From: a virus
Direction: 5' to 3' (one strand)
DNA length: 64,000 nt
Virus record (IMG/VR): IMGVR_UViG_3300045988_132810
Location: 32,001 to 96,000 of that record
In this document: piece by piece, positions 1 to 64,000 of the stretch
How positions within the stretch are numbered: position 1 is the stretch's first letter
Layout: each line of letters opens with the position of its first letter
Translations under genes and position numbers: made by a program
Notes under the pieces: model-generated
Database searches by the model: none
Told to the model about the DNA's origin: nothing
Seen by the model: the letters and a program-made list of their open reading frames with translations, nothing else

Positions 1-161
1 GTTATAAGCAACCAATTGTACCAAAGCATGAAAATATGTTAATTTTCCCTCATACTATAGGTAATATTACATATTACAACAAAGAAGAATTGATTAAATG
101 GGTTGAAGACCAGCAGAAATTTAATAAAGATACCACTTATGGAGTAGGAAATTGGTGTTAA
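1..161 (+). CDS. hypothetical protein, 3' end (truncated by window edge)
   Basis: Frame 3 is open from the window edge to TAA at 159-161 (...TTYGVGNWC*). Same strand as the downstream early genes. No motif recognised. Confidence 0.3.
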   Translation, partial: YKQPIVPKHENMLIFPHTIGNITYYNKEELIKWVEDQQKFNKDTTYGVGNWC

Positions 162-195
162 ATAACAAATAAAAATATATTTTTAAGGTGAATGT

Positions 196-510
196 ATGGA
201 ATTGTTTAAAAAAGCATTTAGAAAGAATATGGTGACTCTTCAAAAGTTTAAGCCTATTTTTACTACTGTAGACGGTCATAGGCATACTGGTTTTGAATAT
301 AATTATGGAATTGTAGAAAAATTGCTGTGTAGTGTTCCAGAATATATGATGATTGATATTAAAAGTGATGGTTACTTAGAAGATAATTGTGGGGTAATGT
401 ACCCGCTGGCAAATATTGTGTCGATTGATTGGCAACTGGTAGACGAAAAAAAAGTAGAGGATAAATTTGGAGAATATCAAATTTTCGTAACAACAAAAGA
501 TGTAGAATAA
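196..510 (+). CDS. hypothetical early protein
   Basis: 104-aa ORF with AAGGTG upstream of the ATG, packed tightly with its neighbours. Confidence 0.6.
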   Translation: MELFKKAFRKNMVTLQKFKPIFTTVDGHRHTGFEYNYGIVEKLLCSVPEYMMIDIKSDGYLEDNCGVMYPLANIVSIDWQLVDEKKVEDKFGEYQIFVTTKDVE

Positions 511-535
511 ATATGTTAAATATATGGGGGAGTAT

Positions 536-757
536 ATGAAAAATATAACTTTCGAAGAAATGTTAAATATGGAAGTGCAAGACTTGTTACATGGTTATCC
601 GTCAGGCGGTTATACATATTATTATAAAGATGGTGATGGCGGGTATCATGAAATTGTTGAATTGGATCTGTTGCGTGGTAGATTTGTGACGGATGACGGT
701 GACTTCTCAGAGTTTGAATGGGAGCTTAAAGAGAGTCATATTTACATAGATGAATGA
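536..757 (+). CDS. hypothetical early protein
   Basis: ORF 524-757. The internal ATG at 536 is preceded by GGGGGAG, so I prefer it as the start. Confidence 0.55.
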   Translation: MKNITFEEMLNMEVQDLLHGYPSGGYTYYYKDGDGGYHEIVELDLLRGRFVTDDGDFSEFEWELKESHIYIDE

Positions 758-792
758 TAAAAATTACATTTTAATATAAGGAGTTAAGGTAT

Positions 793-936
793 ATGAATAA
801 GAGTGCATGGTGGGCATGGGCAATCAGAAATAGCGTATGTGTAATTTGCTGGACTACTCTTGCGATTGTTTTAACAAGTGGTGGATATGTCTTTTCTCCA
901 TGCTATTTCTTTGTTCTCTCCAGACTAACACTGTAA
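793..936 (+). CDS. small hydrophobic protein (47 aa)
   Basis: AAGGAG lies 8 nt upstream of ATG 793. Product MNKSAWWAWAIRNSVCVICWTTLAIVLTSGGYVF... has one predicted TM-like stretch. Below the ORF-track size cutoff. Confidence 0.4.
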   Translation: MNKSAWWAWAIRNSVCVICWTTLAIVLTSGGYVFSPCYFFVLSRLTL

Positions 937-1094
937 AGGAATATTGTAGAATTTGCGACAAATGCGGCAAGCATAGTGAATATGCAGATAGCTACGATGC
1001 AGCATTAGACAAGGCGAAGAAAGCAGGATGGATTCATTATGCAGATGGCAATAAAGATTATTGCCCAGAATGTAAGGACAAATTAGACGAATAA
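900..1094 (+). CDS. small zinc-ribbon-like protein
   Basis: The C-terminal part of ORF 837-1094 has CRICDKCG...CPEC (two CxxC pairs). The start is uncertain (ATG 837 or 900) and it overlaps 793-936 in another frame. Confidence 0.4.
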   Translation: MLFLCSLQTNTVKEYCRICDKCGKHSEYADSYDAALDKAKKAGWIHYADGNKDYCPECKDKLDE

Positions 1095-1104
1095 GGAGTA
1101 ACTC

Positions 1105-1293
1105 ATGGATCTTGAAAATTATTTTGTGAAAGCGGTTGAAGAGTGTAATATGACCAAGCCTTTAGAAATTCTTAATTGGTATCGTAATCTTTATTATAAA
1201 GAAGAAGTACATACCGAGCACAGAATCATGGCAGAGGCCATCAATAATTTGTTTATGGAATATAAGGACGTATTTTGCGACGATGAGGAGTAA
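1105..1293 (+). CDS. hypothetical early protein
   Basis: 62-aa ORF with AAGGAG upstream. Confidence 0.55.
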   Translation: MDLENYFVKAVEECNMTKPLEILNWYRNLYYKEEVHTEHRIMAEAINNLFMEYKDVFCDDEE

Positions 1294-1297
1294 AGTT

Positions 1298-1465
1298 ATG
1301 ACAGACAATAAAGAATTTGCAACATGTAGCTGTTGTGGAAAAACTGTTCAACAAGGTGATATGTATTTCGAGGCAGGGTTTTTTGACAGATATGAAATTG
1401 TAGATGGCGAATATGTATATAAAGGATACGCGGTTTGTGAAGATTGCCATAATAACGGCAAGTAA
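1298..1465 (+). CDS. hypothetical Cys-rich small protein
   Basis: ORF 1283-1465. ATG 1298 follows GAGGAG. Contains CSCCG...CEDC. Confidence 0.5.
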   Translation: MTDNKEFATCSCCGKTVQQGDMYFEAGFFDRYEIVDGEYVYKGYAVCEDCHNNGK

Positions 1466-1493
1466 AAAATAGAATTTATGGAGAAAAAATTGT

Positions 1494-1838
1494 ATGGATT
1501 ATGAATTTCATGTAGGAGATTATGTTGAAACAAAGGATGGCACCATTGGTTATATCAGCTCTGTACGTGCCACTGGTGATGTATTGTGGATGTGTACTAG
1601 CGATGGCCATGGTTATCATGCAGGTCAAGAATATGGGATTATGCATAATGTTGATTTTCCTTATTTCTATAACCGTATTGGCCAGTACACTTTTACATAC
1701 CAAGACAAAAAGCTTAAAAAGTTGACAAGTTATGGTTGGAATATGGGCGTATCTGGCGATGATCTTATTTTAAAAATCAACGAACTTATAGATGCTGTAA
1801 ATGAATTGAGGGATAAAAATGACAGGCAAGCAAAATAA
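1494..1838 (+). CDS. hypothetical early protein
   Basis: 114-aa ORF, the longest in its region, on the same strand as its neighbours. Confidence 0.6.
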   Translation: MDYEFHVGDYVETKDGTIGYISSVRATGDVLWMCTSDGHGYHAGQEYGIMHNVDFPYFYNRIGQYTFTYQDKKLKKLTSYGWNMGVSGDDLILKINELIDAVNELRDKNDRQAK

Positions 1839-1849
1839 GTTTAATAGAT

Positions 1850-2041
1850 ATGCACTTATATACTGTCGAATACGCGCCAAGCATCCAAATTGGAGCCATG
1901 GACAGATTAAATATTGTACTATATATGCTTGGAGAAGGACACAACATGACAAGAAGTGAATATGATCAGCTTCATAAACTGTTGCACACATTGCAGACAG
2001 AGGCTCCTTGTCATAATAGATCTTGTAAATGCTGTAAATAA
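1850..2041 (+). CDS. hypothetical protein
   Basis: 63-aa ORF that fills a gap. No clear ribosome-binding site. Confidence 0.35.
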   Translation: MHLYTVEYAPSIQIGAMDRLNIVLYMLGEGHNMTRSEYDQLHKLLHTLQTEAPCHNRSCKCCK

Positions 2042-2056
2042 ATGGAGGAATAAATA

Positions 2057-2248
2057 ATGGGTATTTATTATTTTGCAAGACCTAATCAGATGGTTGGGCA
2101 TAAGTTTACTGATGATGTTGCAGTTGTATATGCAATGAGCAAGGGATCTGCAATTAAGAAGTTCTCTGTATTATATAAAGATGTGCAGGATAATGAAGTC
2201 AAGAAGATTAGTTTCTGGAATAGAGCCATAGTCTTAACAGACTACTAA
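2057..2248 (+). CDS. hypothetical protein
   Basis: 63-aa ORF with GGAGG upstream. Confidence 0.5.
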   Translation: MGIYYFARPNQMVGHKFTDDVAVVYAMSKGSAIKKFSVLYKDVQDNEVKKISFWNRAIVLTDY

Positions 2249-2280
2249 AATAAACAAAAAAATAAGCTAGGAGATAAAAT

Positions 2281-2517
2281 ATGGAATCAGTATGCAGAAA
2301 TTGTGATTTAGGATTAAAGCGTTCAGAATGTACTGACAAAGAACATACTGAATGTGAATGTCGTAAATGGATAATTAAAGAAATTAATCAAACTACTTTA
2401 TTAGGTTTGATGCATCTTTTAGATGAAGTTCTTGAAACAGTTTCTGAGAACAAAAATGATTTACGAAACAATAAAGCTAGAATGATCGAATTTCTGAGTA
2501 GAGGGATGATTGAGTGA
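2281..2517 (+). CDS. hypothetical Cys-rich protein
   Basis: 78-aa ORF with AGGAG upstream. Its stop overlaps the ligase start. Confidence 0.5.
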   Translation: MESVCRNCDLGLKRSECTDKEHTECECRKWIIKEINQTTLLGLMHLLDEVLETVSENKNDLRNNKARMIEFLSRGMIE

Positions 2518-4451
2518 ATAAAATTGAAACTATTAAAAATCTGACAGCCAAACTGCTGCAGTATTGCGATGAATATTATAATTTAGACCGTCCGACTATC
2601 TCTGACGCAGAATATGATAAGAAGTTTGACGAACTTAAATCACTTGAGGATGAAACAGGATTTTGGCTTGCCAATTCTCCTACTCGTAAGGTACAGGGGC
2701 AAGCGCTTGATTGTTTTACGAAAGTTAAGCATAGTAAACCAATGCTTTCTGCAGCAAAGACTAAAGATGCGAATGAAATTAAAAAATTTATTGGCAATCA
2801 GCCATTTTATTGTAGCTACAAGTTAGATGGGCTTACACTCGTGGTTCGCTACGAAAATGGAGAATTTATTCAGGCTGTAACTCGTGGCAATGGTGAAATT
2901 GGTGAAGATGTGACCGCTCAAGCAAGAATGATTTCAAATCTTCCAATGCATATTGATTACAACGATAAACTTGAACTTCGCGGCGAATGTGTGATTTCTT
3001 GGAAGAATTTTCACAAGATTAATGAGTCTCTTGATGAGCCTTATAGTCATCCTCGCAACTTAGCAGCGGGGAGCCTCCGTCAGCTTGATACAAATATTAC
3101 AAAGCAGCGCAATCTTTCTTATGTGGTTTTTGAGTGTGTATCAAATCTATATGATAACAATACACTATTTGATTCTAAATTAGACGAACTTGGATATCTA
3201 GATTGCCTTGGATTTGAAACTGTTGGGCGATGTATTGGAAATGTTGATGATTGTATCGAAGGTATGCAACCAGATTGGTATCAATATCCTTGTGATGGAT
3301 TAATCTTTGAAATGTGCATGAAGTCATATTCCAAGACACTACCAGTTACCGCACATCATGAGGGATGTCGTATGGCTCTTAAGTGGGCTGATGAAATGTA
3401 TGAGACAACTCTTCGAGATGTAGAGTGGAATCCAACAAGAAGCGGATTAATCGCACCTGTCGCAATCTTTGATGAAATAGATTTAGATGGGGCATTAACT
3501 ACAAGAGCAACACTCCATAATCTTTCTATCATTGAGCAGCTTGAACTTGGGATTGGTGATACTATTACGGTATACCGCAGCAATATGGTGATTCCTAAAG
3601 TTTATGACAATCTAACTCGTAGCAATACACTAACAATTCCAACTACGTGTCCTTGTTGTGGAGAGCCTACTGAGATTAAATATACTGATAATAGTAAAGT
3701 TCTCATGTGTACTAATCCAAATTGCGCAGCAAAGAAATTGGCACAGTTTACGCATTTTGTAAGTCGTAAAGCAATGAGCATTGATGGTCTATCAGAGAAG
3801 ACACTTGAGCTGCTAATTTCCCATGGATTTTTGCATAATTATAAGGACATTTATCGTTTGAAAGAACATAAGAATGAAATTACACAACTGCCGGGGATGG
3901 GGGTAAAATCTGTAGATAAACTGCTAGATTCTATTGAAAAATCAAGGACAGTAACGCTTGATAGATTTATTACTGCGCTTGGTATTCCTAATATTGGCTC
4001 TTCTGCGGCAAAAGCTATTAGTAAGCAATTTAATGGAGACCATTATGATTTTGTACAAGCATTAGCTAATGGATATGATTTTTCGCAAATTGATGATTTC
4101 GGAGAAATTACAAATAAGTCAATTCATGATTGGTGGAATAGCAAAGATCCAATGGTTGAATTGCTTCCTGTTGAGATGAACTTTATCGTTGAGAATGATG
4201 TGGGTTCTAGTTCCAATCTTGATGGTAAAAGCTTCTGCATTACAGGAAGTTTAACTCATTACCCAAATAGGGATGCACTTGTTAAAGCCATTGAAGACAA
4301 TGGCGGCAAATATGTATCTGGAGTGAGCAAGAAGACTGACTATCTTATTAATAATGATACCACAAGCACAAGCGGCAAGAATAAGAAGGCTATTGAATTA
4401 AATATTCCAATTATTAGCGAGGAGGATTTTCTTAAAATGCTATCAGAATAA
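2514..4451 (+). CDS. ligA: NAD-dependent DNA ligase
   Basis: GTG start after GAGGGA. N-terminal Ia-type region (YYNLDRPTISDAEYDKKFDEL), adenylation motif SYKLDG, Cys4 zinc finger CPCCGEP...CTNPNC, HhH region and a C-terminal BRCT-like segment (GKSFCITGSL). Confidence 0.95.
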   Translation: MNKIETIKNLTAKLLQYCDEYYNLDRPTISDAEYDKKFDELKSLEDETGFWLANSPTRKVQGQALDCFTKVKHSKPMLSAAKTKDANEIKKFIGNQPFYCSYKLDGLTLVVRYENGEFIQAVTRGNGEIGEDVTAQARMISNLPMHIDYNDKLELRGECVISWKNFHKINESLDEPYSHPRNLAAGSLRQLDTNITKQRNLSYVVFECVSNLYDNNTLFDSKLDELGYLDCLGFETVGRCIGNVDDCIEGMQPDWYQYPCDGLIFEMCMKSYSKTLPVTAHHEGCRMALKWADEMYETTLRDVEWNPTRSGLIAPVAIFDEIDLDGALTTRATLHNLSIIEQLELGIGDTITVYRSNMVIPKVYDNLTRSNTLTIPTTCPCCGEPTEIKYTDNSKVLMCTNPNCAAKKLAQFTHFVSRKAMSIDGLSEKTLELLISHGFLHNYKDIYRLKEHKNEITQLPGMGVKSVDKLLDSIEKSRTVTLDRFITALGIPNIGSSAAKAISKQFNGDHYDFVQALANGYDFSQIDDFGEITNKSIHDWWNSKDPMVELLPVEMNFIVENDVGSSSNLDGKSFCITGSLTHYPNRDALVKAIEDNGGKYVSGVSKKTDYLINNDTTSTSGKNKKAIELNIPIISEEDFLKMLSE

Positions 4452-4457
4452 AATTTA

Positions 4458-4483
4458 GGGGAGAACTTATCTCCCCATTTTTT
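4458..4483 (+). terminator. rho-independent terminator after ligA
   Basis: 7-bp GC-rich stem GGGGAGA/TCTCCCC with a 5-nt loop, followed by ATTTTTT. Confidence 0.7.
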
Positions 4484-4497
4484 ATGCATTTAACTAC

Positions 4498-4525
4498 TTG
4501 ACAAATCAAAATTTTGTGATATTAT
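4498..4525 (+). promoter_or_regulatory. sigma-70-type promoter with extended -10
   Basis: TTGACA, a 16-nt spacer, then TGaTATTAT. The spacer holds the palindrome CAAAATTTTG. Confidence 0.65.
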
Positions 4526-4538
4526 ATGTATAGTTGAA

Positions 4539-4552
4539 CAATACAAAATTAT
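4539..4552 (+). promoter_or_regulatory. conserved intergenic 14-mer CAATACAAAATTAT (copy 1)
   Basis: Exact 14-mer lying between the promoter and the ribosome-binding site of the 4566 ORF. Confidence 0.5.
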
Positions 4553-4565
4553 AGTTAAGGAGTTG

Positions 4566-4742
4566 ATGCATGATATGATTGAATATAATAATTGCTGTGT
4601 CGCATGTGGTGAAATTATTCCTGAAGGAAGACAGGTTTGCTCACAGTGTGAGAGAAAATATGAAGCAAAAGATGATGCGACTGATAATATTCAGAAAAAA
4701 CAAAACACATTTATAAATTACATTAAAAAATATTTTATTTAA
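4566..4742 (+). CDS. small zinc-ribbon protein (58 aa)
   Basis: AAGGAG upstream. Product MHDMIEYNNCCVACGEIIPEGRQVCSQCERKYE... has two CxxC pairs. Below the ORF-track cutoff. Confidence 0.45.
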   Translation: MHDMIEYNNCCVACGEIIPEGRQVCSQCERKYEAKDDATDNIQKKQNTFINYIKKYFI

Positions 4743-4757
4743 GAAAGGATTTACATT

Positions 4758-5000
4758 ATGAAAAAGAACAACACGAACAATCAGAACGCGACGCTAATGG
4801 TTACTAGTCTAGAGGATAATGGCGACTATATTCTCTCGTATATTCCGCTGTCTATTGACATGGATCTGCTTCAGCATATTCTAGCTGAGGGCAAGAGCAC
4901 TAATAGCGAAGTCGTGCAGTACGTGCTAGATTGTGACGAAAAGACTTATTGGAAGGATATGTGGGAGAGTTTCAAGGAGGAGCCAGAGAATGACGCATAA
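4758..5000 (+). CDS. hypothetical protein
   Basis: 80-aa ORF with AAAGGA upstream. Confidence 0.55.
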   Translation: MKKNNTNNQNATLMVTSLEDNGDYILSYIPLSIDMDLLQHILAEGKSTNSEVVQYVLDCDEKTYWKDMWESFKEEPENDA

Positions 5001-5235
5001 GCTTTATTTTTATAATAGTTATCACGAGGCACGAGAGCTTGCTACATTTGAGGATGGCCTAACTGACGAAGAAGTGCGTAAGGCTGCGTATAAAGAAATT
5101 ACAAAGTTTTGCAATGAACGTTACTTCGCAATTTATTATACGAGAATGTGGAATGCCGCAGGAGATACTATTATTGACGTAGGAAGCCATACAGAATTCT
5201 TTCACATTTCTCCTGCAGTGAGTATTGCCGAGTAA
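4990..5235 (+). CDS. hypothetical protein
   Basis: ORF 4933-5235. ATG 4990 follows AAGGAGGAG and overlaps the previous stop. Confidence 0.55.
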   Translation: MTHKLYFYNSYHEARELATFEDGLTDEEVRKAAYKEITKFCNERYFAIYYTRMWNAAGDTIIDVGSHTEFFHISPAVSIAE

Positions 5236-5239
5236 TATA

Positions 5240-5253
5240 CAATACAAAATTAT
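5240..5253 (+). promoter_or_regulatory. conserved intergenic 14-mer CAATACAAAATTAT (copy 2)
   Basis: Exact 14-mer immediately upstream of the ribosome-binding site of gene 5270. Confidence 0.5.
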
Positions 5254-5269
5254 ATAGGAGGTTGGTTGA

Positions 5270-5455
5270 ATGAGTAAAAAGTGTACGTGCGCTTATTGTA
5301 AGTGCAAATTAAATAAAGAAGATGCGTTCGTAAAGCATGCAGGCAAGCATAATACCTATTATTGCTCGGAAGAGCACTATAAATATGCAGTAGATCGCAA
5401 GAAGAAAAGAGAGGAATTTAAGAAAAGACAGGCAATGAAAAGTGGTGAGGTTTAA
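5270..5455 (+). CDS. hypothetical Cys-rich basic protein
   Basis: 61-aa ORF with AGGAGG upstream. Contains CTCAYCKC...YYCSEEH. Confidence 0.5.
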   Translation: MSKKCTCAYCKCKLNKEDAFVKHAGKHNTYYCSEEHYKYAVDRKKKREEFKKRQAMKSGEV

Positions 5456-6598
5456 TTGGAGCTAACAGATGGACAGAAGAAAGGACTAGAAATTGCTTGC
5501 CAGCGGTATAAAGAGAATAAGTCATATACTGTTATTGCAGGCTTTGGCGGAACTGGTAAAAGTTTCCTAGTTTGTCATATTATCAAAGAACTAAAGTTAA
5601 AAGACAATGAAGTGGTCTTTATCGCGTTTACAGGCAAAGCCGCTCTGGTTCTTAAAGAAAAGGGCAATAAAAATACAATGACGGCGCATAAGTTGTTATA
5701 CCACTCAGAAGAGCAAGCTGATGGCACATATATTCATACTCCGAAGACCAAACTTGACCATAAATACAAGCTTATTGTCGTTGACGAGGCGAGTATGTTG
5801 CCGCAGGAAATGATTGATTTGTTGCTGTCTCATCATGTATACACCATTTTCCTTGGTGATCCAGCGCAGCTTCCACCAATCTCTGGAGAACAAACTATTT
5901 TGAACAATCCACACGTTTTTCTTGATGAAATTGTGCGACAGGCTCTTGATAATCCGATTATTAAACTTTCTATGGATGTTCGGCATGGAATGAAGCTGCA
6001 TTATACTGCAGAGGATAAACGATGCCGTGTTCTTCCTAGAAGTAAAGTGTCAGATAAAATGTTGCTTGGTGCAGATCAGATTCTTTGTGGGAAAAATAAA
6101 ACTAGGAATGAGCTTAATTACTACATGAGAAAACTAATTCTCGGAGATAACTACAGCGACGAGCCAGTAGAAGGAGATAAAGTAATTTGCCTTAAAAATA
6201 GCTGGAACAAAATTAATAACGTTGGTAACGAGCTTGTCAATGGCACTATCGGCACGTTACAGAATATCCGCATTATGGAATCAAACTTTTATGGCAAAGT
6301 GATTTATGCTACCTTTGCTTCTAATGACGGAGGAATTTATAAAGACTTGATGATTGATTATCAGTTACTTACTACTGGCAAGCCGACTGTGAATGCTGAT
6401 AATTGGAAGCAATTCGCGGGGATTGAGAAGCCACTACAGTTTGCTTTTGGGTATGTGTGCACTGTTCACAAATACCAAGGCTCAGAGGCTGACAGAGTTG
6501 TAGTTTTTGACGAAGCGTTTGGAGATGCGGACGAACAAAGAAAATGGCGATACACAGCGGTGACACGCGCCGCCAAGCAATTGGTATTAGTGGAATAA
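5456..6598 (+). CDS. SF1 RecD/Dda-like DNA helicase
   Basis: TTG start after GGTGAGG. Walker A (GFGGTGKS), Walker B (LIVVDEASM) and the C-terminal motif TVHKYQGSEADRVVVF. Confidence 0.85.
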   Translation: MELTDGQKKGLEIACQRYKENKSYTVIAGFGGTGKSFLVCHIIKELKLKDNEVVFIAFTGKAALVLKEKGNKNTMTAHKLLYHSEEQADGTYIHTPKTKLDHKYKLIVVDEASMLPQEMIDLLLSHHVYTIFLGDPAQLPPISGEQTILNNPHVFLDEIVRQALDNPIIKLSMDVRHGMKLHYTAEDKRCRVLPRSKVSDKMLLGADQILCGKNKTRNELNYYMRKLILGDNYSDEPVEGDKVICLKNSWNKINNVGNELVNGTIGTLQNIRIMESNFYGKVIYATFASNDGGIYKDLMIDYQLLTTGKPTVNADNWKQFAGIEKPLQFAFGYVCTVHKYQGSEADRVVVFDEAFGDADEQRKWRYTAVTRAAKQLVLVE

Positions 6599-6616
6599 AT
6601 AAAAAAGGAGAAAACA

Positions 6617-7003
6617 ATGAAAAAGAATAATGTAACATTTAAGTATTGCGGACTTAACAAGAAGAATAATTTTCTAGAAGCGCCAATTTGTCCATGTGGA
6701 TGTGGGAATCGTATAAGTCTCGTACTAGAGAATGATAACGATGTATTTGACTTCATGTATACTATGCTAGATGAGCATGAATGCAATCATTGCGCTATCT
6801 TTGCACTGAAGAACGATGGACATATTCTCATAGCGTTGAAGTTTTCGCCTGATGAGATTCAGTGCTATGTAGTCAGAAATAATAATGTTCGAGCAAGTAG
6901 ATGGCGCAATGTATTTGCTGGTCTTCAGAGTGAGTGCGAGTTCCATTGCTATGGACTGCTTGAGCAGGTCGATAACGAACATTATAAAATTGTAATGGAT
7001 TGA
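6617..7003 (+). CDS. hypothetical protein
   Basis: 128-aa ORF with AAGGAG upstream. Confidence 0.6.
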   Translation: MKKNNVTFKYCGLNKKNNFLEAPICPCGCGNRISLVLENDNDVFDFMYTMLDEHECNHCAIFALKNDGHILIALKFSPDEIQCYVVRNNNVRASRWRNVFAGLQSECEFHCYGLLEQVDNEHYKIVMD

Positions 7004-7009
7004 TAGTGG

Positions 7010-7023
7010 GAATACAAAATTAT
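7010..7023 (+). promoter_or_regulatory. conserved intergenic 14-mer (GAATACAAAATTAT, copy 3)
   Basis: 13 of 14 positions match the motif. It sits directly upstream of the endonuclease gene's ribosome-binding site. Confidence 0.45.
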
Positions 7024-7039
7024 TGTTGGGGGTGAGAAG

Positions 7040-8017
7040 ATGGGGAAAGTGACTTGGACTAAAGAACAGGAAGAGTATCTAGAAAAATTATATTCACAAT
7101 ACCTTCCATTAAAAGATATTGTTGAGAAAATAAATGATTTTTCTGGGATTGCCCGTACATATACGGCAGTCTCTAATAAAGCAGGAAGTATGGGGTTAAC
7201 TAAAAAATATATAAAGCAAAATAATGCTCATTTTGAAGCGATTTATCAAAATTACAATTGGTATTATGACATGTTCGTTGAAAGAGGATTGAATCATGAC
7301 GAAATGGCAAAAATCGCGAGCTGTACAAAACGAGTAATAGAGAAATGGGGACAAGAAAAGCACCATATAGACACATACACTAGGATGAAAAATAAACAAA
7401 TAAATGCACAACAGCATGATTTAATTATTGGTTCATTGCTAGGAGATGGACACATTGATAAAAGAGAAGATTTCCCATTGTTTATTGTAAGTCATGCAAA
7501 AAATCAAAAAGATTATCTGTATTATAAATATGAAATTATGAAAGATTTGTGTGAGATGACTCCAACGGAGTACAATGGGAAAAAAGAATATTCTATAATG
7601 GGCAGTGTATGTAATTGTCAAGATTTTTATAGATTCAATACTAGGACATACTATTCGTTAAAGCCGTTTCGAGATATGACAAAAATAGACTTAATTCGTT
7701 GTCTTAATGAATATTCATTCTCTATTTGGATGTTAGACGATGCGCATTGTAATATAAAAGGATATTGGGAGTTGTGCGCTCCATTGGAAACAGAGTCTGA
7801 AAGAAAAGAGCTGATATCATCCCTTCAAAACAAATTTGGCCTATCAACAGTTCAGAAAAAAGACAATAGATATTTTCGATTTCATTCAGAAGATTCTTTA
7901 AAAATTACAAAAATAATATTAAACAACATCCCCCACAATTTAGATATTGTGCAAGATAAGATATTGTCTAAAAATAAATATCGTGCATTAGGAGGTGAAA
8001 AAAATGAGTTTCGTTAA
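7040..8017 (+). CDS. free-standing double-motif LAGLIDADG homing endonuclease
   Basis: Two LAGLIDADG-type motifs (LIIGSLLGDGHI and SIWMLDDAH) follow an N-terminal HTH-like region. The 3' end overlaps the dnaE start by 14 nt. Confidence 0.8.
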   Translation: MGKVTWTKEQEEYLEKLYSQYLPLKDIVEKINDFSGIARTYTAVSNKAGSMGLTKKYIKQNNAHFEAIYQNYNWYYDMFVERGLNHDEMAKIASCTKRVIEKWGQEKHHIDTYTRMKNKQINAQQHDLIIGSLLGDGHIDKREDFPLFIVSHAKNQKDYLYYKYEIMKDLCEMTPTEYNGKKEYSIMGSVCNCQDFYRFNTRTYYSLKPFRDMTKIDLIRCLNEYSFSIWMLDDAHCNIKGYWELCAPLETESERKELISSLQNKFGLSTVQKKDNRYFRFHSEDSLKITKIILNNIPHNLDIVQDKILSKNKYRALGGEKNEFR

Positions 8018-10322
8018 TCTCCACGTACATAGCGCTCAAGGCTCACTTCTTGACTCTATTCTTACTGTAAAACAAATTGCTCAGTATGCGAAAGACAATG
8101 GGCAACCAGCAATTGCTCTAAGTGACCATGGCTTTATGTATGCGTCAATGAATCACGTTATTGAATGTCAAAAGCTTGGCATCAAACCTATCACTGCATG
8201 TGAAATTTATGAATGTGATGACCATATGCTTAAAAACGATACAAAAGACAATGTGCAACCAAGATATCATTTGCTTTTAATTGTAAAAAATCAAATCGGG
8301 AAAGATAACCTTTTTAAAATAGTATCAGAAGGATGTACGAATGGCATGTATAAAAAGCCAAGAGTGTCAATTCAGTGGATCAAAGACAACAATTTAGGGG
8401 AAGGTATTATTTGTCTCACTGCATGTCAAGCTGGACGACTAGCAAAATACCTTGACACAGGAATGTATCAAGAAGCAGAAGAATTTGTTAATCTGCTTAA
8501 AGACACATTTGATTATGTTGCTTGTGAGATTCAGTCACATCCAACAGAGTCTCAGCTAAGGTCAAACACTCTTATTTGGAAATTTGCTAATCATCTTCAA
8601 ATTCCATATGTCATTACAACAGATGCTCATATGCTGAGAGCAGATCAACTAGATACACATTCAATCTTTGTAGAAATTGGAGAAGGCAGAGAAGCAGGAG
8701 AAACTTATATTGGATGCCACCTTCAAAATGAAGAAGACATTTATAAATATCTTGGAAATTGGAATCTAGACAGGGTAATTCAGCATGGTATTGATGAAAC
8801 AATTCACATTGCCAATATGGTGGATGACAATATTGATTATGAGTTAAATAAGGGTACAATAATGCCAAAGGCTCATATCCCAGACGGATATGACACAGAG
8901 TCATATTTTAGATATTTAGTATATTCTACATTTGATGAAAAGTTTGGGCATATGCCACAAGAAGAGCAGGATGCACGTAGAGAAAGAATTGAGTCTGAAA
9001 TTCCCGTCTTGAAAGAATTAGACTTTTTGAACTATCTTTTAATTCAGTATGAATTTTGTAATGAATGTGATAGGCGTGGAATCCCAAGAGGGTATAGTCG
9101 TGGTTCCGCTGCAAATTGCCTTTGCGTTTTTATGCTAAATATTACTCAAATAGATAGTGTAAAATATGATCTAGACTTTACAAGATTCGCGAATCTAGGT
9201 CGTAAAGGCTCGGCAGCAGATATTGACTTGGATATTTCAAAAGCTAGAAGACAAGAAGCAATCCAAGTCCTGTGTGATATTTTTGGACAAGATCACGTTG
9301 CACCAATGGCAACATTTAATACACTCAGCACTAAAGTAGCAATTAGTGATATTGGAAAAGTATTAAATGACAAACAGGACAGCCCATACTTTGGGCAAAT
9401 CCCATATAGTCTGAGGAACGAAGTAACAAAAATGATTCCTACAATCAAGACATTAAACGATCTTGGTGAGTCGGAAGACAAAGACATGTTGCTTAAAGAC
9501 CTTATTGGCAAGAACGAAAAACTTGATAAAATTTATAAACAATTCCCTTTATGGTTTAAATATGTTATGGAGCTTGAAGGGCTCCCAAAATCGCGGGGTC
9601 GTCATGCAAGCGGTACTCTATTAACTCCTAAACCAGTATTACATTATGCCCCATTATGTTTAGATAATGAAAAGCATGTTATGGCACAATTTGAAATGCA
9701 TATATGCCAAGATACTGATGGTGGAATGGGCCTCGTTAAGGAAGATGCACTTGGGCTTGAAACATTAGACATCCTCGATTCGGCTTTAAAAAATGCCAAT
9801 TTAACATGGAAAGACGTTGATATTAATCATTTAAATATTGATGATAAGAAAGTATTTAAAGAAATCTATGCTTCTGGCAATACTGTTGGGATCTTCCAAT
9901 TTGAAAGCGCCGAGGCAAGGAACATGAGTATTGCGGCGCATGTTGACAACATTGAGGATGTTATCGCCATAAATGCAAGTAATCGTCCCGGAACAAAAAA
10001 TAGTTTTCCTGATTATTGCAAAAATAAATTGTGCCCAGAATCCATTCAATGTATACATCCAGATTTAAAAAAACTATTTCAAAAAACATGGGGAATTCTT
10101 TTATATCAAGAAGATTCGCTCCATTTGCTTGCATATGCAGGTTTTAATGAGGTAGAACAGGACACTGGACGTAGGGCCATCGGCAAAAAAAAGAAAGATG
10201 TTATGGCCTCTTTGTATACACAATTTGCAGATGGGCTAAGAAAAAAACAATGGACAGAGCAACAAATCAAAGAAGTTTGGGCTTTACTTGAGAAACAAGC
10301 AGAATATAGCTTCAATCGTGGT
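8004..10322 (+). CDS. dnaE: DNA polymerase III alpha subunit (DnaE-type), exon 1
   Basis: GGAGG lies 8 nt upstream of ATG 8004. PHP domain start FVNLHVHSAQGSLLDS. The ORF stops at a TAA immediately after ...YSFNRG, in the middle of the conserved FN(K/R)xHAxAY motif. Confidence 0.9.
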
Positions 10323-10532
10323 TAACACAATGGCCCCTTATATTGGCGACAATATATTGAACACCGAATATGCTGGAACACCCTTAGAGCTTCACATACC
10401 AAGGCGTAATAGTTGTGGAGATTGGGCAATCAGCAGGGAGTAATGACCCTCAACGACCACCAAGGTGCTTCTCTCAGAGAAGATGGTATGGTCTAATCCC
10501 TTTTAAATACTGCGAAAGCAGGGGTATAAATG
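10323..10532 (+). ncRNA. putative ORF-less group I intron in dnaE (210 nt)
   Basis: Excision joins FNRG to HAVAYSLLSYLTAWMKVYYP in frame. The exon ends in U and the intron ends in G. Its 5' end TAACACAATGGCC resembles that of the tape-measure intron. There is a CTGC-GAAA-GCAG tetraloop hairpin at 10510-10521. P1 is weak: GUGGU/GCCCC with one mismatch. Confidence 0.7.
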
Positions 10533-11552
10533 CATGCTGTTGCTTATAGTCTGTTATCTTATCTTACCGCATGGATGAAAGTATATTATCCAGTAGAATT
10601 TATGACCGCACTTTTGACAGCGAAGTCGGACAATACTTCAAAGCTTAGTGTTATTATTACAGATTGTCATAGAATGGGAATCAAAGTACTTCCGCCTAAG
10701 ATTAATGAGTCTGAATTTTCTTTTAAGGCTAAGCCAGAGACTAAAGAAATCCTTTTTGGTTTTGGCGCAGTAAAAGGCATTGGCGAGTCAGTAATTACTA
10801 AGATTATTGAGAACCAGCCATATAGCAGCTTTGATGATTATCTGTCAAAAATCCAAGATAAAGCGGCCACAATTGCTCTAATTAAAGCTGGTGCTTTCCC
10901 TACTTCTAATAAAATGAAGCTGATGAGAAAGTATGCTACCTTATCGTATGATAAGAAAGAATATAAACCAGTTCAATCATATGGGACAAAAGCAAAATTA
11001 TTGCTAAATTGGGATATCAACGTAGATGATTACAAGGCTGGCAAAAAAGTAGATAAAGAAGCCGTGCTGCAATTGTATAATGCAAAGCGTAAAGAAAAGT
11101 TCGACCAAGTGCAAGAGGTCAAATATAAAGCGTATATGACAGAGTTCCAACAAAAATATGCTAGAGATCAATTCCTATGGGAATACGAAAGCTTATCAAT
11201 GTTTTTGACAGAGAACCCATTGCAAGAAGGTGTAGATTTAATAAACGCTAATTGGGATGATGTCCCGAATGGAGAAAAAACAGTTGTCTTGTGTGTTATA
11301 TCAGACATAAAGCGCAAGAAAGATAAAAACAACAATCCCTTCGCATATCTAGATTTGATTACTTCTGATAGAATTATTGAAGCGACTATTTGGAGTAGAC
11401 AACTAAAAGAATATTTTGATCTTATCTCGAAGGGCAAGTGCCTTGCAATTCTTGGAAGGAAAGAAGACGATCATTTGTTCGTTGAAAAAGTTAAACCCTA
11501 CACCGTTTGGCTCGAAAAAATAAAACATACACGTGCCAAAAAGACATCTTGA
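10533..11552 (+). CDS. dnaE: DNA polymerase III alpha subunit, exon 2
   Basis: Continues as HAVAYSLLSYLTAWMKVYYPVEFMTALL..., then an HhH-like segment (GFGAVKGIGES) and an OB-like C-terminus. In frame with exon 1 once 10323-10532 is removed. Confidence 0.9.
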   Translation, partial: HAVAYSLLSYLTAWMKVYYPVEFMTALLTAKSDNTSKLSVIITDCHRMGIKVLPPKINESEFSFKAKPETKEILFGFGAVKGIGESVITKIIENQPYSSFDDYLSKIQDKAATIALIKAGAFPTSNKMKLMRKYATLSYDKKEYKPVQSYGTKAKLLLNWDINVDDYKAGKKVDKEAVLQLYNAKRKEKFDQVQEVKYKAYMTEFQQKYARDQFLWEYESLSMFLTENPLQEGVDLINANWDDVPNGEKTVVLCVISDIKRKKDKNNNPFAYLDLITSDRIIEATIWSRQLKEYFDLISKGKCLAILGRKEDDHLFVEKVKPYTVWLEKIKHTRAKKTS

Positions 11553-11577
11553 CAGCACAAAATTATTGTGATATAAT
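11549..11577 (+). promoter_or_regulatory. sigma-70-type promoter with extended -10
   Basis: TTGACA, a 17-nt spacer, then TGaTATAAT. The spacer holds the palindrome CACAAAATTATTGTG. The -35 element overlaps the dnaE stop codon. Confidence 0.7.
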
Positions 11578-11610
11578 CGCATTACAAACTAGAAGAAGGA
11601 GTGATTCAAC

Positions 11611-11976
11611 ATGGATGAAAATGAAAACTATGAACAGCCAGAGAGCGTTGAAAGCGTAGAAGAAGCAGACGAGCAAGCACCGCCAGCATCTGAACTTGCA
11701 AACGACGAGCTCAAAGAAGCAATTACTACACAGATGAAGAAGGTACAGATGGCGGCTTTGCTCAGTGGCTCGAAAGCAATTTGTGGCGTTGTGCTTCAGT
11801 ACATCGCGGAGTTCAAGCGTCAACCGGGCAAGAAGTCGGCGAACGACTATAAGAGACTAATCAAGAAGATTGAACATTTTTGTTCAATTAGTCTGGGCAA
11901 GGACGTTAACGAGAATGGTGATATTGTTGATGTAAAGAAGGAAGAAGAAAACACTTCCGAACCAGAGCAGGATTAA
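11611..11976 (+). CDS. hypothetical acidic protein
   Basis: 121-aa ORF with AAGGAG upstream and very acidic termini. Confidence 0.6.
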   Translation: MDENENYEQPESVESVEEADEQAPPASELANDELKEAITTQMKKVQMAALLSGSKAICGVVLQYIAEFKRQPGKKSANDYKRLIKKIEHFCSISLGKDVNENGDIVDVKKEEENTSEPEQD

Positions 11977-11990
11977 CAATACAAAATTAT
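11977..11990 (+). promoter_or_regulatory. conserved intergenic 14-mer CAATACAAAATTAT (copy 4)
   Basis: Exact 14-mer between the stop of gene 11611 and the ribosome-binding site of gene 12002. Confidence 0.5.
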
Positions 11991-12001
11991 TGGAGGCAAC
12001 T

Positions 12002-12592
12002 ATGCAGAAGTTTACTGTTGCTCTAGATTGTGATGAGGTACTTAATAATCTCATTGAGAAAACTCTAGAGCTATATAACACGAGACATGACACAGAACTA
12101 ACGACAGAGATTTTCACGCAATATGACTTTTACAAATGCCTTCCATTTGAAGTAGCTGAGGAACTAACTTCTATTTTTATGGAGAAAGAGCTGTGGGATT
12201 CACTATCCCCAGCTCCTGATTCTCAGTGGGGTGTTAAGAAGCTAATTGATAATGGGTATGATGTCTACGTTGCAACAGCAACGCATTACTCAAATTTTGC
12301 GTGGAAAGTTGATTGGTTCGCTAATAACTTCCCATTTATTGACCAGAAACATATTATCTGTATTCAAAACAAGTCGCTATTGCATGTAGATGTACTTGTT
12401 GATGATTGTGCAGAGAATTTAATGGCTACAAATTATGCGGTTGATAGAGTGCTTCTTGACAAGCCATGGAATCGAAACGTACATGATGATGTGTATGGAA
12501 TTTACAGAGCTAATAACTGGGAAGAAATTGTAGATTATGTGAATGAACTATATAAAGAAAACCAAGGGCTTTATTTGATGGAGGGATGCTAA
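12002..12592 (+). CDS. 5'(3')-deoxyribonucleotidase (HAD / NT5C-like)
   Basis: HAD motif I ALDCDEV near the N-terminus, plus VLVDDCAENL...LLDKPWNRN, typical of the NT5C family. GGAGG upstream of ATG 12002. Confidence 0.7.
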   Translation: MQKFTVALDCDEVLNNLIEKTLELYNTRHDTELTTEIFTQYDFYKCLPFEVAEELTSIFMEKELWDSLSPAPDSQWGVKKLIDNGYDVYVATATHYSNFAWKVDWFANNFPFIDQKHIICIQNKSLLHVDVLVDDCAENLMATNYAVDRVLLDKPWNRNVHDDVYGIYRANNWEEIVDYVNELYKENQGLYLMEGC

Positions 12593-13837
12593 TTGATTGT
12601 AACTAAGCGTGATGGACGAAAGGTAGAATTTGATAAAACAAAGATCGAGAACGCTATTTTAAAAGCACATAAAAGTATTTACCATGGAGAGAATTTTGAA
12701 GATATTCAAGATTTTGCTGCAAAAGTTGCTTTCGATATCGAGTCAAGCAATTCTGCTTCTGAACTTTCCGTTGAAGACATTCAGGATATGGTTGAACGAA
12801 AGCTAATGGCGTCTCGGTTCAAAACAACTGCCAGAGCATATGTAAATTATCGTTTCTTGCATGAAATGGCGAGAAATCAATATCAAGAGCTAATGCAGAC
12901 CGTGTCAGAAAAGCTAACAGCGAATAATATCCAAAACCAAAATGCAAATGTTGACGAAGCTTCATTTGGTGGCCGTATTGGAGAGGCGAGCGATGTTGTG
13001 ACAAGACGTTATGCTCTAGAATACCTTGTCTCACCAATGGCAAAGGCCAACCATGAGAATAATGAGGTTTACATTCATGACCTTAATGCTTATGCGGTTG
13101 GTTCTCATAACTGTCTTAGCATTCCGTTCGACGATCTGCTTGCGAATGGATTCAATACTAGACAGACGGATGTGCGTCCTGCACAAAGTATTAATACGGC
13201 ATTTCAGCTTGTTGCGGTTATCTTTCAACTTCAGAGCTTACAACAGTTTGGCGGCGTAAGTGCTACGCATTTAGACTGGACGATGGTTCCTTATGTAAGA
13301 AAGAGCTTTTATAAGCACTTTAAGGATGGGGTCAAATATTGCCTACGAGATGAATGGGACGAACATTGGGACAGCGACTTTAATGATTCTCGTCCGATTG
13401 ACTGGGATGAATATAAAAACTATCCAGAGGCATATGAGTATGCACTGGATATGACAACAAAGGAAATTTATCAGGCCGTTGAGGGAATGTACCACAATTT
13501 AAATACACTTCAAAGTCGTTCTGGAAATCAGCTCCCATTTACATCAATTAATTATGGTACTTGTACGCTTCCAGAAGGACGTATGGTAACTAAAGCACTA
13601 CTTGATGTTTCTATCAAAGGCATTGGCAAACTTCATCGCACTAGTATTTTCCCATGTGGAATCTTTCAGTGCATGAAGGGAGTAAACCGCAAGCCAGAAG
13701 ATCCGAATTATGATCTATTCCAGTTGGCTCTAAAGTCTACAAGTCTTAGACTTTATCCTAATTATGCCAATGTAGATTGGAGTAATAATGCTGGATATGA
13801 CATTAATGATCCAAGAACGTACTTCAGTACCATGGGT
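12593..13837 (+). CDS. nrdD: anaerobic ribonucleoside-triphosphate reductase, exon 1
   Basis: TTG start after GGAGGG. N-terminal ATP-cone (IVTKRDGRKVEFDKTKIENAI). The ORF reads on into non-conserved sequence after ...YFSTMG. Confidence 0.9.
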
Positions 13838-14167
13838 AAGCGTAAACTTATAGCTCATGTAAAACCTTTTGAACCTCGCCAGAGGGTGTCTAATTTAGGC
13901 TAACGGTTAGGACTCTACGAGTTGAGACCGTGCTAAGTAATTAAGAATAGATTATTTCAGGGCAATGGATGGTGATATGTGCGACAATTTATAAAATAAC
14001 TATTCTTAATTAAAAGTGTATCGACTATCCCTGATGAATGTATGGGAGTAGGGGCAGAGATTGGCGCTGCCGTTGTTTTAGGAAACGAAGCAACTGAGAA
14101 CCGAAGCGGAAGGCTATCGAAAGATAGAAGATATAGTCAGTGCAGATGGCAACATCTGATAAACACG
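13838..14167 (+). ncRNA. putative ORF-less group I intron in nrdD (330 nt)
   Basis: Excision gives YFSTMG|CRTANGYD in frame. The exon ends in U and the intron ends in G. 7-bp P1: CAUGGGU (13831-13837) pairs with GCUCAUG (13853-13859), with U.G at the splice site. S-element-like AAGATATAGTC at 14128-14138. GAAA tetraloop hairpin at 14114-14127. Perfect 13-bp stem 13938-13950 / 14000-14012. Confidence 0.85.
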
Positions 14168-15166
14168 TGTAGAACAGCAAATGGATATGACATTAATGGT
14201 TTTGGTCAGCTAAAAGACGGTAGAGGAAATATCTGCCCTGTGACAATCATTATGCCAACATTGGCAATGGAAGCAAAAGAAGCTGCTCTCAAAAATTCAG
14301 AGCCTTTTGAAGAAGATTTAGAAGGATTGGCCGTTGATAATTTCATGAAACTTTTGAATGAAAAAATCAATGAAGCAAAAGATATGCTTCTTGAACGTTT
14401 TGATTGGATTTGTTCTCAATCTCCAGAAGCGGCAAAGTTTATGTATGAAAATAATGTTATGGCTGGATATGTACCAGAAGAAGGTATTCGTTCTGCTTTA
14501 AAACATGGAACTTTAGCACTAGGCCAATTAGGTTTAGCCGAAACACTGCAAATTCTCATTGGTTGTGATCATACAGAGCCAGAGGGAATGAAATTGGCAA
14601 AGCACATTGAGCAACTATTCAAAGATAGATGTGCAGAGTTTAAGCAAGAATATCATCTCAACTTTGGTGTATATTATACACCTGCAGAGAATCTTTGTTA
14701 CACTGCTATGCAGAAATTTAAAATGAAGTATGGAGAAATTCCTAATGTGTCTGACAAAGACTTCTTTACTAATTCAATTCATGTTCCTGTTTGGAAAGAA
14801 GTAAATCCATTTGAGAAGATTGATATTGAATCACAGCTAACAGGATATTCAAATGCAGGATGCATTACTTATGTTGAATTAGACTCTGGAGCAAAAAACA
14901 ATGTTAAAGCTCTTGAAACAATTGTAAATTATGCGATGAATAAAGATATACCTTATTTTGCTTTGAATGTCCCAAACGACCAGTGTATGAACTGTGGATA
15001 TTGCGATGAAATGAACGATGTTTGCCCAATGTGCAACAGTAATGATATTAAAAGGTTGCGTCGTGTAACCGGATATTTGACAAATGATTACAAAACTGCA
15101 TTTAATAAGGGCAAGCAACAAGAAGTTGAAATGCGTGTTAAACACGACAAAATTATTAGTAGGTGA
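14168..15166 (+). CDS. nrdD: anaerobic ribonucleoside-triphosphate reductase, exon 2
   Basis: CRTANGYD...GRGNICPVTIIMPTLA, a C-terminal Cys cluster (CMNCGYCDEMNDVCPMC) and the glycyl-radical motif RRVTGYL. Confidence 0.9.
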   Translation, partial: CRTANGYDINGFGQLKDGRGNICPVTIIMPTLAMEAKEAALKNSEPFEEDLEGLAVDNFMKLLNEKINEAKDMLLERFDWICSQSPEAAKFMYENNVMAGYVPEEGIRSALKHGTLALGQLGLAETLQILIGCDHTEPEGMKLAKHIEQLFKDRCAEFKQEYHLNFGVYYTPAENLCYTAMQKFKMKYGEIPNVSDKDFFTNSIHVPVWKEVNPFEKIDIESQLTGYSNAGCITYVELDSGAKNNVKALETIVNYAMNKDIPYFALNVPNDQCMNCGYCDEMNDVCPMCNSNDIKRLRRVTGYLTNDYKTAFNKGKQQEVEMRVKHDKIISR

Positions 15167-15171
15167 TTCAT

Positions 15172-15711
15172 ATGAATTATTTAGGAATCAATAAATGCTC
15201 AATCGCAGACGGCCCCGGAGTACGAGTAGTACTCTGGGTGTCTGGATGTAATGTACATTGTAATAATTGTCAAAACCCTCAGTCATGGGATTTTAATGCG
15301 GGCGAACAATTTGATGATCTTGCGAAGCAAAAGCTGTTTGACGCATTAAATAAGCCATGGGTACAAGGTTTAACATTATCTGGTGGCCATCCTTTAGAAT
15401 ATGAAAATCTGCAAGAAGTATATTGTATCATTAATGAATTTAGAGAGAAATTTCAAGACAAAGATATCTGGCTATATACCGGATACACATTAACAATCAA
15501 TGACTTTGATACATCGGTTGATGTTTGTTTCGACAATAGTCTATTGACAAATTACATTCTTGCAATGTGCGATGTTGTAGTTGATGGCCCATATATAGAT
15601 TCTATGCGAGATATTACATTACCATTTCGTGGGAGCACAAATCAGCGTCTTATTGACGTTCATGAGACAATCAAACAACAAGAGATTGTTTTATACAATA
15701 CAAAACTATAA
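15172..15711 (+). CDS. nrdG: anaerobic RNR activating enzyme (radical SAM)
   Basis: DGPGVRVVLWVSGCNVHCNNCQNPQSW (CxxxCxxC cluster). AGGTGA upstream of ATG 15172. Directly follows nrdD. Confidence 0.9.
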   Translation: MNYLGINKCSIADGPGVRVVLWVSGCNVHCNNCQNPQSWDFNAGEQFDDLAKQKLFDALNKPWVQGLTLSGGHPLEYENLQEVYCIINEFREKFQDKDIWLYTGYTLTINDFDTSVDVCFDNSLLTNYILAMCDVVVDGPYIDSMRDITLPFRGSTNQRLIDVHETIKQQEIVLYNTKL

Positions 15712-15728
15712 TAAAGGAGTAATGAATA

Positions 15729-16031
15729 ATGGGTGATATTACAAGAGAGAAGACAATTGAAGAACTAGAAGAGGAACTTAAGACAGCATCTGAAGAATAC
15801 AAGAGACTTAGCTCACTAGTTAAGCAGAAGAAGGATGCTGAAGAGGAAGAGAGAAATAAAAAGATCGAGGCTGCAAAGAAGAATCGTGCAGCAACTATTG
15901 AAAAAATGCTAACAGATGTAGATAATGAGATCAAGAAATATCTTGAGGATTATGGCACTTTCCGCATCAATAAGAGCTTCTATTATCTAAATTATATTTT
16001 TAACGGCAAGAGTCCAATTTGGTTTTGGTAA
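15729..16031 (+). CDS. hypothetical coiled-coil protein
   Basis: 100-aa ORF rich in Glu/Lys with heptad-like sequence. Confidence 0.5.
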   Translation: MGDITREKTIEELEEELKTASEEYKRLSSLVKQKKDAEEEERNKKIEAAKKNRAATIEKMLTDVDNEIKKYLEDYGTFRINKSFYYLNYIFNGKSPIWFW

Positions 16032-16045
16032 TGGAGGGCTTGCTT

Positions 16046-16537
16046 ATGAACGCACATATTAAGTTTGCAAAGACAAGACCAGATGCAAAGATCCCTAGTA
16101 AGCGGCAAGGGGATGGATGCTATGATCTTTATGTTTGCTTCGATGAAGAATTTGTTGTGATTCAGCCTCATACAGTCAAGCTAGTTCCAACAGGAATCTG
16201 TAGCACTTTTGATAGCAATTACCGCATTGGGTTTAGAGAACGCGGAAGTAATACAAAGTCCGCAATGTTCGTTATGGCTGGACAGATTGATTCTAACTTT
16301 ACAGGAGAGTGGTTTGTAGCGCTCTATAATGGCAATGACATTCCTATCGAAATTACCAAAAATGTTTCAGAAGTTACAAAGGAAGAAGATTTCATTCGTG
16401 TTCCATATAGCAAGGCTGTTGCACAGTTTGCTGTAGAAGAAGTGCCGCAGGTTGAGATCGAAGAAGTCGATGTAGACGATATTACCAATCTCAAGACTGA
16501 GCGCGGCGCAGGAATGCTTGGGAGTAGTAATAAGTGA
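16046..16537 (+). CDS. dut: dUTP diphosphatase
   Basis: Trimeric dUTPase motifs: DGCYDLY, GFRERGSNTKS, GQIDSNFTGEW and a C-terminal RGAGMLGSS. GGAGGG upstream of ATG 16046. Confidence 0.85.
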   Translation: MNAHIKFAKTRPDAKIPSKRQGDGCYDLYVCFDEEFVVIQPHTVKLVPTGICSTFDSNYRIGFRERGSNTKSAMFVMAGQIDSNFTGEWFVALYNGNDIPIEITKNVSEVTKEEDFIRVPYSKAVAQFAVEEVPQVEIEEVDVDDITNLKTERGAGMLGSSNK

Positions 16538-16578
16538 ATATTGGACAAATAATGACCGAGAAGATAAGGAGAGGTAAT

Positions 16579-17172
16579 ATGAAGAAAAAGCCACTAGGAT
16601 ATCTTGGAGGAGATATAATGAGCTTCGGCTCAAATCTTGCAAGGCAGTATGAATATGATAAGTTTCTTAAAATGGGTCTGCCTGTGGAAGTATACAGCCC
16701 TGTAATGAATAAATCTATTAATGATAAATCTAATATGACAGAAGAAGAAAACAATCACCTTGCAGAAAAGATTACAGAAGCAGATATTGACCGTCTTTGG
16801 AATAGTGATTTTGTCGTTATGTGCCCTGAACAAAGTGCAATTGGTTCAATGTGTGAGACTGGTTGCCTATTCGGTTGGAAGTATATGGCAGACAAGCTTA
16901 CAGAGATCATCACAGAATGCGAAAATAATCACGCCCCATCTGAAGGGGCACTAGCTTGTCTAAAGAGAGAAATTAATCGTATTGCCGATAAACAAAATTA
17001 TTTTCATTACTTTGATATTCGCACAAATCATCTTAATGAAAAGGATTGGCGTAGAAGTTTCAGTATTAATCAATTGCTATATGGCATGATCCTTTATGCA
17101 GCTAAAAATGGCGATTTCGAAACATTTGATGAAATATTAGAGCATTTGGAGGGATTATATGGGAACAAGTAA
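16579..17172 (+). CDS. nucleoside 2-deoxyribosyltransferase-like protein
   Basis: AAGGAGAGG upstream of ATG 16579. N-terminal GYLGGDIMSFG and DIDRLWNSDFVVMCPEQSAIGSMCETGCLFG resemble the NDT-family pattern (YxAGxxF ... DxGTxxExG) as I remember it. Confidence 0.5.
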   Translation: MKKKPLGYLGGDIMSFGSNLARQYEYDKFLKMGLPVEVYSPVMNKSINDKSNMTEEENNHLAEKITEADIDRLWNSDFVVMCPEQSAIGSMCETGCLFGWKYMADKLTEIITECENNHAPSEGALACLKREINRIADKQNYFHYFDIRTNHLNEKDWRRSFSINQLLYGMILYAAKNGDFETFDEILEHLEGLYGNK

Positions 17173-18412
17173 TATGATTTATGGAATTGGCGACAAGCCG
17201 CCGTTTGGGAAAATGATACTCTTTGGAGTACAAATGGTGTTGTCTGTGTTCGTTGCCACAGTGCTTATTGCAAACATTTGTGGAATTGCTACGTCTGGAG
17301 CACTTATAGGAGCAGCACTTTCAACTTTTATTTACATCTTTATAACTAAAGGCCAATCTCCTATGTTCCTAAGTAACAGCGGAGCCTTCGTCGCACCAGT
17401 ATTGTTTGCACTTAGTATAGGTGGTTATACTGGTATAGCAATTGGAGGTTTAACGGCATGTATTGTATATTGTATTTTGGGATTCATCTTCACTAAAATT
17501 CCATACCAATCAATTTACAAGGTGTTCCCTCCAGCTCTTATTGGCGCTGTCACAACAGTAATTGGAGTGAATCTAATGGGATTCATTTCTGGCTATGTTG
17601 GAGAAACTGGACAGTGGGGAATCGTTGTGGCACTAATTACAACATTCTCTATTGCACTTATTTCTCATTATGCTAAAGGTATTGTGAGAATACTGCCATT
17701 TTTGCTTGGTATATTAATTGGATATGCAATCGCCGTACTCCTTACAGTTACAGGAGTATGTGCCCTTGTAGACTTTTCCGTATTTAATAATCTTAAATTT
17801 GTACAAATGCCAGATTTTGCTTTTACTCATTGGGGAGCAATTGAATGGAGTACTATTATCCCTATAGCTGTTATGTTTATAGCATATACTGTGTCTGCTT
17901 GTATGGAAGCTCTTAGTGACCATGCAGCACTAGGCGGAATTATCGGAATAGATCTTTATTCAAAGCCCGGACTTGGGAGAATCTTCTTTGGTGAAGGACT
18001 AGGCAATTTAATTAGTGCATGCTTTGGCGGTCTTGGCTCATGTAGTTACGGAGAAAGTGTGGCGACGATTGGATTCAGTCGTGTAGCATCTGTATGTGTA
18101 ACAGCAACCGCAGCAGTTCTACTCGGACTACTTGGTTTTGTTGCTCCAGTTCAAGCATTTATCGCTTCAATTCCAAGCTGTGTATTTGCAGGAGCGGCTA
18201 TTATTCTTTATGGCTTTATCGCATGTTCTGGTGTTAAGATGCTACAGAAAGTAAATCTTAATGTACAGAAGAATCTGATTATAGTATCTGCAGTTTTGTC
18301 TCTTGGCATCAGTGGGCTAGTTGTTGGTGGTAAAATAATATCATTCTCTGCAACTGCACTAGCTTTGATTGTCGGCGTAATTCTTAATCTAATTCTTCGT
18401 GACAAGGAGTGA
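17159..18412 (+). CDS. nucleobase:cation symporter-2 family permease (uracil/xanthine permease-like)
   Basis: 417-aa polytopic membrane protein. Segments such as SNSGAFVAPVL and VFPPALIGAVTTVIGVNLMGF closely resemble the UraA-type SSFAFISPVL and LFPPAAMGAIVAVIGLELAGV. Confidence 0.8.
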   Translation: MGTSNMIYGIGDKPPFGKMILFGVQMVLSVFVATVLIANICGIATSGALIGAALSTFIYIFITKGQSPMFLSNSGAFVAPVLFALSIGGYTGIAIGGLTACIVYCILGFIFTKIPYQSIYKVFPPALIGAVTTVIGVNLMGFISGYVGETGQWGIVVALITTFSIALISHYAKGIVRILPFLLGILIGYAIAVLLTVTGVCALVDFSVFNNLKFVQMPDFAFTHWGAIEWSTIIPIAVMFIAYTVSACMEALSDHAALGGIIGIDLYSKPGLGRIFFGEGLGNLISACFGGLGSCSYGESVATIGFSRVASVCVTATAAVLLGLLGFVAPVQAFIASIPSCVFAGAAIILYGFIACSGVKMLQKVNLNVQKNLIIVSAVLSLGISGLVVGGKIISFSATALALIVGVILNLILRDKE

Positions 18413-18417
18413 CAAAT

Positions 18418-18966
18418 ATGCACACAATTTTCCTAATTGTTGGCAAGAGTGGGTCTGGAAAAGACTCACTCGTTAACCAGCTATGTAAAGAACATGGATA
18501 TAGACAGCTTAAATCATATGCAACCCGCGCTCGTAGAGATGGAGAGGGAGATACTCATACATTTATTACACCAGAGGAAGTAGCTCAGTATAAAGATCAA
18601 ATGGTTGCTTATACGTGCATCTCTGGTTATGAATATTTCTCAACAAAGCAGCAATTACTAGATTCAGATTTTTATGTAATCGACTATAGAGGGATCGAGT
18701 ATATGCACAATCTCTCGCTTGATCTTTCTGATGTTCGATTCGTAACTATCTATATTCACGTACCAGATGAAGTTCGTGAAGAACGAGCCATTAATGGACG
18801 AAAAGATGATGCACTAACCTTCTATAAACGTTGTTTTAATGAAAATGAACAGTTCACAGAAATGATAATGAGAGATGATTTTGATTACGCAATTTCAAAT
18901 ATTAATTTTGATAAAGCATACAAGGTTCTTAAAACAATTGTAGAGGAGGAGCTAAAAAATGATTAA
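18418..18966 (+). CDS. guanylate-kinase-like P-loop nucleotide kinase
   Basis: P-loop GKSGSGKDS, followed by SYATRARRDGEGDTHTFITPEE (compare guanylate-kinase S-TTR-PR-GE--G--Y-F). AAGGAG lies 8 nt upstream of ATG 18418. Confidence 0.65.
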   Translation: MHTIFLIVGKSGSGKDSLVNQLCKEHGYRQLKSYATRARRDGEGDTHTFITPEEVAQYKDQMVAYTCISGYEYFSTKQQLLDSDFYVIDYRGIEYMHNLSLDLSDVRFVTIYIHVPDEVREERAINGRKDDALTFYKRCFNENEQFTEMIMRDDFDYAISNINFDKAYKVLKTIVEEELKND

Positions 18967-19168
18967 ACGCAATATTGTAGAAACTATTTATGAATATGAC
19001 AAAGACGGCAAGTTGACGAGAAAGTCCGTCACAGAAACGCATGAGACAGATGACGAAACGAGATATCCTCTTACCAATTCTATGCTCACAACTTTATACA
19101 ACAATTGCACCACAACGACTTCGTGTGAATGCCAAGACAAGTGTGGTTCTTGTAATGATGATTTTTGA
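18959..19168 (+). CDS. hypothetical protein
   Basis: 69-aa ORF overlapping the previous stop. Last gene before the terminator. Confidence 0.45.
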   Translation: MIKRNIVETIYEYDKDGKLTRKSVTETHETDDETRYPLTNSMLTTLYNNCTTTTSCECQDKCGSCNDDF

Positions 19169-19207
19169 TTATAAAGTGCATATAAATATACAAAATTAAA
19201 TAACAAC

Positions 19208-19248
19208 ATGTCGGTAGTGTAATCTTGCATTACCGACATATTTATTTA
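19208..19248 (+). terminator. rho-independent terminator ending the early operon
   Basis: 9-bp stem ATGTCGGTA/TACCGACAT, with possible further inner pairs, followed by ATTTATTTAT. Confidence 0.55.
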
Positions 19249-19269
19249 TCAAAAATGCAATGATATAAT
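19238..19269 (+). promoter_or_regulatory. possible extended -10 promoter for the excisionase-like gene
   Basis: TGaTATAAT at 19261-19269. The -35 region is weak and AT-rich. Confidence 0.4.
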
Positions 19270-19304
19270 GTAAAATAGAGCAAATATGATAGGAGAGTGA
19301 TAAT

Positions 19305-19499
19305 ATGAAATACATAACAGTAAAACAGTTATATGAAAAATTAAACGCAGAGCATCCGGGATTAATAGGAATTAATAGTGTTTACGAACTTGTCAAACGT
19401 AAAGATTTCCCATCAGTAAGAAACGGACGAAAATTTCTTATTATTGAGGACAAAGTTGATGAATGGTTTGAAAAGAAAAGTTTAGCTTATAAAAGATAG
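19305..19499 (+). CDS. xis: excisionase / helix-turn-helix DNA-binding protein
   Basis: 64 aa. ITVKQLYEKL...SVYELVKRKDFPSVRNGRKFLIIEDKVDEWFEKK fits the excisionase-family HTH pattern. Lies next to attP and int. Confidence 0.65.
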   Translation: MKYITVKQLYEKLNAEHPGLIGINSVYELVKRKDFPSVRNGRKFLIIEDKVDEWFEKKSLAYKR

Positions 19500-19515
19500 A
19501 TAAACTATATTGAAT

Positions 19516-19562
19516 TGTGGTCAAAAGATGTGGTACAATAAAATTGTGGTAAATGATGTGGT
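19516..19562 (+). repeat. four direct (A/T)TGTGGT(A/C) repeats (candidate integrase arm-type sites)
   Basis: TGTGGT at 19516, 19529, 19545 and 19557, all in the same orientation. Confidence 0.6.
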
Positions 19563-19809
19563 CATTCAGCAAAAACATATCACTTAAATCTAGGAGAATC
19601 AATGACTTGAGTTGTTTTTATTTATGGACACTTATGATTCATATAGCCTGAGAAACAGCCATAAAAACATAATAGAACAGCTATTCACAAACACAAGTCT
19701 AAAGCATTGGAGCTAGAATATATGCTGGTTTAAGCTTGCTTTGGAAGAAAATTGTATTCACTCGATATCACCAATAATCTTGTACTGTTATGATAAATAA
19801 TCAAAAAAT

Positions 19810-19837
19810 TGTGGTATTATTGTGGTACGATTGTGAA
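19810..19837 (+). repeat. two to three direct TTGTGGTA repeats (candidate arm-type sites)
   Basis: TGTGGT at 19810 and 19821, plus a degenerate TTGTGAA at 19831. Confidence 0.55.
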
Positions 19838-19928
19838 TAAAAATTGCCATTGACCATATTGTTTTCATCAAATATAATAATGATATGAACTATAATTTTG
19901 TATTGTTAGAAAATGGAGGAATATATTT

Positions 19929-21071
19929 ATGGCAAAGAAAAGAAGTAATGGGGAAGGATCGTGGACGCAAAGAGACAATGGCACTTGGAAATTGTCTGTA
20001 GCTTATAAAGGAATAGGAAGAAAATATTTTTACGGGGACAAGCAAACTTGTTTAAAGAAAAAACGTGAATTTGAAGTATTACTTAATAAAAATATCGTTG
20101 GGAATAAGGATATATTATTTGAAGATTTTATTCATTCTTGGCTTTTCACAGTCAAACAGCCAACATTGAAACCTTCATCATTTGATAGAATGGAACGTGT
20201 ATTAAAAGAAAAACATGTGACAAGATTATATAATTTAGAAATGAAACAAATAGATGGACATTTAATTCAAACTTTTATTATTAATAAAATGAAAGACGAT
20301 GGGCTCGCATATGAAACAATTAAGAAAACATGTTCTGTATTAGGAGAAATATTCAATTATGCATTACTACGAGAAAAGATTGATAGAAACCCGATGGGGG
20401 AAGTTAGACTACCAAAAAAGTCGCTATTTGTACAAAAAGAAAGAAGATATTTGTCTCAACAAGAAAGAGAAAAATTAATACAAACATGCTATTCTAGGCA
20501 TAAAAATGGAGTGCGTATTTATAAGAATGGCGCTTTGTATGTATTTTTACTATATACTGGATGCAGAGTTGGAGAAGCTTTAGCTTTAAGGTGGAGCGAC
20601 ATTGATTTTGAAACGCGTACTGCGAAAATTTATAAAACTGTCGCTCGTATCAATGACAGAAGCAAGAGTAAAAATAAGACCATTGAAATTGTATCCAATT
20701 CTACAAAAACAGGAGTCGCAAGAACTATTTATTTGTCAGACATGGCAATTGCTGCGTTAAGAGATCTGCAAGAGCAGATTGGATGGGAGCCAAACGGATA
20801 CATTGTCCATGTGAATCATACAAAACCAATTTGTAAAGTCGCTGCACAAAACACATTTGATCGTATTATTAATAGAGCAGGAATAAAGCATTGTGGAGTC
20901 CACGCACTTAGGCACTCTTTTGTGAGCTTAATGTTACACAACAATGTCCCGATAACAATGATATCTCAAATGGTTGGGCATTTAAATATAAATATGACAA
21001 TGCAGGTCTATTCTCATTTGCTAGACGAAACTAAAATTGAGTCTATGTCAATTATAAAAAACATTAAATAA
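19929..21071 (+). CDS. int: tyrosine recombinase / phage integrase
   Basis: Catalytic signature TGCRVGEALALRWSDID (Arg), HALRHSF (H-x-x-R) and VGHLNINMTMQVYSHL (His...Tyr). GGAGG upstream. Confidence 0.93.
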   Translation: MAKKRSNGEGSWTQRDNGTWKLSVAYKGIGRKYFYGDKQTCLKKKREFEVLLNKNIVGNKDILFEDFIHSWLFTVKQPTLKPSSFDRMERVLKEKHVTRLYNLEMKQIDGHLIQTFIINKMKDDGLAYETIKKTCSVLGEIFNYALLREKIDRNPMGEVRLPKKSLFVQKERRYLSQQEREKLIQTCYSRHKNGVRIYKNGALYVFLLYTGCRVGEALALRWSDIDFETRTAKIYKTVARINDRSKSKNKTIEIVSNSTKTGVARTIYLSDMAIAALRDLQEQIGWEPNGYIVHVNHTKPICKVAAQNTFDRIINRAGIKHCGVHALRHSFVSLMLHNNVPITMISQMVGHLNINMTMQVYSHLLDETKIESMSIIKNIK

Positions 21072-21176
21072 CAGGATGTTCTTTATAATTGACATTAACT
21101 CCACTCCCCTACTGCCAACTTCAAAAAGGTGCCATCACTTTGTCAATTTTACCCCTAGTTTTTGCTATAAGGGTGA

Positions 21177-21205
21177 TTGCACTTTTTAACGAAAAATGTT
21201 ATGAT
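21177..21205 (+). promoter_or_regulatory. sigma-70-type promoter with extended -10
   Basis: TTGCAC, a 17-nt spacer, then TGtTATGAT, upstream of the RHH gene. Confidence 0.5.
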
Positions 21206-21228
21206 ATTCATATAAAGGTGGTGTGAAT

Positions 21229-21390
21229 ATGACATGCAAACCGGGAACAAAATCCATTACATTTAGGCTTCCAGAAGAAGAAAAATTCCAAATAGAGCTT
21301 GCAGCTCACGCAGAGAATAGGTCAGTGAATAATTGGATACTAAATGTGATTAGAATTCATTTAAAAGCGCAGCAGGGCGCAAAAAAATAG
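21229..21390 (+). CDS. ribbon-helix-helix (Arc/CopG-like) DNA-binding protein, 53 aa
   Basis: SITFRLPEEEKFQIELAAHAENRSVNNWILNVIRIHL fits an RHH beta-alpha-alpha pattern. AAGGTGG upstream. Below the ORF-track cutoff. Confidence 0.6.
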   Translation: MTCKPGTKSITFRLPEEEKFQIELAAHAENRSVNNWILNVIRIHLKAQQGAKK

Positions 21391-21419
21391 GGACTAGAGA
21401 TTTTATTCTCTAGTCCCTA
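21388..21419. terminator. bidirectional terminator at the convergent junction
   Basis: Perfect 13-bp stem TAGGGACTAGAGA/TCTCTAGTCCCTA. An A7 run on the + side gives T7 after the hairpin on the - strand. Confidence 0.7.
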
Positions 21420-21427
21420 AGCGTTTA

Positions 21428-21946
21428 TTATGCTTTTAACCAATCTTGGCTCTCATAATATTTCGTAATGGTATGATATAGTTCTGACCCCATAGAATTA
21501 CAATGAAGCTCATTAATATACTTCGAATAGATTTCATCAATATGATTTTTCTCTTCTGGATAAAGTTTTATTCCACGAGCACATCTAGACACACATTCAG
21601 ACAACTCTGCCTTGATCCGATCCCGCTCATTTTCAAAGACTCTATTGTCAAGCGTACACAACTTAGAATCAACGTTATTCAGTCTCGTATCAACATCTTT
21701 TAGATGATTGATAATTTGTTCATCCGCTTTCTTGCTTTTCGTTTCTTGCTGATCAATCTTGTATTCTAAATTATTAAGCTGCTTCGTATGAGCTTTCATC
21801 GTATTAGTTAGCTCCTCGGCATTTGTTGTGTTTCTGAGCCATGTTTCTATTTTTTTTCTTATTGGTTTAATCAGAACGCCCAAGAACGCAACGATTACCA
21901 TAATCCCGCTTATTAGGCTGGATATGTTTGTAATTAAATCTATCAT
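21428..21946 (-). CDS. hypothetical membrane-anchored coiled-coil protein
   Basis: N-terminal hydrophobic helix (ISSLISGIMVIVAFLGVLI) followed by a coiled-coil-like region. Last gene of the late strand. Confidence 0.6.
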   Translation of the reverse strand: MIDLITNISSLISGIMVIVAFLGVLIKPIRKKIETWLRNTTNAEELTNTMKAHTKQLNNLEYKIDQQETKSKKADEQIINHLKDVDTRLNNVDSKLCTLDNRVFENERDRIKAELSECVSRCARGIKLYPEEKNHIDEIYSKYINELHCNSMGSELYHTITKYYESQDWLKA

Positions 21947-21973
21947 TGTTTATATCACTCCAAACAATATAAT

Positions 21974-23752
21974 TTATTCTCCTTTTAATATATCAATCTC
22001 GCGCTGAAGTTCTTGGCATTTTTTTACTAGTAACGGGATAATCTCATCATAGGCTAATGAATAATTTTTATGTTCTTTTGTACTTTCATCTTCGTCATAA
22101 TGAACAATTCCCGTTTTCTGTTTTGATTCATTTGAACTTAATAGTACTTGCTCTACATCTTGTGCGATAAATCCATAATGTATTGTATCAGAATCGTCAT
22201 TCTTTAATACATATTGAACCGGCTTTAGCTTGTCAATGATGTCAATATCAATATCGTTAATGTCGCGCTTTAAATTTCTATCAGAATCCACTTGTGGAGA
22301 CGAAGCAAAACTTGCTGCCCATTCACAGCGGAATAACCCTTTGTTGTCAGCTTGTTTTTGTGCAAAACCACCAATTGCAATTGAGCTATTGTCACCAGAA
22401 ATATTTAATGGTACATTCTTTGTCCCAACATTTGTGTAAAACATAGCGTATTGACCAACACTGTCAGAAATAACAATTTTGAAATCATATGCGGTGTCTA
22501 CAGCGAAAGAAGCATCTTTATACGTATATGTGTAGCTAGTTCTATCACTCTCGTCATCTTTCACAATAACACTATTTGATTCGGAATACGTAGCATCTGA
22601 ACGTTTTTTACTATATGCTTTAATTTTGATATTGTTATTGTCACCTAACGTATAAAACGACGCATTTAACTGGTGCGTAACATATTGCCCAGACCCATTC
22701 ATGCTACCATCTGCGTTGCTTCTAAACGAAGTTATTGAAGTAATAGTTGGGGGATTATAATCACTAACATAAATACTTTGAGTCTTAGTCGCAGTTCTAC
22801 CACGACTATCTGTTATTGTGACAGTGTATATTTTAGTTCCACAAGTTGTTAAAGTAGCACTTGTTGCCATATAAGATCTAGATGAAATTGTAGACGTATA
22901 AGACAAATTTGGGCCACTAATTACACATTTACGTATTGTTGAACCGTATATTCCAGAAGCAGATACGGCCCACTGTACAGTTGAATTATTTTTAACATAT
23001 AACCCACATCCAGAAGGCTTAGTACTTGCAATAGACGATGTAAAAGCACTTATAGAAGGTCTCACATCAGAAGGGACTTTTAAAGTAAAATTAATAGATT
23101 TTTTTCCAACCTCTGTATTCCCATTATATGTTATACATGTTAATGTTCCTGTGCCTGATTCAGAATTAGGGATTTGGGATGCTAATTGCTTAGAAAGAGG
23201 AGTCCATGTTACAGATGAATTTGAAGTTTGCGAAACAATTGTTCCATTTTCATTTCCAAAAGACCAAACTAATGTGTGAGTAAAAGAAGATTCTGCTTTT
23301 GATATTTGGATAGTTATTGTAGAATCCATTGTACTCCCACTTACACTAATACTTGAAGCTCTTGGAATTTGAGGAAGATTAATATAATAGTCATATCTCG
23401 TACTGCTGATCGCATATGTATAAAGAGCTGCCTCTGCCCATGCAGAAAATGATTGTGTCCCATTGGAATTATGAGTTAAAGTGAAGCTTCCTGAACCTAA
23501 CGGTTGGTCGACATACATTTTAAACCTGTCAGCTCGACTCACTACAGTAACTCCTGCGATACTAACAGTTATTGGGCCAGCCATAACATAGTGGCCACCA
23601 TATCCACCAGCAGATGTAACAGTCCAATATATGGTTGATGTATTATTTGCAACACTTTGAGAAGAAGACCATTCTACTCTAATTCTATTTGGGAATGCAT
23701 CACCAACATCATATACACTTGTCTCAAACGCACCACTTGATGCAGTTGCCAT
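21974..23752 (-). CDS. tail fibre/spike protein with C-terminal intramolecular chaperone (peptidase S74-type) domain
   Basis: The C-terminus DSDRNLKRDINDIDIDIIDKLKPVQYVLKNDDSDTIHYGFIAQDVEQVL...YDEIIPLLVKKCQELQ matches the S74 auto-cleaving chaperone pattern. Ser/Thr-rich repeats lie upstream. Confidence 0.8.
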   Translation of the reverse strand: MATASSGAFETSVYDVGDAFPNRIRVEWSSSQSVANNTSTIYWTVTSAGGYGGHYVMAGPITVSIAGVTVVSRADRFKMYVDQPLGSGSFTLTHNSNGTQSFSAWAEAALYTYAISSTRYDYYINLPQIPRASSISVSGSTMDSTITIQISKAESSFTHTLVWSFGNENGTIVSQTSNSSVTWTPLSKQLASQIPNSESGTGTLTCITYNGNTEVGKKSINFTLKVPSDVRPSISAFTSSIASTKPSGCGLYVKNNSTVQWAVSASGIYGSTIRKCVISGPNLSYTSTISSRSYMATSATLTTCGTKIYTVTITDSRGRTATKTQSIYVSDYNPPTITSITSFRSNADGSMNGSGQYVTHQLNASFYTLGDNNNIKIKAYSKKRSDATYSESNSVIVKDDESDRTSYTYTYKDASFAVDTAYDFKIVISDSVGQYAMFYTNVGTKNVPLNISGDNSSIAIGGFAQKQADNKGLFRCEWAASFASSPQVDSDRNLKRDINDIDIDIIDKLKPVQYVLKNDDSDTIHYGFIAQDVEQVLLSSNESKQKTGIVHYDEDESTKEHKNYSLAYDEIIPLLVKKCQELQREIDILKGE

Positions 23753-23769
23753 ATAATATCACCTCCACG

Positions 23770-26700
23770 TTATTGTATTGCGACAATAGATAAGCTTCCA
23801 TTGCTTTCTATTTGAAGTTTAAAATTGCCTAAAGAAATAGATGATAGTTTCTCTTCTGTGCCAACTTTTAAACTACCATCAATTTCTGCTTGTTTCATGT
23901 ATGCAGTATCATTCGCAAAATAAGTAATTGGAATACCAAATTTAATTTCTGGATCTGCAAAATTTTCACCAATTGAACTTATCGGCTTATATTGGGCAGA
24001 CAAAAAATCTGGATTTTTATAATAGTCGTAATAAGTATCATTGTTTTCTTGGTGGATATATAAAATATAATCATAATTATTATATCTATTGCTTTGTGTT
24101 GGTTCAGACTCTACTGTTATAATTCTCGCCTTACGACAGAATTCAATTCTTTGTGCAGAAACTCTTGAGAAATATTCCCCAGAACCGTTGTTTTCACCAA
24201 CAACTAAACCATTATCGCCATCAAAACTAAAGAAAGAAAGCTTCTCGGCGGCATCGCCTTTATTCATAGTTACCGTTCCATCTTTATCAACCATAAAAGC
24301 ATAAGAACCATCTTCCTGCTCGCCAATACAAATTTGGCCACCAACTATACTACTACCTTCGACCAGTCCAGCACGAACACAGCCTGCTAGAATGCCCCAA
24401 TATTCTTCTCCATCAATAGTATAATTACCAAATACAGACTTAGTCGTCTGGAAATTGTCGTCTGAGTATAGGAATTTATTGTTTGTAATCCAGCCCTCAT
24501 GATTATCTAATACGCCATCTACAACTTTACGAAGGTGAATACCATAATTATCCCACGACACACTTTGTCCAGCAGAATTTGATTTAATTGAAGTCGTTGC
24601 GTCAATTAATCCGTTTCTAATCCTCTCATCAATAGCAGTGGCTACGTCATAGCCTTTTTGCCAATAAGAAGAACCACTAGCAACCGCTTTACCAGCGCTA
24701 ACTGCTTGAGACAACAAATCAGCATGGATATCGCCCTGATCCTTCGCAGATAATAAGTCTCCGAAAGTACATGAGAAATTACTTAAATCAGAAAAATTCA
24801 ACTGGACTTCGAGCAATCTTGCTTTCTTGATGAAGTCATCTCGCATTTTAACTTTTACAAAATTGCCAAGGCTAAACTGATTCAGAATAGGAGCAAACTC
24901 AGGCATTGCATAGATATTTCTCATAGAAGCAGAGAAAGACAATTTTGGCTGAGAAATCTTTTTTAATTCTTTTTGTCCAGCGACTAACAATTCTTTCTGC
25001 GTATTAATCTTGTCCAAGTCAGTATCAATTTCTGAAACATAGAAGCAATCATCCGAATATTCATCTTCTCTTAGGAACAAGGACAACCTATCCAAATTCT
25101 CTGGAGTAAAATTTTTGTTAACACTTATGTCCTCTGATATTAACGTGATTTCATCATTTACTTTTTGGATCTCCGCTTGAATATCTTCAACCTTTTTTTG
25201 TTTATTCTCTAGTTCTTTATTAATGGCATTAAGCTTATTAAGATTATTTATATAAGCCTTGTATTCATCACTATCTGCGTCCTTTTTGTCCCATTCAGCA
25301 GCAATTTGTACATCTTGGATTGACAAGTATATATCTTTTGTTTCTTTGAGAGAATTAATACCTTCTGCCCCAACAACTAAGTTTCTTTCATTCCAAACAT
25401 AAGTATACTTTTGTTCATCTTTGCCCGTCTGCTTGTTCTTCACAATAGACACTTTAATCTCGCATACATAATACTTAGAAGCAACTTCATTTCCATTGTT
25501 GTCTTGGTTGACTATTTTATAAACTTCACCAAGGTTATCTATACTTGCTTCTGGCAAATAAAGTCCTGCTTGTTCAAAGTTCTCTGGAGTAACAATCTTT
25601 TCTGTAATTTTATATTCGTCAGGGACAGAATTTTCTTCAGTTAACCGACTGTCTATAAGTTCGTATAGCCTTTTTAATGTTTCAGTATAGCCTTCTACCC
25701 ACACAACATAATCTCCGGCTTTTGGCTCGTAAGAATCCAGTTTTGGAGAGACATCTGTTCTTAATATTTTGCCATCTCCCGCATTAGACTCAACAACTGA
25801 CAAAGCGTTTTCGGCCTCGATAGTCTTTACAATAAGTTTATCTCCATTTTCAAGCGCGGCATACACTGTCAATGTTTTTTTAGTTTTGTCGTACAGATAT
25901 CCATCTTCACCTTCTGAAATTGTTTCAGTTAACATCGAATCAGGGGATTTCTTTTCAACGATATGCTTTGAACCAATGTCGTTTTGTAGCATAAAATGAT
26001 TATCTAAAAATTCAGCGGAAACTGTATCTCCAATTCCTAAACTAGTGGTAATAGTTAATATGCTAGAATTAAATGTGTAATCTTCAGTAATATTGTCATT
26101 AATTCTAACAGAAGTTAATGCTTTATTACTATTTGAAACAACAAATGATTTGTTAATAGTTTTAAACAAAACTATATCGTCCTGACTGAGCCTACTATCA
26201 TTAACAACTAAACTATTTTCATTTTTGTCATAAGTATAATCATTAACGTCAACAGTTAGCTCTTGTGTCTTCCCGTCATTTGAATGGCGCAAAATACACA
26301 CTGCCGCAATATTTTCATTTGCAGACAATTGTTTAACATCGAAATGAGTGTCAATAGACGCTACAACCACAGAGCTATTTATCAAAAGATTGTCCAGAGA
26401 AATAGTTAATTTTTTAATACTATAATCGTACTCATATTGTTTAACACCAATTTCTTTGCCATCAACGAGCACAGATACTATTTTGTCTTTTGGCAGAGAT
26501 AGAGAAAAAGATTTTGGAACAAATTCTATTACAATTTGTTCTCCACTAAACAATAAGTCTAAATTAGAAACTGTGACAACATTATCCGAAAAAGTGTAGT
26601 TAACTTTCTGAGAATTAATTTTGACAGATAATATTTGTTTATCGTACTGTTGGCTTTCAAACTTATTATTAACTAAATTTATAACAACTCTATCGCTTGG

Positions 26701-28866
26701 ATTTAATTCATTTATTGTTAAAATGTTTCCATCCAAATTATATCCCTGCTGCTTCTCGCCATTTACCATTACGGACACAATTTCCTTGTCGTCATCATCG
26801 GATAAATCAAACTGCGTATCAATTGATTCAACTCTAATAGTATCTCCTACGGACAAGCCATTGATAGTTAGTTGTGCCCCGTCCAGTTCATACTTAGAAA
26901 AGTCCGTGTCATTTATCTCCACGGAAACGACTTTGTCTCGAAGTTTTTTTAAAGTAAAACGATTTTGAATATATTCTACTTCAATAATGCTTCCATATTT
27001 TATTGCGTCAGTGTCATTAATAGTAATAGTTGACCCAGTAGTGTTCACAGTATATTTAACATCATTTTCATCCACTTTAACAGCAGCTATTGCATATCCG
27101 CTTGGAATAGACACCTGAACGCTTGTAAACAATGTGCCATTTGGTGTGCTGATTTTTATTTCGTCTCCAACAGATAACGAGACATTGATTGTTAAATATT
27201 TTTCATTGCCATTTGTCACATAAGAATATTCAGATGACATCAACTCACGAGCGCCATTAATAATAATCTTGCTGTCTTTTGTAATCACGCTCTCTATTAC
27301 GAACTTATTCTCACATGTGATTACTTCAACTGTATTACCAGTTGTTAACAAAGACTTATTAGTGATTTCTAATTTGTTGTTTGAATATTCATAGTTGGTG
27401 TTATCTACTTCTTTGCCTTCAATTTTTACAATGCTATTCTCATTAAAGTTAAAATCTGAGGGAAGAGTAAATATATACGAGCCATCGAAAGTGAAAGTTG
27501 CAACATCTTCTTGTGCAGTGATCGTTTCGACCTGCATATTTGGCTCATTAAAAGTTTCATTTTTGCTATTAACGGCAATCTCTTCAATCTCGCTGTTAAT
27601 TTTATATTCCTTAATAACTTTATCTATATTATATGAAACTGTATCTCCATTTACATTGAATTGTTCTTGTGCGCTTTGTACGGGGAGCTGTTGTACAACG
27701 CCAGCGACAAAATCCTCGCTCGTCGTCTTTACATCAAAATACTCTTCTGTTGATCCGCTGATATCCTTGCTATAAAACCCACTCATGTACTTAGACTGCT
27801 TGTCCATATAGTATTTATATTCTTGGTACAAGCTATCTCCCATCCACTCTGGAGTGCAATAATAATCTAAATTCATAATAGAAGGTAGTCCAAAGTTAAC
27901 ATTTCGAATATCTAAATCATCCGACCCTTTAACTGTAAGAACGGTCTTTATATCATCTGCCGAATAATTAACTTTCATATCATTTGATAAATTTTCAAAC
28001 GCAATAATAACATCAGTATCATATTTATGCTTAAATTCGTTAGAAACTTCAATAATGTCTCCTTGCGCAGGTACATTATCAAAAGACAATTCTTTTGTAG
28101 TCAAATTGTATTTATACTCTGTGACAACATGGCCATTAATTGTGATATCAGTATCTGTAGAAATATCATTTTGTAAATTGAAAATGTTCGTTTCTCCATC
28201 TCCAATAAAGCGTTCAACTTCATTTTCTGCATAAATGCTAATTGTATTATTAATTGTGTCGAACTCAACATAACATTTAAATGTTTCGCACATATCATTC
28301 ATAATGAAATCATAAATGGACTGACGATCAATTTCAAAACTACGGCTCTGTTTTGCTAATTCTTCATCAACATGTCCTACTGTCCACCCATATGCTTTTT
28401 GTAAAACAAGATGAATTAAACTATGTTCGATATCATCTGGATTATATAGAACGGCTCCATCAATACTACCAACAGTATCTCCAACGTCGCCTTCGTTGAT
28501 AATGAAATTTTCAAGATATCTTTGAGACAGAGAATACTCTAGAGAATAGGCATTGATATGTTTATACTCTTGAATACCATTTCCATCAATTTCTGGGTCT
28601 TGCAATTGGAAATAACCAAATCCCTCTAGATATACAAGCCTAAGTCCTTCAACATAATCATAGTACGGCGTTGGCTTTGTCTCTCCAGTAATAATATCGC
28701 AATAAATAGAAGGAACATCAAATGAAATTTCACTATATGCGTTAAATTTGAAAGTGCCTTCTAGATTAGTCACATTTAATTTACAAATCTTTTCTTTATT
28801 TGTCTGGCACAAAACTACATTAGGGGCACGATAAGTGTCAGACAATAAATCTTTTGGTAGTTGCAT
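23770..28866 (-). CDS. tail-associated (Tal-like) baseplate/minor structural protein
   Basis: About 1700 aa, immediately downstream of Dit and the tape-measure gene. The start is ATG 28866 or GTG 28875. Has a central array of about 10 divergent 45-55-aa repeats and a C-terminal coiled coil. Confidence 0.7.
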   Translation of the reverse strand: MQLPKDLLSDTYRAPNVVLCQTNKEKICKLNVTNLEGTFKFNAYSEISFDVPSIYCDIITGETKPTPYYDYVEGLRLVYLEGFGYFQLQDPEIDGNGIQEYKHINAYSLEYSLSQRYLENFIINEGDVGDTVGSIDGAVLYNPDDIEHSLIHLVLQKAYGWTVGHVDEELAKQSRSFEIDRQSIYDFIMNDMCETFKCYVEFDTINNTISIYAENEVERFIGDGETNIFNLQNDISTDTDITINGHVVTEYKYNLTTKELSFDNVPAQGDIIEVSNEFKHKYDTDVIIAFENLSNDMKVNYSADDIKTVLTVKGSDDLDIRNVNFGLPSIMNLDYYCTPEWMGDSLYQEYKYYMDKQSKYMSGFYSKDISGSTEEYFDVKTTSEDFVAGVVQQLPVQSAQEQFNVNGDTVSYNIDKVIKEYKINSEIEEIAVNSKNETFNEPNMQVETITAQEDVATFTFDGSYIFTLPSDFNFNENSIVKIEGKEVDNTNYEYSNNKLEITNKSLLTTGNTVEVITCENKFVIESVITKDSKIIINGARELMSSEYSYVTNGNEKYLTINVSLSVGDEIKISTPNGTLFTSVQVSIPSGYAIAAVKVDENDVKYTVNTTGSTITINDTDAIKYGSIIEVEYIQNRFTLKKLRDKVVSVEINDTDFSKYELDGAQLTINGLSVGDTIRVESIDTQFDLSDDDDKEIVSVMVNGEKQQGYNLDGNILTINELNPSDRVVINLVNNKFESQQYDKQILSVKINSQKVNYTFSDNVVTVSNLDLLFSGEQIVIEFVPKSFSLSLPKDKIVSVLVDGKEIGVKQYEYDYSIKKLTISLDNLLINSSVVVASIDTHFDVKQLSANENIAAVCILRHSNDGKTQELTVDVNDYTYDKNENSLVVNDSRLSQDDIVLFKTINKSFVVSNSNKALTSVRINDNITEDYTFNSSILTITTSLGIGDTVSAEFLDNHFMLQNDIGSKHIVEKKSPDSMLTETISEGEDGYLYDKTKKTLTVYAALENGDKLIVKTIEAENALSVVESNAGDGKILRTDVSPKLDSYEPKAGDYVVWVEGYTETLKRLYELIDSRLTEENSVPDEYKITEKIVTPENFEQAGLYLPEASIDNLGEVYKIVNQDNNGNEVASKYYVCEIKVSIVKNKQTGKDEQKYTYVWNERNLVVGAEGINSLKETKDIYLSIQDVQIAAEWDKKDADSDEYKAYINNLNKLNAINKELENKQKKVEDIQAEIQKVNDEITLISEDISVNKNFTPENLDRLSLFLREDEYSDDCFYVSEIDTDLDKINTQKELLVAGQKELKKISQPKLSFSASMRNIYAMPEFAPILNQFSLGNFVKVKMRDDFIKKARLLEVQLNFSDLSNFSCTFGDLLSAKDQGDIHADLLSQAVSAGKAVASGSSYWQKGYDVATAIDERIRNGLIDATTSIKSNSAGQSVSWDNYGIHLRKVVDGVLDNHEGWITNNKFLYSDDNFQTTKSVFGNYTIDGEEYWGILAGCVRAGLVEGSSIVGGQICIGEQEDGSYAFMVDKDGTVTMNKGDAAEKLSFFSFDGDNGLVVGENNGSGEYFSRVSAQRIEFCRKARIITVESEPTQSNRYNNYDYILYIHQENNDTYYDYYKNPDFLSAQYKPISSIGENFADPEIKFGIPITYFANDTAYMKQAEIDGSLKVGTEEKLSSISLGNFKLQIESNGSLSIVAIQ

Positions 28867-28884
28867 TTCTTTCACCTGCCTTTA

Positions 28885-29976
28885 TTATGAAATACTTACT
28901 TGTCGTATAGGTTTATTAATAATTAACTCTCCGTTTACGACCTCTGCATCAAATTCATTAAATGGGCATACGCTTCCATCGTCTTCAAGCGTAAGTACAC
29001 CATTGGAGACGTCCGTACCAATTTCTAGCTTCACGTCCTTGAGTTCTCCTCTTACAATCATTTTGTGTCCCTCAACTTTGATATTAGTCCAAATTGGAGG
29101 GTTCTTAGTTGTGTCGCCTTTGATTTTTAATACCTTGCCTTCTACCCAAACGGTTAAGCCATCTTTAAGGTCATAATCATTTAGCAGGCCATCTGCTACT
29201 TTCATTGGATATCTAAACTCAATTTTTAATGTTCCGGTACCATTCGCGGAAAAATAATTAGTTCCGGGGAGCAACGTTGGAAACATAAAATTGAAATCAT
29301 CGTCAAAGATTCTCTTCTCATTCGTAGAATATACAACAAAATTATTATCTATTGTAACTGTTTCGTCCTGTTGTAAATTCTTAAACTCCGTCTCATTATT
29401 CAATGATTTGTTTTTAATGAGTAAATTTCCATGAGATGAGCCATTCTGAAATGTTAACTTTGGATAAATATAAGAATAAACGTCATCACTTTGGTTGTCT
29501 ATTGCGAATTCAGTCTCTCCTGCAATTTTGATTTCTACAGGATATACTTTTGAATACGCCCACGGACTTACTGCAGTAAATGTTGCTACGATGCCAATAA
29601 CTCTTGCATCCATCTTCTGAAGCTGCACATTCGTGAATCTACCAAGATATGAGCACACAACATCACCATCTTTGTCGCAGACATCCATCCATGCGTTGCT
29701 TCTAGAACCAGTAAGCCAACGCAATGTGTTTCTAACCTTGTATGGGCCAATATCAGACCCGTCTACTTCGATAAATGTTACAGACGGAGTTGCGACAGAA
29801 TTATATTTCGCACCATAGTCTGTGCGCATTGTACCATCATAGCTATCAGTAAAAACAGGCTCCATATCTAAGTATGAATCCACTGTCCCGTTATCTGGAT
29901 TGAATGTACTTACTACAAGCTCTAAATCATAATTTGTTTGATTGCGGAAACGAATTTTAGGATGATATATCGCCAA
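28885..29976 (-). CDS. distal tail protein (Dit-like)
   Basis: 363 aa with a TTG start after AGGAGGTG. Canonical position between the tape-measure gene and Tal. Confidence 0.6.
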   Translation of the reverse strand: MAIYHPKIRFRNQTNYDLELVVSTFNPDNGTVDSYLDMEPVFTDSYDGTMRTDYGAKYNSVATPSVTFIEVDGSDIGPYKVRNTLRWLTGSRSNAWMDVCDKDGDVVCSYLGRFTNVQLQKMDARVIGIVATFTAVSPWAYSKVYPVEIKIAGETEFAIDNQSDDVYSYIYPKLTFQNGSSHGNLLIKNKSLNNETEFKNLQQDETVTIDNNFVVYSTNEKRIFDDDFNFMFPTLLPGTNYFSANGTGTLKIEFRYPMKVADGLLNDYDLKDGLTVWVEGKVLKIKGDTTKNPPIWTNIKVEGHKMIVRGELKDVKLEIGTDVSNGVLTLEDDGSVCPFNEFDAEVVNGELIINKPIRQVSIS

Positions 29977-30015
29977 GATATCACACCTCCTACTAACTAC
30001 TTGAAATTATATAAA

Positions 30016-30043
30016 TAGGAGAGAGCTGTTGTGCTCTCTCCTA
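30016..30043 (-). terminator. hairpin / possible terminator-attenuator after the tape-measure gene
   Basis: 11-bp stem TAGGAGAGAGC/GCTCTCTCCTA, followed on the - strand by a T-rich tract. Confidence 0.45.
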
Positions 30044-30053
30044 TAATTTTGTG

Positions 30054-33000
30054 TTATCTAACACGATTATAAAGCTTTTTATTGATATTTTTCATATAAT
30101 TGTCCATCTGGTCTTGCACCGCCTTGGTAATGTTCTGGATGGAACTATTATCTGCTCTGTCAATATGGACAACCTCTCCGACTTGGAGGTTCAACTCAAG
30201 ATTGTTGTTAATAACATGAGGCGCACTAACAACAGGTCTAGATTGCTCTAGAACACTAGATGGATCTAGTTTGCCCCATTCCATAAGTCTTTCTGTTAGG
30301 TCTGCAGGAATAATTCCTGTTCCTTTCTTAATATAAGAAAGCCTACCTGCACCGTCTGGAACAAGCTGCAACTCTTCACCAAGCTCGTCAAGGAATGCGA
30401 ACTGGTCTTTATCAATTGATTTAGCTCCACTACTGTAACCCTCTATGTCGCTCAGACGCACCCAGCCAGTGTAGCCACCATTTCTGCCAATGAGAACTTC
30501 CGAGTCGGTTGCCTGATAAACTGTAAATGTAGATCCCGGCACCCAAGACTGCATTCTTGTTCCGTTTCCACCATCTCTAGAGAAGTGAGTCGCTGAACTC
30601 TTAACAGTTACAGATGACCCCTTAGTTGGGGCTGCTGGAGTGGATGGCTCAGTAGCTGGTGATTGCTGCGGCGTCGAAGGAGTTGGCGGAGTATACTTCG
30701 CGCTCTCAGTCGAATTCTTCTTGCTATTTGTGGCCTTAATTATGCTATCTGCGGTCTTATCAGCCTCAACTTGTAAATCTACAAGCTCTTGTTTTAATGC
30801 GCGTAATTGCTCAGTAAATGCGCTCGCAGAAGTGTCTAATTGCTCCTGATAAGTACCAATGGCATCTACGCCTTCCAGCCAAGGCTTAGTTACAGAATCA
30901 GAAAGAGTGATTCCATACTTGTCGGCTATTTCAGATAGGTTTTGTGCTAATGAATCTGTATTCGCAGCGATAACAGCATAGCTATCTTGAATGACTTGGT
31001 TCTCATTCTTAAGCGATTCATCAAGCGCATCCATTTCGTCTTGCTTGTTGTCTTGATAATTCTCAAGAGACTTGTCAAGGGCTTCTTGCTGCTTTTCAAT
31101 ACTATGGTCATAATACAGGTCGTTTAACTCGTCTTGCGCTTGCTTCAGTTCGGCTTCTAATTTTTTCTTCTGCGCAATTGCGGAAGCTGAATTGTCGCCA
31201 GAAATTACTGCAAGCCTCTTCTGAATGTCTGCAATATTCTTCTGCTGCTCGGCAACTTGCTTCGCAAAGTCATTTGCATCTTTTTGGAGGCTAAGTTCCT
31301 CTTTCTTTTTATCTATAAGCTTCGAAAGAGCGTCTATCTCCGCCTGCATAGATGTTTTGACACTTTCTATACGAGTCTTATTCAGATCAATAATAGACTT
31401 CTTCGCGGATTCTTGCGCCTCAATTGCGTCCCATTGATTCTCTTTAAGCTCGGCAAGCTTTTCGTTATACTCATCTGTGCTATAAAGCCCAGCGGAATAA
31501 TCTTTCTCCAGACGTGCAATCGCTTCGCCGTATTGCTCAACTTTAAAGTTTGCAACTTCTAGCTGCTGTGCAAGTAGACCAAGAGCAGTCACGCCATCTT
31601 TAGTCCAATTGCCAAATTCGTCTACTACTTTTTCTTCGTCAGAAACCAAGTTATACAAATGAGAAAGCTCAGAATCAACATTATCAATTTTGCTAATTAA
31701 CTTGTCAAGATTATCCCAGTAAAGGTCATTAATACTATTCTGGAAGCCTTCGATATCTTTCTTACATGAAAGGATTGAGTCGTCAACGTCATAAATGGCG
31801 TTAACCATTTCGTACCAATCATCAGTTCCAACTCTAACATCTCCAGAAGCGACAGCTTGATCTAGGATACTTTGTAGTGAAGCACGCTTATTATTTAGGT
31901 CTTCAATTTGCTTCTGAGAGTCTTTCATTAATTCCTTATAGAAGTTTTCAGAAAGTCTTTCTCCCGCTTCGTCAAGAAGATCCATCTCGGCCTGAATGAG
32001 GTTTGAGTGCTGTTCGACTAAACCAACAATATTCTCAAAGTCATCCGCAATATCATTTAGCTGTTCAAGACGTTTAGCGGAAATTTCAGCAATAGATTCT
32101 AGATAGCTATTCTCTGCATCTTCTGCTTTTGTAGACCATGTACGATATTCTTCAATGGCATCAGCAATTTCGCCTTCGCTTTCCCCGATAAAGTCTTTAA
32201 TTGCGATAGCGCCGTTCTTTGCCATTTCTTGATACTCGGCGGGAACTTTAGACAGTAGCTCCGTTGCCTTCTGGTTGTAAAGCTCTGCTGCAGCAAAATA
32301 TGTAGATGCTTTCTGTTTTTCTGCTCCGACTAAGTCATCATATAAGCTGTTCTTATCTCCAATTTGAGAAGTATCGTCAAGGAAATTCTCAATTCTATTG
32401 GTCATATGAGTAATTGCCTTCTCGATTTCTTCAAGCTTATATTCAATAAAGTCAATGGTTTGCTCTGCATCATCGGCTGCGTCAGATACATCACTTGCCG
32501 CATCAGATAGGTCACTAGCAGCATCACTTAAGTCCCAACCCATTTGAGACCAGTCTTTGTCACTGCCATCTCCCCACGCAGCATTCGCTCCAGTGTCAGT
32601 TTTCTTTGTATAAGTACCATAATTCCAGTGAGCATTGCCTTTAGCAAACGACAAGCCGCCAGTGTATGTCCCACGAGACGTGTACCCATTCTTTAATAAC
32701 TCTTCTGTCTGCTTGTGGTTATAGATTATTGCACCCTTCGGCAAATCAAGCATTTCCGTGCCATGTTCTCCAACAGTATAATAAACGCCCTTGTTTGCGT
32801 CTACTACTAGTTCACGACCAAGCTCGCCTACAATGGCATTGTGCTCATTTGCTTTTAATCCGGGCTTCTTGCCTGAATGCGCATTGCCTTTTGCCAAAGC
32901 ATTTCCAAGCGCACTAGACGCACCGTCAGGATTATAGCCACTTCCGCTTTTTGCATCTTCACGACCTTGTGTAAATTTACTCTTCAGGTTGTTCCAAAAA

Positions 33001-36000
33001 TTTCTCGCTTGTGTACTAATCCAAGAAGAAACCGATTCCCAAAGACCATTAATGGCACTAGGAACAGTTTCTGTGAAGAATGTAGAAATGCCAGTTTTAA
33101 TATTTTCTAAAGTAGTAGGTACTGTTTCTGTAAGAAATGTCCCGACTCCTTCCCAAAATTCATTCCATTTTGTCGGAAGCGTTGCTGTAAAGAATTCTAA
33201 AATCTTTTCTCCCGCTGTGACCAACGCTGGGCCAATCACTTCATCAACATAAGTGCCGACACTCTCCCAGAAAGAATGCCATTTTTCAGGAACTGTCTCG
33301 GTAAAGAATCCATACACGCTATCCCACGCCGCGCTTAAGGCTGGCGCGATTGTGCCATCAATATATTGGCCAACGCTAGTCCAAAATTCACTCCATTTTG
33401 TAGGAATTGTTGTCGTGAAGAACTCAACAACTTTATCTTTCAAAGCAATAGCGTCTTCTTTTAAATTGTTTAATTCTTCGCCAACACCATCCCAAAATTC
33501 ATCCCATTTTTCTGGAATAGTTTCTGTAAAGAATGTAACTACCGCATCTTTAAGATCGCTTGCCCATTGTTTTACTTTGTCGAAATCTTCACTAACATTA
33601 TCCCAAAACTCTCCCCATTTCTCAGGGACAGTCTCTGTAAAGAATTCTTCCACTTTCGCAGATATATATCCAACTGCGTAAGGGATGTCGCCAAGGAATT
33701 CCCCAACACTTCCCCAAAACTCGTTCCATTTTTCTGGAATCGTTTCGGTAAAGAATGTATTAACGCCTTCTTCTACATTAGCAGCCCAATCTTTTACTCC
33801 GTCAAGACATTCGCCAACACCGTTCCAGAACTCATCCCATTTTTGAGGCAATGTGTCTGTGAAAAATGTATTTATGTCTTCCCATAGTCCTTGCGCCCAT
33901 TCTTCTGCACCAGATAATTTGTCTCCAATACCGCTCCACAAATTGTCCCATACAGTTGGCAATGTTTCTGTAAAGAAAGTAGATATGCCACTCCAAATAT
34001 TGTTGGCGAATTGCTGTACCTCAACAACCACCTCGTCCACTAATGCGTTCCAACCTGCAATTACTTGATCAGGGCTTTGTGCTTCAAATCCCGTAACGTT
34101 GGAAGTAGAAGTTGTGCTTGCACTTTTTTCAGTACTCGTCGAAGTTGTACCAGAGCTTGTTTTTGTTGTATCAGTTGTTTTAGTATCTTGCTTCTTGTTT
34201 TTGTCTGGAGATTGAATGGCATCCAAAATGTTGTCAAGGACTTCTTTGACCTGAGTTATTCCATCAGTTATTGGGTCAACTTCTTGATTAGTTAACACCT
34301 CAAGTTGTTGTTCGTCATTTTTTAAATCAACATATTCTTGAATCTTCTGTTGCTGATCTTCGTCTAATTCAAGCGTTGCCGGGATCTTCCAAACGCCATC
34401 TTTATCTTGCTCTAGCTTTGGAACTACCTCAGTAACTAGAGTTGCATTTTCTTCTTTCCACTGATCAATTTTAGATTGGACATCAGTCAATACAACCTGA
34501 AAATCCATTACGGTTGGCTGTTCTAGACCATATTTAATTTTTAAAGCTTCTGCTAACTGCTCTTTTGCTTTTTCGAGCTCATCCGTCTTTATTTGGATCT
34601 CTTCATCCGAAGCTCCAGCATCTTTTAACTCTTGTAATTCTCTTGTAAGTGTTGATACATTTTCTTTTGCAGTATCAACGGTATTGTTTGCATCGATCCA
34701 AGCTTTTGTATTGTCAACAATTGCCTGCTGCGCATTATTCAACGAATCTGTAGCGCCATCAATTTCTTGCTGAATCGCATTATATTCTTCTGCATTTTCG
34801 CCAAGTGGATCTTTACCAGCCTTGAAAAACTCTTCTTGCTTCGCAAGTGCCTTGTCCAAAGAGTCGGTAGTATCTCTAAGTTTTTTGTCAAGTTCTGTCA
34901 TAGTTAGGTCAGAAACGATATCTCCCCAACTTGCATCATATTTTGACAGCTCTGTCAACATTGCAATAGTTGCGGCCTTTGTTAATCCCATTGCATTTGC
35001 AAGGTCGTCAACGCTCTTTATACTACTATCAAGAGTAAATGTGCCGTCCGCATTTTCAATAAAAGCACTAGCTTCTTTCGCGTCGGCAATAAATGCTTCT
35101 ATGTTCTTTAAGCCTATTGAAAAATTTCCATCATCATCAATAGTGAAATAGTCTGCAAACTTTGAGTTTTCAAAATAATCATCAATGGCGTCAAGACGTT
35201 CTTCAAAAGTTTTACAGTTTGCAATGACGCTCGGAGGAACTAATGCCTCACATGCCGCCTTAAATGCTTCCGTCCCAACTTTGCCACTCAACAATCCGTC
35301 GCTAATGGTCTCAAGCATTTCAACCATTGAGTCGCCATACGCCATTTCTGAATCTCTGTTTTTGGCATCTTCAAATTCATCATATGCATTGGTAACATCT
35401 GATAATTTCAACTCTAAAATTGAATATTCTTTAACTGCATTCTTGAGTGCTTGTATCTGACTACGCAGCGCGCTAATATTATCATAAGTTGCTTTTGTAA
35501 CATATCCATACGCCTTGTAATCCGCATACATTGCCTTAACAGCCTGTTGTAGTTGTTTTACAACTTTTGTATACTGCGACTGACTTTGTGCTTTCGCCGC
35601 ACTTACTGTTGCCTTTTGTTCTTTTTTCTTCTGTGCAATTAATGCTCTTAATAGACGTGTATTCTTAACGACCTTGCCATTCGTAGTATCAATTGCGTCA
35701 CCGAAGCTCTCTTCGCCAACAGTTACATCTCCAAGATACTCTTGGAGTGCAGTATAATAATCGTCAGAAATCGCTTGCCCGTCAAATGTTATGTCATTAA
35801 CTGTCTGTAACACTGACGCATACGAATCATAAGCAGAAGTAAGGCTTGCTATGTCGCTAACAGCCACAGAAGTGGCTTCACTAGTCTGTTGCATAGCACC
35901 GCTAATGTTCAAGAAATATCTTGCAACATCTTCTGCACTAATTCCAAGAGAGTCTAATTGTACTTTAAACTGTGGATTTTCAGCAATTAAGCTCTCAACC

Positions 36001-37850
36001 TCTCCAGTGACTCCTTCAATAGCAGATTCGTAATCTCCGAATTTATCAACGTCAACATTGATCTCTCCAGATTCAATTTTCGCGTTAAATGCTTCTTGGA
36101 ATGCTTGTCCTGCCTCAGAACCACGCTCGCCGAATAAGCGGTCAAGAGCAGACTCTTTTGCTCCAGCAGAACCAAACATGATTTCTGCTCGATCATTGTA
36201 ATTTTGCATCGAACTAAGAAGACCATTTACTGCCTTTTGTGCCTCTGTTAAATTGTCACCATCAAACCATTCCAAGTCGCTGACGCCATATTCTTCTTCT
36301 TTGCCTTTCATAAACTCGTCCCAATTGGACTGTGCGTCGGCATAATCTTCTTGCGCAGACTCTAAATTCTTTTCTAGCTTTTGGAACTTTTTGCTATTGG
36401 TGTCCATACCAGAGTCTAAGACATCCTGTACTTCTGCTTCCGCTTTGTCTAGTTTATCTTTGGCGTTCTTTACTTTACCTAATTCGTCTTCGAAATTGTT
36501 TGTTAAATCAGCCTCGCCAGCCGCTCGCGGCTTAAAATCTTGATCTGTATCTAATGCGCCCTTTACAGCCTCTGCTTGCTTGTTTTTCGCACGCTCTTCT
36601 CTTGCTTCTTCTAACCGAATCTGACGTTCAAGCTCGGCATTTTGCTCTTTTAATTTGTCAAGCTCTTCTTGCTCTGTAAGAGTTAATGGACCTTTAGATT
36701 CGAGCTCTTCTATACGATTCTTTGTAGTTTCTAATTCGGAGTTGAGAGACTCTATATTCGAACGAATATTGTCTAGTTCCTCACTAGTGTCTTTAAGTTC
36801 TTCTACGTAATCTTTATGAGACTTAGTTAATGCACAAATAGTCACAGTCAACGCAGCAATTGCAGCAACGGCCAAAATCGCCCAGCCAACAGGATTTGTT
36901 ACGAGCCAAGCTGCCGCAGTCGCCACTGCCTCCCAGATGCTTGCGGCCAATGCTTTAAAAGACACTATCAGTCCAGTATTCGCAGTAGTTAGCCCCATGG
37001 CAGCAATAATTGCTTCAGCGTCCGCACCAACAATTCCTTGCGTTGCAAGTGCTTCTCTAATCTTCGCTGCAGTATTTAAGTTCGTTGCAACAGTTTCTTC
37101 TCCTGCTTTACCAGTTAGGATTGTCCTTATAGCGGCTTCTTTTGTTGCATCACCAATTTTAGTCGAATTTAAAATCGCTTCTTTTACTTTTGCTCCATTT
37201 AGCGCTTCTATCGCTGCAGTTTCTCCTGCGTATGTGGCTATGTTGCTCTTGATTGCATTAGTTAACTTTGACCATAGGTCTGGCAAGAAAAACTTGCCGA
37301 GTTGGATACCAGCAATTGTAATAAGTGCGCTTTGCAACACGCCAACTTTGTCTATGATATTTACTAATCCAGTGCCAACATCCACAAGGAATTTAACAGC
37401 ATCAGACCTTATAAAATTCATCCACATTGTTTGGACTGCATTTGTAAACTGATCAATCTTTCCTTGAATACTATCCAAGTATTTTTCATTTTCGGCCATT
37501 GCACTGCCAGCAGAATCTGCAGATGTTTGCATCGCATCTTCTACTAAGTCAAAATTCTTAATAACGGCGGATAAAACATTTGCTTGTCTTTTCCCGCCTA
37601 GCAATTCTAGTGCGGCTGCTCGATTTACGTCCGTCATGTCGTCCCATACTTGAGACATTTCACGTAAAATTTCTGTAGTGTTCTTGAATGTATTCTCATC
37701 GAGCATAATGTCAACTTTACCGCCTGTTAAAGCTAACAATTTTTTCTGCAGTTCTGAGACGCTATTGGCCATGCCATCAACGTCCTCACCTGCATCTTCT
37801 AATTCTACCTTGGCTCCGCGAATACGAAGCGATAAGGTTTTCATTGCTGT
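30054..37850 (-). CDS. tail tape-measure protein, exon 2
   Basis: Begins TAMKTLSLRIRGAKVE (second half of the TP901-type tape-measure core). Followed by hydrophobic helices, long coiled coils, a Trp-rich repeat array and the C-terminal GNAHSGKKPG...IVGELGRELVV motif. Confidence 0.9.
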   Translation of the reverse strand, partial: TAMKTLSLRIRGAKVELEDAGEDVDGMANSVSELQKKLLALTGGKVDIMLDENTFKNTTEILREMSQVWDDMTDVNRAAALELLGGKRQANVLSAVIKNFDLVEDAMQTSADSAGSAMAENEKYLDSIQGKIDQFTNAVQTMWMNFIRSDAVKFLVDVGTGLVNIIDKVGVLQSALITIAGIQLGKFFLPDLWSKLTNAIKSNIATYAGETAAIEALNGAKVKEAILNSTKIGDATKEAAIRTILTGKAGEETVATNLNTAAKIREALATQGIVGADAEAIIAAMGLTTANTGLIVSFKALAASIWEAVATAAAWLVTNPVGWAILAVAAIAALTVTICALTKSHKDYVEELKDTSEELDNIRSNIESLNSELETTKNRIEELESKGPLTLTEQEELDKLKEQNAELERQIRLEEAREERAKNKQAEAVKGALDTDQDFKPRAAGEADLTNNFEDELGKVKNAKDKLDKAEAEVQDVLDSGMDTNSKKFQKLEKNLESAQEDYADAQSNWDEFMKGKEEEYGVSDLEWFDGDNLTEAQKAVNGLLSSMQNYNDRAEIMFGSAGAKESALDRLFGERGSEAGQAFQEAFNAKIESGEINVDVDKFGDYESAIEGVTGEVESLIAENPQFKVQLDSLGISAEDVARYFLNISGAMQQTSEATSVAVSDIASLTSAYDSYASVLQTVNDITFDGQAISDDYYTALQEYLGDVTVGEESFGDAIDTTNGKVVKNTRLLRALIAQKKKEQKATVSAAKAQSQSQYTKVVKQLQQAVKAMYADYKAYGYVTKATYDNISALRSQIQALKNAVKEYSILELKLSDVTNAYDEFEDAKNRDSEMAYGDSMVEMLETISDGLLSGKVGTEAFKAACEALVPPSVIANCKTFEERLDAIDDYFENSKFADYFTIDDDGNFSIGLKNIEAFIADAKEASAFIENADGTFTLDSSIKSVDDLANAMGLTKAATIAMLTELSKYDASWGDIVSDLTMTELDKKLRDTTDSLDKALAKQEEFFKAGKDPLGENAEEYNAIQQEIDGATDSLNNAQQAIVDNTKAWIDANNTVDTAKENVSTLTRELQELKDAGASDEEIQIKTDELEKAKEQLAEALKIKYGLEQPTVMDFQVVLTDVQSKIDQWKEENATLVTEVVPKLEQDKDGVWKIPATLELDEDQQQKIQEYVDLKNDEQQLEVLTNQEVDPITDGITQVKEVLDNILDAIQSPDKNKKQDTKTTDTTKTSSGTTSTSTEKSASTTSTSNVTGFEAQSPDQVIAGWNALVDEVVVEVQQFANNIWSGISTFFTETLPTVWDNLWSGIGDKLSGAEEWAQGLWEDINTFFTDTLPQKWDEFWNGVGECLDGVKDWAANVEEGVNTFFTETIPEKWNEFWGSVGEFLGDIPYAVGYISAKVEEFFTETVPEKWGEFWDNVSEDFDKVKQWASDLKDAVVTFFTETIPEKWDEFWDGVGEELNNLKEDAIALKDKVVEFFTTTIPTKWSEFWTSVGQYIDGTIAPALSAAWDSVYGFFTETVPEKWHSFWESVGTYVDEVIGPALVTAGEKILEFFTATLPTKWNEFWEGVGTFLTETVPTTLENIKTGISTFFTETVPSAINGLWESVSSWISTQARNFWNNLKSKFTQGREDAKSGSGYNPDGASSALGNALAKGNAHSGKKPGLKANEHNAIVGELGRELVVDANKGVYYTVGEHGTEMLDLPKGAIIYNHKQTEELLKNGYTSRGTYTGGLSFAKGNAHWNYGTYTKKTDTGANAAWGDGSDKDWSQMGWDLSDAASDLSDAASDVSDAADDAEQTIDFIEYKLEEIEKAITHMTNRIENFLDDTSQIGDKNSLYDDLVGAEKQKASTYFAAAELYNQKATELLSKVPAEYQEMAKNGAIAIKDFIGESEGEIADAIEEYRTWSTKAEDAENSYLESIAEISAKRLEQLNDIADDFENIVGLVEQHSNLIQAEMDLLDEAGERLSENFYKELMKDSQKQIEDLNNKRASLQSILDQAVASGDVRVGTDDWYEMVNAIYDVDDSILSCKKDIEGFQNSINDLYWDNLDKLISKIDNVDSELSHLYNLVSDEEKVVDEFGNWTKDGVTALGLLAQQLEVANFKVEQYGEAIARLEKDYSAGLYSTDEYNEKLAELKENQWDAIEAQESAKKSIIDLNKTRIESVKTSMQAEIDALSKLIDKKKEELSLQKDANDFAKQVAEQQKNIADIQKRLAVISGDNSASAIAQKKKLEAELKQAQDELNDLYYDHSIEKQQEALDKSLENYQDNKQDEMDALDESLKNENQVIQDSYAVIAANTDSLAQNLSEIADKYGITLSDSVTKPWLEGVDAIGTYQEQLDTSASAFTEQLRALKQELVDLQVEADKTADSIIKATNSKKNSTESAKYTPPTPSTPQQSPATEPSTPAAPTKGSSVTVKSSATHFSRDGGNGTRMQSWVPGSTFTVYQATDSEVLIGRNGGYTGWVRLSDIEGYSSGAKSIDKDQFAFLDELGEELQLVPDGAGRLSYIKKGTGIIPADLTERLMEWGKLDPSSVLEQSRPVVSAPHVINNNLELNLQVGEVVHIDRADNSSIQNITKAVQDQMDNYMKNINKKLYNRVR
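33030..34010 (-). repeat. in-frame tandem repeat array in the tape-measure gene (about 10 x about 37 aa, FFTETxPxKWxEFWxxVG)
   Basis: Repeated peptide units are visible in the translation. They also generate a stack of spurious + strand ORFs. Confidence 0.8.
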
Positions 37851-38163
37851 CGATCTATTACTTTCCCACGAAAACCAAATGGTACTGACCGATTATGTAA
37901 TCGGCGGCAAGGTCTTTCGGCCTTGCTCTACGATTTTATTTTTAGATTATTGTCGTAGTCTAGACTGGATCTTCACCCTCATTCCCGTCATTATACGGAG
38001 TAGGGGAACAGCGGAACCTGTTATGTTACCATAAAAGGTCTTACAGTCGTTACGGATACTTTGCACACTGCAAAGTCTTTCCTCGGTCTTGACCATCTCT
38101 GGCTTTTAACCGATATAGCTGTTTTCTTTCAATATATTACTATATTGTTAGGCTATTATGTTA
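37851..38163 (-). ncRNA. putative ORF-less group I intron in the tape-measure gene (313 nt)
   Basis: Excision gives ...VVQNPESVG|TAMKTLSLRIRG in frame. The exon ends in U and the intron ends in G. 5-bp P1 UAGGU/GCCUA with U.G at the splice site. The 3' end AGTAATAGATCG|ACAGC nearly matches that of the CotH-gene intron. Confidence 0.8.
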
Positions 38164-41100
38164 ACCTACAGATTCTGGATTTTGCACAACGCTATTGGCG
38201 GCTGTAATTAACCCAATAGACTCATCAAGTGTATTGCCAGCCTCTGCCATAGCACTAGCAGAACGCAATAGCGCTTGTCCAATACCTGATGAACTGATTG
38301 CAAAGTGGTTTCCCACCTCGTTGAATTTATCTACGATTCCCATAGCATGAGACGCTTCAATACCAAATCCGTGCATTGTAGAAATGATACTGTCAGAAGC
38401 CTCACCAATATCGGCTAGGTCATCACCAACGTTATAATAAACGGAAGCGGCCTTTGCCAAGTCAGATGCTTGTTCAATGTTATATCCTAACCTTGCGAAA
38501 TCTGCTGTAGCATTAGTAAAATCTTTAACGGTAGAGCCGATCTGCCCAGCAGTTTTAGACGCATCTTGTAAGAATCTCTTATAACTTTCATCAGTTTCGT
38601 CAGTAACTTTTTTCAGTTCAGTTAACGCTGCGTCAATTTCTCTTACATATGTAATACCTTGCTTAATTTGAGCAACAGTTTTATACACCATATTTGCGCC
38701 AGTAAAGTATGTAAGAATTTCACCAGACTTTTTCTTAACATTGCTAAAGAAAGAGCCAAGCGTACTACTTGCTTTGCCCATATTCTTAGCGGAAGCATTA
38801 ATAGCATTTCCCGCTTGATTAAACGATGCAGTTAGTTTTTCTACTTCGCCATTGCCATTCTTTATTGTAAAAGTAACCTTGGAATAGTTGTCAGCGAACT
38901 GAATAGATTTTTTATCTAACCCATCAAAAGAATTAGCAAATGCTTCTAATTCACTTCTTCTGCTTGCTTCGTCGCCAATATCAAAGCCATCAGAGACTGC
39001 ACGAGTGATATTACCAACTTTGTTTTTCATCTCTTCGGACTTCTTAATGATATTTTCAATTGCTTTGCCATATTTATTAAATGACTCAACTGCACTATCA
39101 AACTCTGCGGCCTTTTGCTTACCCAAATCCGAAGTGATGTCTATGTTTGCAAGCTCTTTTTGAAGTGTAATTATTCTTTGATATGCTTGCTCGTATTGCT
39201 GTAATTGAGTAGTAACCCCGGAGGCATTGGCATAGCCTTTGCTATTAACGCTATTAATTAACCCAGTATGCTTTGTTTCGACTTGTCCGACAACATCTGC
39301 CCCATACAAAGTATTGTTTTGCTTTGCTGAGTCCTTCTTTACCTTTGCGTACTGTTCAAAATCGCTCATGAGCTGCTTTGTCGCAGCACTCAACCTTTGC
39401 ATGTCATCTTCTGACACTTTACCAAAGGCTTCTTCGGACTTTGTTAGATCTTGTATCTCCTTTGATAGAGTTTCATATCTACTCTTTAACTGGCCAAGAT
39501 CACTATCTTTATCTACGAAGACTTCCGTATCAATTTTCCTAAAAGCAGAAGATAGCTTTTGATTTGCATCTATTAATGTTTTATAATTGTCTAGTTCTTT
39601 ATAGCTGTCGTTAGAACTTTTAGAACTACTAGAATGAGAAGTTATCCCTTTTCTTGTGCCCTTGCTGGAATCAGCTTCATTTCCAAGTGATTCAGCAGTT
39701 TTATCCGCGCTATCTTTTACATTTTGGTTTGCATTAGCAAAATCATTTTTCGCTTGAGTGGCTGACGCGAAAGCCTCGCTCGCTTCTCTCGCCTTTTCTA
39801 TTTCTTTTTCTATAGCAACCGCAGAAGCTTCCGCACTTTCCTTAACTCGTGCATTAGCTTCAACAAACTGATTTTTTTGTTCCGTCGCCGCCGCAAATGA
39901 TTCCTGTACACCACTAACGCTGGCTACTTCGGGAGCAGTCGTTGCAGGATCTCCTGTATTTTGACCATTAGCAATCTCACCAGTTGCTGTCTTCGAAACC
40001 TTTGACGCATCGCTCTGATTTTGTTTTTCTTTTTCTTTTGTAATTTGCTGTTGCGTTTCCAATTGTTGCTTTGCTTCTTCATTTTGTTGTTTCTCTACTG
40101 CCAACTCTTGCTCTGCCGCATCGGTGCCTTTTTGCTTTGCTTCTGTCGCACTACCTAATTGTACTTTTGCTTCAGCAAGCTTGGTTTTTAATTCATCAAT
40201 TACAGAAGACAAATTTTCAATTTTTGCTCTATATTCATCTACGACATCATTTGAAGTCATATTATCGACTTCGCTCATCGGGACAGAATTATCTAGAGCA
40301 TTTTGGATGTCGTAATAACTATTCTTCCACGAATCTAAAGCACCTTCCATACGAAGGATTTCTTCTTCCAATTCTTGTACTTGTTTTTGTGCCGCGTCAA
40401 GCTCGGAAGCGTCAACAGGATTTGTCGGAATAGCATTTAATTTTTCTTTAAGAGCGGCAATTTCTTGCATAAGCTCTTTTTCTTTTTCAAGCTGCGCGGT
40501 TTGATTGTCCATTTGATTAGACTGAGTTGAAGGCTGCCCAGACTGAATCTGATTAAGCTTTTCTTGCGCGGTAGTCTCCTCGTTGATAGCCTCAGTAGTT
40601 TTTTGATGTGCTTCTGCTGCTTGCGCTTCGATTTCCTTAATTCTAGCTACGCTTTGATTCCAAGCATTAGTAGAGTCAATTTCTCCACTCTCGAACGAGC
40701 TAAAAATATCTTTAAACTTGTCCCAATCGGCGGTGTGCGATGGATTTAATGTTGCCAATAAACTTTTTAATTTTTCAATTGGTGCAACAGAATTTTCTCC
40801 ATTCTTTTGTATTTCGGCTAAATAAGATGACAACTCTGGTAGCTGTTCCATTGTATATGTCTTAACAGTCGAAGCTAACCCATTGTCTGTAAACGCCTTA
40901 TCTAGGGCTTGATTGACTTTTTCATTAAACGCAGCAATCAACTGTTCATATGAAATGCCCGCTTGCGCCGCTTTTTCTTCTGCTCCTTTTATTAATCCAA
41001 CTTCTCCGTCATTATATTCCATCAGAGGAAATTCTTTTGTAGCTGCTTTTAAATTTTGAGAGTAAGATTCTCCAATTTTGATGGCCATTTCTTTAGAAAT

Positions 41101-42840
41101 GCCAGTAAAATCAATTGTTTTAACAACGCCATCTGCAATGATACCATTAATTTTTGTGCCTTGGTCATAAAACAACTTGGTAAATGAATTAATATCCGAC
41201 GGCGTAAATGCACTCATTCCATCTGGGTGATTGTGCAAAGACATTACGATATTTTCTTTTAGATTGTTGACAAGTTGTGATACTATTGCGTCTGTATCTA
41301 CCTGAAAATCCTTCCCAGAAAAAGAACTTACCACTTTGTCCGCGCCAAAAAGCGTCATAGACTCTTTTGCGTCGCCGCTACCTTTTGAATAACCAACCTC
41401 TTGCCCCGACGCAACATTTAATAATTCTTGTAGCTCGCCAGTTACACCGCTAACTTCTTTTGCGCTTTTTTGTGCAGCCGTAGGAATTTCAACATTAAGT
41501 AGCTCACAGATTTTAGAAAGTGCTTCGGCTCCGGTAATGTCTCCAAAGTCTAAATCTGAAAAGATCTGTTCAATTGCAGTCCCTGCCTCTTTAGACGCCT
41601 GAGAAACTTCTTTAATTTCATCGACAAGTGCCATTAACTTCTCTTCGTTTTGGGCCCCTTCGTCTGTCCCTGACAATAACGAGACATATTCTTTAACTCT
41701 TTTATTTAACTCATCATATAAAGAAATCTTTTTTTCTTCCGAAGTTCCATTTTCTTTTTCTACAAAATCATCTGGATTTTCAATGTTTTTAAGGTTGTCT
41801 ATTTCTAAATTAATATCTGCAATTTTTTGCTTATACTCGCTCTTTATCTTTTCAAGCGTAGCATTCTGCTTTGCTCTAAACTCTTCTAAAAACTCTTCGG
41901 CCCTATCATATTCTCTAGAATTTGCAGCATATGCCGTAGCGTCATCGCTACCATGCTCGAACACATAATCCATTGTGCTCTTTAACTGGCTTGCTGCCTT
42001 TATTTTTCTTACAAAAGCTTCTTCTTTCCCTGACTTGCCAGTTCTCTCTAATTCCGCAAGTTCTTGCTCTGCTTTTTTAAAATCTTCAACAAGGCCAGCT
42101 AGAACAGTAGTATCATTTTTCTTTGTTGTTTTTACTCTTTTGTCTTTGCCATTAAAAATGTCTAATGCTTCTTGATATCTTGCCTTTTGTTTTTCCAGTT
42201 CATCAATTTGTCGTTGAACTTCTTCGGAAATTTTATTACCTGCATCTTTGATATCGCTAGACACTTCATCCCCAGCAGACTTGATATTATCTCCAACTTT
42301 AGATAAATCAATCTCGCCAAATGCGATATTTAATTTACCATTTAACTCGCTGGCATATTGGATTAATGCATTAAACTGTTCTTCAACACTTTTAGTGTTA
42401 AAAAGGTCTAAGTCAATTTGTTTATCAATGCCAACGTTCTTGAGGATTGTATTTAATTGCTCTGCGTAGCTCAGTAATTCTTTCGTCGCACCTTTGTCTT
42501 TTAAATTAACACCACTAAGCCCAGTAAAAACGTTTTTAGACAACTCTGAAATCTGAGACATCTGTTCAACCATTTTATCAAAAGACTTCATATATCCGCT
42601 ATTAAGCTTATCTCCAAGACCTGCTTTGACGGAATCCAAATCTTTCCTAAGTGCCTTAACAGCATCGTCCATAGCGACAAACTGCTTAATAAAATTATTA
42701 AGATTTCCACGCTTGCCAATGTTTGCTAAAACTCCATCCACCTGTTCAGCTTGAGTCTTACATGCAACAAGGCTACTCATAAGATCATCAATACTATATT
42801 TAATTTTCGAAGTATAACTCGCTTCTGCCAAAAGAATCAC
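38164..42840 (-). CDS. tail tape-measure protein, exon 1
   Basis: 1559 aa, mostly coiled coil. Ends with the first half of the tape-measure core (...FAISSSGIGQALLRSASAMAEAGNTLDESIGLITAANSVVQNPESVG). Has an embedded JAB/MPN-like motif HNHPDGMSAFTPSD. Confidence 0.85.
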
Positions 42841-42848
42841 CTCCTACT

Positions 42849-43406
42849 TTATAAATATACTTTTAGCAATTGAGCTATTGTTTTTTGAAAATTATCTTCA
42901 AAATATCTACTGCCGTAATTGTTAATAAAATCTTTTAAAAATTCGTCTGGAATTTCTTTGCCAACAGTTTCACCATACATATATTCTCCGTCTTTAAAAT
43001 ATGTCCATGGGTGTTCGCCTTGTAAGAAATTCTCGAAGACATAATCGCCTTCAACTTGGCCACCACTTTCCCAAGAACCACCGCCTTGGTGTTTACTTGA
43101 GTTACTATGGTATGCACCTTCCAACGGAGCAGAATTCATATCAATATTTGTTGTTAGAGTAAATGTTCTTCCTCTTTTCTTTAAATCAGAATTTACTTTA
43201 TAAATATCATACAAATTATGTTGTCTCCCATACTTTGTATAAGCTCCATTTTTGTATTCATAATATTTGTCTACTGCCGTTTTTGCTGCGTCATTAAAAT
43301 CTTTTTCTGCTTGCATTCTACATATGTTTCCTGCAATTTCACTAACAGTTTCGACATTATCTATTAGTTTTTGTATAGCATCGCCTAATGTTTTTTCTGC
43401 GGCCAT
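42849..43406 (-). CDS. hypothetical protein (upstream of the tape-measure gene)
   Basis: 185-aa ORF with AGGAG upstream. Its position suggests a tail-assembly role, but I recognise no motif. Confidence 0.55.
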   Translation of the reverse strand: MAAEKTLGDAIQKLIDNVETVSEIAGNICRMQAEKDFNDAAKTAVDKYYEYKNGAYTKYGRQHNLYDIYKVNSDLKKRGRTFTLTTNIDMNSAPLEGAYHSNSSKHQGGGSWESGGQVEGDYVFENFLQGEHPWTYFKDGEYMYGETVGKEIPDEFLKDFINNYGSRYFEDNFQKTIAQLLKVYL

Positions 43407-43430
43407 ATGCCATCAACTCCTATAAAATAA

Positions 43431-43967
43431 TTATTTTAATTTATCAAGTGTGCTTAAAAGCTCATCAATATCTGCACCTTCTGGAAGGATGCTATTGATA
43501 TCGAAACCATCAACCTTCTTAGCAAGAGCATCTGCTAAAGTTGTCAGGCTTGAACTAATTCCATTAGCCATCTGCGCAAACGAAGCCTCAATTGAATTCT
43601 GACGCATTAATTTTTTCTCTTCATAATGCAACACTTCCTCAACATGGTTGTAATCCTTCCTGCACAGTTGCTCAACTGTGTCTAAAATATCATTGCTGCG
43701 TAGCATGTCATACTCCTTTAGCAGCGCTTCGAAATCTTCGCCAATATCTACGCCTGTATAGGCATTGAACGCAAACATAGAAAAATAAATATTTTTTTCA
43801 AAATCGTCCACATAGAAATAGCCATTATTGTCCGCAGAACATTTTTCTAAAGTGCGTAATGCAATATCATGTTTAGTCTGAATTGGAATATACCAAACCT
43901 TAATCATATCTGCTGCATTGTTGAACTGTCCTTCTTTAACTTTCTTAACAAATGTATTAACTTTCAT
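43431..43967 (-). CDS. hypothetical protein (tail assembly chaperone position)
   Basis: ORF 43431-43991. ATG 43967 follows GGAGGAA. Confidence 0.5.
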   Translation of the reverse strand: MKVNTFVKKVKEGQFNNAADMIKVWYIPIQTKHDIALRTLEKCSADNNGYFYVDDFEKNIYFSMFAFNAYTGVDIGEDFEALLKEYDMLRSNDILDTVEQLCRKDYNHVEEVLHYEEKKLMRQNSIEASFAQMANGISSSLTTLADALAKKVDGFDINSILPEGADIDELLSTLDKLK

Positions 43968-44033
43968 AATTGTTCCTCCATTTTTATTCAAAATTTTATA
44001 TATTAAATAACGTTTTGTTATTAATTTTCGTAT

Positions 44034-44534
44034 TTAATCTTCGCCCCAAACTTCTTCGTTGGCGAAATTATAAATTTTATGCGCCGCAACTCCTATGCAA
44101 ATTGCTTCACATTCATCTTCTGATAGATCAAGACCAAAATTTTCTTTTACATAATCAATACTCTGTTGCTTAAGCTCTTGGCGTTTTACTTTCGCCCCCT
44201 GAGAATATCCTAATGCTTTGCGCCATTGGCTTGGCAACAAAATATGCACATTGACATTATGAGCTTCCGCATAACCAATTATCATACCAGCCAATCTTGC
44301 CAAAATTATCATAGTCGCTGGGTTCGATTGTTGTTGCACATTTTCTAGAACAAGTTTCTCTGGTTTATACTTTTTAATAACCTTCCAAAGTTCTTTCGCC
44401 ATTTCAAAAGATCTTTTATCTGTTTCTAATTTGCTCTTGTTCATATCAACAACGCCAGATTCTATATATTGACCGTTTTCAAATATGGCATAACCAGAAC
44501 GACGTGTGCTTTGATCAAAACTTATGACACGCAT
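44034..44534 (-). CDS. ruvC: RuvC-like Holliday junction resolvase
   Basis: RVISFDQSTRRSGYAIFE (first catalytic Asp), LVLENV (Glu) and SEDECEAICIG (Asp) fit the RuvC fold signature. Confidence 0.8.
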   Translation of the reverse strand: MRVISFDQSTRRSGYAIFENGQYIESGVVDMNKSKLETDKRSFEMAKELWKVIKKYKPEKLVLENVQQQSNPATMIILARLAGMIIGYAEAHNVNVHILLPSQWRKALGYSQGAKVKRQELKQQSIDYVKENFGLDLSEDECEAICIGVAAHKIYNFANEEVWGED

Positions 44535-44584
44535 AACAATTCCTCCTTTCCGAGAGATTCATATTTACACTAATTTTAAATATA

Positions 44585-44608
44585 AAAAGAAGAAACCATT
44601 TGGCTTCT
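44585..44608 (-). terminator. possible rho-independent terminator after the lysis genes
   Basis: On the - strand: AGAAGCC-AAAT-GGTTTCT hairpin followed by TCTTTTTATATTT. Confidence 0.45.
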
Positions 44609-44639
44609 CCTTTAAACTACGATATACAATTTTTTGTTA

Positions 44640-45587
44640 TTAACTGTATAGAGCATCTACTCTGTTTTGTACTATTTGATAGTCATATCCCGCTGCTTCA
44701 AGGCGTGCTTGACGTTCTAAACCATTTCCCCATTCGCCTTGATATACCTCCAATACAATTTCATCTAATGTTTTACCTGAAGCAACAACTGATTCCGTAT
44801 TTGGAACAAGAATCTTTTGTCCTATATAAATAACATTAGGATCAGAAATTCCATTGTAGGAAGCAAGTTGTTGATATGTAATGCCATATTTTGTGGCAAT
44901 GTCAGAAAGAGTGTCACCAGATTTTACAGTATAAACTGTTTCTGTTTGACTTTGCGAAAAAGTTAATCCATTTTTACCAGCTTCTCTAATCAATGCAGGA
45001 TAATCAAAATAAGAAATGTTCATATCAACGCACCCAGAAATACCATTGACAATTCCAGAACTAGAATACTGCCAAATTCCATAGTCCTTGTTATACTGAC
45101 ATTCAGAATTATATTGAGCAATCCATCTTGCCTTAGTGTCATACCAAGAATCAGTCAGATATGCCTCATTCCAATATAAATTGGCATAAATACCAACCCA
45201 ATAACCAGCGTCTTCTAAAATGCCAACAAATTTTTTAGACATTTGAAGAATTAAATCTTGACTACATTTCCCAGTAGTATTAACGTCTTCTAAATCATAA
45301 TAAACGGGATATTCAAGTTTACGACCTTTTATCAATCTAAGTACATGTGTTGCTTCCGAAGCAGCTTTTTCTACTGTATCTGCATAACTGTACAAATACA
45401 CACCATAAGGTATACCAACTCTTTCGCATTCTAAAGCATTCCTTTTAAACCAAATATCATCTTGTTCTTCTAAGTTCATTCCATAGCCACAGCGAAGAAT
45501 TGCAAAATCAATTTCATCCTTTTTTACTGCATCCCAATCAATTTGTCCTTGCCATTCGCTCACATCAACACCTTTTAATTTTTTCAT
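44640..45587 (-). CDS. endolysin: GH25 muramidase with LysM and Cpl-7-like wall-binding modules
   Basis: GH25 start [31 protein letters not shown]. Lys[31 protein letters not shown]-terminal [31 protein letters not shown] (Cpl-7-like). Confidence 0.9.
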
Positions 45588-45605
45588 ATTATCCCTCCTT
45601 TTTGT

Positions 45606-45642
45606 CCATAAAAAATGAGGGAGTGTATTGCTACACTCCCTC
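45606..45642 (-). terminator. rho-independent terminator
   Basis: Perfect 11-bp stem GAGGGAGTGTA/TACACTCCCTC with a 4-nt loop, followed on the - strand by ATTTTTT. Confidence 0.65.
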
Positions 45643-45682
45643 GCCCATATAACTACTTCATATAGGCTATTTGTTTATAAAA

Positions 45683-46609
45683 TTAATTCTCTTTATTGTC
45701 CGTACTATGATTAGAATCAAACATTCTCTGACAGACAACCAACATGCGCAGCATATCATATGATATATCTAGTTTGCCATTACCAGTGCCAGCAATTGCA
45801 CCAGTGTCGATTAAATGCTGCACGGTGTCACGCGCCCAAGATGGGATATCTTCGATTGTCTCATAATGCTTATTGCATGCATCAAACATATGCTTCATGA
45901 CATACAGCATACGTATCATATCAGCAGACAAATCAAGATTGCCTCCACCAGTGCCAGAAATTAAACCTTCATCAATCATATCACTAATAGTTTCTCTTGC
46001 CCAGCTAGGGATATCATCAATAGTATTGTATCTCATTACGTCTTCCTCCTCTTCATCATTTCCATTATTTTTGTTCATGGCCTCATATACATCCTGACGG
46101 AACCCGTCCATAGTGTAACCCATGCCATATGTATTCCACAGAAGTTCTGGATCCGCATGGTTGCTGGCCACACCTCTACGATGACCTTCTGCATGACCAA
46201 TAATCACACCGTCTTCCAGTGGATTAAGCCCATAAGTGTTGCAAAGCTGTGCGAATAATTCCACGGCTGTGCGATATGTCCCAGCAATCTGTTCAGCAGC
46301 TTCCGCATAACTCATTCTAGAGCTAGGTTCCGTCATTTCGATGCCGATATGGGTATTATTTGCAGCGCCACCGCAGTGCCATGCTCTCATCCACCAAGGC
46401 AATGTCTGATATACAGAGCCATCTGCCTGTATAAATGCGTGTACGCAAACTGATTGACCACCCGGCTGATACTGGTTGAAGTTGCGAGCAAACACCGCAG
46501 CACTAGGCTGTGGGCATCCAACGCTATGCAACATCAAACCACTTGGAGTAAGTGTCGAACCAATCTTATAACATTTATTTTGTGTCGCAAACGCTTCAAT
46601 AATTTCCAT
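45683..46609 (-). CDS. endolysin: N-acetylmuramoyl-L-alanine amidase (amidase_2/PGRP type) with two SLH-like repeats
   Basis: HSVGCPQ...VHAFIQ...RAWHCGGAANNTHIGIEM amidase_2 pattern. Two C-terminal repeats of about 45 aa (DIPSWARETISDMIDEGLISGTGGGNLDLSADMIRML and DIPSWARDTVQHLIDTGAIAGTGNGKLDISYDMLRML). Confidence 0.85.
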   Translation of the reverse strand: MEIIEAFATQNKCYKIGSTLTPSGLMLHSVGCPQPSAAVFARNFNQYQPGGQSVCVHAFIQADGSVYQTLPWWMRAWHCGGAANNTHIGIEMTEPSSRMSYAEAAEQIAGTYRTAVELFAQLCNTYGLNPLEDGVIIGHAEGHRRGVASNHADPELLWNTYGMGYTMDGFRQDVYEAMNKNNGNDEEEEDVMRYNTIDDIPSWARETISDMIDEGLISGTGGGNLDLSADMIRMLYVMKHMFDACNKHYETIEDIPSWARDTVQHLIDTGAIAGTGNGKLDISYDMLRMLVVCQRMFDSNHSTDNKEN

Positions 46610-46627
46610 TTAAATCACCTCAATATA

Positions 46628-46912
46628 TTACTTTCCGCCCTTAACTCTTTCAATAATTTCTGAAACAGCAGAGCTACCAGACATTAAAGCAAGTGCGGTA
46701 ATTACTGTGCCAATCACAGATCCCTCCTGCACAAGACCTAGAGCAAGAATAATATCTACGCCAAAGCCGAAAGAAATGACGAATGCGAACACTGCAGAAA
46801 CAGCCATAGTGATATACTTGCCATACTTTGTGCCTTCCCACATTTCCTTAAAGCGATCAATAATATACCACATAATAATTGATAAAGAGATAATTAGAGT
46901 TAACATTTCCAT
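46628..46912 (-). CDS. holin
   Basis: 94 aa with hydrophobic segments and a charged C-terminus, directly upstream of the endolysins. Confidence 0.7.
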   Translation of the reverse strand: MEMLTLIISLSIIMWYIIDRFKEMWEGTKYGKYITMAVSAVFAFVISFGFGVDIILALGLVQEGSVIGTVITALALMSGSSAVSEIIERVKGGK

Positions 46913-46975
46913 AATTTATTCCTCCTATAAATTTAAAATTTTTAATTGCCAAATAGTATTCCAATGATAAAGATA

Positions 46976-48400
46976 TTAGCCACCGTCAGCTCCAGCTTCA
47001 TACTCTTGATGAGTTACTCTTCTCCACATATAAACAGCCAAGTACGGCGGCATGTTATTATGCGCTCCGTCACCGCCAGCAGCGGATGTTTTTGAACCCG
47101 TTGCCCACCACGTTTTGTTGCTGGTGTAGGCGATGTTCGGCCAGCCACTATAACCGCTTGGTGCGCTGTCCGACCCGCCATCGTTGCCCAAGTATTCGTC
47201 GTGGTAGTGGCTAGGGATTTCAGACCTCGTTAACGTGTGCGTAGCCTCGCCACCCATTGTGCCAGCTTTATAGGTATCACCTGCACCAAGCAGGAATCTA
47301 TTGTAAATCGGTAGCCAATATGTCCCAGTGAATCGAGACTGCGGATTTGTAGTATCCGTGCTCATATAAATAGATCCAATCGGATAAAACAAATCAACAA
47401 GAGTTGCCGTATCCACCCCGATATCGCTTTTTAGCTCAGCAAGTGTGCGAGAATACACCCACCCGGAACCATCCAGCACTGCAACCTTGCTCGGTGTGCT
47501 GCCAAGATCGGTCGCGTCCGTCGTTTGCAGCCATGTTCCAGTCAGATACTGACCTGTCAAATTACCGGTCAGCGTGCCGCCACTTGTATTTAATTTGCTG
47601 TCCAAAGCAGCCTTAACCGCCTTATTCTGCACCGGATTAGTCGAGGTCGTACTTAACGCAGAATCAACAGTCGTTTTATTTGCGCCAGTAGCGATCCCGT
47701 TGAGTTTTGTCTTATCAGACGCACTCATCAATCCATTAGCACTCGTAGTCGCAACAGAAGTGGAAGCCTTCCCAGATAAAGCAGTATTGATAACCTTGTT
47801 TTGAACTGGATTGGTAGAAGTGGTGCTTAGAGAAGAATCAATAATCGTTTTGTTGGCTCCATCGGCAATGCCATCTAATTTTGATTTGTCGCTAGAAGAC
47901 ATTAAACCATTAGCACTTGTCGTAGCAACAGCAGTACTTGCTTTGCCACTAAGAGCTGTATTAACCGCCTTGTTCTGAATCGCATTAGTTGAAGTGCTAG
48001 ACAAAGACGAATCCACCGACGGGATCGCCACTGACTTAGCTGCGCTACCATCATAGCTACCAGTAACAGCACCAGTAAAAGTCAAAGCATGCGGATTCTT
48101 AAGCGCCGTAGTCGTGCTAGGCAAGGCTCCTACATCTGAAGCGGTCAGGCTGATATCTGAGCTTAGAGCTTTATTGTTAATCTTTCGTGTAGTTTTAACA
48201 TAGTTTGCTAATGTAGCCGCATCTTGAAATGGAAGTTGAGAATACCTCTTTGTACCATCTCCGACTTTGAACCTTGTTTCACCGCTAGTTGTGTCAACAA
48301 TAGCAATCTCTCCATTTAGCAAAACAGGGTTTTTACTCGTCCAATTGGCCTCTGTATCTCTTTTATTTTTTACGCGCGTATTAAAAATCTTATTTGCCAT
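46976..48400 (-). CDS. tail fibre protein (conserved fibre N-terminus, ST-rich repeats, C-terminal tail-collar domain)
   Basis: ATG 48400 follows AAGGAGG. N-terminus RVKNKRDTEANWTSKNPVLLNGEIAIVDT...FKVGDGTKRYSQLPF. About 46-aa tandem repeats (SSLSTTSTNPVQNK...). Collar-type C-terminus YPIGSIYMS...GGEATHTLT..EIPSHYH...HNNMPPYLAVYMW. Confidence 0.8.
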   Translation of the reverse strand: MANKIFNTRVKNKRDTEANWTSKNPVLLNGEIAIVDTTSGETRFKVGDGTKRYSQLPFQDAATLANYVKTTRKINNKALSSDISLTASDVGALPSTTTALKNPHALTFTGAVTGSYDGSAAKSVAIPSVDSSLSSTSTNAIQNKAVNTALSGKASTAVATTSANGLMSSSDKSKLDGIADGANKTIIDSSLSTTSTNPVQNKVINTALSGKASTSVATTSANGLMSASDKTKLNGIATGANKTTVDSALSTTSTNPVQNKAVKAALDSKLNTSGGTLTGNLTGQYLTGTWLQTTDATDLGSTPSKVAVLDGSGWVYSRTLAELKSDIGVDTATLVDLFYPIGSIYMSTDTTNPQSRFTGTYWLPIYNRFLLGAGDTYKAGTMGGEATHTLTRSEIPSHYHDEYLGNDGGSDSAPSGYSGWPNIAYTSNKTWWATGSKTSAAGGDGAHNNMPPYLAVYMWRRVTHQEYEAGADGG

Positions 48401-48480
48401 CCGTTCAACCTCCTTTAATATATAATAAAGGCGCTGGAATAAACCAACGCCTTCTTTAGACTTTATTTTATTCATTTCAC

Positions 48481-50469
48481 TTAGACACTCCCGCCATACA
48501 CATAGTTGGTGGAGCTTCCACTCGACACATCATTAAACAGGCTTTCAACATCAGTTTGTTCAACCCATGCCCCAGATACTTTCTTGTAAACTTTTGTTGC
48601 GGATTTATATGACCCGTTGACCTTGAAATACAACATGTCGGATCTCCCAGTTGTTGATCGTGCTCGCGCATATAAAGTCAACTCTGACGTCGCTGCCTCG
48701 CCGTCCTGCGGGTCTGCAGAATCCTTATTAACAGAAGGAGTGGCGATAGATAATGGATTATTAGAGCTTATAAAAGTTGTACATCCTTCGTCAGAATACC
48801 AACCTTTGAATGTATATCCTTCTTTAACTATTGCCGTAAACATTGCATCCTTCCCCGCGAATGTGGGTGTAGTTGCATCAGCATATTCAATTCCACCTTT
48901 TGCAATAGCAGTACAAATGCACGCGCTATCTGAATAATAACAAAAATATTCTTTATCCTGTGTCGGAGTAAAAATATAATATGGCCAATATGTCAGCATA
49001 CTCCTTTCGCCAAGACTAATGTCTCCGCTTTCCGCAAAACATGTTACTGGAGCATCTGAGAGTTGACACCATATAGCACACGTAGTATTGGCTGGAACTT
49101 GCAATGATGCTTTAACTGCTGCTATCGTGTCAATTCCAGTTTTTGTTGCTTGCCCAAACACTTTAGATGATTCAATTTTATCAAATTCGCCAGTTTTAAC
49201 ATATTGCTTTTCATTATAAGTTAATTGATCGTAATATAATGCGGCAATTTTCAAGGTCCACGTACCGGATCGTCCCGCAACCCCTTTTAATCCACGTGTT
49301 AATTTAATTGTATACATTATAGCGCCTGATTTTGGGTATAATTTATAATCCGTTGTTGGCGTACAGGTATACGGATTATCTTCACTAACTAGTTGTGTTA
49401 ACCCTTCATCTGCATACCAGCCATACAATTTATAATCATCACTCTCGGGGGTAAATGTAAATATCGCATTGTCGCCATAAGTAATGACAGAAGCATTAAC
49501 GCTTGCCGTTCCATGTTCTGCCCGTCCAACGCTAATATTCAAATTGCTTAGATGAGCCTTTGCATACAGTGTTGTATTCGCGGTAATAGTAACTACATAT
49601 GGATTCGCTGTACTCACTAGATTTGTGCAGTTCTCATCTGAATACCATCCATCAAAAACGCATCCAGTATTAGCTGTCGCAGAGAAAGTGCAACTGCCAT
49701 TTGCTGGAACTGCTGAGTCGCTTACGCTAACAGATGATATATTTGCGCCGGCAACTGCCGCACATGTAAATAATTTTACATCATGTGTATCTTTAGCATA
49801 TAATGTTAAATCCGATGTTGGACTAACTGAATAAATTTGATCTGTGCTTACAAGATTCGTGCAAGCGACGTCACTATACCATCCTTCGAATGTTTCTCCA
49901 TCTGCTACTGTAGCTGTAAAAGTTACAATGTCGCCATCATAAGCTTCAACTTTATCAACAGTAGCCGTTACAGTGTTACTAACAGATTTGGCAGCACAAG
50001 CATACTGCATGAAATACAGTGATAAATTAATCTCCTGAAGTGTTACCGCATTTACTGTATTATTTGCATGTAAATGGAAACGAATAACACTATTTTTAGA
50101 TGATTGCAAGATAGCTTCGTCCTTGAGACCTTTAACATCTGTATAGATGCCACTCGCAGGCGGGACTTGTGAGGCTACTTGAGAATCGTCAAACAGCAGA
50201 CCAACAAGGCAATTTTTATTATTTGTTAGCACAGATGTGAAAAAATTAACGTCTGCCTCTACTGGATGCGCTTTGTCATTCGGGTATAAAATGGCTTTTG
50301 ACGTATCATTCAAAATTGCGTATCCATTTTTTCCACCATTCATATAAAGCCTCGCCAATATATAATTACCAAAAGAAGTAATACCAAGACTTACGCCATC
50401 TGCATTTAAATATGTTTTAGCGTCATCCTTATTGGTTACAAGTAGTGTTCTTTTTACTTTAGTTGGCAT
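48481..50469 (-). CDS. structural protein with Listeria-Bacteroides (InlB B-type) repeats
   Basis: At least five copies of the pattern ...F.GWYSD..CT.LVS...Y.V....TLYAK. Confidence 0.65.
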   Translation of the reverse strand: MPTKVKRTLLVTNKDDAKTYLNADGVSLGITSFGNYILARLYMNGGKNGYAILNDTSKAILYPNDKAHPVEADVNFFTSVLTNNKNCLVGLLFDDSQVASQVPPASGIYTDVKGLKDEAILQSSKNSVIRFHLHANNTVNAVTLQEINLSLYFMQYACAAKSVSNTVTATVDKVEAYDGDIVTFTATVADGETFEGWYSDVACTNLVSTDQIYSVSPTSDLTLYAKDTHDVKLFTCAAVAGANISSVSVSDSAVPANGSCTFSATANTGCVFDGWYSDENCTNLVSTANPYVVTITANTTLYAKAHLSNLNISVGRAEHGTASVNASVITYGDNAIFTFTPESDDYKLYGWYADEGLTQLVSEDNPYTCTPTTDYKLYPKSGAIMYTIKLTRGLKGVAGRSGTWTLKIAALYYDQLTYNEKQYVKTGEFDKIESSKVFGQATKTGIDTIAAVKASLQVPANTTCAIWCQLSDAPVTCFAESGDISLGERSMLTYWPYYIFTPTQDKEYFCYYSDSACICTAIAKGGIEYADATTPTFAGKDAMFTAIVKEGYTFKGWYSDEGCTTFISSNNPLSIATPSVNKDSADPQDGEAATSELTLYARARSTTGRSDMLYFKVNGSYKSATKVYKKVSGAWVEQTDVESLFNDVSSGSSTNYVYGGSV

Positions 50470-50473
50470 TTAA

Positions 50474-50740
50474 TTACTCACCACCATATGTGACAGTAGA
50501 AACACTCCCGTCTGAATTTGAAAAATAAATAGTAAGGCTATTAACCCCATCTTCAAATGCAACGACTAAATGATACACAGTCCCATCGTAATACCACATC
50601 GGTGCATCATTAAGAATAAATCCGATAATATCATTAATAGTTGTTCTCTTATCAAGAATTTGGATGCCGTTAACAACTTGTGCCGTAGAAAGATGATGAA
50701 AAATAAGCTCATTATAAGTTAAATTAGCGTTTTCACTCAT
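50474..50740 (-). CDS. hypothetical protein
   Basis: 88-aa ORF with GGAGGG upstream. Confidence 0.5.
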   Translation of the reverse strand: MSENANLTYNELIFHHLSTAQVVNGIQILDKRTTINDIIGFILNDAPMWYYDGTVYHLVVAFEDGVNSLTIYFSNSDGSVSTVTYGGE

Positions 50741-50743
50741 TTA

Positions 50744-51592
50744 TTATCCCTCCGTTTTCAAGTATAAATCGCCGTCCGCCCCAAGGGTGTTAACTGGATC
50801 TGCAGTGCCAGTATAATATGTCGCAGTTGTGACGGATAGGGTGCCATCAGCGGAGATAGACAAGCCATTGCCGACTTTAATTGCTCCAATAGAAGTTGTA
50901 GTGGCGGTGGAAAGATATTTGGAGTCAAGTTTAACCACATTTTCAGGAAATACTAATTTAGAGGTATAAGTTGTTGCGTTAGACCTTTTTACGAGAGTAA
51001 AATATATGCCTTTATTTTTACATATAAGTGCATTTTCATCGGTCGTCTTACGAATGATAAGAATATATATATCATTAGACGCATCTCCAAATTGAATTGA
51101 GATATCATCTTCACTCTCGCTAATATTACTGCTGGTACAAATCACTTCATCACCGGAGCTAAGAACTATTTTTGCTCCAATAAGCGCACTACTTGAGATG
51201 ACCTCATTAGATACCAATACATAGTCTGTAGAGCCTGTCATCTCTTCTACATGCTGAGATTCTTTATTCCCGATTACGCCATCCCATATAATATCTTCAA
51301 AAGCTTTTTTATTATAGAATGGTCTATTCTTAATATAATCACTTGCAGTTTCATCATTCTGATTCCAATCGCTCTGAACCGGTGTACCAGTTCCGCCACC
51401 AGATGGTAACGTAGCTGGCTCCCATTCCGTGGGTACACCATTACTGTCAACCGCCTTTACCTTCGGTATCTGACCGACAGCCGCAGAAGTAAGACCAAGA
51501 GATTTTGATTCATCCGCCAGTGTCACATCACCAGTTTGTCCATTAACTGAAGTTACAATAGGAGTTACAATTTGTAATTTTTTTGTTGACAT
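50744..51592 (-). CDS. tail-fibre-like protein
   Basis: The N-terminus VTSVNGQTGDVTL is a motif I associate with Firmicutes phage fibre proteins. AAGGAGGG upstream. Confidence 0.5.
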   Translation of the reverse strand: MSTKKLQIVTPIVTSVNGQTGDVTLADESKSLGLTSAAVGQIPKVKAVDSNGVPTEWEPATLPSGGGTGTPVQSDWNQNDETASDYIKNRPFYNKKAFEDIIWDGVIGNKESQHVEEMTGSTDYVLVSNEVISSSALIGAKIVLSSGDEVICTSSNISESEDDISIQFGDASNDIYILIIRKTTDENALICKNKGIYFTLVKRSNATTYTSKLVFPENVVKLDSKYLSTATTTSIGAIKVGNGLSISADGTLSVTTATYYTGTADPVNTLGADGDLYLKTEG

Positions 51593-51627
51593 TTTTTACA
51601 TCACCCTCCTTATTCTTAATATTTAAA

Positions 51628-51654
51628 AGGTGCAGAGTGGTTATCCCTGCACCT
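51628..51654 (-). terminator. possible terminator/attenuator hairpin
   Basis: 8-bp stem AGGTGCAG/CTGCACCT, followed on the - strand by TTTAAATATT. Confidence 0.4.
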
Positions 51655-51666
51655 CATGTGTTTAAT

Positions 51667-52311
51667 TTATTTAATCTTAACTGCAGACAAGCGGATTGCC
51701 TCTGCCTTAGTTGCTGCAGTGTACTGATGATAAGTTTCATATTTAATGGTAGTTTGTTCTGTCAATTCTACTATTGTAGCAACAACAGCACCACCACCGC
51801 CAATCATATCACTTCTCACAATACAATAAACAACACTATCATCAGATTTAGTTAATCTAGAAATATACATACATCCAGTGCCATTTACTTCCCATTGATG
51901 ATTACCAACAATTGCATAAGTACCTGCTGGCAACGTTAAAGATGCAATCGTTGTCATCTCCATTTTTGCGACAGATTTACTGTTTGGCGTAGCAGAATAC
52001 ACTTTCCCAATATTGCCAATATTAGTTAATATACCATTAACAGTACTTGCCCCAGTACCACCTTTAGATATTGGTAAGATTCCACTTGTGATATCTAACG
52101 CAGAATGCTTATGAGATGTAGTAGCATAATCAGAATGAGTATGACTTATCAGTGCGTACTCAGTATGCACATGACTTAAATTTGCTTTGCCTGTTTGTAA
52201 AGATGAAATGTCCGATTCAATATCTTCCAAATTGTTAGTCAAACAGGAATTCATATCAGTATCTATCCAAATATTGTTACTCGAATACATAGGGTCAAAT
52301 GTTCCATCCAT
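51667..52311 (-). CDS. tail fibre tip paralogue 3 (HxH-repeat type)
   Basis: Shares the N-terminus MDGTFDPMYSSNNIWIDT...LQTGKAN with the two upstream genes. Three HxH motifs (HVHTEY, HTHSDY, HKHSA). Divergent C-terminus. Confidence 0.7.
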   Translation of the reverse strand: MDGTFDPMYSSNNIWIDTDMNSCLTNNLEDIESDISSLQTGKANLSHVHTEYALISHTHSDYATTSHKHSALDITSGILPISKGGTGASTVNGILTNIGNIGKVYSATPNSKSVAKMEMTTIASLTLPAGTYAIVGNHQWEVNGTGCMYISRLTKSDDSVVYCIVRSDMIGGGGAVVATIVELTEQTTIKYETYHQYTAATKAEAIRLSAVKIK

Positions 52312-52329
52312 GTTGCATACCTCCTAACG

Positions 52330-52977
52330 TTACTTCCATCTACCTATGGCATAGACATCAATATAGAATGGAATGTTGGAACCACCATCAGAACCAATGG
52401 CAGTCCAATTAAATTTAGTTGTTGTGGATAATGCACCACGTGCGGCAATTGCATACCCAGAACCTATATAACAATTATATTGAACACTTGGATTAGCAAT
52501 AAATAATCCAGTCGGCCAATCCGCGCTGCCTGTGAACACATTAAATCCATTCCATGTTGTATAGTGAGTAATATGTCCAGAATCTTGCCGCCAACACTCA
52601 GACATTCCGCTATTCCATTTTCTGTATGTCCATTCTCCAGAAGGGCCAGAAGCTACAACATAATCAGATGGTTCAATTAACCCAGAAATTTGAGACTTAT
52701 TGTGAGTATGAGAACTCACAGCGAAATCACTTGCATGTTTACCATCTAACGTATCTGCATTACCACCATTCGCTGGAAGAGAAGTTGGAATAACTGGTAT
52801 AGATGGCTTGTCAGTTAAATCGTTATAGCTATGAATATGATCTGAGTTTGCCTTGCCAGTTTGTAATGCGTCAATATCAGACTCCATGCCCTCAAGATGT
52901 GTCGTAAGACATCTATCCGCATAAATGTCCATAAAAATGTTGTTTGAACTATACATAGGATCAAATTCACCGTTCAT
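52330..52977 (-). CDS. tail fibre tip paralogue 2
   Basis: MNGEFDPMYSSNNIFMD...LQTGKAN...LPANGGNADTLDGKHASDF. The C-terminus ...AIGRWK resembles that of paralogue 1. Confidence 0.7.
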   Translation of the reverse strand: MNGEFDPMYSSNNIFMDIYADRCLTTHLEGMESDIDALQTGKANSDHIHSYNDLTDKPSIPVIPTSLPANGGNADTLDGKHASDFAVSSHTHNKSQISGLIEPSDYVVASGPSGEWTYRKWNSGMSECWRQDSGHITHYTTWNGFNVFTGSADWPTGLFIANPSVQYNCYIGSGYAIAARGALSTTTKFNWTAIGSDGGSNIPFYIDVYAIGRWK

Positions 52978-52994
52978 ATAGAAGCCCCCTTATA

Positions 52995-53639
52995 TTATTT
53001 CCATTTCCCAATAACGTGAATAGAAACGTACCCACCAGAAACAGTTGTAGAGTATGGGCACCAAATACGATATACCATTTTACTCTTAATAGCACTGGCA
53101 ACTTGAAAATTCAAATATGCTGAACCATATATATTTCCAACCGCCGTTGGGATATCAATAAACAACCCATTTGGGAAATTTACAATACGGCCATTATATA
53201 ATGAATTAGACCAAACACCACTTATCATTGACGTAGTTAAAGGTATCTCTCCAAGAACTTCATAATACCACGCTTCTGACACACCACTTTTCCATTTTCG
53301 ATAAGTCAAGTTTCCAGATGTGCCTTTATCAACCACAATATCTGCAGTTCCATTAACTAAAGTTTGAAGTGTAGACACAGAACTTGCTGTAGCAAAACTA
53401 TTAGCATGCTTCCCGTCAACTGTATCTGCATTGCCTCCGTTTGCTGGAAGTGTAGTCGGAATTGTTGGCTTGCCTGTTAAATTATTATAGCTGTGAGTAT
53501 GATTTACATCTGCTTTATTGGATTGCAGAGAAGAAACATCTCCTTCAATGCCCTCTAAATGAGTTGTAAGACATTCATTTAGATTTGTATCCATCCAAAT
53601 CTGATTGGAGCTATATGTTGGATCAAATGTACCGTTCAT
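52995..53639 (-). CDS. tail fibre tip paralogue 1
   Basis: MNGTFDPTYSSNQIWMD...LQSNKAD...LPANGGNADTVDGKHANSF. C-terminus ...VIGKWK. Confidence 0.7.
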   Translation of the reverse strand: MNGTFDPTYSSNQIWMDTNLNECLTTHLEGIEGDVSSLQSNKADVNHTHSYNNLTGKPTIPTTLPANGGNADTVDGKHANSFATASSVSTLQTLVNGTADIVVDKGTSGNLTYRKWKSGVSEAWYYEVLGEIPLTTSMISGVWSNSLYNGRIVNFPNGLFIDIPTAVGNIYGSAYLNFQVASAIKSKMVYRIWCPYSTTVSGGYVSIHVIGKWK

Positions 53640-53705
53640 TGGGATTCCTCCTTTAGGTATAAAAAGGTTTCATCATTGGTTAAATTTCATGTCAATAGAT
53701 GCCAA

Positions 53706-53954
53706 TTAAAGTAAAGCACTAGTCCATGGAATAGTTCCTGCACTGTCTTTATACCAACTTCCATCCGTGCATTCATAACTAAACTCTGGATGATTATCAC
53801 AAAGATAATATTTAAAAATATATTCCTCGTCATAAACAGGGATTGGAATTAAATTGTCTGTACCAGAATCGTCAGAAGTTGTAGTTCTAACTTCTAAACA
53901 CATATGTGTAGTCGGATCAATTCTTGCAAAATTATAATAATAATTAACACTCAT
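53706..53954 (-). CDS. hypothetical protein
   Basis: 82-aa ORF with AAGGAG upstream. Confidence 0.5.
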   Translation of the reverse strand: MSVNYYYNFARIDPTTHMCLEVRTTTSDDSGTDNLIPIPVYDEEYIFKYYLCDNHPEFSYECTDGSWYKDSAGTIPWTSALL

Positions 53955-53956
53955 AA

Positions 53957-54466
53957 TTAATCAATCTCCTTATATGTGAAGTATCTTAAAACAATAGTAT
54001 CAGAGCTACTATTCGTTATTCCAAGATTTATTGTTTTTGTGTCTGCATTTTTCGAAACATTGGAAATTGCTACTGTACTTCCAACATTATAAAGACAATC
54101 ATTGATGACAACTTTTTCTGCTGAAACGGAATCCAACAAACTAGTATTATATGAACATACTACAACTTGGAGTTTAGTATAATCATATTTGTCCATATTA
54201 GACAATTGTATCTCACAATTATTCCCCGGAAGAATCGCAACACTTCCTTCTGTCGTGTGATAACTTGGAATAACCTTCGTCCCAGTAGACACGCCTTCAT
54301 CTCCAGCATACACTAATCCTGACCTTACATCATTGTCTGTTGCTGTAAAAACAGTCTTTTCTCCAACCACTACTCCAGTCGCAATTTCATTCCCATTCTC
54401 ATCCTCAAGAAGCACAGTATTTAATGCCGATGATGCCATTATTGGATTGCCATATAAACCACTCAT
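53957..54466 (-). CDS. hypothetical structural-module protein
   Basis: 169-aa ORF. Its start overlaps the upstream stop (ATGA). Confidence 0.55.
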   Translation of the reverse strand: MSGLYGNPIMASSALNTVLLEDENGNEIATGVVVGEKTVFTATDNDVRSGLVYAGDEGVSTGTKVIPSYHTTEGSVAILPGNNCEIQLSNMDKYDYTKLQVVVCSYNTSLLDSVSAEKVVINDCLYNVGSTVAISNVSKNADTKTINLGITNSSSDTIVLRYFTYKEID

Positions 54467-55353
54467 ACGACAACCACCTCCTGCACTTTAACCTGAATAG
54501 ATATAGAGTCACTAGGCTTACCACCGGCCACATAAACTCGAACGGTTCCATTACCGCTTTGAGTAGTAAATGCTAATCCACTATCCTGCCAAGATGCAAG
54601 CTGTGCGGGAGTTGGCTGGAGGTCAACAACACTCGTTTCTGTAGCACAGCTAAGTGTCACGTCTTGATAATATGGGCTTGCGGTTCCATTCCATCCCGAC
54701 GCCAACGTAATTGTAGTAACTTTCGGAAGCATGTTCTGCAGCATAGCAATTGTTGCATAAGTGTCTGTAATAACATTACCAGATGCGTCTGATGTAGCTT
54801 GAGGCACTGCACCATATACATCTGCACCAACTGGCTTAGGCATACCTTCTACAACCCACGCAGCTCCATCATACACAATTTGGAATGGCTTATTAATAGA
54901 TATCCAAGTATTACTATATCCTGATTGCAAACTTGTTGTAATCGCGCTTAATCTACGTCTAATCTTTTTAGCTCCAAGTCCATTGACATCTATTGTTGGC
55001 TCTTTGCTTGCACTAGTTTTATCTGGAATCATAATAAAACTTGCTCCTGAGCTCAAAGACTCAATTCCCGGAACTGTCGCAATATATGCCACACCATCAG
55101 AACTGGATGCAACAGCAGTATATACTCCTGCATCAATTGCTGCCTTATTATTGATTTCATTCTTTAAAACTTCATCTAAAAATGGCAATTGGATATAGGT
55201 TTTTACACCATCTCCAATCTTGACTCTAGTCTCCCCACTTGCTGTAGTAACAACTATTATTTCGCCATCTAAAATTAGTGGATTCTTTTTCTCCCAATTT
55301 GCTTCAGTATCTCGTTTGTTTCTCAAGCGTATATTAAATATTTTATTCGGCAT
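54463..55353 (-). CDS. tail fibre protein (conserved fibre N-terminus)
   Basis: The N-terminus RLRNKRDTEANWEKKNPLILDGEIIVVTT...VKIGDGVKTYIQLPF is paralogous to that of 46976-48400. Confidence 0.7.
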   Translation of the reverse strand: MPNKIFNIRLRNKRDTEANWEKKNPLILDGEIIVVTTASGETRVKIGDGVKTYIQLPFLDEVLKNEINNKAAIDAGVYTAVASSSDGVAYIATVPGIESLSSGASFIMIPDKTSASKEPTIDVNGLGAKKIRRRLSAITTSLQSGYSNTWISINKPFQIVYDGAAWVVEGMPKPVGADVYGAVPQATSDASGNVITDTYATIAMLQNMLPKVTTITLASGWNGTASPYYQDVTLSCATETSVVDLQPTPAQLASWQDSGLAFTTQSGNGTVRVYVAGGKPSDSISIQVKVQEVVVV

Positions 55354-55392
55354 AATATTCCATCCATATTATTATTCACCATGCAAAGAATA

Positions 55393-56805
55393 TCAGCTTA
55401 CACGTTGCCACATGTATACAGATAAGTATGGAGGCATATTATTGTGGGCTTGACCACCACCTGCTTCACTTGTTTTTGAACCTTTCGCCCAATATGTGTT
55501 TTTACTTGTAGAAGCAATACTAGTAAATCCATAATATCCTTCTGGCACACTACCATCTCCACCATCATTGCCAACATACTCATCATGATAATGAACAGGA
55601 ATTTCTTTCTCCTTTAACACATGTTCTTCTTCGCCACCAATTTCTCCAGCTTTATGCAACGCACTGTTGGCGAAAAGGAATGCACCATGTATTTCATCCC
55701 AGTTTCCGCCAAACAAAGTTGCCGGACTTGTTGCATTCGTGCTGATGTAAATAGAACCAATTGGATATGCTTCCAAAACAGACAATGGGTCTCCCTTATC
55801 TCCCTTTGGGCCTCTTAATGCCTCAAGCTGTGCTGATGTAAAATCAGCATAAGTAAATGCGTCTCCCTTTGGGCCTTTTATATTAACACTTGCAGGATTG
55901 GTTTTGCCCTTGTCATTTGTCCAACTTAAAACGCCATCTGAAGAAACAGATGGAGTGAACGTTGCACCATCAAGTGCCCCAAAGCCACCAGTTTTTATGG
56001 CATCTACAACGTACTTTTTATTTGCCGCATCATCATCATTAACAGGTGTAGCAACGGCCATTCTTGCCAAATCTGTTTCAGTTTTACCAACAAACTTTCC
56101 TGCATTTTCACCAGTACATAAAGCTGTAATCTCTTTTGATATATCTCCTCGCTGACAAATTGTGACTCCATATTTTGCGTAAAACTTTTGATCCGCAGTC
56201 AATGCACCAGCAACCTCTAAATCTCCAGAAACTTTGCCACCAGCCTTATCTAACTTCTTGTTAAACTCAGCAGAAGTCTCCGTCTTGCTATTTGCAACCG
56301 CAGTATCAGCATATTCTTTTGCAGAAGAAAGAGCTGTACTAGACTGGCCATCTGCATACGTCTTTGCGCTGGATAGTGTAGATGCATCACCAGACTCCAT
56401 GTCGCTTCTTAGCGTTGTGATTTTTCCGTCTAATTCGGTATCTTTCTGTTCAGAACTATTAGTTAGCGTTGTAATCTTTCCGTCAAGCTCTGTGTCTTTT
56501 TCTTTCATATCTGCCGATAACTGTTTAATTTCATTTTCCAATTCTGTATCTTTTTCGTTTACAGAGCTCGTCAAATTAGCAATTTTCGTATCTAACTGAT
56601 TGTCCTGCTCGTTTAATACACGGCCTTGATTTGCCGAAAGTGGTTTGTTCGACTGATAACTATTCAGTTTATCCTCGACATCTCCTTGAAGCAAAAATAC
56701 GCCATTCTGTTTTAGCTCTGGTAAATCAACAACATAATTTCCGTCTGTCAGATTTTCTAAATTATATGTTGTTCCGTTAATGTCCACAGTATTTATGTAA
56801 GGCAT
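55393..56805 (-). CDS. tail fibre protein with coiled-coil repeats and C-terminal tail-collar domain
   Basis: ATG 56805 follows GGAGGTG. Repeats KDTELDGKITTL. The C-terminus YPIGSIYIS...GGEEEHVLK..EIPVHYH...HNNMPPYLSVYMW is paralogous to that of 46976-48400. Confidence 0.8.
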   Translation of the reverse strand: MPYINTVDINGTTYNLENLTDGNYVVDLPELKQNGVFLLQGDVEDKLNSYQSNKPLSANQGRVLNEQDNQLDTKIANLTSSVNEKDTELENEIKQLSADMKEKDTELDGKITTLTNSSEQKDTELDGKITTLRSDMESGDASTLSSAKTYADGQSSTALSSAKEYADTAVANSKTETSAEFNKKLDKAGGKVSGDLEVAGALTADQKFYAKYGVTICQRGDISKEITALCTGENAGKFVGKTETDLARMAVATPVNDDDAANKKYVVDAIKTGGFGALDGATFTPSVSSDGVLSWTNDKGKTNPASVNIKGPKGDAFTYADFTSAQLEALRGPKGDKGDPLSVLEAYPIGSIYISTNATSPATLFGGNWDEIHGAFLFANSALHKAGEIGGEEEHVLKEKEIPVHYHDEYVGNDGGDGSVPEGYYGFTSIASTSKNTYWAKGSKTSEAGGGQAHNNMPPYLSVYMWQRVS

Positions 56806-56839
56806 CGTTTCACCTCCATTATTTTCCATTGTTATAACA

Positions 56840-56867
56840 AGGGGCACTCTATATAACAAGTGCCCCT
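56840..56867 (-). terminator. possible attenuator hairpin
   Basis: 8-bp stem AGGGGCAC/GTGCCCCT between genes 56876 and 56805. Confidence 0.35.
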
Positions 56868-56875
56868 GTTATTAA

Positions 56876-57625
56876 TTACAGTCCTAATTCAGACTTTAAA
56901 GCAATATAAACTTCCGACTGATATTTGCTTGGGATACTCCTGCCATAAGTAATTGCTGCAATTTTTGCCACACTACGTAATGAGCCAATATACGTTTTTA
57001 ACGAATTAAAGTACGCGACATGGTACGTTTTGAAAGCATTTGCCTTGGCAATAATCTTTTCCATATCTTCAGAAGTATAATATTTGCACAATTCCCCATC
57101 TGCATGATAGGGAATAGTTTCTGCTCCGTCTGCAACCATTTGAGACGAAGTAATTAAATTCAATTGGTCTTGTACCGTTAAAGAAAAATGATGCGATTGA
57201 TTGTCACTCAGTTCAACATCAAAACCATTTGTAATCATTTTGTTACATTCTGTTTTCATTTCTTTAACTTTTGCTTCTTTTACATAATCAATTGTGATAT
57301 CAGTGCCATCATTCTCGTTTGTCGCATCTTGTTCAGGCTCTTCTTGTTCGATCTCAATCTGCTTATTAGACCTGATAGCATTATATAAAGCCTCATATTC
57401 TTCCTGCGGAATCTCTGTAATCTGAAGCACAGGGAATTCTTTTGCATTGGAATCTACTGGCAGCATCCAAGTAGCACGATAGATCGCACCATTGCATTGC
57501 ATGTATTGAGCTTCAGACTCGTCGCATACAAGAAAAATGCCATGCTTCTTTTGAAATCGACGCATGTCTAGCGACGTTCCGATACCAACAAATTCATTGT
57601 TATTAATTAGTTTATAATATCTCAT
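56876..57625 (-). CDS. hypothetical structural-module protein
   Basis: 249-aa ORF with GGAGG upstream. I cannot make a secure family call. Confidence 0.55.
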   Translation of the reverse strand: MRYYKLINNNEFVGIGTSLDMRRFQKKHGIFLVCDESEAQYMQCNGAIYRATWMLPVDSNAKEFPVLQITEIPQEEYEALYNAIRSNKQIEIEQEEPEQDATNENDGTDITIDYVKEAKVKEMKTECNKMITNGFDVELSDNQSHHFSLTVQDQLNLITSSQMVADGAETIPYHADGELCKYYTSEDMEKIIAKANAFKTYHVAYFNSLKTYIGSLRSVAKIAAITYGRSIPSKYQSEVYIALKSELGL

Positions 57626-57640
57626 GTGTCGTCGCCTCCA

Positions 57641-60600
57641 TTAAATAGAAATACATGGACAAATACCATGAGCTCTGTTAGATGGCATATAGCTACTCAT
57701 ATCACCCTGAATGCCAACCGCTCTAAAGTAAGAATTGTACGCCACTTCTGGTGAACGTAGATAATATATGCTCGCAGTATCCCCAATAGACTTAACTCTA
57801 TCTGCAGATGAACCAAAGAATTCAATTGCTTTACCTTCGGAGCTATATGGCGCTTCGGATGTGTTAAACATTTCCACATACGACGGTAGATATACATAGT
57901 CTTTTGAATAAACAATATCAGATGCCATATTACCAGCGGTTGCAGGAATCTGCACTTGCTTAATAATTGATTTCCACTCTGTTGGGAAAGCCGCATAAAC
58001 TCTACTATTACAGAACGCTCTCATTTTAGAGTCATTCCATCCGCCAAGGTTGGTGTTCGTAGAATTCATATTGTGAGTGAGAGATAGCAAATTCGCCGGA
58101 ATGAACGAAGCTCCAGTAATTTTACTAGAATCTTGCGCACATCTATATCTCTTATCACCATAATATTCATAGCGCCAAGTTTCATGCGGCCATGCAGCAA
58201 GCTGTCTAGCCGCAGTGTCTCCAATATCATCAAGCCATACTTTGGCCCAGTGAATTGTGCCCTTACCTAGCGTTACGCTATCAATTGTTCCATTTGACAG
58301 GAACTTAAATCCACCAAGCATAATTGTCGCCTCAGTATTAGTTGTACGATTGCGCACAAGCTCTGTATAAGCCATTTCGTCAGCATAAACACCAGTTGTA
58401 GAAGCTCCAGAGTTAAACGAGTAGATATAAAGTTTACTTTCTCCCTTGCGGTGACGAAGCACAACGATATCTCTTTGGCCTCCTTTGCCTACTACTTTAC
58501 TAGTATTTCCCCACTGGATTTCTGGATTTGTACCATTATACTTTAGTCTAAATCCTTCAGAGCCATCATATTCAAAGCAAGACAATAGCGTAGCATCAGC
58601 GATATTGTCGCCAAACTCAAAATCTATAGCCATTGTAAATGAACCAGAATCTGCGCCAAATAGCTTAACGCCAGAATCTACTACTTTTGAGGAAGTGCCA
58701 TCAAAAGTAATTTCATCTCCAAGCATATGTTCTTCAACATTTGAGAACGAGAAATCCTGCCCAACACGGACGTCAAAATAGTCTTTCTGCTCGAAATAAT
58801 CATTTGCTCTCCCAGCAGTTGTTACGGCATAAATCTGTACTGGAGTCATATCTTTCAAGTCAGTTCCAGATGCTGGGAGCCCATTTTGTGTCTCCCACTT
58901 AGCATAGACGTCAGTATCTCCAGTGATATAGCCTGTGCTCTTATCCCAGCCAGTGAATAGATTATAAATATAAGAATCCTCATTATCGCTCATAGTTGGG
59001 TTGTCGCCTTCATATTCCGCAACAGCACCATATTCTACGCCAGTTTTAGTCGCAAGAACAACGCCTGCTTGCTGGAACCAACGCACAGTATATGTTCTTA
59101 CTGACTCGCTATATTTTGCTGTCACAGTTACAGGAGCAGTAACATTCACATCAATGCCATCCCAGCCAGAGAAGGTATAATTGTACTGTGCGGTACTTGG
59201 AATTGTCGGAGTGTCAATTTCACCACTTGCGACAGGATCAGTAATCTTGCCGCCTTGGTCAACATACTGAACATAATCATTGCCACTCTTGTCTTTAATA
59301 GCAGTACCATCGGAATTCATAAACGTCACTTTATACTGAGTAATAATACCATTATAAGTGACAGCTAAATCAGGCCATGCTGCCGCATAAGCATCGAGTT
59401 CTCTCTGCCTTGCTTGGCCAGCAATATGAACCTTACCAGCAAGTAAATTGTTATTCATCTTCAAAATAGCATTTAACAATTCAGTGCTTGTCACAGTCCA
59501 GTCAATGCCAGTTAAACGAAGTGTCTGCAACGTGTCAATTGCATCCTCAACAATTGGATAAGCATCAATTACAGAGTTCTCAATAGTTAACGATTCAAGA
59601 TTGTCATATGTCGCCTGTAAATCGGTTAAGTAATTTAGATTCTTAAAGCTTAAGCTATTGATTGTATTTGGTAAGTGAGCAAGTGCAATCTTACCATTTG
59701 CCGCGAATAGCACACCAGTTACAGATGTCCCCTCTGCATAAAGCTTCTCTAAGTTGCCACAGCTTGACAGATTGATCGATCCAGTCAATTTAGGGCAATT
59801 ACGAATGTCAAGTTCTTCAAGTAACGCATTGTTGCCAAGGTTTAGATTGGTTAAGAATGCATTAGAATAACCAGAAGTTTTATTGCCAATTACAAGCGTC
59901 TTAAGCTTTGAAGCCTTACTAAAATCATTATCGTGAATATAGCAAGCAGAAAGATCATTCAATGCCTGAATGCGAGAAGCACAATAAATTAGTACTGCCG
60001 TATCATCCATCTTGGTAAATGGACATTGAATTTCATAAGATTGTCCTGCCTTTGCACGAATCTGCTGTGCACTTGGAGAGTTGCCAAATAGCACAGACAG
60101 ATACATATCTGAATAAGGCACAATGTTTAGAGTGTAATTAGGTGCAACAACTACACCAGAAGGAGTATTGCATCTAAACATAATTTGATCTGCCTTGACA
60201 GTTGTAGACAGATATTTCGTTCCCATATAAGCCGCTTGGTCACGTTCAAATTGTCTACGCTGATATTTCTTACGACCATTCATCATAGACTCTAAGAAAC
60301 GAGGCGTTGGCTCTGGAGTTGCACCAGCATTGAGGCCACCACCTTGATATGTCCTGTAATACTTACGCTCAATATCAAGTCTCCAAAGCTCTTCTGGGAA
60401 TTGTGCTTGCCAATTGTCAAATTCATTAATTAGAGATGTTGCACTAAAGCAACCTTCTCCTTCAAGAGTTTGATACATTACTGCAAGCTCATCGTGGAAT
60501 AAATCACGTATCCTACACCAAAATACATTGTCTGCTGCATTAAATATATAACCCGAAGATTTATCGCCTTCGGTGCGATAGTCAGTGTCTTCCTTGCCAT

Positions 60601-60643
60601 ATGTCATGGTAAGCTCGCCACTGTTGTTAATTCCAAGGGCTGT
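57641..60643 (-). CDS. giant CotH-domain / LRR / B-repeat / LamG-like protein, exon 2
   Basis: Begins TALGINNSGELTMTYGKEDTD, completing the CotH WDYD..G motif. Followed by leucine-rich repeats (LEELDIRNCPKLTGSINLSSCGNLEKLYAEGTSVT...), B-type repeats (YKVTFMNSDG..., YTFSGWDG...) and a LamG-like segment. Confidence 0.85.
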   Translation of the reverse strand, partial: TALGINNSGELTMTYGKEDTDYRTEGDKSSGYIFNAADNVFWCRIRDLFHDELAVMYQTLEGEGCFSATSLINEFDNWQAQFPEELWRLDIERKYYRTYQGGGLNAGATPEPTPRFLESMMNGRKKYQRRQFERDQAAYMGTKYLSTTVKADQIMFRCNTPSGVVVAPNYTLNIVPYSDMYLSVLFGNSPSAQQIRAKAGQSYEIQCPFTKMDDTAVLIYCASRIQALNDLSACYIHDNDFSKASKLKTLVIGNKTSGYSNAFLTNLNLGNNALLEELDIRNCPKLTGSINLSSCGNLEKLYAEGTSVTGVLFAANGKIALAHLPNTINSLSFKNLNYLTDLQATYDNLESLTIENSVIDAYPIVEDAIDTLQTLRLTGIDWTVTSTELLNAILKMNNNLLAGKVHIAGQARQRELDAYAAAWPDLAVTYNGIITQYKVTFMNSDGTAIKDKSGNDYVQYVDQGGKITDPVASGEIDTPTIPSTAQYNYTFSGWDGIDVNVTAPVTVTAKYSESVRTYTVRWFQQAGVVLATKTGVEYGAVAEYEGDNPTMSDNEDSYIYNLFTGWDKSTGYITGDTDVYAKWETQNGLPASGTDLKDMTPVQIYAVTTAGRANDYFEQKDYFDVRVGQDFSFSNVEEHMLGDEITFDGTSSKVVDSGVKLFGADSGSFTMAIDFEFGDNIADATLLSCFEYDGSEGFRLKYNGTNPEIQWGNTSKVVGKGGQRDIVVLRHRKGESKLYIYSFNSGASTTGVYADEMAYTELVRNRTTNTEATIMLGGFKFLSNGTIDSVTLGKGTIHWAKVWLDDIGDTAARQLAAWPHETWRYEYYGDKRYRCAQDSSKITGASFIPANLLSLTHNMNSTNTNLGGWNDSKMRAFCNSRVYAAFPTEWKSIIKQVQIPATAGNMASDIVYSKDYVYLPSYVEMFNTSEAPYSSEGKAIEFFGSSADRVKSIGDTASIYYLRSPEVAYNSYFRAVGIQGDMSSYMPSNRAHGICPCISI

Positions 60644-60916
60644 CGATCTGTTACTATATAGGCTTGGCCCTATATTATGACTTACATTTCTGTAAGCGGA
60701 GCAGGTTCTTCTTTAAGCGGTCTGATTACCGTTGACCCACTCTCTGCAATTTCATTATTAGATTATAGTTGCAGTCCAGACTGTTGCATACTTCATAACT
60801 CGCGTCACAAAGCCCTTTGTACTCAGTCGTTGCAGGCGGAAAATTTCCTTCCTGAGCGTTGCCAATCTCTTGGTTTTCGCCATTAATCAACAAAGGTTTT
60901 ACAACGACAAAATTTT
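60644..60916 (-). ncRNA. putative ORF-less group I intron in the CotH-like gene (273 nt)
   Basis: Excision gives FELWDYDND|TALGINNSG in frame. The exon ends in U and the intron ends in G. 6-bp P1 AACGAU/GUCGUU with U.G at the splice site and an 8-nt loop. It shares a hairpin and its 3' end with the tape-measure intron. Confidence 0.8.
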
Positions 60917-63900
60917 ATCGTTATCATAGTCCCACAGCTCAAAACGATATTTACCATCTACACATTTAGCATAATGATAAAAAGAATTTTTCGCTCTGTT
61001 ATCGATCATAGTATATCTCTCAGTGAACACATACCAATAAAGAGCAGAATCTTTGATTACCCAATTATCAAGCTGTGTGACAAACTCTTCATCAGTAGAA
61101 GTAATTACCCATTCATAGAAATCACGCCACACCTGCTTGTTCAATGCTCTTTGTGCCTCTTGCTCTTCTGTAGTGGCAGTTGTCATTCCATCCTTCGTTT
61201 CGCCACCCATTTCATAGCGGAACTCGAATGAACCATCCCAGTCATTGTAAAGAGCGTCATAAGCAGTGTTACCAGCCTTCCACTGTTCTTTCGTGATAGG
61301 ATAAGTCATATTACCATCGCTGTCGGTTACACCAGTTTGGAAAGTACTGTTAGGTAGAGTATTGTCACTTACTTCAATGACAAACTCTTTTAGGTCAGAG
61401 ACATCATTGACTCTGGTAGCATCGGTTTTTTTTGAATCACCAATATTTCCCAGCCCGTAGAAGTGCCAATCATTATCCTTAAATTCCATATGTTTAGAAA
61501 CATCAGGATCGGTTTCTTTAATGAACACTACGCAATTTTGGAACTCCATGCTATTCTTACACTTTGGATCATTTTCCATAGCAACAGTTTTATATGGCAG
61601 ATAGTCATTATAACGCTTCTGGAGCAATGCGTTATTTGCATTTTCAGAGCTTGCGATATTCAGCTTGATGTTCCACCAGTTGTTTGGCACAGAGTTCCTA
61701 GTCAAACTAACCTTACCAGAACCATCAGAATACTTTGTTCCATCTCCAAGAATAAGCTCCGTTACATAACTCGTATCCAAAGGAATCTTGCTGATAATCT
61801 GCTTCTTGCCATCAGCACAAGCAATAATATCAATATTTCTACCAGCGTAACCATATTCGTTAGAAGTCGTTCCCTGTCCAGAAAGATAAGTGTTCATGAA
61901 CTTCCAGTTATCTAGCACCGGGTCTCCACCCTTATAGATGCATTCGACATTTACGCCTTTTACAAAATCTTTTTTGTCCTTAGTAAAACGAGGACACTCA
62001 ATCTTAATAACTCTTAACTGTGGGCATGCATTTGCCACAGATTCAGGAGTTAGCGCATTATTTTCGTTATAAATCTGATTACGATTATATCTTGCAATCA
62101 TCTCATCAGAGTCTCTTGCATCAGCAACGAAGTTTGACAAAATGTTAGAGTCAGTCAGTGAAGCACTATAAGCCTTCATCCTATAGATGTGAACATCACA
62201 ATCTGTAGAACCAATAGTAATAGGCACTGGCTCGTACTGATATAGTCTATGCGTTGAATCGTAAATCATAGGTCTTAGACCAACACCATCTTCATAGCTC
62301 ATAATGACTGCAGTCGCATCTGAATTGTCCTTATCAATTGTATTAATATTGAACTCAAATTCAATAATATCTTCCTCGCTATAAGGAATATATAGACTCT
62401 TAATACTAGACTTCAAATACGCCTCATGAACATTCATTTGCAGGCCCACAACAGTAGAATCTGCTTGGCAAGTCAGGAATGTTGCATTTGCATTACTAAC
62501 ATTCGTAGTTTTAAAAACGCATTTAAATTCAGAACCATAAACACTTGCGTCTCTCTCAAAAAGCTTATAATTGATAGTGGCAGTTGTTCCAGCCTTAACA
62601 CAGAAATACTGGTTGCCATCTTCGTCAATCTGATAGCCGCCATTGCTCCAGTCGAAGTTATTTGAAACTGTCATTGCAACATCAGTGTTTGCGTCTTTCC
62701 ACAGTCTGTCTTCATCGCTATTGGAAAGGCCAGTAGGATTAAAGTCAAATGCCAAATTTGCAGTAATTGGCTCGATAGTAATACCGAGCTCCTCAATATT
62801 CATAATAATTTTAACAGTTGTGTCTCTGCAAGTAATGAGCAAAGTATGTTCACCAACATCAGAAGATTTATATGCCCAGACATCAGAATTGCCACTCATG
62901 ACCTGAGTCGCAACAACTTTGCCGTCAACACTTCTTGTAACAGTCGGAGTTGCCGTCTTCGGGTCATAAACATAGAACTGAATATTCGTTGAATTATACT
63001 GTTTGGCAGTTACTTTACCATAATGGTCATATCTATAAACGCATCCGATAACAGGAGCATCACCATTCTCGTCATACCACATAATGTCCTTGAAGATATG
63101 CTCAGTTTCAATGCTTTTACTATTAATCGTTGCTGTAATATAGCACTCAAATAAATGCGCACCATGGGCCTGAGCTGGAATTGTATAAGACTGCAATGTA
63201 CCAGAGGAACCAGTCGAAACAGTTCCAATTTCAACACCATCAAGCACAAAATGCACAGTTTTATTTACTGCGCCATATGGAGTGTATGTGAAATTGACAA
63301 CACTATTTGCCTGATATGTAATCTTATCATTAAACGAAGATTCGAGTCTTACGTCTACCTTTTGCACAGTCCAAGACTTAACAGCAGTAGTGCCAGCAGC
63401 ATCCACAACAGTCAACGTAAACTTCTGAGTGCCAATATTGGTGTAATCAGACATATCAAACGTATTCACGCCCTGCACTAATGCACCAGTTGATAGAACA
63501 GTGCTACCAGACTTCCAAGTGTAAGTGCCATCCACAGCTTCTCCATCACTATCCACTGAAGAATAATTAAAGCTAATCTCTACCTTATCTGTCGTAGTAA
63601 CAATAACTGGAGATTCAGTAATACGCTCGACTTTAAGAGTAGTAGTAACAGTAGAACCACCGCCACCACCAGTAATTACGAATTGGCTCTTTACTTCTTC
63701 TTTTTCATCTTTAACTTCGTAAAGTGTAAAAACATTCTCTTTCTCTTCGCCAGTTGCTAGAGTAGCATTTCCATATGTAGCATAGTATGTATAACCTTCT
63801 GTGTCGATACCGTCAACGGTTTGTCTTAGCGTATCAATATTTCTACTTAGAGAAGCAATGTTTGTCGTGTTTGCTTCAATGTTTTGTGCGTTTGTGTCTA

Positions 63901-64000
63901 CAGATGCCTTAAGTGTAGAAACCTTGCTGTCAATTTGAGACTTTGTATAATTGTCTCCCCCGATAATGCAGAACTCATCATTAATATAGCGATAATGCAC
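60917..64000 (-). CDS. giant CotH-domain protein, exon 1 (5' end outside the window)
   Basis: Open to the window edge. N-terminal coiled coil, Ig-like and LamG-like regions, then the CotH-type core ending ...KNSFYHYAKCVDGKYRFELWDYDND (compare B. subtilis CotH HNYALYRS..FEVIPWDYDATWG). Confidence 0.8.

What the first reader, a model, noticed from the sequence alone, without database searches (positions are those of the whole stretch)
30054..42840. The spliced tape-measure protein would be about 4157 aa
Exon 1 contributes 1559 aa and exon 2 contributes 2598 aa. The product is dominated by coiled-coil sequence and also has TM-like helices and the canonical C-terminal tape-measure motif.

With the usual rule of thumb of about 0.15 nm of tail per tape-measure residue, this would imply a tail of roughly 600 nm. 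That figure is an upper bound, because globular inserts do not count toward length. Either the tail is exceptionally long or much of the protein has cargo or enzymatic roles.
Basis: inference. Interest (0 to 1): 0.7.

Follow-up and report, generated by a model that had tools for sequence, protein, structure and literature searches.

The report
Intron-split giant phage tape-measure gene
Two huge neighbouring reading frames are one phage tail-length "ruler" gene of about 4,150 codons interrupted by a 313-base self-splicing-type intron, which predicts a tail of about 0.6 micrometres; both the split and the giant size have precedents, so this is a striking new example, not a new kind of thing.

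Summary
Minus-strand ORFs 42840..38164 (1559 aa) and 37850..30054 (2598 aa) are two halves of one tape-measure protein (TMP) gene, separated by exactly 313 nt (38163..37851).

Evidence that it is one gene:
- Joining the halves restores an unbroken TMP core (Pfam PF10145 4-200/201; TIGR01760; PHROG 4211 positions 770|772).
- Relatives 98% identical have an empty site (GTAGGT|ACAGC).
- One relative (L046) encodes the whole protein as a single 4182-codon frame, 86% identical over residues 1-4157.

The insert belongs to a family of structured RNAs with group I (IA-like) architecture: 97.9% of cells paired, 36/60 pairs compensatory, U.G at the 5' splice site, terminal G. Rfam's group I model does not detect it. 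The family occupies at least five sites in this TMP core.

The likely start is TTG at 42831, giving 4154 aa. Two measured homologues give 0.158-0.160 nm/aa, so the predicted tail is about 620-665 nm. If the ~1100-aa N-terminal extension does not count, it is about 460-490 nm. I found no enzymatic domain, and the "canonical C-terminal motif" could not be verified.

Spliced TMP genes (ICP1) and a 5,002-aa TMP (P23-45) are published. Two relatives encode 5996- and 6360-aa TMPs.

The parts
38164..42840 (-). Exon 1 of the tape-measure gene: 1559 codons from the listed GTG, or 1556 from the likelier TTG at 42831. It ends ...NPESVG (GGT).
   Evidence: ORF list; sequence; conserved RBS and start context; PHROG 4211 profile positions 497-770 at aa 1293-1558.
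37851..38163 (-). 313-nt group I-type intron with no ORF. It begins with the stop TAA immediately after the 5' splice site and ends in G.
   Evidence: Exact boundaries from empty-site alleles. Fold z = -4.4. Family covariation: 97.9% paired, 36/60 pairs compensatory. Co-conversion gradient in the flanks. No Rfam match.
30054..37850 (-). Exon 2: 2598 codons plus the stop. It begins TAMKTLSLRIRG.
   Evidence: PHROG 4211 profile positions 772-1389 at exon-2 aa 1-686.
38149..38153 (-). Internal guide sequence GCCUA. It pairs with exon-1 end UAGGU (38164-38168) to form P1, with a U.G wobble at the splice site.
   Evidence: Sequence. The guide co-varies with the exon in L084 and L086. U.G in 7/7 aligned members.
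38007..38123 (-). P3 (AACAGC 38118-38123 with GCUGUU 38007-38012). It encloses P4-P6 and crosses P7, forming the pseudoknot.
   Evidence: 6/6 pairs covary, 100% paired (helix 3).
37963..38048 (-). P7 (GACUG 38044-38048 with CAGUC 37963-37967). It encloses P7.1 (38017-38038, GUAA loop), the 3' strand of P3, and P8 (37976-38005).
   Evidence: P7 is invariant in 9/9 members; P7.1 covaries in 9/9 pairs.
37889..37958 (-). Peripheral helices P9 (37928-37958), P9.1 with a GAAA loop (37907-37926), and P9.2 (37889-37904).
   Evidence: helices 9-11: 4, 3 and 4 pairs with compensatory change.
39502..42840 (-). N-terminal extension (aa 1 to about 1113) ahead of the first match to any tape-measure profile.
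   Evidence: No Pfam or PHROG match before aa 1114. Model gives 71% helix and no strand at low confidence. Homologous over its full length in L046 and others.
37413..38673 (-). Conserved tape-measure core (PF10145 / TIGR01760), aa 1390-1705 of the spliced protein, split by the intron.
   Evidence: Exon 1 alone matches PF10145 positions 5-132/201 at 51.9 bits. Joined, it matches 4-200/201 at 80.7 bits, and TIGR01760 6-301/349 at 105.9 bits.
36819..36914 (-). Hydrophobic, membrane-helix-like stretch, aa 1872-1903.
   Evidence: Kyte-Doolittle 19-residue mean up to 2.44.
32967..34013 (-). Nine tandem 37-38-aa repeats (FFTETxPxKWxEFW...), aa 2839-3187.
   Evidence: predicted helical.
32514..32960 (-). 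Non-helical segment, aa 3190-3338, including the internal GELGRELVV motif.
   Evidence: pLDDT 24-31; no family match.
30456..30617 (-). Small beta unit (SH3-like by eye), aa 3971-4024, near the C-terminus.
   Evidence: Four strands in the low-confidence model; SH3 matches are sub-threshold only, E about 0.1.
42849..43991 (-). Two upstream ORFs of 185 and 186 aa. By position they are candidate tail-assembly chaperones.
   Evidence: no family match. The same ORF pair (185 + 192 aa) precedes the gene in L064 and L079. The function is inferred from position only.
23770..29976 (-). Downstream tail-tip genes: distal tail protein (28885-29976) and a 1701-aa minor tail protein (23770-28875).
   Evidence: PHROG 33 Dit and Pfam DUF6558/DUF6558_C; PHROG 6211 minor tail protein.

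Best explanation
Window 42840..30054 (minus strand) is a single tail tape-measure gene of a large siphovirus of gut Clostridia, about 150 kb, whose tape measure belongs to the same family as SPbeta YomI. The gene is interrupted in the middle of its conserved core domain by a 313-nt ORF-less group I-type intron of IA-like architecture. Inferred step: the intron folds and splices itself out of the late transcript. The exon-1 end UAGGU pairs with the guide sequence GCCUA, placing a U.G pair at the cleavage site, and the intron's terminal G marks the 3' site. Splicing joins ...NPESVG to TAMKTLSLRIRG... and yields one protein of 4154 aa (TTG start) or 4157 aa (GTG start). Inferred from family behaviour: the protein acts as the tail-length ruler over most of its length, anchored at the tail tip next to the Dit and Tal proteins encoded just downstream, and tube subunits polymerise along it. 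At the 0.158-0.160 nm per residue measured for two homologues, this predicts a tail of about 620-665 nm. Shown here: one gene, exact insertion boundaries, a conserved covarying RNA structure, mobility of the intron, tape-measure identity, the existence of uninterrupted orthologues of the same size, and a mostly helical prediction for the modelled parts. Inferred only: splicing in vivo, and the tail length.
For: One gene: PF10145 is truncated in exon 1 alone (5-132/201, 51.9 bits) and complete after joining (4-200/201, 80.7 bits). TIGR01760 matches 6-301/349 at 105.9 bits. PHROG 4211 runs 497-770 in exon 1 and 772-1389 in exon 2. 114 phage records cover at least 80% of the junction-spanning query in one place. 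Empty sites in L008/L018 (98% aa identity) and in L004, L005 and L009 give GTAGGT|ACAGC. L046 has one 4182-codon frame 86% identical over q1-4157, and other orthologues have 4033-4276 codons.

Intron: fold z = -4.4. Nine family members from different sites and genomes give 97.9% paired cells against 30-37% when partners are slid, 36/60 compensatory pairs and 0/500 shuffles. P3 and P7 cross; U.G is present in 7/7 aligned members; all nine end in G. The guide sequence co-varies with the exon in L084 and L086. ORFs of larger members sit in the P6 loop. The copy is identical in five genomes, and a further locus (L056) differs by one base, although their exons have diverged. Exon divergence peaks at the insertion site in empty alleles (13, 8, 6, 4, 1 mismatches per 60 nt) and is 0 in occupied ones.

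Ruler: PMBT24 has 1508 aa and a 238 nm tail (PMC11035940). Sundance has 2528 aa and a 403.7 nm tail (PMC4909266), and its core starts about 720 aa in, so an N-terminal extension counts there. P23-45 has 5,002 aa and an 800 nm tail (10.1101/2022.12.01.518664). Modelled parts are 68% helix. Orthologue lengths stay within about 3% of the window's although some internal segments are non-homologous. Context: Dit and a Tal-like protein lie downstream.
Against: Rfam's group I model (RF00028) gives no match even at E <= 10, so the class assignment rests on my own structure. There is no transcript or splicing data. P7 is invariant, so it neither supports nor contradicts the fold, and the guanosine-binding site cannot be tested. 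I saw no convincing P10 pairing. Both AlphaFold models have low confidence (pLDDT 46 and 43, single sequence), and aa 1201-2959 was not modelled. About 470 modelled residues are non-helical (aa 448-516, 945-981, 1056-1078, 3190-3338, 3935-4128). No relative of this size has a measured tail. In Basilisk-like phages, tail length did not track TMP length exactly (PMC6145125).
Confidence: 0.8

Rival explanations
1. It is one spliced protein, but only the part from the tape-measure core to the C-terminus (about 3,040 aa) measures the tail. The roughly 1,100-aa N-terminal extension is cargo, an ejected protein or a processed pro-region, as with the N-terminal RNA polymerase of P23-45 gp96. The tail would then be about 460-490 nm.
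For: No tape-measure profile matches before aa 1114. The extension varies among homologues: the core starts at about aa 85 in PMBT24, 720 in Sundance and 1380 here. Residues 458-709 are replaced by unrelated sequence in L052 and L057. A precedent for an N-terminal enzyme fused to a giant TMP exists (PMC10770324).
Against: No enzymatic or other domain was found by Pfam, PDB sequence search or the large protein database. There is no catalytic motif apart from a lone HNH tripeptide. The low-confidence model is 71% helix with no strand. In Sundance, and in P23-45 itself, the full length including the extension fits 0.16 nm/aa (PMC4909266; 10.1101/2022.12.01.518664).
Confidence: 0.15
2. The two ORFs are translated as independent proteins: exon 1 stops at TAA, exon 2 starts at its ATG (37844), and no splicing occurs.
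For: A stop codon directly follows exon 1 and an ATG lies two codons into exon 2. Gene callers list the pieces separately in related genomes.
Against: The break bisects PF10145/TIGR01760. Empty-site and single-ORF orthologues exist. The insert is a conserved covarying RNA, not a spacer. No Shine-Dalgarno-like sequence lies close upstream of the ATG.
Confidence: 0.03
3. The gene is dead: an intron that cannot splice has inactivated the tape measure in a defective phage.
For: No experimental evidence of splicing. The intron has no ORF of its own.
Against: Both exons remain open over 4.7 and 7.8 kb. The same intron occurs in at least five other contigs of 83-157 kb with intact exons. All helices are intact in the window copy.
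Confidence: 0.02

Closest known systems
Vibrio phage ICP1 tape-measure gene interrupted by a spliced intron (Barth et al. 2023, PMC10448857)
   Same: A tape-measure gene is split into two ORFs by an intron, and splicing restores a full-length protein. That paper calls the TMP a frequently interrupted gene, and intron content varies between isolates.
   Different: The ICP1 intron carries an HNH-3 homing endonuclease gene and its splicing was shown by RNA-seq and RT-PCR. The window's intron has no ORF and splicing is only inferred. The host gene here is several times longer, and the same intron family occupies at least five sites in the core.
Thermus phage P23-45 / P74-26 gp96, 5,002-aa tape measure with an 0.8-0.9 um tail (PMC10770324, PMC10034513)
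   Same: A giant tape measure with a long N-terminal region ahead of the recognisable TMP part and with membrane-type segments. The whole-length ratio is about 0.16 nm/aa.
   Different: The P23-45 N-terminus is a demonstrated two-barrel RNA polymerase and the protein has a metallopeptidase domain. No enzyme domain was found here. No sequence homology was tested or claimed. The host is a mesophilic gut Firmicute, not a thermophile, and the P23-45 gene is not described as interrupted.
Long tape measures of the same family: Brevibacillus phage Sundance gp35 (2528 aa), Bacillus SPbeta YomI, Enterocloster phage PMBT24 (1508 aa)
   Same: Homologous core (38%, 26% and 34% identity over the 380-aa core, each in one tblastn piece). 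A RuvC-like gene lies upstream as in PMBT24, and DUF6558 Dit lies downstream. The L044 sister clade carries SPbeta-type Pfam families (YomU_Tube, YomW, YonB).
   Different: The window's protein is 1.6-2.8 times longer and is interrupted by an intron. Sundance gp35 and YomI are annotated with a lytic transglycosylase; no such domain was detected here. Two separate endolysin genes lie upstream instead.
Phage group I introns of subgroup IA (T4 td/nrdB/sunY type; named from my own knowledge, not compared here)
   Same: Compact size, P7.1 between P7 and the 3' strand of P3, the ORF (when present) in the P6 loop, a stop codon just inside the intron, insertion in the most conserved part of an essential gene, and co-conversion of the flanks.
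   Different: No sequence-level or covariance-model match to Rfam RF00028. ORFs in larger family members match no Pfam homing-endonuclease family.

Membership tests
Phage tail tape-measure protein (TP901 / PhageMin_Tail type) | Conserved core domain PF10145 / TIGR01760 above the curated cut-off | tested here: met
   Joined exons: PF10145 80.7 bits (cut-off 33.2) and TIGR01760 105.9 bits (cut-off 28.8). PHROG 4211 E = 7e-52 and 4.5e-40 for the two exons.
Phage tail tape-measure protein (TP901 / PhageMin_Tail type) | Position in the tail module, directly upstream of the distal tail protein and tail-tip protein | tested here: met
   Dit (PHROG 33, DUF6558) at 28885-29976 and a minor tail protein at 23770-28875 follow immediately.
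Phage tail tape-measure protein (TP901 / PhageMin_Tail type) | Preceded by tail-assembly chaperone genes with a programmed frameshift | tested here: inconclusive
   Two ORFs of 185 and 186 aa lie upstream and are conserved in position in relatives, but they match no family. I did not look for a slippery site.
Phage tail tape-measure protein (TP901 / PhageMin_Tail type) | Long, mostly alpha-helical protein with hydrophobic segments | tested here: met
   68% helix over the 2398 residues modelled, at low confidence. Hydrophobic stretch at aa 1872-1903. aa 1201-2959 was not modelled.
Phage tail tape-measure protein (TP901 / PhageMin_Tail type) | Protein length sets tail length | not testable with these tools
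   Only indirect support: homologues at 0.158-0.160 nm/aa (PMC11035940; PMC4909266).
Group I intron | P1 helix between the 5' exon end and an internal guide sequence, with a U.G pair at the splice site | tested here: met
   UAGGU/GCCUA in the window. U.G in 7/7 aligned members. The guide co-varies with the exon in L084 (GUGGGU/GCCCAC) and L086 (GUCGGU/GCCGAC).
Group I intron | Terminal G at the 3' splice site | tested here: met
   The boundary fixed by empty sites ends ...GAUCG. All nine family members end in G.
Group I intron | Conserved core of P3-P9 with the P3/P7 pseudoknot and a P4-P6 domain | tested here: met
   Strand order is P3 5', P4-P6, P7 5', P7.1, P3 3', P8, P7 3', P9. 60 pairs are 97.9% paired, 36 with compensatory change, and slid controls give 30-37%. 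The structure is my own proposal, derived partly from these sequences.
Group I intron | Match to the curated covariance model (Rfam RF00028) | tested here: not met
   No match at gathering score for the window or six related loci, and none at E <= 10 on the 801-nt region. Membership therefore rests on architecture, not on the curated model.
Group I intron | Guanosine-dependent self-splicing | not testable with these tools
   Needs in vitro transcription and a splicing assay, or RNA from infected cells.
Group I intron | Mobility: presence/absence polymorphism at a precise site, with co-conversion of the flanks | tested here: met
   Empty and occupied alleles. Divergence gradient toward the site. 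Larger family members carry ORFs, but none matched a known endonuclease family.

The most novel reading that the evidence does not exclude
This clade of gut Clostridia siphoviruses builds the longest tails of any mesophilic phage: about 0.65 um for the window's phage. Its relatives with uninterrupted 5996-aa and 6360-aa tape measures (L064, L079) would exceed the current record holders P23-45 and P74-26 in both protein length (5,002 aa) and tail length (about 0.95-1.0 um predicted). Total length would be under selection even where internal modules have been swapped. In addition, the tape-measure core is a dedicated homing hotspot for a group I intron lineage that current covariance models do not recognise.
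Probability: 0.4. Interest if true: 0.7.

Novelty: new member of a known kind. Interest (0 to 1): 0.5.

Why it matters
Annotation: automatic gene callers split this gene and its relatives into unnamed or partly named fragments. PMBT24's relative CB457P1 was described as having a differently organised tape measure (PMC11035940). Recognising the intron family would correct many gut-virome annotations, and Rfam currently misses it.

Biology: a 4,150-aa ruler predicts a tail of about 0.6 um in a gut phage, and relatives reach 6,360 aa. That raises the question of what such tails are for in Clostridia hosts and how such long flexible tubes assemble without the thermophile adaptations studied in P74-26.

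Evolution: at least five insertion sites for one intron family within about 250 codons, with a visible co-conversion tract, make a compact natural system for studying intron homing and exon mosaicism in an essential structural gene.

Tried and rejected
1. JAB/MPN metalloprotease in the N-terminal extension. The motif HNHPDGMSAFTPSD at aa 536 looked like a JAMM signature. It has no Pfam match even at E <= 10, no PDB sequence match, no homologues in the 5.8-billion-protein search, and no beta-strand in the model. Dropped.

2. Two copies of a C-terminal tape-measure motif (aa 3233 GELGRELVV... and aa 4046 DELGEELQLV...). BLASTP between the two regions gives E = 33. This is only a by-eye resemblance and I did not use it.

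3. 'Canonical C-terminal motif'. The last 218 aa match no annotated phage TMP and no Pfam family.

4. Many introns in NCBI contig VOFK01004061 (L043). Most breaks there are abutting frame changes with no gap, so they are probably assembly indels. Only the 475-nt site-B insertion is real.

5. Homing endonucleases in the larger introns. No Pfam endonuclease family matched; the only hits were DUF2726 and zinc ribbons.

6. The full-length 4157-aa query to the large protein database timed out.

7. The host gene of the L081 intron copy: no long frame could be restored across it.

8. Solved structures: no homologue for the core or the C-terminal 1198 aa; only a borderline vimentin coiled-coil hit.

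9. I did not run fold searches on the two models, because low-confidence models give meaningless matches.

10. Catalytic motif scan: no HExxH, CxxC or P-loop.
Full report
**What is there.** On the minus strand, ORF 42840..38161 (1559 aa) and ORF 37844..30054 (2596 aa from its ATG) are separated by about 316 nt. Exon 1 ends ...AAT CCA GAA TCT GTA GGT, followed at once by TAA. The second frame is open two codons upstream of its ATG and reads TAMKTLSLRIRG. The listed GTG sits inside the Shine-Dalgarno sequence of AGGAGGTGATTCTTTTG, a context conserved in nine orthologues. The TTG at 42831 is therefore the likelier start, giving 4154 aa.

**One gene, not two.**
- Exon 1 alone matches Pfam PhageMin_Tail only over profile positions 5-132 of 201 (51.9 bits).
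- A 380-aa piece spanning the proposed junction matches positions 4-200 (80.7 bits) and TIGR01760 tape_meas_TP901 positions 6-301 of 349 (105.9 bits).
- PHROG 4211, a 2625-position tape-measure profile, aligns positions 497-770 to the end of exon 1 and 772-1389 to the start of exon 2.
- With the junction-spanning piece as a tblastn query, 114 phage records cover at least 80% of it in one place. They include Brevibacillus phage Sundance (annotated TMP of 2528 aa), Enterocloster phage PMBT24 (1508 aa) and SPbeta-type yomI genes.

**Empty sites and full-length orthologues.** IMG/VR holds about 30 related contigs of 83-168 kb.
- L008 and L018 are 98% identical in protein across the site. They, and L004, L005 and L009, read GTAGGT|ACAGC with nothing in between. 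This fixes the insertion at exactly 313 nt, window 38163..37851.
- L046 carries a single stop-free frame of 4182 codons that aligns to residues 1-4157 of the spliced product at 86% identity in one tblastn segment.
- Other orthologues have single frames of 4033, 4037, 4043, 4120, 4246 and 4276 codons.
- The spliced product is therefore the normal form of this protein.

**The insert is a group I-type intron.**
- It folds far better than shuffled controls (z = -4.4).
- The relatives carry insertions at at least five different points of the same core: between core residues 71/72, 130/131, 179/180 (the window's site) and 257/258, and within 191-226.
- These insertions share a conserved 5' core and a conserved 3' core, and the larger ones hold an ORF in between.
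- A scan of viral contigs for the core motif found more members. Two sit at the same codon boundary in much more divergent tape-measure genes: L084 (NPEAVG|TAMKTVSARIRG) and L086 (DADSVG|TAFKTISMRIR). In L085 the insertion is 6 nt downstream.
- I aligned nine members with the variable loop removed (alignment A3) and wrote down a structure: P1, P2, P3, P4, P5, P6, P7, P7.1, P9, P9.1 and P9.2. P8 was seen by eye but left out of the count because MAFFT misaligned it.
- On that structure 97.9% of 481 cells form standard pairs, against 30-37% when partners are slid by 1-3 columns. 36 of 60 pairs show changes on both sides, and no shuffle out of 500 reaches any observed measure.
- P3 covaries at 6/6 pairs and P7.1 at 9/9. 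P7 (GACUG/CAGUC) is invariant.
- The last exon base U pairs with a G of the guide in all seven aligned members. By eye, the guides of L084 and L086 change together with their exons.
- The strand order gives the P3/P7 pseudoknot. P7.1 lies between P7 and the 3' strand of P3, the ORFs lie in the P6 loop, and every member ends in G. From my own knowledge, this is the architecture of subgroup IA phage introns.
- Caveats: Rfam's group I model finds nothing, even at E <= 10. The structure was derived partly from these same sequences. Nothing here shows catalysis.

**Mobility.** The 313-nt copy is identical in five genomes, and the copy in a further locus (L056) differs by one base, although their exon 1 sequences are only 86-95% identical. 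L050 and L060 have an empty site and are nearly identical to the window 240-300 nt away. Their mismatches rise to 4, 6, 8 and 13 per 60 nt approaching the site from upstream, with 5 in the first 60 nt downstream. Occupied alleles show 0. That gradient is the expected trace of co-conversion during intron homing, or of target-site immunisation. ORFs in the larger introns match no known endonuclease family.

**The protein.**
- Residues 1 to about 1113 match no tape-measure profile. They are homologous in the orthologues.
- The core is at aa 1390-1705.
- A strongly hydrophobic stretch follows at aa 1872-1903.
- Nine tandem 37-38-aa aromatic repeats occupy aa 2839-3187.
- Single-sequence AlphaFold models of aa 1-1200 and 2960-4157 are of low confidence (pLDDT 45.7 and 42.9), so only the secondary structure is used. 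They give 71% and 65% helix, helices up to 132 residues, no strand in the N-terminal part, and one small beta unit at aa 3971-4024.
- Non-helical stretches total about 470 residues.
- No enzymatic domain, lytic domain or catalytic motif was found. This differs from Sundance gp35 and YomI, which are annotated with a lytic transglycosylase, and from P23-45 gp96, which has an RNA polymerase and a metallopeptidase (PMC10770324).
- The 'canonical C-terminal motif' could not be verified.

**Context.** Downstream lie a distal tail protein and a 1701-aa minor tail protein. Upstream lie two ORFs of about 185 aa (chaperone candidates by position only), a RuvC-like resolvase as in PMBT24, and two endolysins. 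A sister clade (L044) carries SPbeta-type Pfam families (YomU_Tube, YomW, YonB). Its own tape measure is split into 641 and 1418 aa around a 1.8-kb insert. Bacterial-genome hits are MAGs of Clostridia, Faecalimonas and Eubacteriales. The nearest public sequences are human-faecal contigs.

**Tail length.** This is inference.
- Two homologues with measured tails give 238 nm / 1508 aa = 0.158 nm/aa for PMBT24 (PMC11035940) and 403.7 nm / 2528 aa = 0.160 nm/aa for Sundance (PMC4909266).
- P23-45 gives 800 nm / 5,002 aa = 0.16 nm/aa, with its N-terminal enzyme included (10.1101/2022.12.01.518664).
- Applied to 4154-4157 aa, this gives 656-665 nm. The 0.15 nm rule of thumb gives 623 nm. If only the part from the first tape-measure match to the end counts, the figure is 457-487 nm.
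- Orthologue lengths stay within about 3% of the window's although some internal segments are non-homologous. This fits selection on length but does not prove it.
- In Basilisk-like phages, tails did not track TMP length exactly (PMC6145125).

**Comparison with what is known.** Intron-split tape-measure genes with demonstrated splicing are published for ICP1, where the TMP is called a frequently interrupted gene (PMC10448857). A 5,002-aa tape measure is published for P23-45. Gut phages compared with SPbeta have reported TMPs of 3,149-3,209 aa (PMC10607447). The finding is therefore a new member of known kinds. What stands out is the size, the density of intron sites from one family that Rfam does not detect, and the two relatives with ATG-initiated ORFs of 5996 and 6360 aa. 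Those two ORFs are longer than the 5,002-aa P23-45 protein, the largest tape measure I found in the papers searched.

Noticed in passing
L079:1814-20896 and L064:2636-20626 (IMGVR_UViG_3300045988_129163 and _150864): Homologous tape-measure ORFs of 6360 and 5996 aa, ATG-initiated and uninterrupted, each preceded by the same pair of 185- and 192-aa ORFs. Both are longer than the 5,002-aa P23-45 protein. The region matching window aa 2137-2787 occurs twice in each, which suggests an internal duplication. They predict tails of about 0.95-1.0 um at 0.16 nm/aa.
   Followed up: partly
L050:8812-10000; L053:10037-10511; L058:10708-12446; L078:9873-11440; L073:7535-8557 and 8765-10000: The tape-measure core of this phage group carries related introns at at least five distinct sites. 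Individual genomes hold zero, one or two of them in different combinations: site A only, A+B, A+C, B only, or C only as in the window.
   Followed up: yes
L044:11927-13711 (ENA PEHR16-1 scaffold_2): In a sister clade with SPbeta-type genes, the tape measure is split into 641 aa and 1418 aa around a 1.8-kb insert. The insert carries a reverse-strand 195-aa ORF with multiple zinc ribbons. Hundreds of database proteins of about 635 aa are this exon-1-like fragment. I did not determine whether the insert belongs to the same intron family.
   Followed up: partly
L081:2034-2288 (IMGVR_UViG_3300013947_000056): A 255-nt member of the same intron family, with P3 AUGGAC/GUCCAU, lies next to a coiled-coil ORF. 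I could not restore a long reading frame across it, so its host gene is unresolved.
   Followed up: partly
L043 (NCBI GCA_009741655.1, VOFK01004061.1), locus 4937-17778: This contig is 100% identical to the window over TMP aa 1-1510, then drops to 71%, and it carries the site-B intron instead of the site-C intron. Several abutting frame changes look like assembly indels. It shows that the gene is a recombination mosaic with breakpoints near intron sites.
   Followed up: partly
window 51667-53639 (minus strand): Three tandem ORFs of 214, 215 and 214 aa with no Pfam match. They may be paralogues in the structural region upstream of the tail genes.
   Followed up: no
window 46976-60607 (minus strand): Several fibre or receptor-binding-type genes lie upstream of the lysis genes, where tube and head-tail genes would be expected. 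Two have a Gp10_C domain (one with Mtd_N, one with Phage_fiber_rpt), a third has Mtd_N only, one has Listeria-Bacteroides repeats and one has DUF6273. No tail tube gene was identified in the part of the window I annotated.
   Followed up: partly
window 44034-46609 (minus strand): A RuvC-like resolvase and two endolysin genes (GH25 + LysM, and an amidase) sit between the fibre genes and the tape-measure gene. The resolvase placement is shared with Enterocloster phage PMBT24. The tape measure itself has no detectable lytic domain.
   Followed up: partly
window 37678-38034 (plus strand): A 118-aa GTG-initiated ORF on the opposite strand overlaps the intron and the start of exon 2. It is most likely spurious, because the region is explained by the intron and the exon.
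   Followed up: no

Follow-up and report, generated by a model that had tools for sequence, protein, structure and literature searches.

A probable ORF-less group I intron in the tape-measure gene of a large uncultured phage, with relatives in further phage structural genes

Group I introns in phage tape-measure genes have been described for lambdaBa01-like prophages of the Bacillus cereus group, where they are known as TMP-IVS1, IVS2 and IVS3a/b (Tourasse & Kolsto 2008, PMC2504315), and the TMP transcript of Vibrio phage ICP1 was resolved by RNA-seq and RT-PCR into four exons and three introns in a study that calls TMP a 'frequently interrupted' gene (Barth et al. 2023, PMC10448857). Cluster J mycobacteriophages furthermore harbor introns in capsid and tail genes (PMC3706429). 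The locus investigated here lies on a 64,000-nt stretch of viral DNA, referred to as the window, and consists of a tape-measure gene that is cut by an insert of 313 nt. An earlier note on this DNA had implied that an intron in such a gene would be novel, a claim that fails in view of the reports from 2008 and 2023; the window intron is a further example of a known phenomenon, not a new phenomenon.

The Bacillus TMP introns resemble the window case in their host gene, in the use of several alternative sites within one gene, in P1 helices that related introns have adapted to their sites, in different introns sharing one site, in a subgroup IA type, to which the window intron appears similar, in being ORF-less or carrying a decayed HEG, and in their presence or absence among related phages (PMC2504315). 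The host phages differ, and the likeness is drawn from the published description. The ICP1 introns are like the window family in occurring several per gene, some empty and some with an HNH endonuclease, and in a HEG content that varies while the splice junctions are conserved (PMC10448857). ICP1 differs from the window case in its Gram-negative host and in splicing that was shown on RNA. Staphylococcus phage Twort carries multiple group I introns in a single gene, orf142. These and the cluster J introns share with the window intron that they are small, ORF-less and found in late or structural genes, several per gene; the genes and hosts are others, and the systems are likened by description.

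The tape-measure gene of the window appears as two ORFs on the minus strand with a gap of exactly 313 nt between them, and its parts are as follows.

38164..42840, minus strand: 5' exon of the tape-measure gene, 1,559 codons, final codon GGU (Gly)
37851..38163, minus strand: putative group I intron without an ORF, 313 nt, terminal G at 37851
30054..37850, minus strand: 3' exon of the tape-measure gene, 2,598 codons plus stop, starting with ACA GCA AUG (T A M)

The upstream ORF (38161-42840) has the 3' end ...ITAANSVVQNPESVG followed by TAA, and the frame of the downstream ORF (30054-37844) stays open for two codons further upstream, up to 37850, giving TAMKTLSLRIRGAKVE. When joined, the two yield a tape-measure product of 4,157 aa. 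Taken by itself, exon 1 covers only positions 5-132 of the 201 in the Pfam profile PF10145 (PhageMin_Tail), with 51.9 bits; the joined sequence matches the same profile over positions 4-200 as a single stretch with 81.3 bits, and TIGR01760 (tape_meas_TP901) over 6-295 of 349 with 103 bits. The 313-nt cut thus falls within one PF10145/TIGR01760 domain, of which the two ORFs represent the halves, and these unbroken matches bear out the earlier reading of both ORFs as one TP901-type tape-measure core. The genes downstream match PHROGs for Dit, minor tail and tail protein, which is the expected siphovirus tail module. By tblastn, the tape-measure region was found in 145 phage records, and in 134 of these a single place accounts for at least 80% of the query. 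Among the matches listed, it forms a single unbroken piece in 40 of 40 records, with Brevibacillus phage Sundance (40% identity) and Enterocloster phages (34%) as the closest relatives. The carriers of the insert are large uncultured phages of about 100-160 kb, whose tape-measure core is nearest to that of Brevibacillus and Enterocloster phages.

The borders of the insert were defined with the help of alleles that do not contain it. Scanning IMG/VR with the junction protein returned 34 loci, among them eight (L001-L008, 85-94% aa identity) that are uninterrupted at exactly the insert nucleotide and read ...GTAGGT/ACTGCC..., corresponding to NPESVG/TAMKTL (here and below, a slash within an exon or protein sequence marks the insertion point). 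Another five loci (L014, L019, L021, L022 and L024) contain a 313-nt insert at the identical nucleotide, four of them in identical and one in 99.7% identical form. Only the cut given above yields the GGT/AC(T/A) that is present in all intron-less alleles, and shifting the border by one base fails in either direction, so the exon ends in U and the insert in G. The comparison with the intron-less alleles revealed no target-site duplication at the insert borders. What had previously been read from the window, namely stops in all three frames of the 313 nt, a 5' exon ending in GGU and an insert ending in AGAUCG, holds in the sequence, and the insert begins with an in-frame UAA. The predicted ligated exon junction reads ...CCAGAAUCUGUAGGU/ACAGCAAUGAAAACC....

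A group I model was first drawn by eye from the window insert, here termed insert C, and from inserts A and B at two sister sites of the same gene. Position n of the intron lies at 38164 - n in the window, and the elements of the model are listed below.

38149..38153 (intron 11-15), minus strand: P1 guide sequence GCCUA, pairing with exon UAGGU (38164-38168)
38130..38147 (intron 17-34), minus strand: P2 hairpin CAAUAUA-GUAA-UAUAUUG with a GNRA-type loop
38118..38122 (intron 42-46), minus strand: P3 5' strand ACAGC, pairing with GCUGU at intron 152-156
38083..38113 (intron 51-81), minus strand: P4-J4/5-P5-L5(GAGA)-P5'-J5/4-P4', the most conserved block of the family, CGGNNAAANNCCAGAGAUGGNNNNNNCCG; P4 is intron 51-56 with 76-81, P5 is 61-64 with 69-72 and has the GAGA loop
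38054..38082 (intron 82-110), minus strand: P6/P6a hairpin
38044..38053 (intron 111-120), minus strand: J6/7 and P7 5' strand GUAACGACUG, aligning with T4 td CCUAACGACUAU
38015..38040 (intron 124-149), minus strand: P7.1-like extended hairpin with a GUAA loop, between P7 and P3'
38008..38012 (intron 152-156), minus strand: P3 3' strand GCUGU, which with P7 makes the P3/P7 pseudoknot
37976..38006 (intron 158-188), minus strand: P8, longer than in most family members
37962..37975 (intron 189-202), minus strand: J8/7 (UGAAGAUC) and P7 3' strand CAGUCU
37928..37958 (intron 206-236), minus strand: P9 with a conserved 19-nt A-rich loop, CAAUAAUCUAAAAAUAAAA
37888..37925, minus strand: P9.1 (GAAA loop, intron 239-256) and P9.2 (intron 259-276)
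37851..37887 (intron 277-313), minus strand: 3' terminal segment with the family motif AGUAA(C/U)AGAUCG, ending in AGUAAUAGAUCG

P1 places a G11.U(-1) wobble at the 5' splice site. The pairing of GCCUA with exon UAGGU, pointed out in the earlier note together with the U.G at the junction, is confirmed, the border now being fixed by the intron-less alleles. Hairpins of differing sequence with GNRA-type loops, mostly GYRA, occupy the place of P2 in most family members that could be examined. In P7, A114 and G116-G120 pair with C197-U202, leaving C115 bulged, and G116-C201 is a candidate for the guanosine-binding pair by analogy with G264-C311, which serves as this pair in Tetrahymena. P9.0 may be formed by G204-A205 with U311-C312. 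The MFE fold of the single insert sequence is highly structured (z = -4.5) and shows P7 but not P3, because the two helices cross in the pseudoknot. A P10 pairing was sought in the window copy and none was found (L1 ..AAUA vs 3' exon ACAG), whereas the sequences of same-site relatives contain one, UGU/ACA in L037 and UUGU/ACAG in L077. Many group I introns can do without P10. In the window copy, the 3' motif AGUAAC has a U in place of its nearly invariant C; this exchange and the missing P10 count against efficient splicing of this particular copy. A pairing of the L9 loop (AAUCUA) with the 3' end (UAGAU here) was also considered and dropped, as it showed no covariation across ten family members.

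For comparative support, 17 compact family members with identifiable ends were cut out, 14 of which were aligned by MAFFT (alignment A1). Unaided, RNAalifold recovered P3, P4, P5, P6, part of P7.1, P9 and P9.2 from A1, with compensatory changes in 24 of 33 pairs. The full model including the P3/P7 pseudoknot leaves 87.3% of the cells paired compared to 32-39% when partners are slid by 1-3 columns, and it shows compensatory changes on both sides in 44 of 57 pairs with none of 500 shuffles reaching the observed values, although it was partly derived from the aligned sequences and is thereby favoured over the slid controls, a bias from which the RNAalifold result is free. Regarding the individual core helices, P3 is 87% paired with compensatory changes at all five pairs, P9 is 100% paired with compensatory changes in five of six, and 70% of the P8 cells are paired in the MAFFT alignment. 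P7 is 100% paired and has compensatory changes in four of its six pairs: G116-C201 and A117-U200 do not vary among the 14 sequences, the bulged position 115 is C or A, and the pair A/G114-U/C202 covaries. A group I core of P3, P7 and P9, which had been expected to fold from this RNA, is represented by a model with the P3/P7 pseudoknot and by covariation in a 14-member alignment.

Rfam RF00028 (Intron_gpI) gave no match to the whole window at the gathering cut-off, to 601 nt around the intron at E <= 10 or to the sister introns, so the cmsearch that the earlier note had suggested as a check was negative. In a control on the T4 td-nrdB region, the td and nrdB introns reached 40.3 and 35.7 bits, respectively, both under the cut-off of 50 bits, which reveals the model to be weak for phage IA introns. 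RF00028 does see T4 td and nrdB, but the window intron not at all. With an HMM of A1 (nhmmer), the top T4 match was the segment of td from J6/7-P7 to J8/7-P7' (E 0.043). R1, a covariance model that covers the 3' half of the family with 120 positions and 23 pairs, scores the window intron with 102 bits and a second site of the window with 61 bits, and the best match it gives within 44 kb of T4 is td, at a weak 17.2 bits (E 0.48, rough calibration) and with an end-to-end alignment that holds P7, P8 and P9 in register. This weak but correctly placed match supports a td-like, that is subgroup IA-like, architecture and is not proof of membership.

Further likeness to T4 td is seen in J6/7-P7 (CCUAACGACUAU in td vs CCGUAACGACUG), in J8/7-P7' (GGAGAUAUAGUCUG vs UGAAGAUCCAGUCU) and in the order P7-(extra helix)-P3'-P8-P7'-P9, and an ORF in the P6 loop is common to T4 td/nrdB and the sister introns. 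The intron ends, ...AACAUAAUG and ...AAUAGAUCG, appear comparable as well. In contrast, td contains two short helices, P7.1 and P7.2, where the window family has a single long hairpin capped by a GUAA loop. Most family members conserve this extended hairpin between P7 and P3', while L052 and L111 lack it. The L9 loop likewise differs from that of td, as the family has a conserved 19-nt A-rich loop, and the T4 introns reside in genes of nucleotide metabolism whereas the window intron resides in a gene of tail structure.

Copies of the family to which the window intron belongs number from dozens to hundreds in publicly available viral and MAG contigs. When the P4-P5 block was searched as the motif CGGNNAAANNCCAGAGATGGNNNNNNCCG, 78 stretches were retrieved from IMG/VR and 25 from GTDB genomes, the latter mostly gut Clostridia and Bacilli MAGs. 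For a motif with 19 fixed bases, roughly one match was estimated to occur by chance. When the region, and also the intron by itself, were compared by blastn with 50,697 phage records, no homologous intron was returned; there were only short core matches, for example to an unannotated stretch of Microcystis phage MaeS. Three family members sit at the identical tape-measure codon boundary, L037 with PESVG/TTFKTLSARLRG, L077 with PEAVG/TAMKTVSARIRG and L070 with PNSVG/SALRTISLRIRG, and such diverged members at one boundary mark this conserved motif as a recurrent target. L095 and L082 are family members found at site B.

Up to three introns are present within ~330 nt of tape-measure coding sequence. 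The insert at site A, located 324 nt upstream of site C where the window insert resides, measures 1,177-1,189 nt and contains a 305-codon ORF, while the insert at site B measures 475 nt and contains an ORF remnant; the endonuclease ORF or its remnant is housed in the P6 loop of these sister introns. Both inserts follow an exon U, end in G and possess a guide that pairs with the exon end through U.G (GGCU/GGCC for A, GGGU/GCCC for B). All curated family members end in G, which the curation assumed, so that independent evidence for the terminal G comes only from A, B, C and the second intron of the window, whose borders are taken from intron-less alleles. The 1,739-nt insert at site D (L010) with its 377-codon ORF probably represents a further intron that encodes an endonuclease; the family analysis did not include it, its borders being ambiguous and its 5' exon being unable to end in U. 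The ORFs of introns A and D match phrog_559, phrog_9084 and phrog_7140 with E-values down to 1e-50, which are annotated as HNH endonuclease, homing endonuclease and intron-encoded nuclease, and gave no match in Pfam.

On its coding strand, the window intron contains no endonuclease ORF. The sole ORF that overlaps it is antisense, encodes 118 aa (37678..38034), extends into exon 2 and has no Pfam match. The window intron would hence be an ORF-less member of a large mobile family, others of which carry HNH-type homing-endonuclease ORFs in P6, and since it has no ORF, its spread presumably relies on recombination or on an endonuclease provided in trans. Between -200 and +600 around the intron, the carriers of intron C share ~100% identity with the window, but they vary elsewhere, and the intron-less L001 is 80-84% identical to the window beside the site and 94-100% further out. 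These mosaic flanks may be explained by co-conversion during homing or by recombination at homing sites, and they fit the published picture in which homing elements mark the boundaries of genetic exchange between phages. The locus provides a well-populated case in which related and unrelated introns have repeatedly targeted a single conserved site of an essential structural gene. On a more tentative note, the ~100 relatives might constitute a distinct, uncatalogued IA-like group I lineage, characterized by one long P7.1 hairpin capped by GUAA, by the conserved A-rich L9 loop of 19 nt and by the 3' motif AGUAACAGAAUG, and invisible to RF00028. Such a lineage would be specialised on tail-structure genes of large gut-Firmicutes phages and reuse ...Q(N/D)PxSVG/T... 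as homing site, its ORF-less copies spreading by 'collaborative homing' with the endonuclease of the neighbour intron 324 nt away; we consider this scenario possible, albeit rather doubtful as a whole.

Taken at the level of the single locus, the 313 nt are very probably an ORF-less phage-type (subgroup IA-like) group I intron placed between Gly and Thr of NPESVG/TAMKTL in a TP901-type tape-measure gene. A group I-type intron inside the conserved TP901-type core, as originally proposed, is strongly supported by the intron-less alleles, by the core fold with its covariation and by family homology, and we infer with high confidence that the RNA is catalytic and is spliced in vivo. The tape-measure gene would be transcribed as a single late mRNA, in which the intron RNA folds into the P3-P9 catalytic core and the U.G wobble is presented by P1, which is built from exon UAGGU and intron GCCUA. 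Held at G116-C201 of P7, an exogenous guanosine would then attack after U(-1), the terminal G313 would replace this guanosine in the site, and the freed 3'-OH of the exon would attack after G313, whereby GGU is joined to ACA and a single 4,157-codon frame is restored. From unspliced RNA, translation would stop at the UAA that forms the first intron codon. No terminator was detected in or near the insert, and promoter-like sites occur there at chance level.

The exons themselves carry the traces expected of a gene that is read in the spliced frame. Compared to intron-less alleles, the window differs by 45 synonymous and 8 non-synonymous changes in the 108 codons before the intron and by 65 synonymous and 16 non-synonymous changes in the 170 codons after it, a synonymous excess which places both flanks under purifying selection in that frame. 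Both exons are open for >1,100 codons each in all five other carriers, within the stretches examined. In L019, L021, L022 and L024, a 108-codon exon is enclosed between introns A and C; it is not expressible alone and makes sense only if both introns are removed.

These observations bear directly on the best-surviving alternative, according to which a decayed group I intron no longer splices and tape-measure function is either lost in a defective phage or provided by two separate polypeptides as 'genes in pieces'. Decay would account for the lack of an endonuclease ORF, of an evident P10 and of any Rfam match as well as for the one substitution in the conserved 3' motif, and a split yet functional gene has a precedent in the nrd gene of phage Aeh1, as cited in PMC10448857. 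All core helices and invariant positions are intact, however, and the intron is 99.7-100% identical in six phage genomes with differing exons. The cut lies in the middle of one Pfam/TIGRFAM domain, and reading of the sequence 5-12 nt upstream of the first AUG of exon 2 (37844) revealed no Shine-Dalgarno-like sequence. Together with the mostly synonymous flank substitutions, the long open exons and the middle exon of the four relatives, this makes decay an improbable explanation.

Insertions of another kind, be it a miniature transposable element, a group II or other intron, or a sequence passed by translational bypass as in T4 gene 60, would equally produce a precise presence/absence pattern among genomes and might yield a highly structured RNA, yet we regard them as more improbable still. 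A transposon is contradicted by borders that show neither a target-site duplication nor terminal inverted repeats, and a group II intron by a length of 313 nt, which is far too short, and by the lack of a 5' GUGYG and of domain V. For bypass, GGU would have to act as take-off codon, but the ACA at the 3' border is not preceded by a GGU, and in T4 gene 60 the gap known to be bypassed spans only 50 nt. Moreover, it is specifically the group I topology that the covariation fits. An assembly or sequencing artefact such as a chimeric contig join, conceivable for a window of probably metagenomic origin, is refuted in practice by the identical position of the insert in five independent IMG/VR contigs with differing flanks and by its membership in a multi-copy family, and its chance is negligible.

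With the spliced group I intron as the preferred reading, the locus has consequences for annotation. In the output of gene callers, the protein of 4,157 aa would appear as two 'tape-measure' ORFs of 1,559 and 2,596 aa, and any inference of tail length from the length of a tape measure split in this manner would be wrong. As the family has no match to RF00028, introns in gut-phage structural genes are probably under-counted. What remains of interest is thus a large family in phage structural genes that Rfam misses, the repeated use of one tape-measure motif, and the resulting mis-annotation. The identical annotation error applies to a CotH-domain gene of the window (57641-64000), which is split by a second insert.

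beyond 64000 to 60917, minus strand: exon 1 of the CotH-domain gene
60644..60916, minus strand: second, related putative group I intron, 273 nt, splitting the CotH-domain structural gene
60643 to 57641, minus strand: exon 2 of the CotH-domain gene

Both the family HMM and R1 match this site at 60738-60839 on the minus strand. The gene that enters from beyond 64000 and runs to 60899 ends in ...RFELWDYDND/KILSL followed by a stop, and the next ORF covers 57641-60607. The second insert starts with AAAAUUUUGUCGUUG, pairs its guide GUCGUU with exon AACGAU through U.G and ends in AGUAACAGAUCG. At least 27 related contigs without the insert read ...GATAACGAT/ACAGGA..., which corresponds to DYDND/TGLG, and the second intron is supported at the same level as the tape-measure intron. 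When the exons are joined accordingly, the protein matches the Pfam CotH profile over positions 133-321 of 322, across the junction.

Within the tape-measure core that carries the 313-nt intron, several related loci have inserts at further positions, which are listed here by their window equivalents or by their own coordinates.

About 38487/38488: site A, which lies 324 nt upstream of the insertion site of the 313-nt intron, between ...FARL and GYNIE...; occupied in the related loci L009, L011, L012, L015, L019, L021, L022, L024, L027 and L029
About 38304: site B, between ...KFNEVG and NNFAIS...; occupied by a 475-nt sister intron in L011, L012, L013, L015 and L029
L010:3750-5495: site D insert of 1,739 nt, between ...VNRA and AALEL...

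The site A insert is a group I intron of 1,177-1,189 nt that harbors a 305-codon HNH-type homing-endonuclease ORF inside P6, and in four contigs it lies 108 codons from the 313-nt intron. The tape-measure gene of the window itself is devoid of this intron. What looks like a decayed ORF remnant is found in P6 of the 475-nt site B intron, and the same site is also occupied by diverged family members in other phages (loci L095 and L082). Besides a 377-codon endonuclease ORF, the site D insert comprises a guide-like sequence, GCCC. The placement of its borders has an ambiguity of two bases. The 5' exon may end in C, A or G but not in U, so that the splice-site pair would be C-G instead of U.G if this insert is a group I intron.

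The window holds one more group I intron belonging to this family, which interrupts a large CotH-domain structural gene between ...ELWDYDND and TALGINN....

Beyond 64000 to 60917, - strand: exon of the CotH-domain gene
60644-60916, - strand: group I intron, 273 nt, without ORF
60643 to 57641, - strand: exon of the CotH-domain gene

Its exact junction is confirmed by intron-less alleles in at least 27 related contigs. Locus L097 carries a family intron at the identical site, and two others (L170 and L174) seem to feature a longer version of about 1.1 kb there.

MAGs from GTDB (Lachnospiraceae / Lachnoclostridium) contain several family introns in tandem inside a few kb, with two at L134:5986-6549 and up to four matches to the family HMM at L135:4019-7988, which suggests that other genes are heavily invaded in prophage regions of gut Clostridia. 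A 47-nt stretch of the Microcystis phage MaeS (MT362618.1:37483-37529), matching the P4-P5 block at 85% and bearing no annotated feature, may represent a family intron in a cyanophage.

The joined tape-measure protein (window 30054-42840, - strand) is predicted to be unusually long with 4,157 aa, and a Pfam search with both halves returned no domain besides PF10145. As a rule of thumb, tape-measure proteins account for about 0.15 nm of tail per residue, so the tail would be roughly 600 nm long, provided that this protein serves as a ruler over its entire extent. The gene order at window 44037-46609 (- strand) is unusual for a tail module: genes for a RuvC-like Holliday-junction resolvase and for two endolysins/amidases lie directly upstream of the putative chaperone ORFs of the tape-measure gene.

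Follow-up and report, generated by a model that had tools for sequence, protein, structure and literature searches.

We propose that the 273 nucleotides at positions 60644 to 60916 on the minus strand of the window, which is the whole 64,000-nucleotide stretch of viral DNA analysed here, are a group I intron without an open reading frame (ORF) that interrupts one very large tail-region gene. We put the probability of this reading, splicing included, at roughly 92%; the splicing itself we infer from the sequence. The source is a gut phage of roughly 150 kb, and its host is probably in the Clostridia. The interrupted gene and its parts are as follows.

60644..60916, minus strand: predicted intron, 273 nt, group I, without an ORF (intron position p = 60917 - window coordinate)
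60917..64000, minus strand: exon 1, N-terminal repeats and first half of the CotH-like domain, up to ...FELWDYDND; its 5' part lies beyond the window edge; phrog_14959 profile positions 465-1154
57641..60643, minus strand: exon 2, starting TALGINNSGELTM... and including the stop codon; second half of the CotH-like domain, a leucine-rich-repeat-like region and a C-terminal DUF6273; phrog_14959 profile positions 1663-1993

Boundaries of the insertion and the restored reading frame

Exon 1 ends with GGT AAA TAT CGT TTT GAG CTG TGG GAC TAT GAT AAC GAT (GKYRFELWDYDND), and translation would then enter the insertion through AAA ATT TTG TCG TTG TAA, that is KILSL followed by a stop codon at 60901-60899. 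At the other end, the insertion finishes with ...AACAGATCG (also ...CAGATCG), its last base being 60644, and exon 2 begins with ACA GCC CTT GGA ATT AAC AAC AGT GGC GAG CTT ACC ATG, where the codons ahead of the ATG at 60607 translate to TALGINNSGELT. Cutting out 60644-60916 on the minus strand fuses ...FELWDYDND with TALGINNSG...; the predicted spliced junction joins GATAACGAT to ACAGCCCTT (in longer form, TATGATAACGAT to ACAGCCCTTGGA) and predicts the peptide ...WDYDNDTALGINN..., which spans the junction across DND-TAL. According to the ORF list and its translations, both exon frames are open for ~1,000 codons each.

The ends of the insertion carry the marks of group I splice sites: the last base of exon 1 is U, the last base of the insertion is G, and intron nucleotides 9-14, GUCGUU (60908-60903), can pair with exon AACGAU (60922-60917), the pair at the junction itself being U.G. 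Other junctions were considered and rejected: shifts of -3, -1 or +1 nt break the invariant D-T join, and joining at any other point within a few bases fails to recover the conserved protein sequence. The sequence-only reading, from which this analysis started, had described the intron boundaries and the frame, the exon-final U and intron-final G, and a 6-bp P1 with U.G at the splice site, all of which are present exactly as described in the minus-strand sequence; its proposal that removal of 273 nt restores WDYDND/TALGINN is likewise upheld by a join that is free of gaps against uninterrupted homologues.

Uninterrupted and interrupted homologues

A 403-residue spliced query run against a large protein database returned 117 relatives. 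The spliced sequence aligns without a gap across the join with the uninterrupted proteins P0001 (94% identical), P0002, P0004, P0006 and others, and the two residues that flank the join, D194 and T195, are invariant in a 10-sequence alignment. At the DNA level, at least 26 intron-less contigs in IMG/VR (L002-L027; 64-166 kb, 85-97% amino-acid identity) read uninterrupted through the site, as ...GAT AAC GAT ACA GG... or as ...GAT AAT GAC ACG AG.... Many database homologues, on the other hand, end at this very place with tails of the form DYDND+(R/K)xLSL and a stop codon, the tails of truncated homologues being DYDND-RNLSL, -RILSL, -RVLSL and -KLMSL, each before the stop; many phages are therefore interrupted at this one site.

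When the closest intron-less alleles (L002-L010) are compared with window positions 60905-60925 and 60630-60643, synonymous differences cluster at the insertion site (AAT GAC ACG AGT in these alleles versus AAC GAT ACA GCC in the intron-bearing sequence). Such clustered changes could reflect co-conversion or a site that resists homing.

Host gene and the CotH-like domain

Both exons match one PHROG (14959), over the two intervals listed above out of 2494 profile positions. The giant gene is followed by genes for tail-fibre and tail proteins and then by two endolysins. The latter form a pair of adjacent lysis enzymes at window positions 44640-46609 (minus strand), one of the amidase type and one an endolysin with LysM-like repeats, and they lie between the tail-fibre cluster and a tape-measure-like gene, which is an unusual order for a tailed phage. 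Among deposited phages there is a single relative, a 1,673-residue protein of phage NatCom_3357 (assigned to Ca. Heliusvirales; human faeces), whose gene is separated by two short ORFs from those for Dit and a hypothetical protein of 800 residues further upstream.

The sequence-only reading had further suggested, as a check, that the Pfam CotH profile (PF08757) should run through the junction, and this is borne out, as only spliced sequence scores above the cut-off. Exon 1 alone reaches 17.3 bits, with an alignment that ends at profile position 213, and the exon-2 ORF alone gives no match to this profile, whereas spliced fragments of 403 and 216 residues score 27.5-28.7 bits (cut-off 23.8), with a single alignment that passes unbroken through the junction at about profile position 214. 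An 806-residue spliced construct and the two separate ORFs gave no match to Pfam CotH, and the negative for the 806-residue query is not trustworthy given that the shorter spliced fragments pass. An AF2 model of the spliced domain (pLDDT 78.7, pTM 0.80) retrieved the B. cereus CotH kinase structures 5JD9/5JDA first in Foldseek (E 1.2e-4, probability 1.00; TM 0.41-0.46 over 306 columns); these were its only significant PDB match, the next one having E >1. Searches of the PDB with sequence profiles (alignments A1 and A3) found nothing.

Within the domain, D166, N171, D192 and D194 are invariant, and D192/D194 follow the D-x4-N element by 26-28 residues. The activity of B. subtilis CotH depends on D228 and D251 (PMC7821199). 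Because the D166-x4-N171 element and D192/D194 are invariant and these two CotH residues are needed, it is plausible that DYDND, at which the intron is inserted, is a metal-binding or catalytic motif that corresponds to B. subtilis D251, with D-x4-N corresponding to the catalytic loop (D228).

Predicted structure of the window intron

The structure that we read from the window sequence is listed below in the order of the transcript; the helix names P9.1 to P9.3 were coined in this analysis.

60903..60922, minus strand: P1, exon AACGAU with guide GUCGUU (intron 9-14), loop AAAAUUUU, U.G at the 5' splice site
60899..60901, minus strand (intron nt 16-18): in-frame UAA within J1/3 GUAAAA, which ends exon-1 translation of unspliced RNA
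60890..60896, minus strand (21-27): P3 5' strand CCUUUGU; 7/7 pairs covary, 99.4% paired
60855..60881, minus strand: P4 (36-39/59-62) enclosing J4/5, P5 and J5/4; covariation, RNAalifold
60833..60854, minus strand (63-84): P6/P6a hairpin; in relatives its L6 loop holds homing-endonuclease ORFs, 270-1200 nt
60824..60828, minus strand (89-93): P7 5' strand GACUG, inside conserved CAACGACUGAG
60814..60820, minus strand (97-103): P3 3' strand ACAAAGG, crossing P7 to form a pseudoknot
60791..60812, minus strand (105-126): P8 hairpin, 9 bp, GCGA loop
60779..60790, minus strand: J8/7 UAUGCAA (127-133) and P7 3' strand CAGUC (134-138)
60744..60774, minus strand (143-173): P9 hairpin with conserved loop UAUAAUC...AUGAAA
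60656..60742, minus strand: 3' peripheral domain with P9.1, P9.1a, P9.2 and an optional P9.3; covariation, RNAalifold and single-sequence fold
60644..60644, minus strand (intron 273): terminal G (omega-G) at the 3' splice site

The J4/5 segment is AAAA, P5 (44-47/52-55) is closed by a GAGA loop, and J5/4 is CAA; J4/5 is of the GAAA type in relatives and J8/7, UAUGCAA, is invariant, both read from sequence. J3/4 is unusually long (8 nt). In the peripheral domain, P9.1 (175-181/212-218) encloses P9.1a (184-188/197-201) and the invariant UAAAGAAGAAC, and it is followed by P9.2 (221-236, GAAA loop) and P9.3 (242-261). P2 is absent from the structure of the window intron, as are P7.1/P7.2 helices, nor could a convincing P10 with the 3' exon be made out. 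A 2-bp P9.0 between the invariant bases U139-G140 and C267-A268 is possible. One pair of the peripheral helix P9.1a, intron 185/200, is A-U in relatives but mismatched as A.C in the window copy.

The UAA directly follows the guide sequence (window 60899-60901, minus strand). Since it is inside the conserved J1/3, it recurs at this site wherever J1/3 is GUAAAA, which applies to all but one of the copies checked.

The intron family and covariation

Homologous inserts at the same site were found in three contigs with truncated proteins (1,049, 1,038 and about 560 nt). A pattern search with two invariant blocks (CAACGACTGAG...TATGCAACAGTCTG) yielded 34 more loci in IMG/VR, the same block pattern found 4 loci in Clostridia genome bins, and a family profile was run with nhmmer for further members. 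One architecture is common to about 40 related insertions from viral contigs, namely P1 with U.G, a P3/P7 pseudoknot, P4-P5-P6, P8, P9, a P9.1-P9.3 domain and a terminal G. In these relatives, the conserved AG[UC]AACA...G motif stops exactly where the conserved exon-2 frame resumes; their 3' ends were located by a pattern that requires the final G, so the G alone is not independent evidence there.

The 5' splice site could be followed across the family in a separate table of exon and guide sequences, from which P1 was judged because MAFFT had split its 6-nt exon strand in the alignment. At all but 2 loci the guide stands a fixed 21 nt before P4 and can pair with the final 5-7 bases of the exon, placing a U.G at the splice site; in one of the exceptions (L090) the script found no P1, and in the other (L119) the pairing was read by eye with the spacing off by 1-2 bases. 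At least 7 distinct exon/guide pairs occur (AACGAU/GUCGUU, AUGGAU/GUCCAU, AUGGGU/GCCCAU, GUGGGU/GCCCAC, CAGGCU/GGCCUG, AACGGU/GCCGUU and UUGGGU/GCUCAA), all of them complementary and all keeping the U.G. An eighth, UUGGCAU/GUGCCAA at a second site in the gene (site B, described below), was missed by the script and found by eye.

Covariation was scored for the structure read from the window sequence, in an alignment (A2) of 22 distinct sequences from which the variable L6 inserts had been taken out. In A2, 93.4% of cells are paired as opposed to 71.7% in shuffles, 53 of the 68 pairs show compensatory change on both sides, none of 500 shuffles reached any of five covariation measures, and when partners are slid by 1-3 columns only 34-46% remain paired. 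Changes on both sides are spread over the core (P3 7/7, P6 6/6, P8 7/8, P9 5/6) and the peripheral helices (P9.1 7/7, P9.1a 4/5, P9.2 5/6). P3 (21-27/97-103) crosses P7 (89-93/134-138), and a P3/P7 pseudoknot is the defining feature of group I introns. P7 is invariant in A2 and is only weakly tested, because 4 of its 5 pairs never vary and both of its strands are part of the pattern that fetched most relatives; in two members found only by profile, L114 (a site-B intron) and L122, the terminal P7 pair changes from G-C to A-U. RNAalifold, without any structure input, recovers P1, P3, P4, P5, P6, P8, P9, P9.1 and P9.2, and the minimum-energy fold of the window intron alone contains the same helices (-73.2 kcal/mol, z = -3.2). 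Compared with its closest ORF-less relative, L120, the window intron is 93% identical as against 86-87% for the flanking exons, and the differences between the two in P8 are compensatory.

With P1 and its U.G, the terminal G, the P3/P7 pseudoknot, P4-P6, P8, P9 and covariation all in place, the sequence-only reading was right to call the insertion a group I-type intron. The search with the Rfam group I model that it had suggested as a check, in contrast, came out negative. RF00028 (Intron_gpI) gave no match at E<=10 on 301-nt or 801-nt stretches in Rfam cmscan, which returned chance snoRNA-like matches only, no match on the whole window at the gathering score, and none on 7 relatives at E<=1. 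We read this failure as a sensitivity limit of that model and not as counter-evidence, because the defining structural features are borne out by covariation. Among 50,697 deposited phage genomes, neither the region with the host gene (megablast) nor the intron (blastn) had a match at this level of sensitivity, and the family is, as far as these searches reach, known from metagenomic viral contigs and Clostridia metagenome-assembled genomes (MAGs) only.

Further insertion sites

The window contains a second member of the family.

37851-38163, minus strand: second related group I intron, predicted, 313 nt, splitting a tape-measure-like gene; nhmmer family profile E 2.4e-7

Its exon 1 (ORF 38161-42840) ends ...NPESVG before a stop, its exon 2 extends from 37850 (beginning TAMKTLSLRIRG) to 30054, P1 pairs exon UAGGU with GCCUA, and the 3' end is AGUAAUAGAUCG. 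Spliced in silico, the tape-measure-like protein has ~4,150 residues, and alignments to the tape-measure proteins of Brevibacillus phage Sundance and of Enterocloster phages run unbroken across the fused junction.

In the gene for the giant protein, two family introns may stand as little as 14 nt apart, as they do in L112 (about 550-920, minus strand) and L114 (about 100-1500, minus strand), with a micro-exon ACAGCACUUGGCAU, coding TALGI, between them. In the downstream intron of such pairs, at site B, the guide GUGCCAA faces exon UUGGCAU; L119 has this intron too. Site B also fits the ending ...DTALGI+KC and a stop that is seen in many database proteins. The same gene is interrupted in P0117, P0082, P0054, P0028 and P0037 at query residues about 40, 104, 158 and 178-185, and one interruption, at L082 1582-2500, holds an HNH/NUMOD4 ORF. 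On the strength of these positions, the CotH-like domain appears to be a hot spot for introns.

Members with different exon and guide sequences were found in other genes (L087, L090, L091, L097, L098, L099, L103, L104 and L116); L103 has a second copy at the contig end, and L087, L097 and L098 have large insertions in the 3' peripheral domain. The family pattern is also present in Clostridia-binned contigs (L121-L124), from bins assigned to Waltera intestinalis, Faecalimonas sp., an uncultured Clostridia bacterium and a dairy-cattle colon MAG, and one of the four contigs, 162 kb long, probably represents the phage itself. There are hints here of Lachnospiraceae hosts.

Probable mobility

The L6 loop of relatives encodes endonucleases of several types, namely GIY-YIG with NUMOD1, HNH with NUMOD4 and an I-HmuI-like domain, and LAGLIDADG, along with weaker candidates of a PD-(D/E)XK/DUF559-like type and a zinc-finger DUF4379 type; in L086 the loop holds the decayed remnant of an ORF. 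The variety of L6 ORFs, taken with the intron-less alleles, has the look of the familiar cycle of invasion, decay and loss. The two marks of homing, an endonuclease ORF in a peripheral loop and the coexistence of intron-plus and intron-minus alleles, are both seen in the family, which is presumably mobile, but not in the window copy, as there is no endonuclease ORF in it or in L120. The intron would thus belong to a mobile family whose members at the same site carry homing-endonuclease genes in L6, while the window copy itself would be a structure-only intron that has lost its ORF or never had one, and that would depend for its spread on an endonuclease from a co-infecting relative.

Alternative explanations

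Could the insertion be a group I intron that no longer works properly, so that splicing is inefficient and the gene is impaired in this phage? The absence of an ORF and the A.C mismatch in P9.1a (185/200), where relatives have A-U, would fit such decay. However, the mismatch is peripheral and no core helix is damaged, the intron has diverged less from L120 than its flanking exons have and its P8 changes are compensatory, and both exon frames have been kept intact over ~1,000 codons each; we therefore regard degeneration as quite unlikely. Slightly less likely again is an insertion that does not splice at all, for example a miniature transposable element or other selfish DNA, which would leave two separate proteins or a dead gene. 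In its favour, exon 2 has an ATG of its own 12 codons past the junction and RF00028 does not recognise the insert. Yet those 12 codons match the conserved TALGINNSGELT, the insertion separates two invariant residues within a single domain, and neither a target-site duplication nor terminal inverted repeats are found at the insertion. Moreover, the same interruption recurs, with intact exons, across phages of 40-97% protein identity, and covariation helix by helix is needless for an element that acts at the DNA level.

Splicing by another kind of element is scarcely credible. Group II introns have GUGYG...AY boundaries and six domains including domain V, and are usually >400 nt long, and this possibility has nothing positive to recommend it, being considered only since RF00028 misses the insert; at 273 nt, with ends AAAAUU...AUCG instead of GUGYG...AY, no match to the Rfam group II models, and the group I topology with its P3/P7 pseudoknot, U.G in P1 and terminal G, the insertion does not resemble one. 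Equally hard to believe is that the interruption is overcome at the level of translation or of the protein, by a ribosomal hop or an intein. In favour of this, the length of 273 nt is a multiple of three, but an in-frame UAA stands at intron codon 6 with more stops in the same frame, no intein motifs are present, and a hop to the GAU near the 3' end would put the ribosome in the wrong frame. The known case of translational bypass, phage T4 gene 60, spans 50 nt, and the insert is ~5 times that gap.

Proposed mechanism and implications

The group I reading implies the following course of events. The transcript would fold into a group I core, in which P1 presents the 5' splice site as a U.G pair against GUCGUU and the P3/P7 pseudoknot, P4-P6 and P8 make up the active site. 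An external guanosine would attack after the U of GAU, and the freed end of exon 1 would then attack after the terminal G (60644), so that ligation restores ...WDYDND-TALGINN... and permits the synthesis of one protein of >2,000 residues with a CotH-kinase-like domain. RNA that escaped splicing would give a truncated exon-1 product ending KILSL and a stop. It is by analogy with established group I introns that we infer catalysis and splicing in vivo.

The finding leaves the known workings of group I introns unchanged; its importance lies elsewhere. Gene callers split a gene of >2,000 residues into two “hypothetical proteins” and thereby miss its CotH-like domain, and the tape-measure-like gene in the window has the same annotation problem. 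RF00028 gives no signal for this family, common as it is in gut viral contigs; censuses based on RF00028 therefore undercount phage introns, and alignment A2 could seed a new model. Within the family, moreover, the gain, decay and loss of endonucleases at a single homing site can be followed as a clear natural series, and the kinase-like domain of a tail-region protein emerges as an apparent intron hot spot.

Perhaps, and we would offer this as a speculation with the odds against it, the window intron typifies an as yet uncatalogued lineage of group I introns, marked structurally by the lack of P2, a minimal P5, a nested P9.1/P9.1a with the invariant UAAAGAAGAAC junction, and invisibility to RF00028. 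If so, the lineage would have colonised several virion genes of roughly 150-kb gut Clostridia phages, at two or more sites 14 nt apart in the CotH-like domain, in the tape-measure gene and in other genes, and it would have hosted at least four or five families of homing endonucleases.

Comparison with known systems

The domain that the predicted splicing restores resembles the CotH kinases (PF08757; 5JD9/5JDA) in passing the Pfam cut-off, in its predicted fold and in the invariant D-x4-N followed by Asp residues. It differs from them in an identity of ~10% and a TM score of 0.41-0.46, and in being embedded, as predicted, in a phage tail-region protein of >2,000 residues.

Group I introns of phages are known from the td, nrdB and nrdD genes of T4, from Bacillus phage SPO1 and from Staphylococcus phage Twort (subgroup IA2). 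Like these, the window intron interrupts a conserved site of a phage protein gene and has U.G in P1, a terminal G and the P3/P7 pseudoknot, and its family often carries an endonuclease ORF in a peripheral loop while ORF-less copies exist as well. Its P7 strands (AACGACU.../...AGUCUG, then CUGCA... of P9) also resemble those of td (AACGACUAU and AUAGUCUG CUCUGCAUG). In contrast to these introns, it has no P2, no P7.1/P7.2 between P7 and P3' and a minimal P5; it possesses a conserved nested P9.1/P9.1a with the invariant junction described above, and RF00028 is blind to it.

Phage group I introns are already known from structural and tape-measure genes. In Firmicutes, they have been described in structural, lysis and tape-measure genes of both phages and prophages, the Bacillus cereus group being one example (PMC2504315). 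The introns considered here resemble those in their location in virion and late genes, including tape-measure genes, in their Gram-positive hosts and in their probable spread by homing endonucleases. What sets the window intron apart from them is its host gene, which encodes a giant protein with a CotH-like domain.
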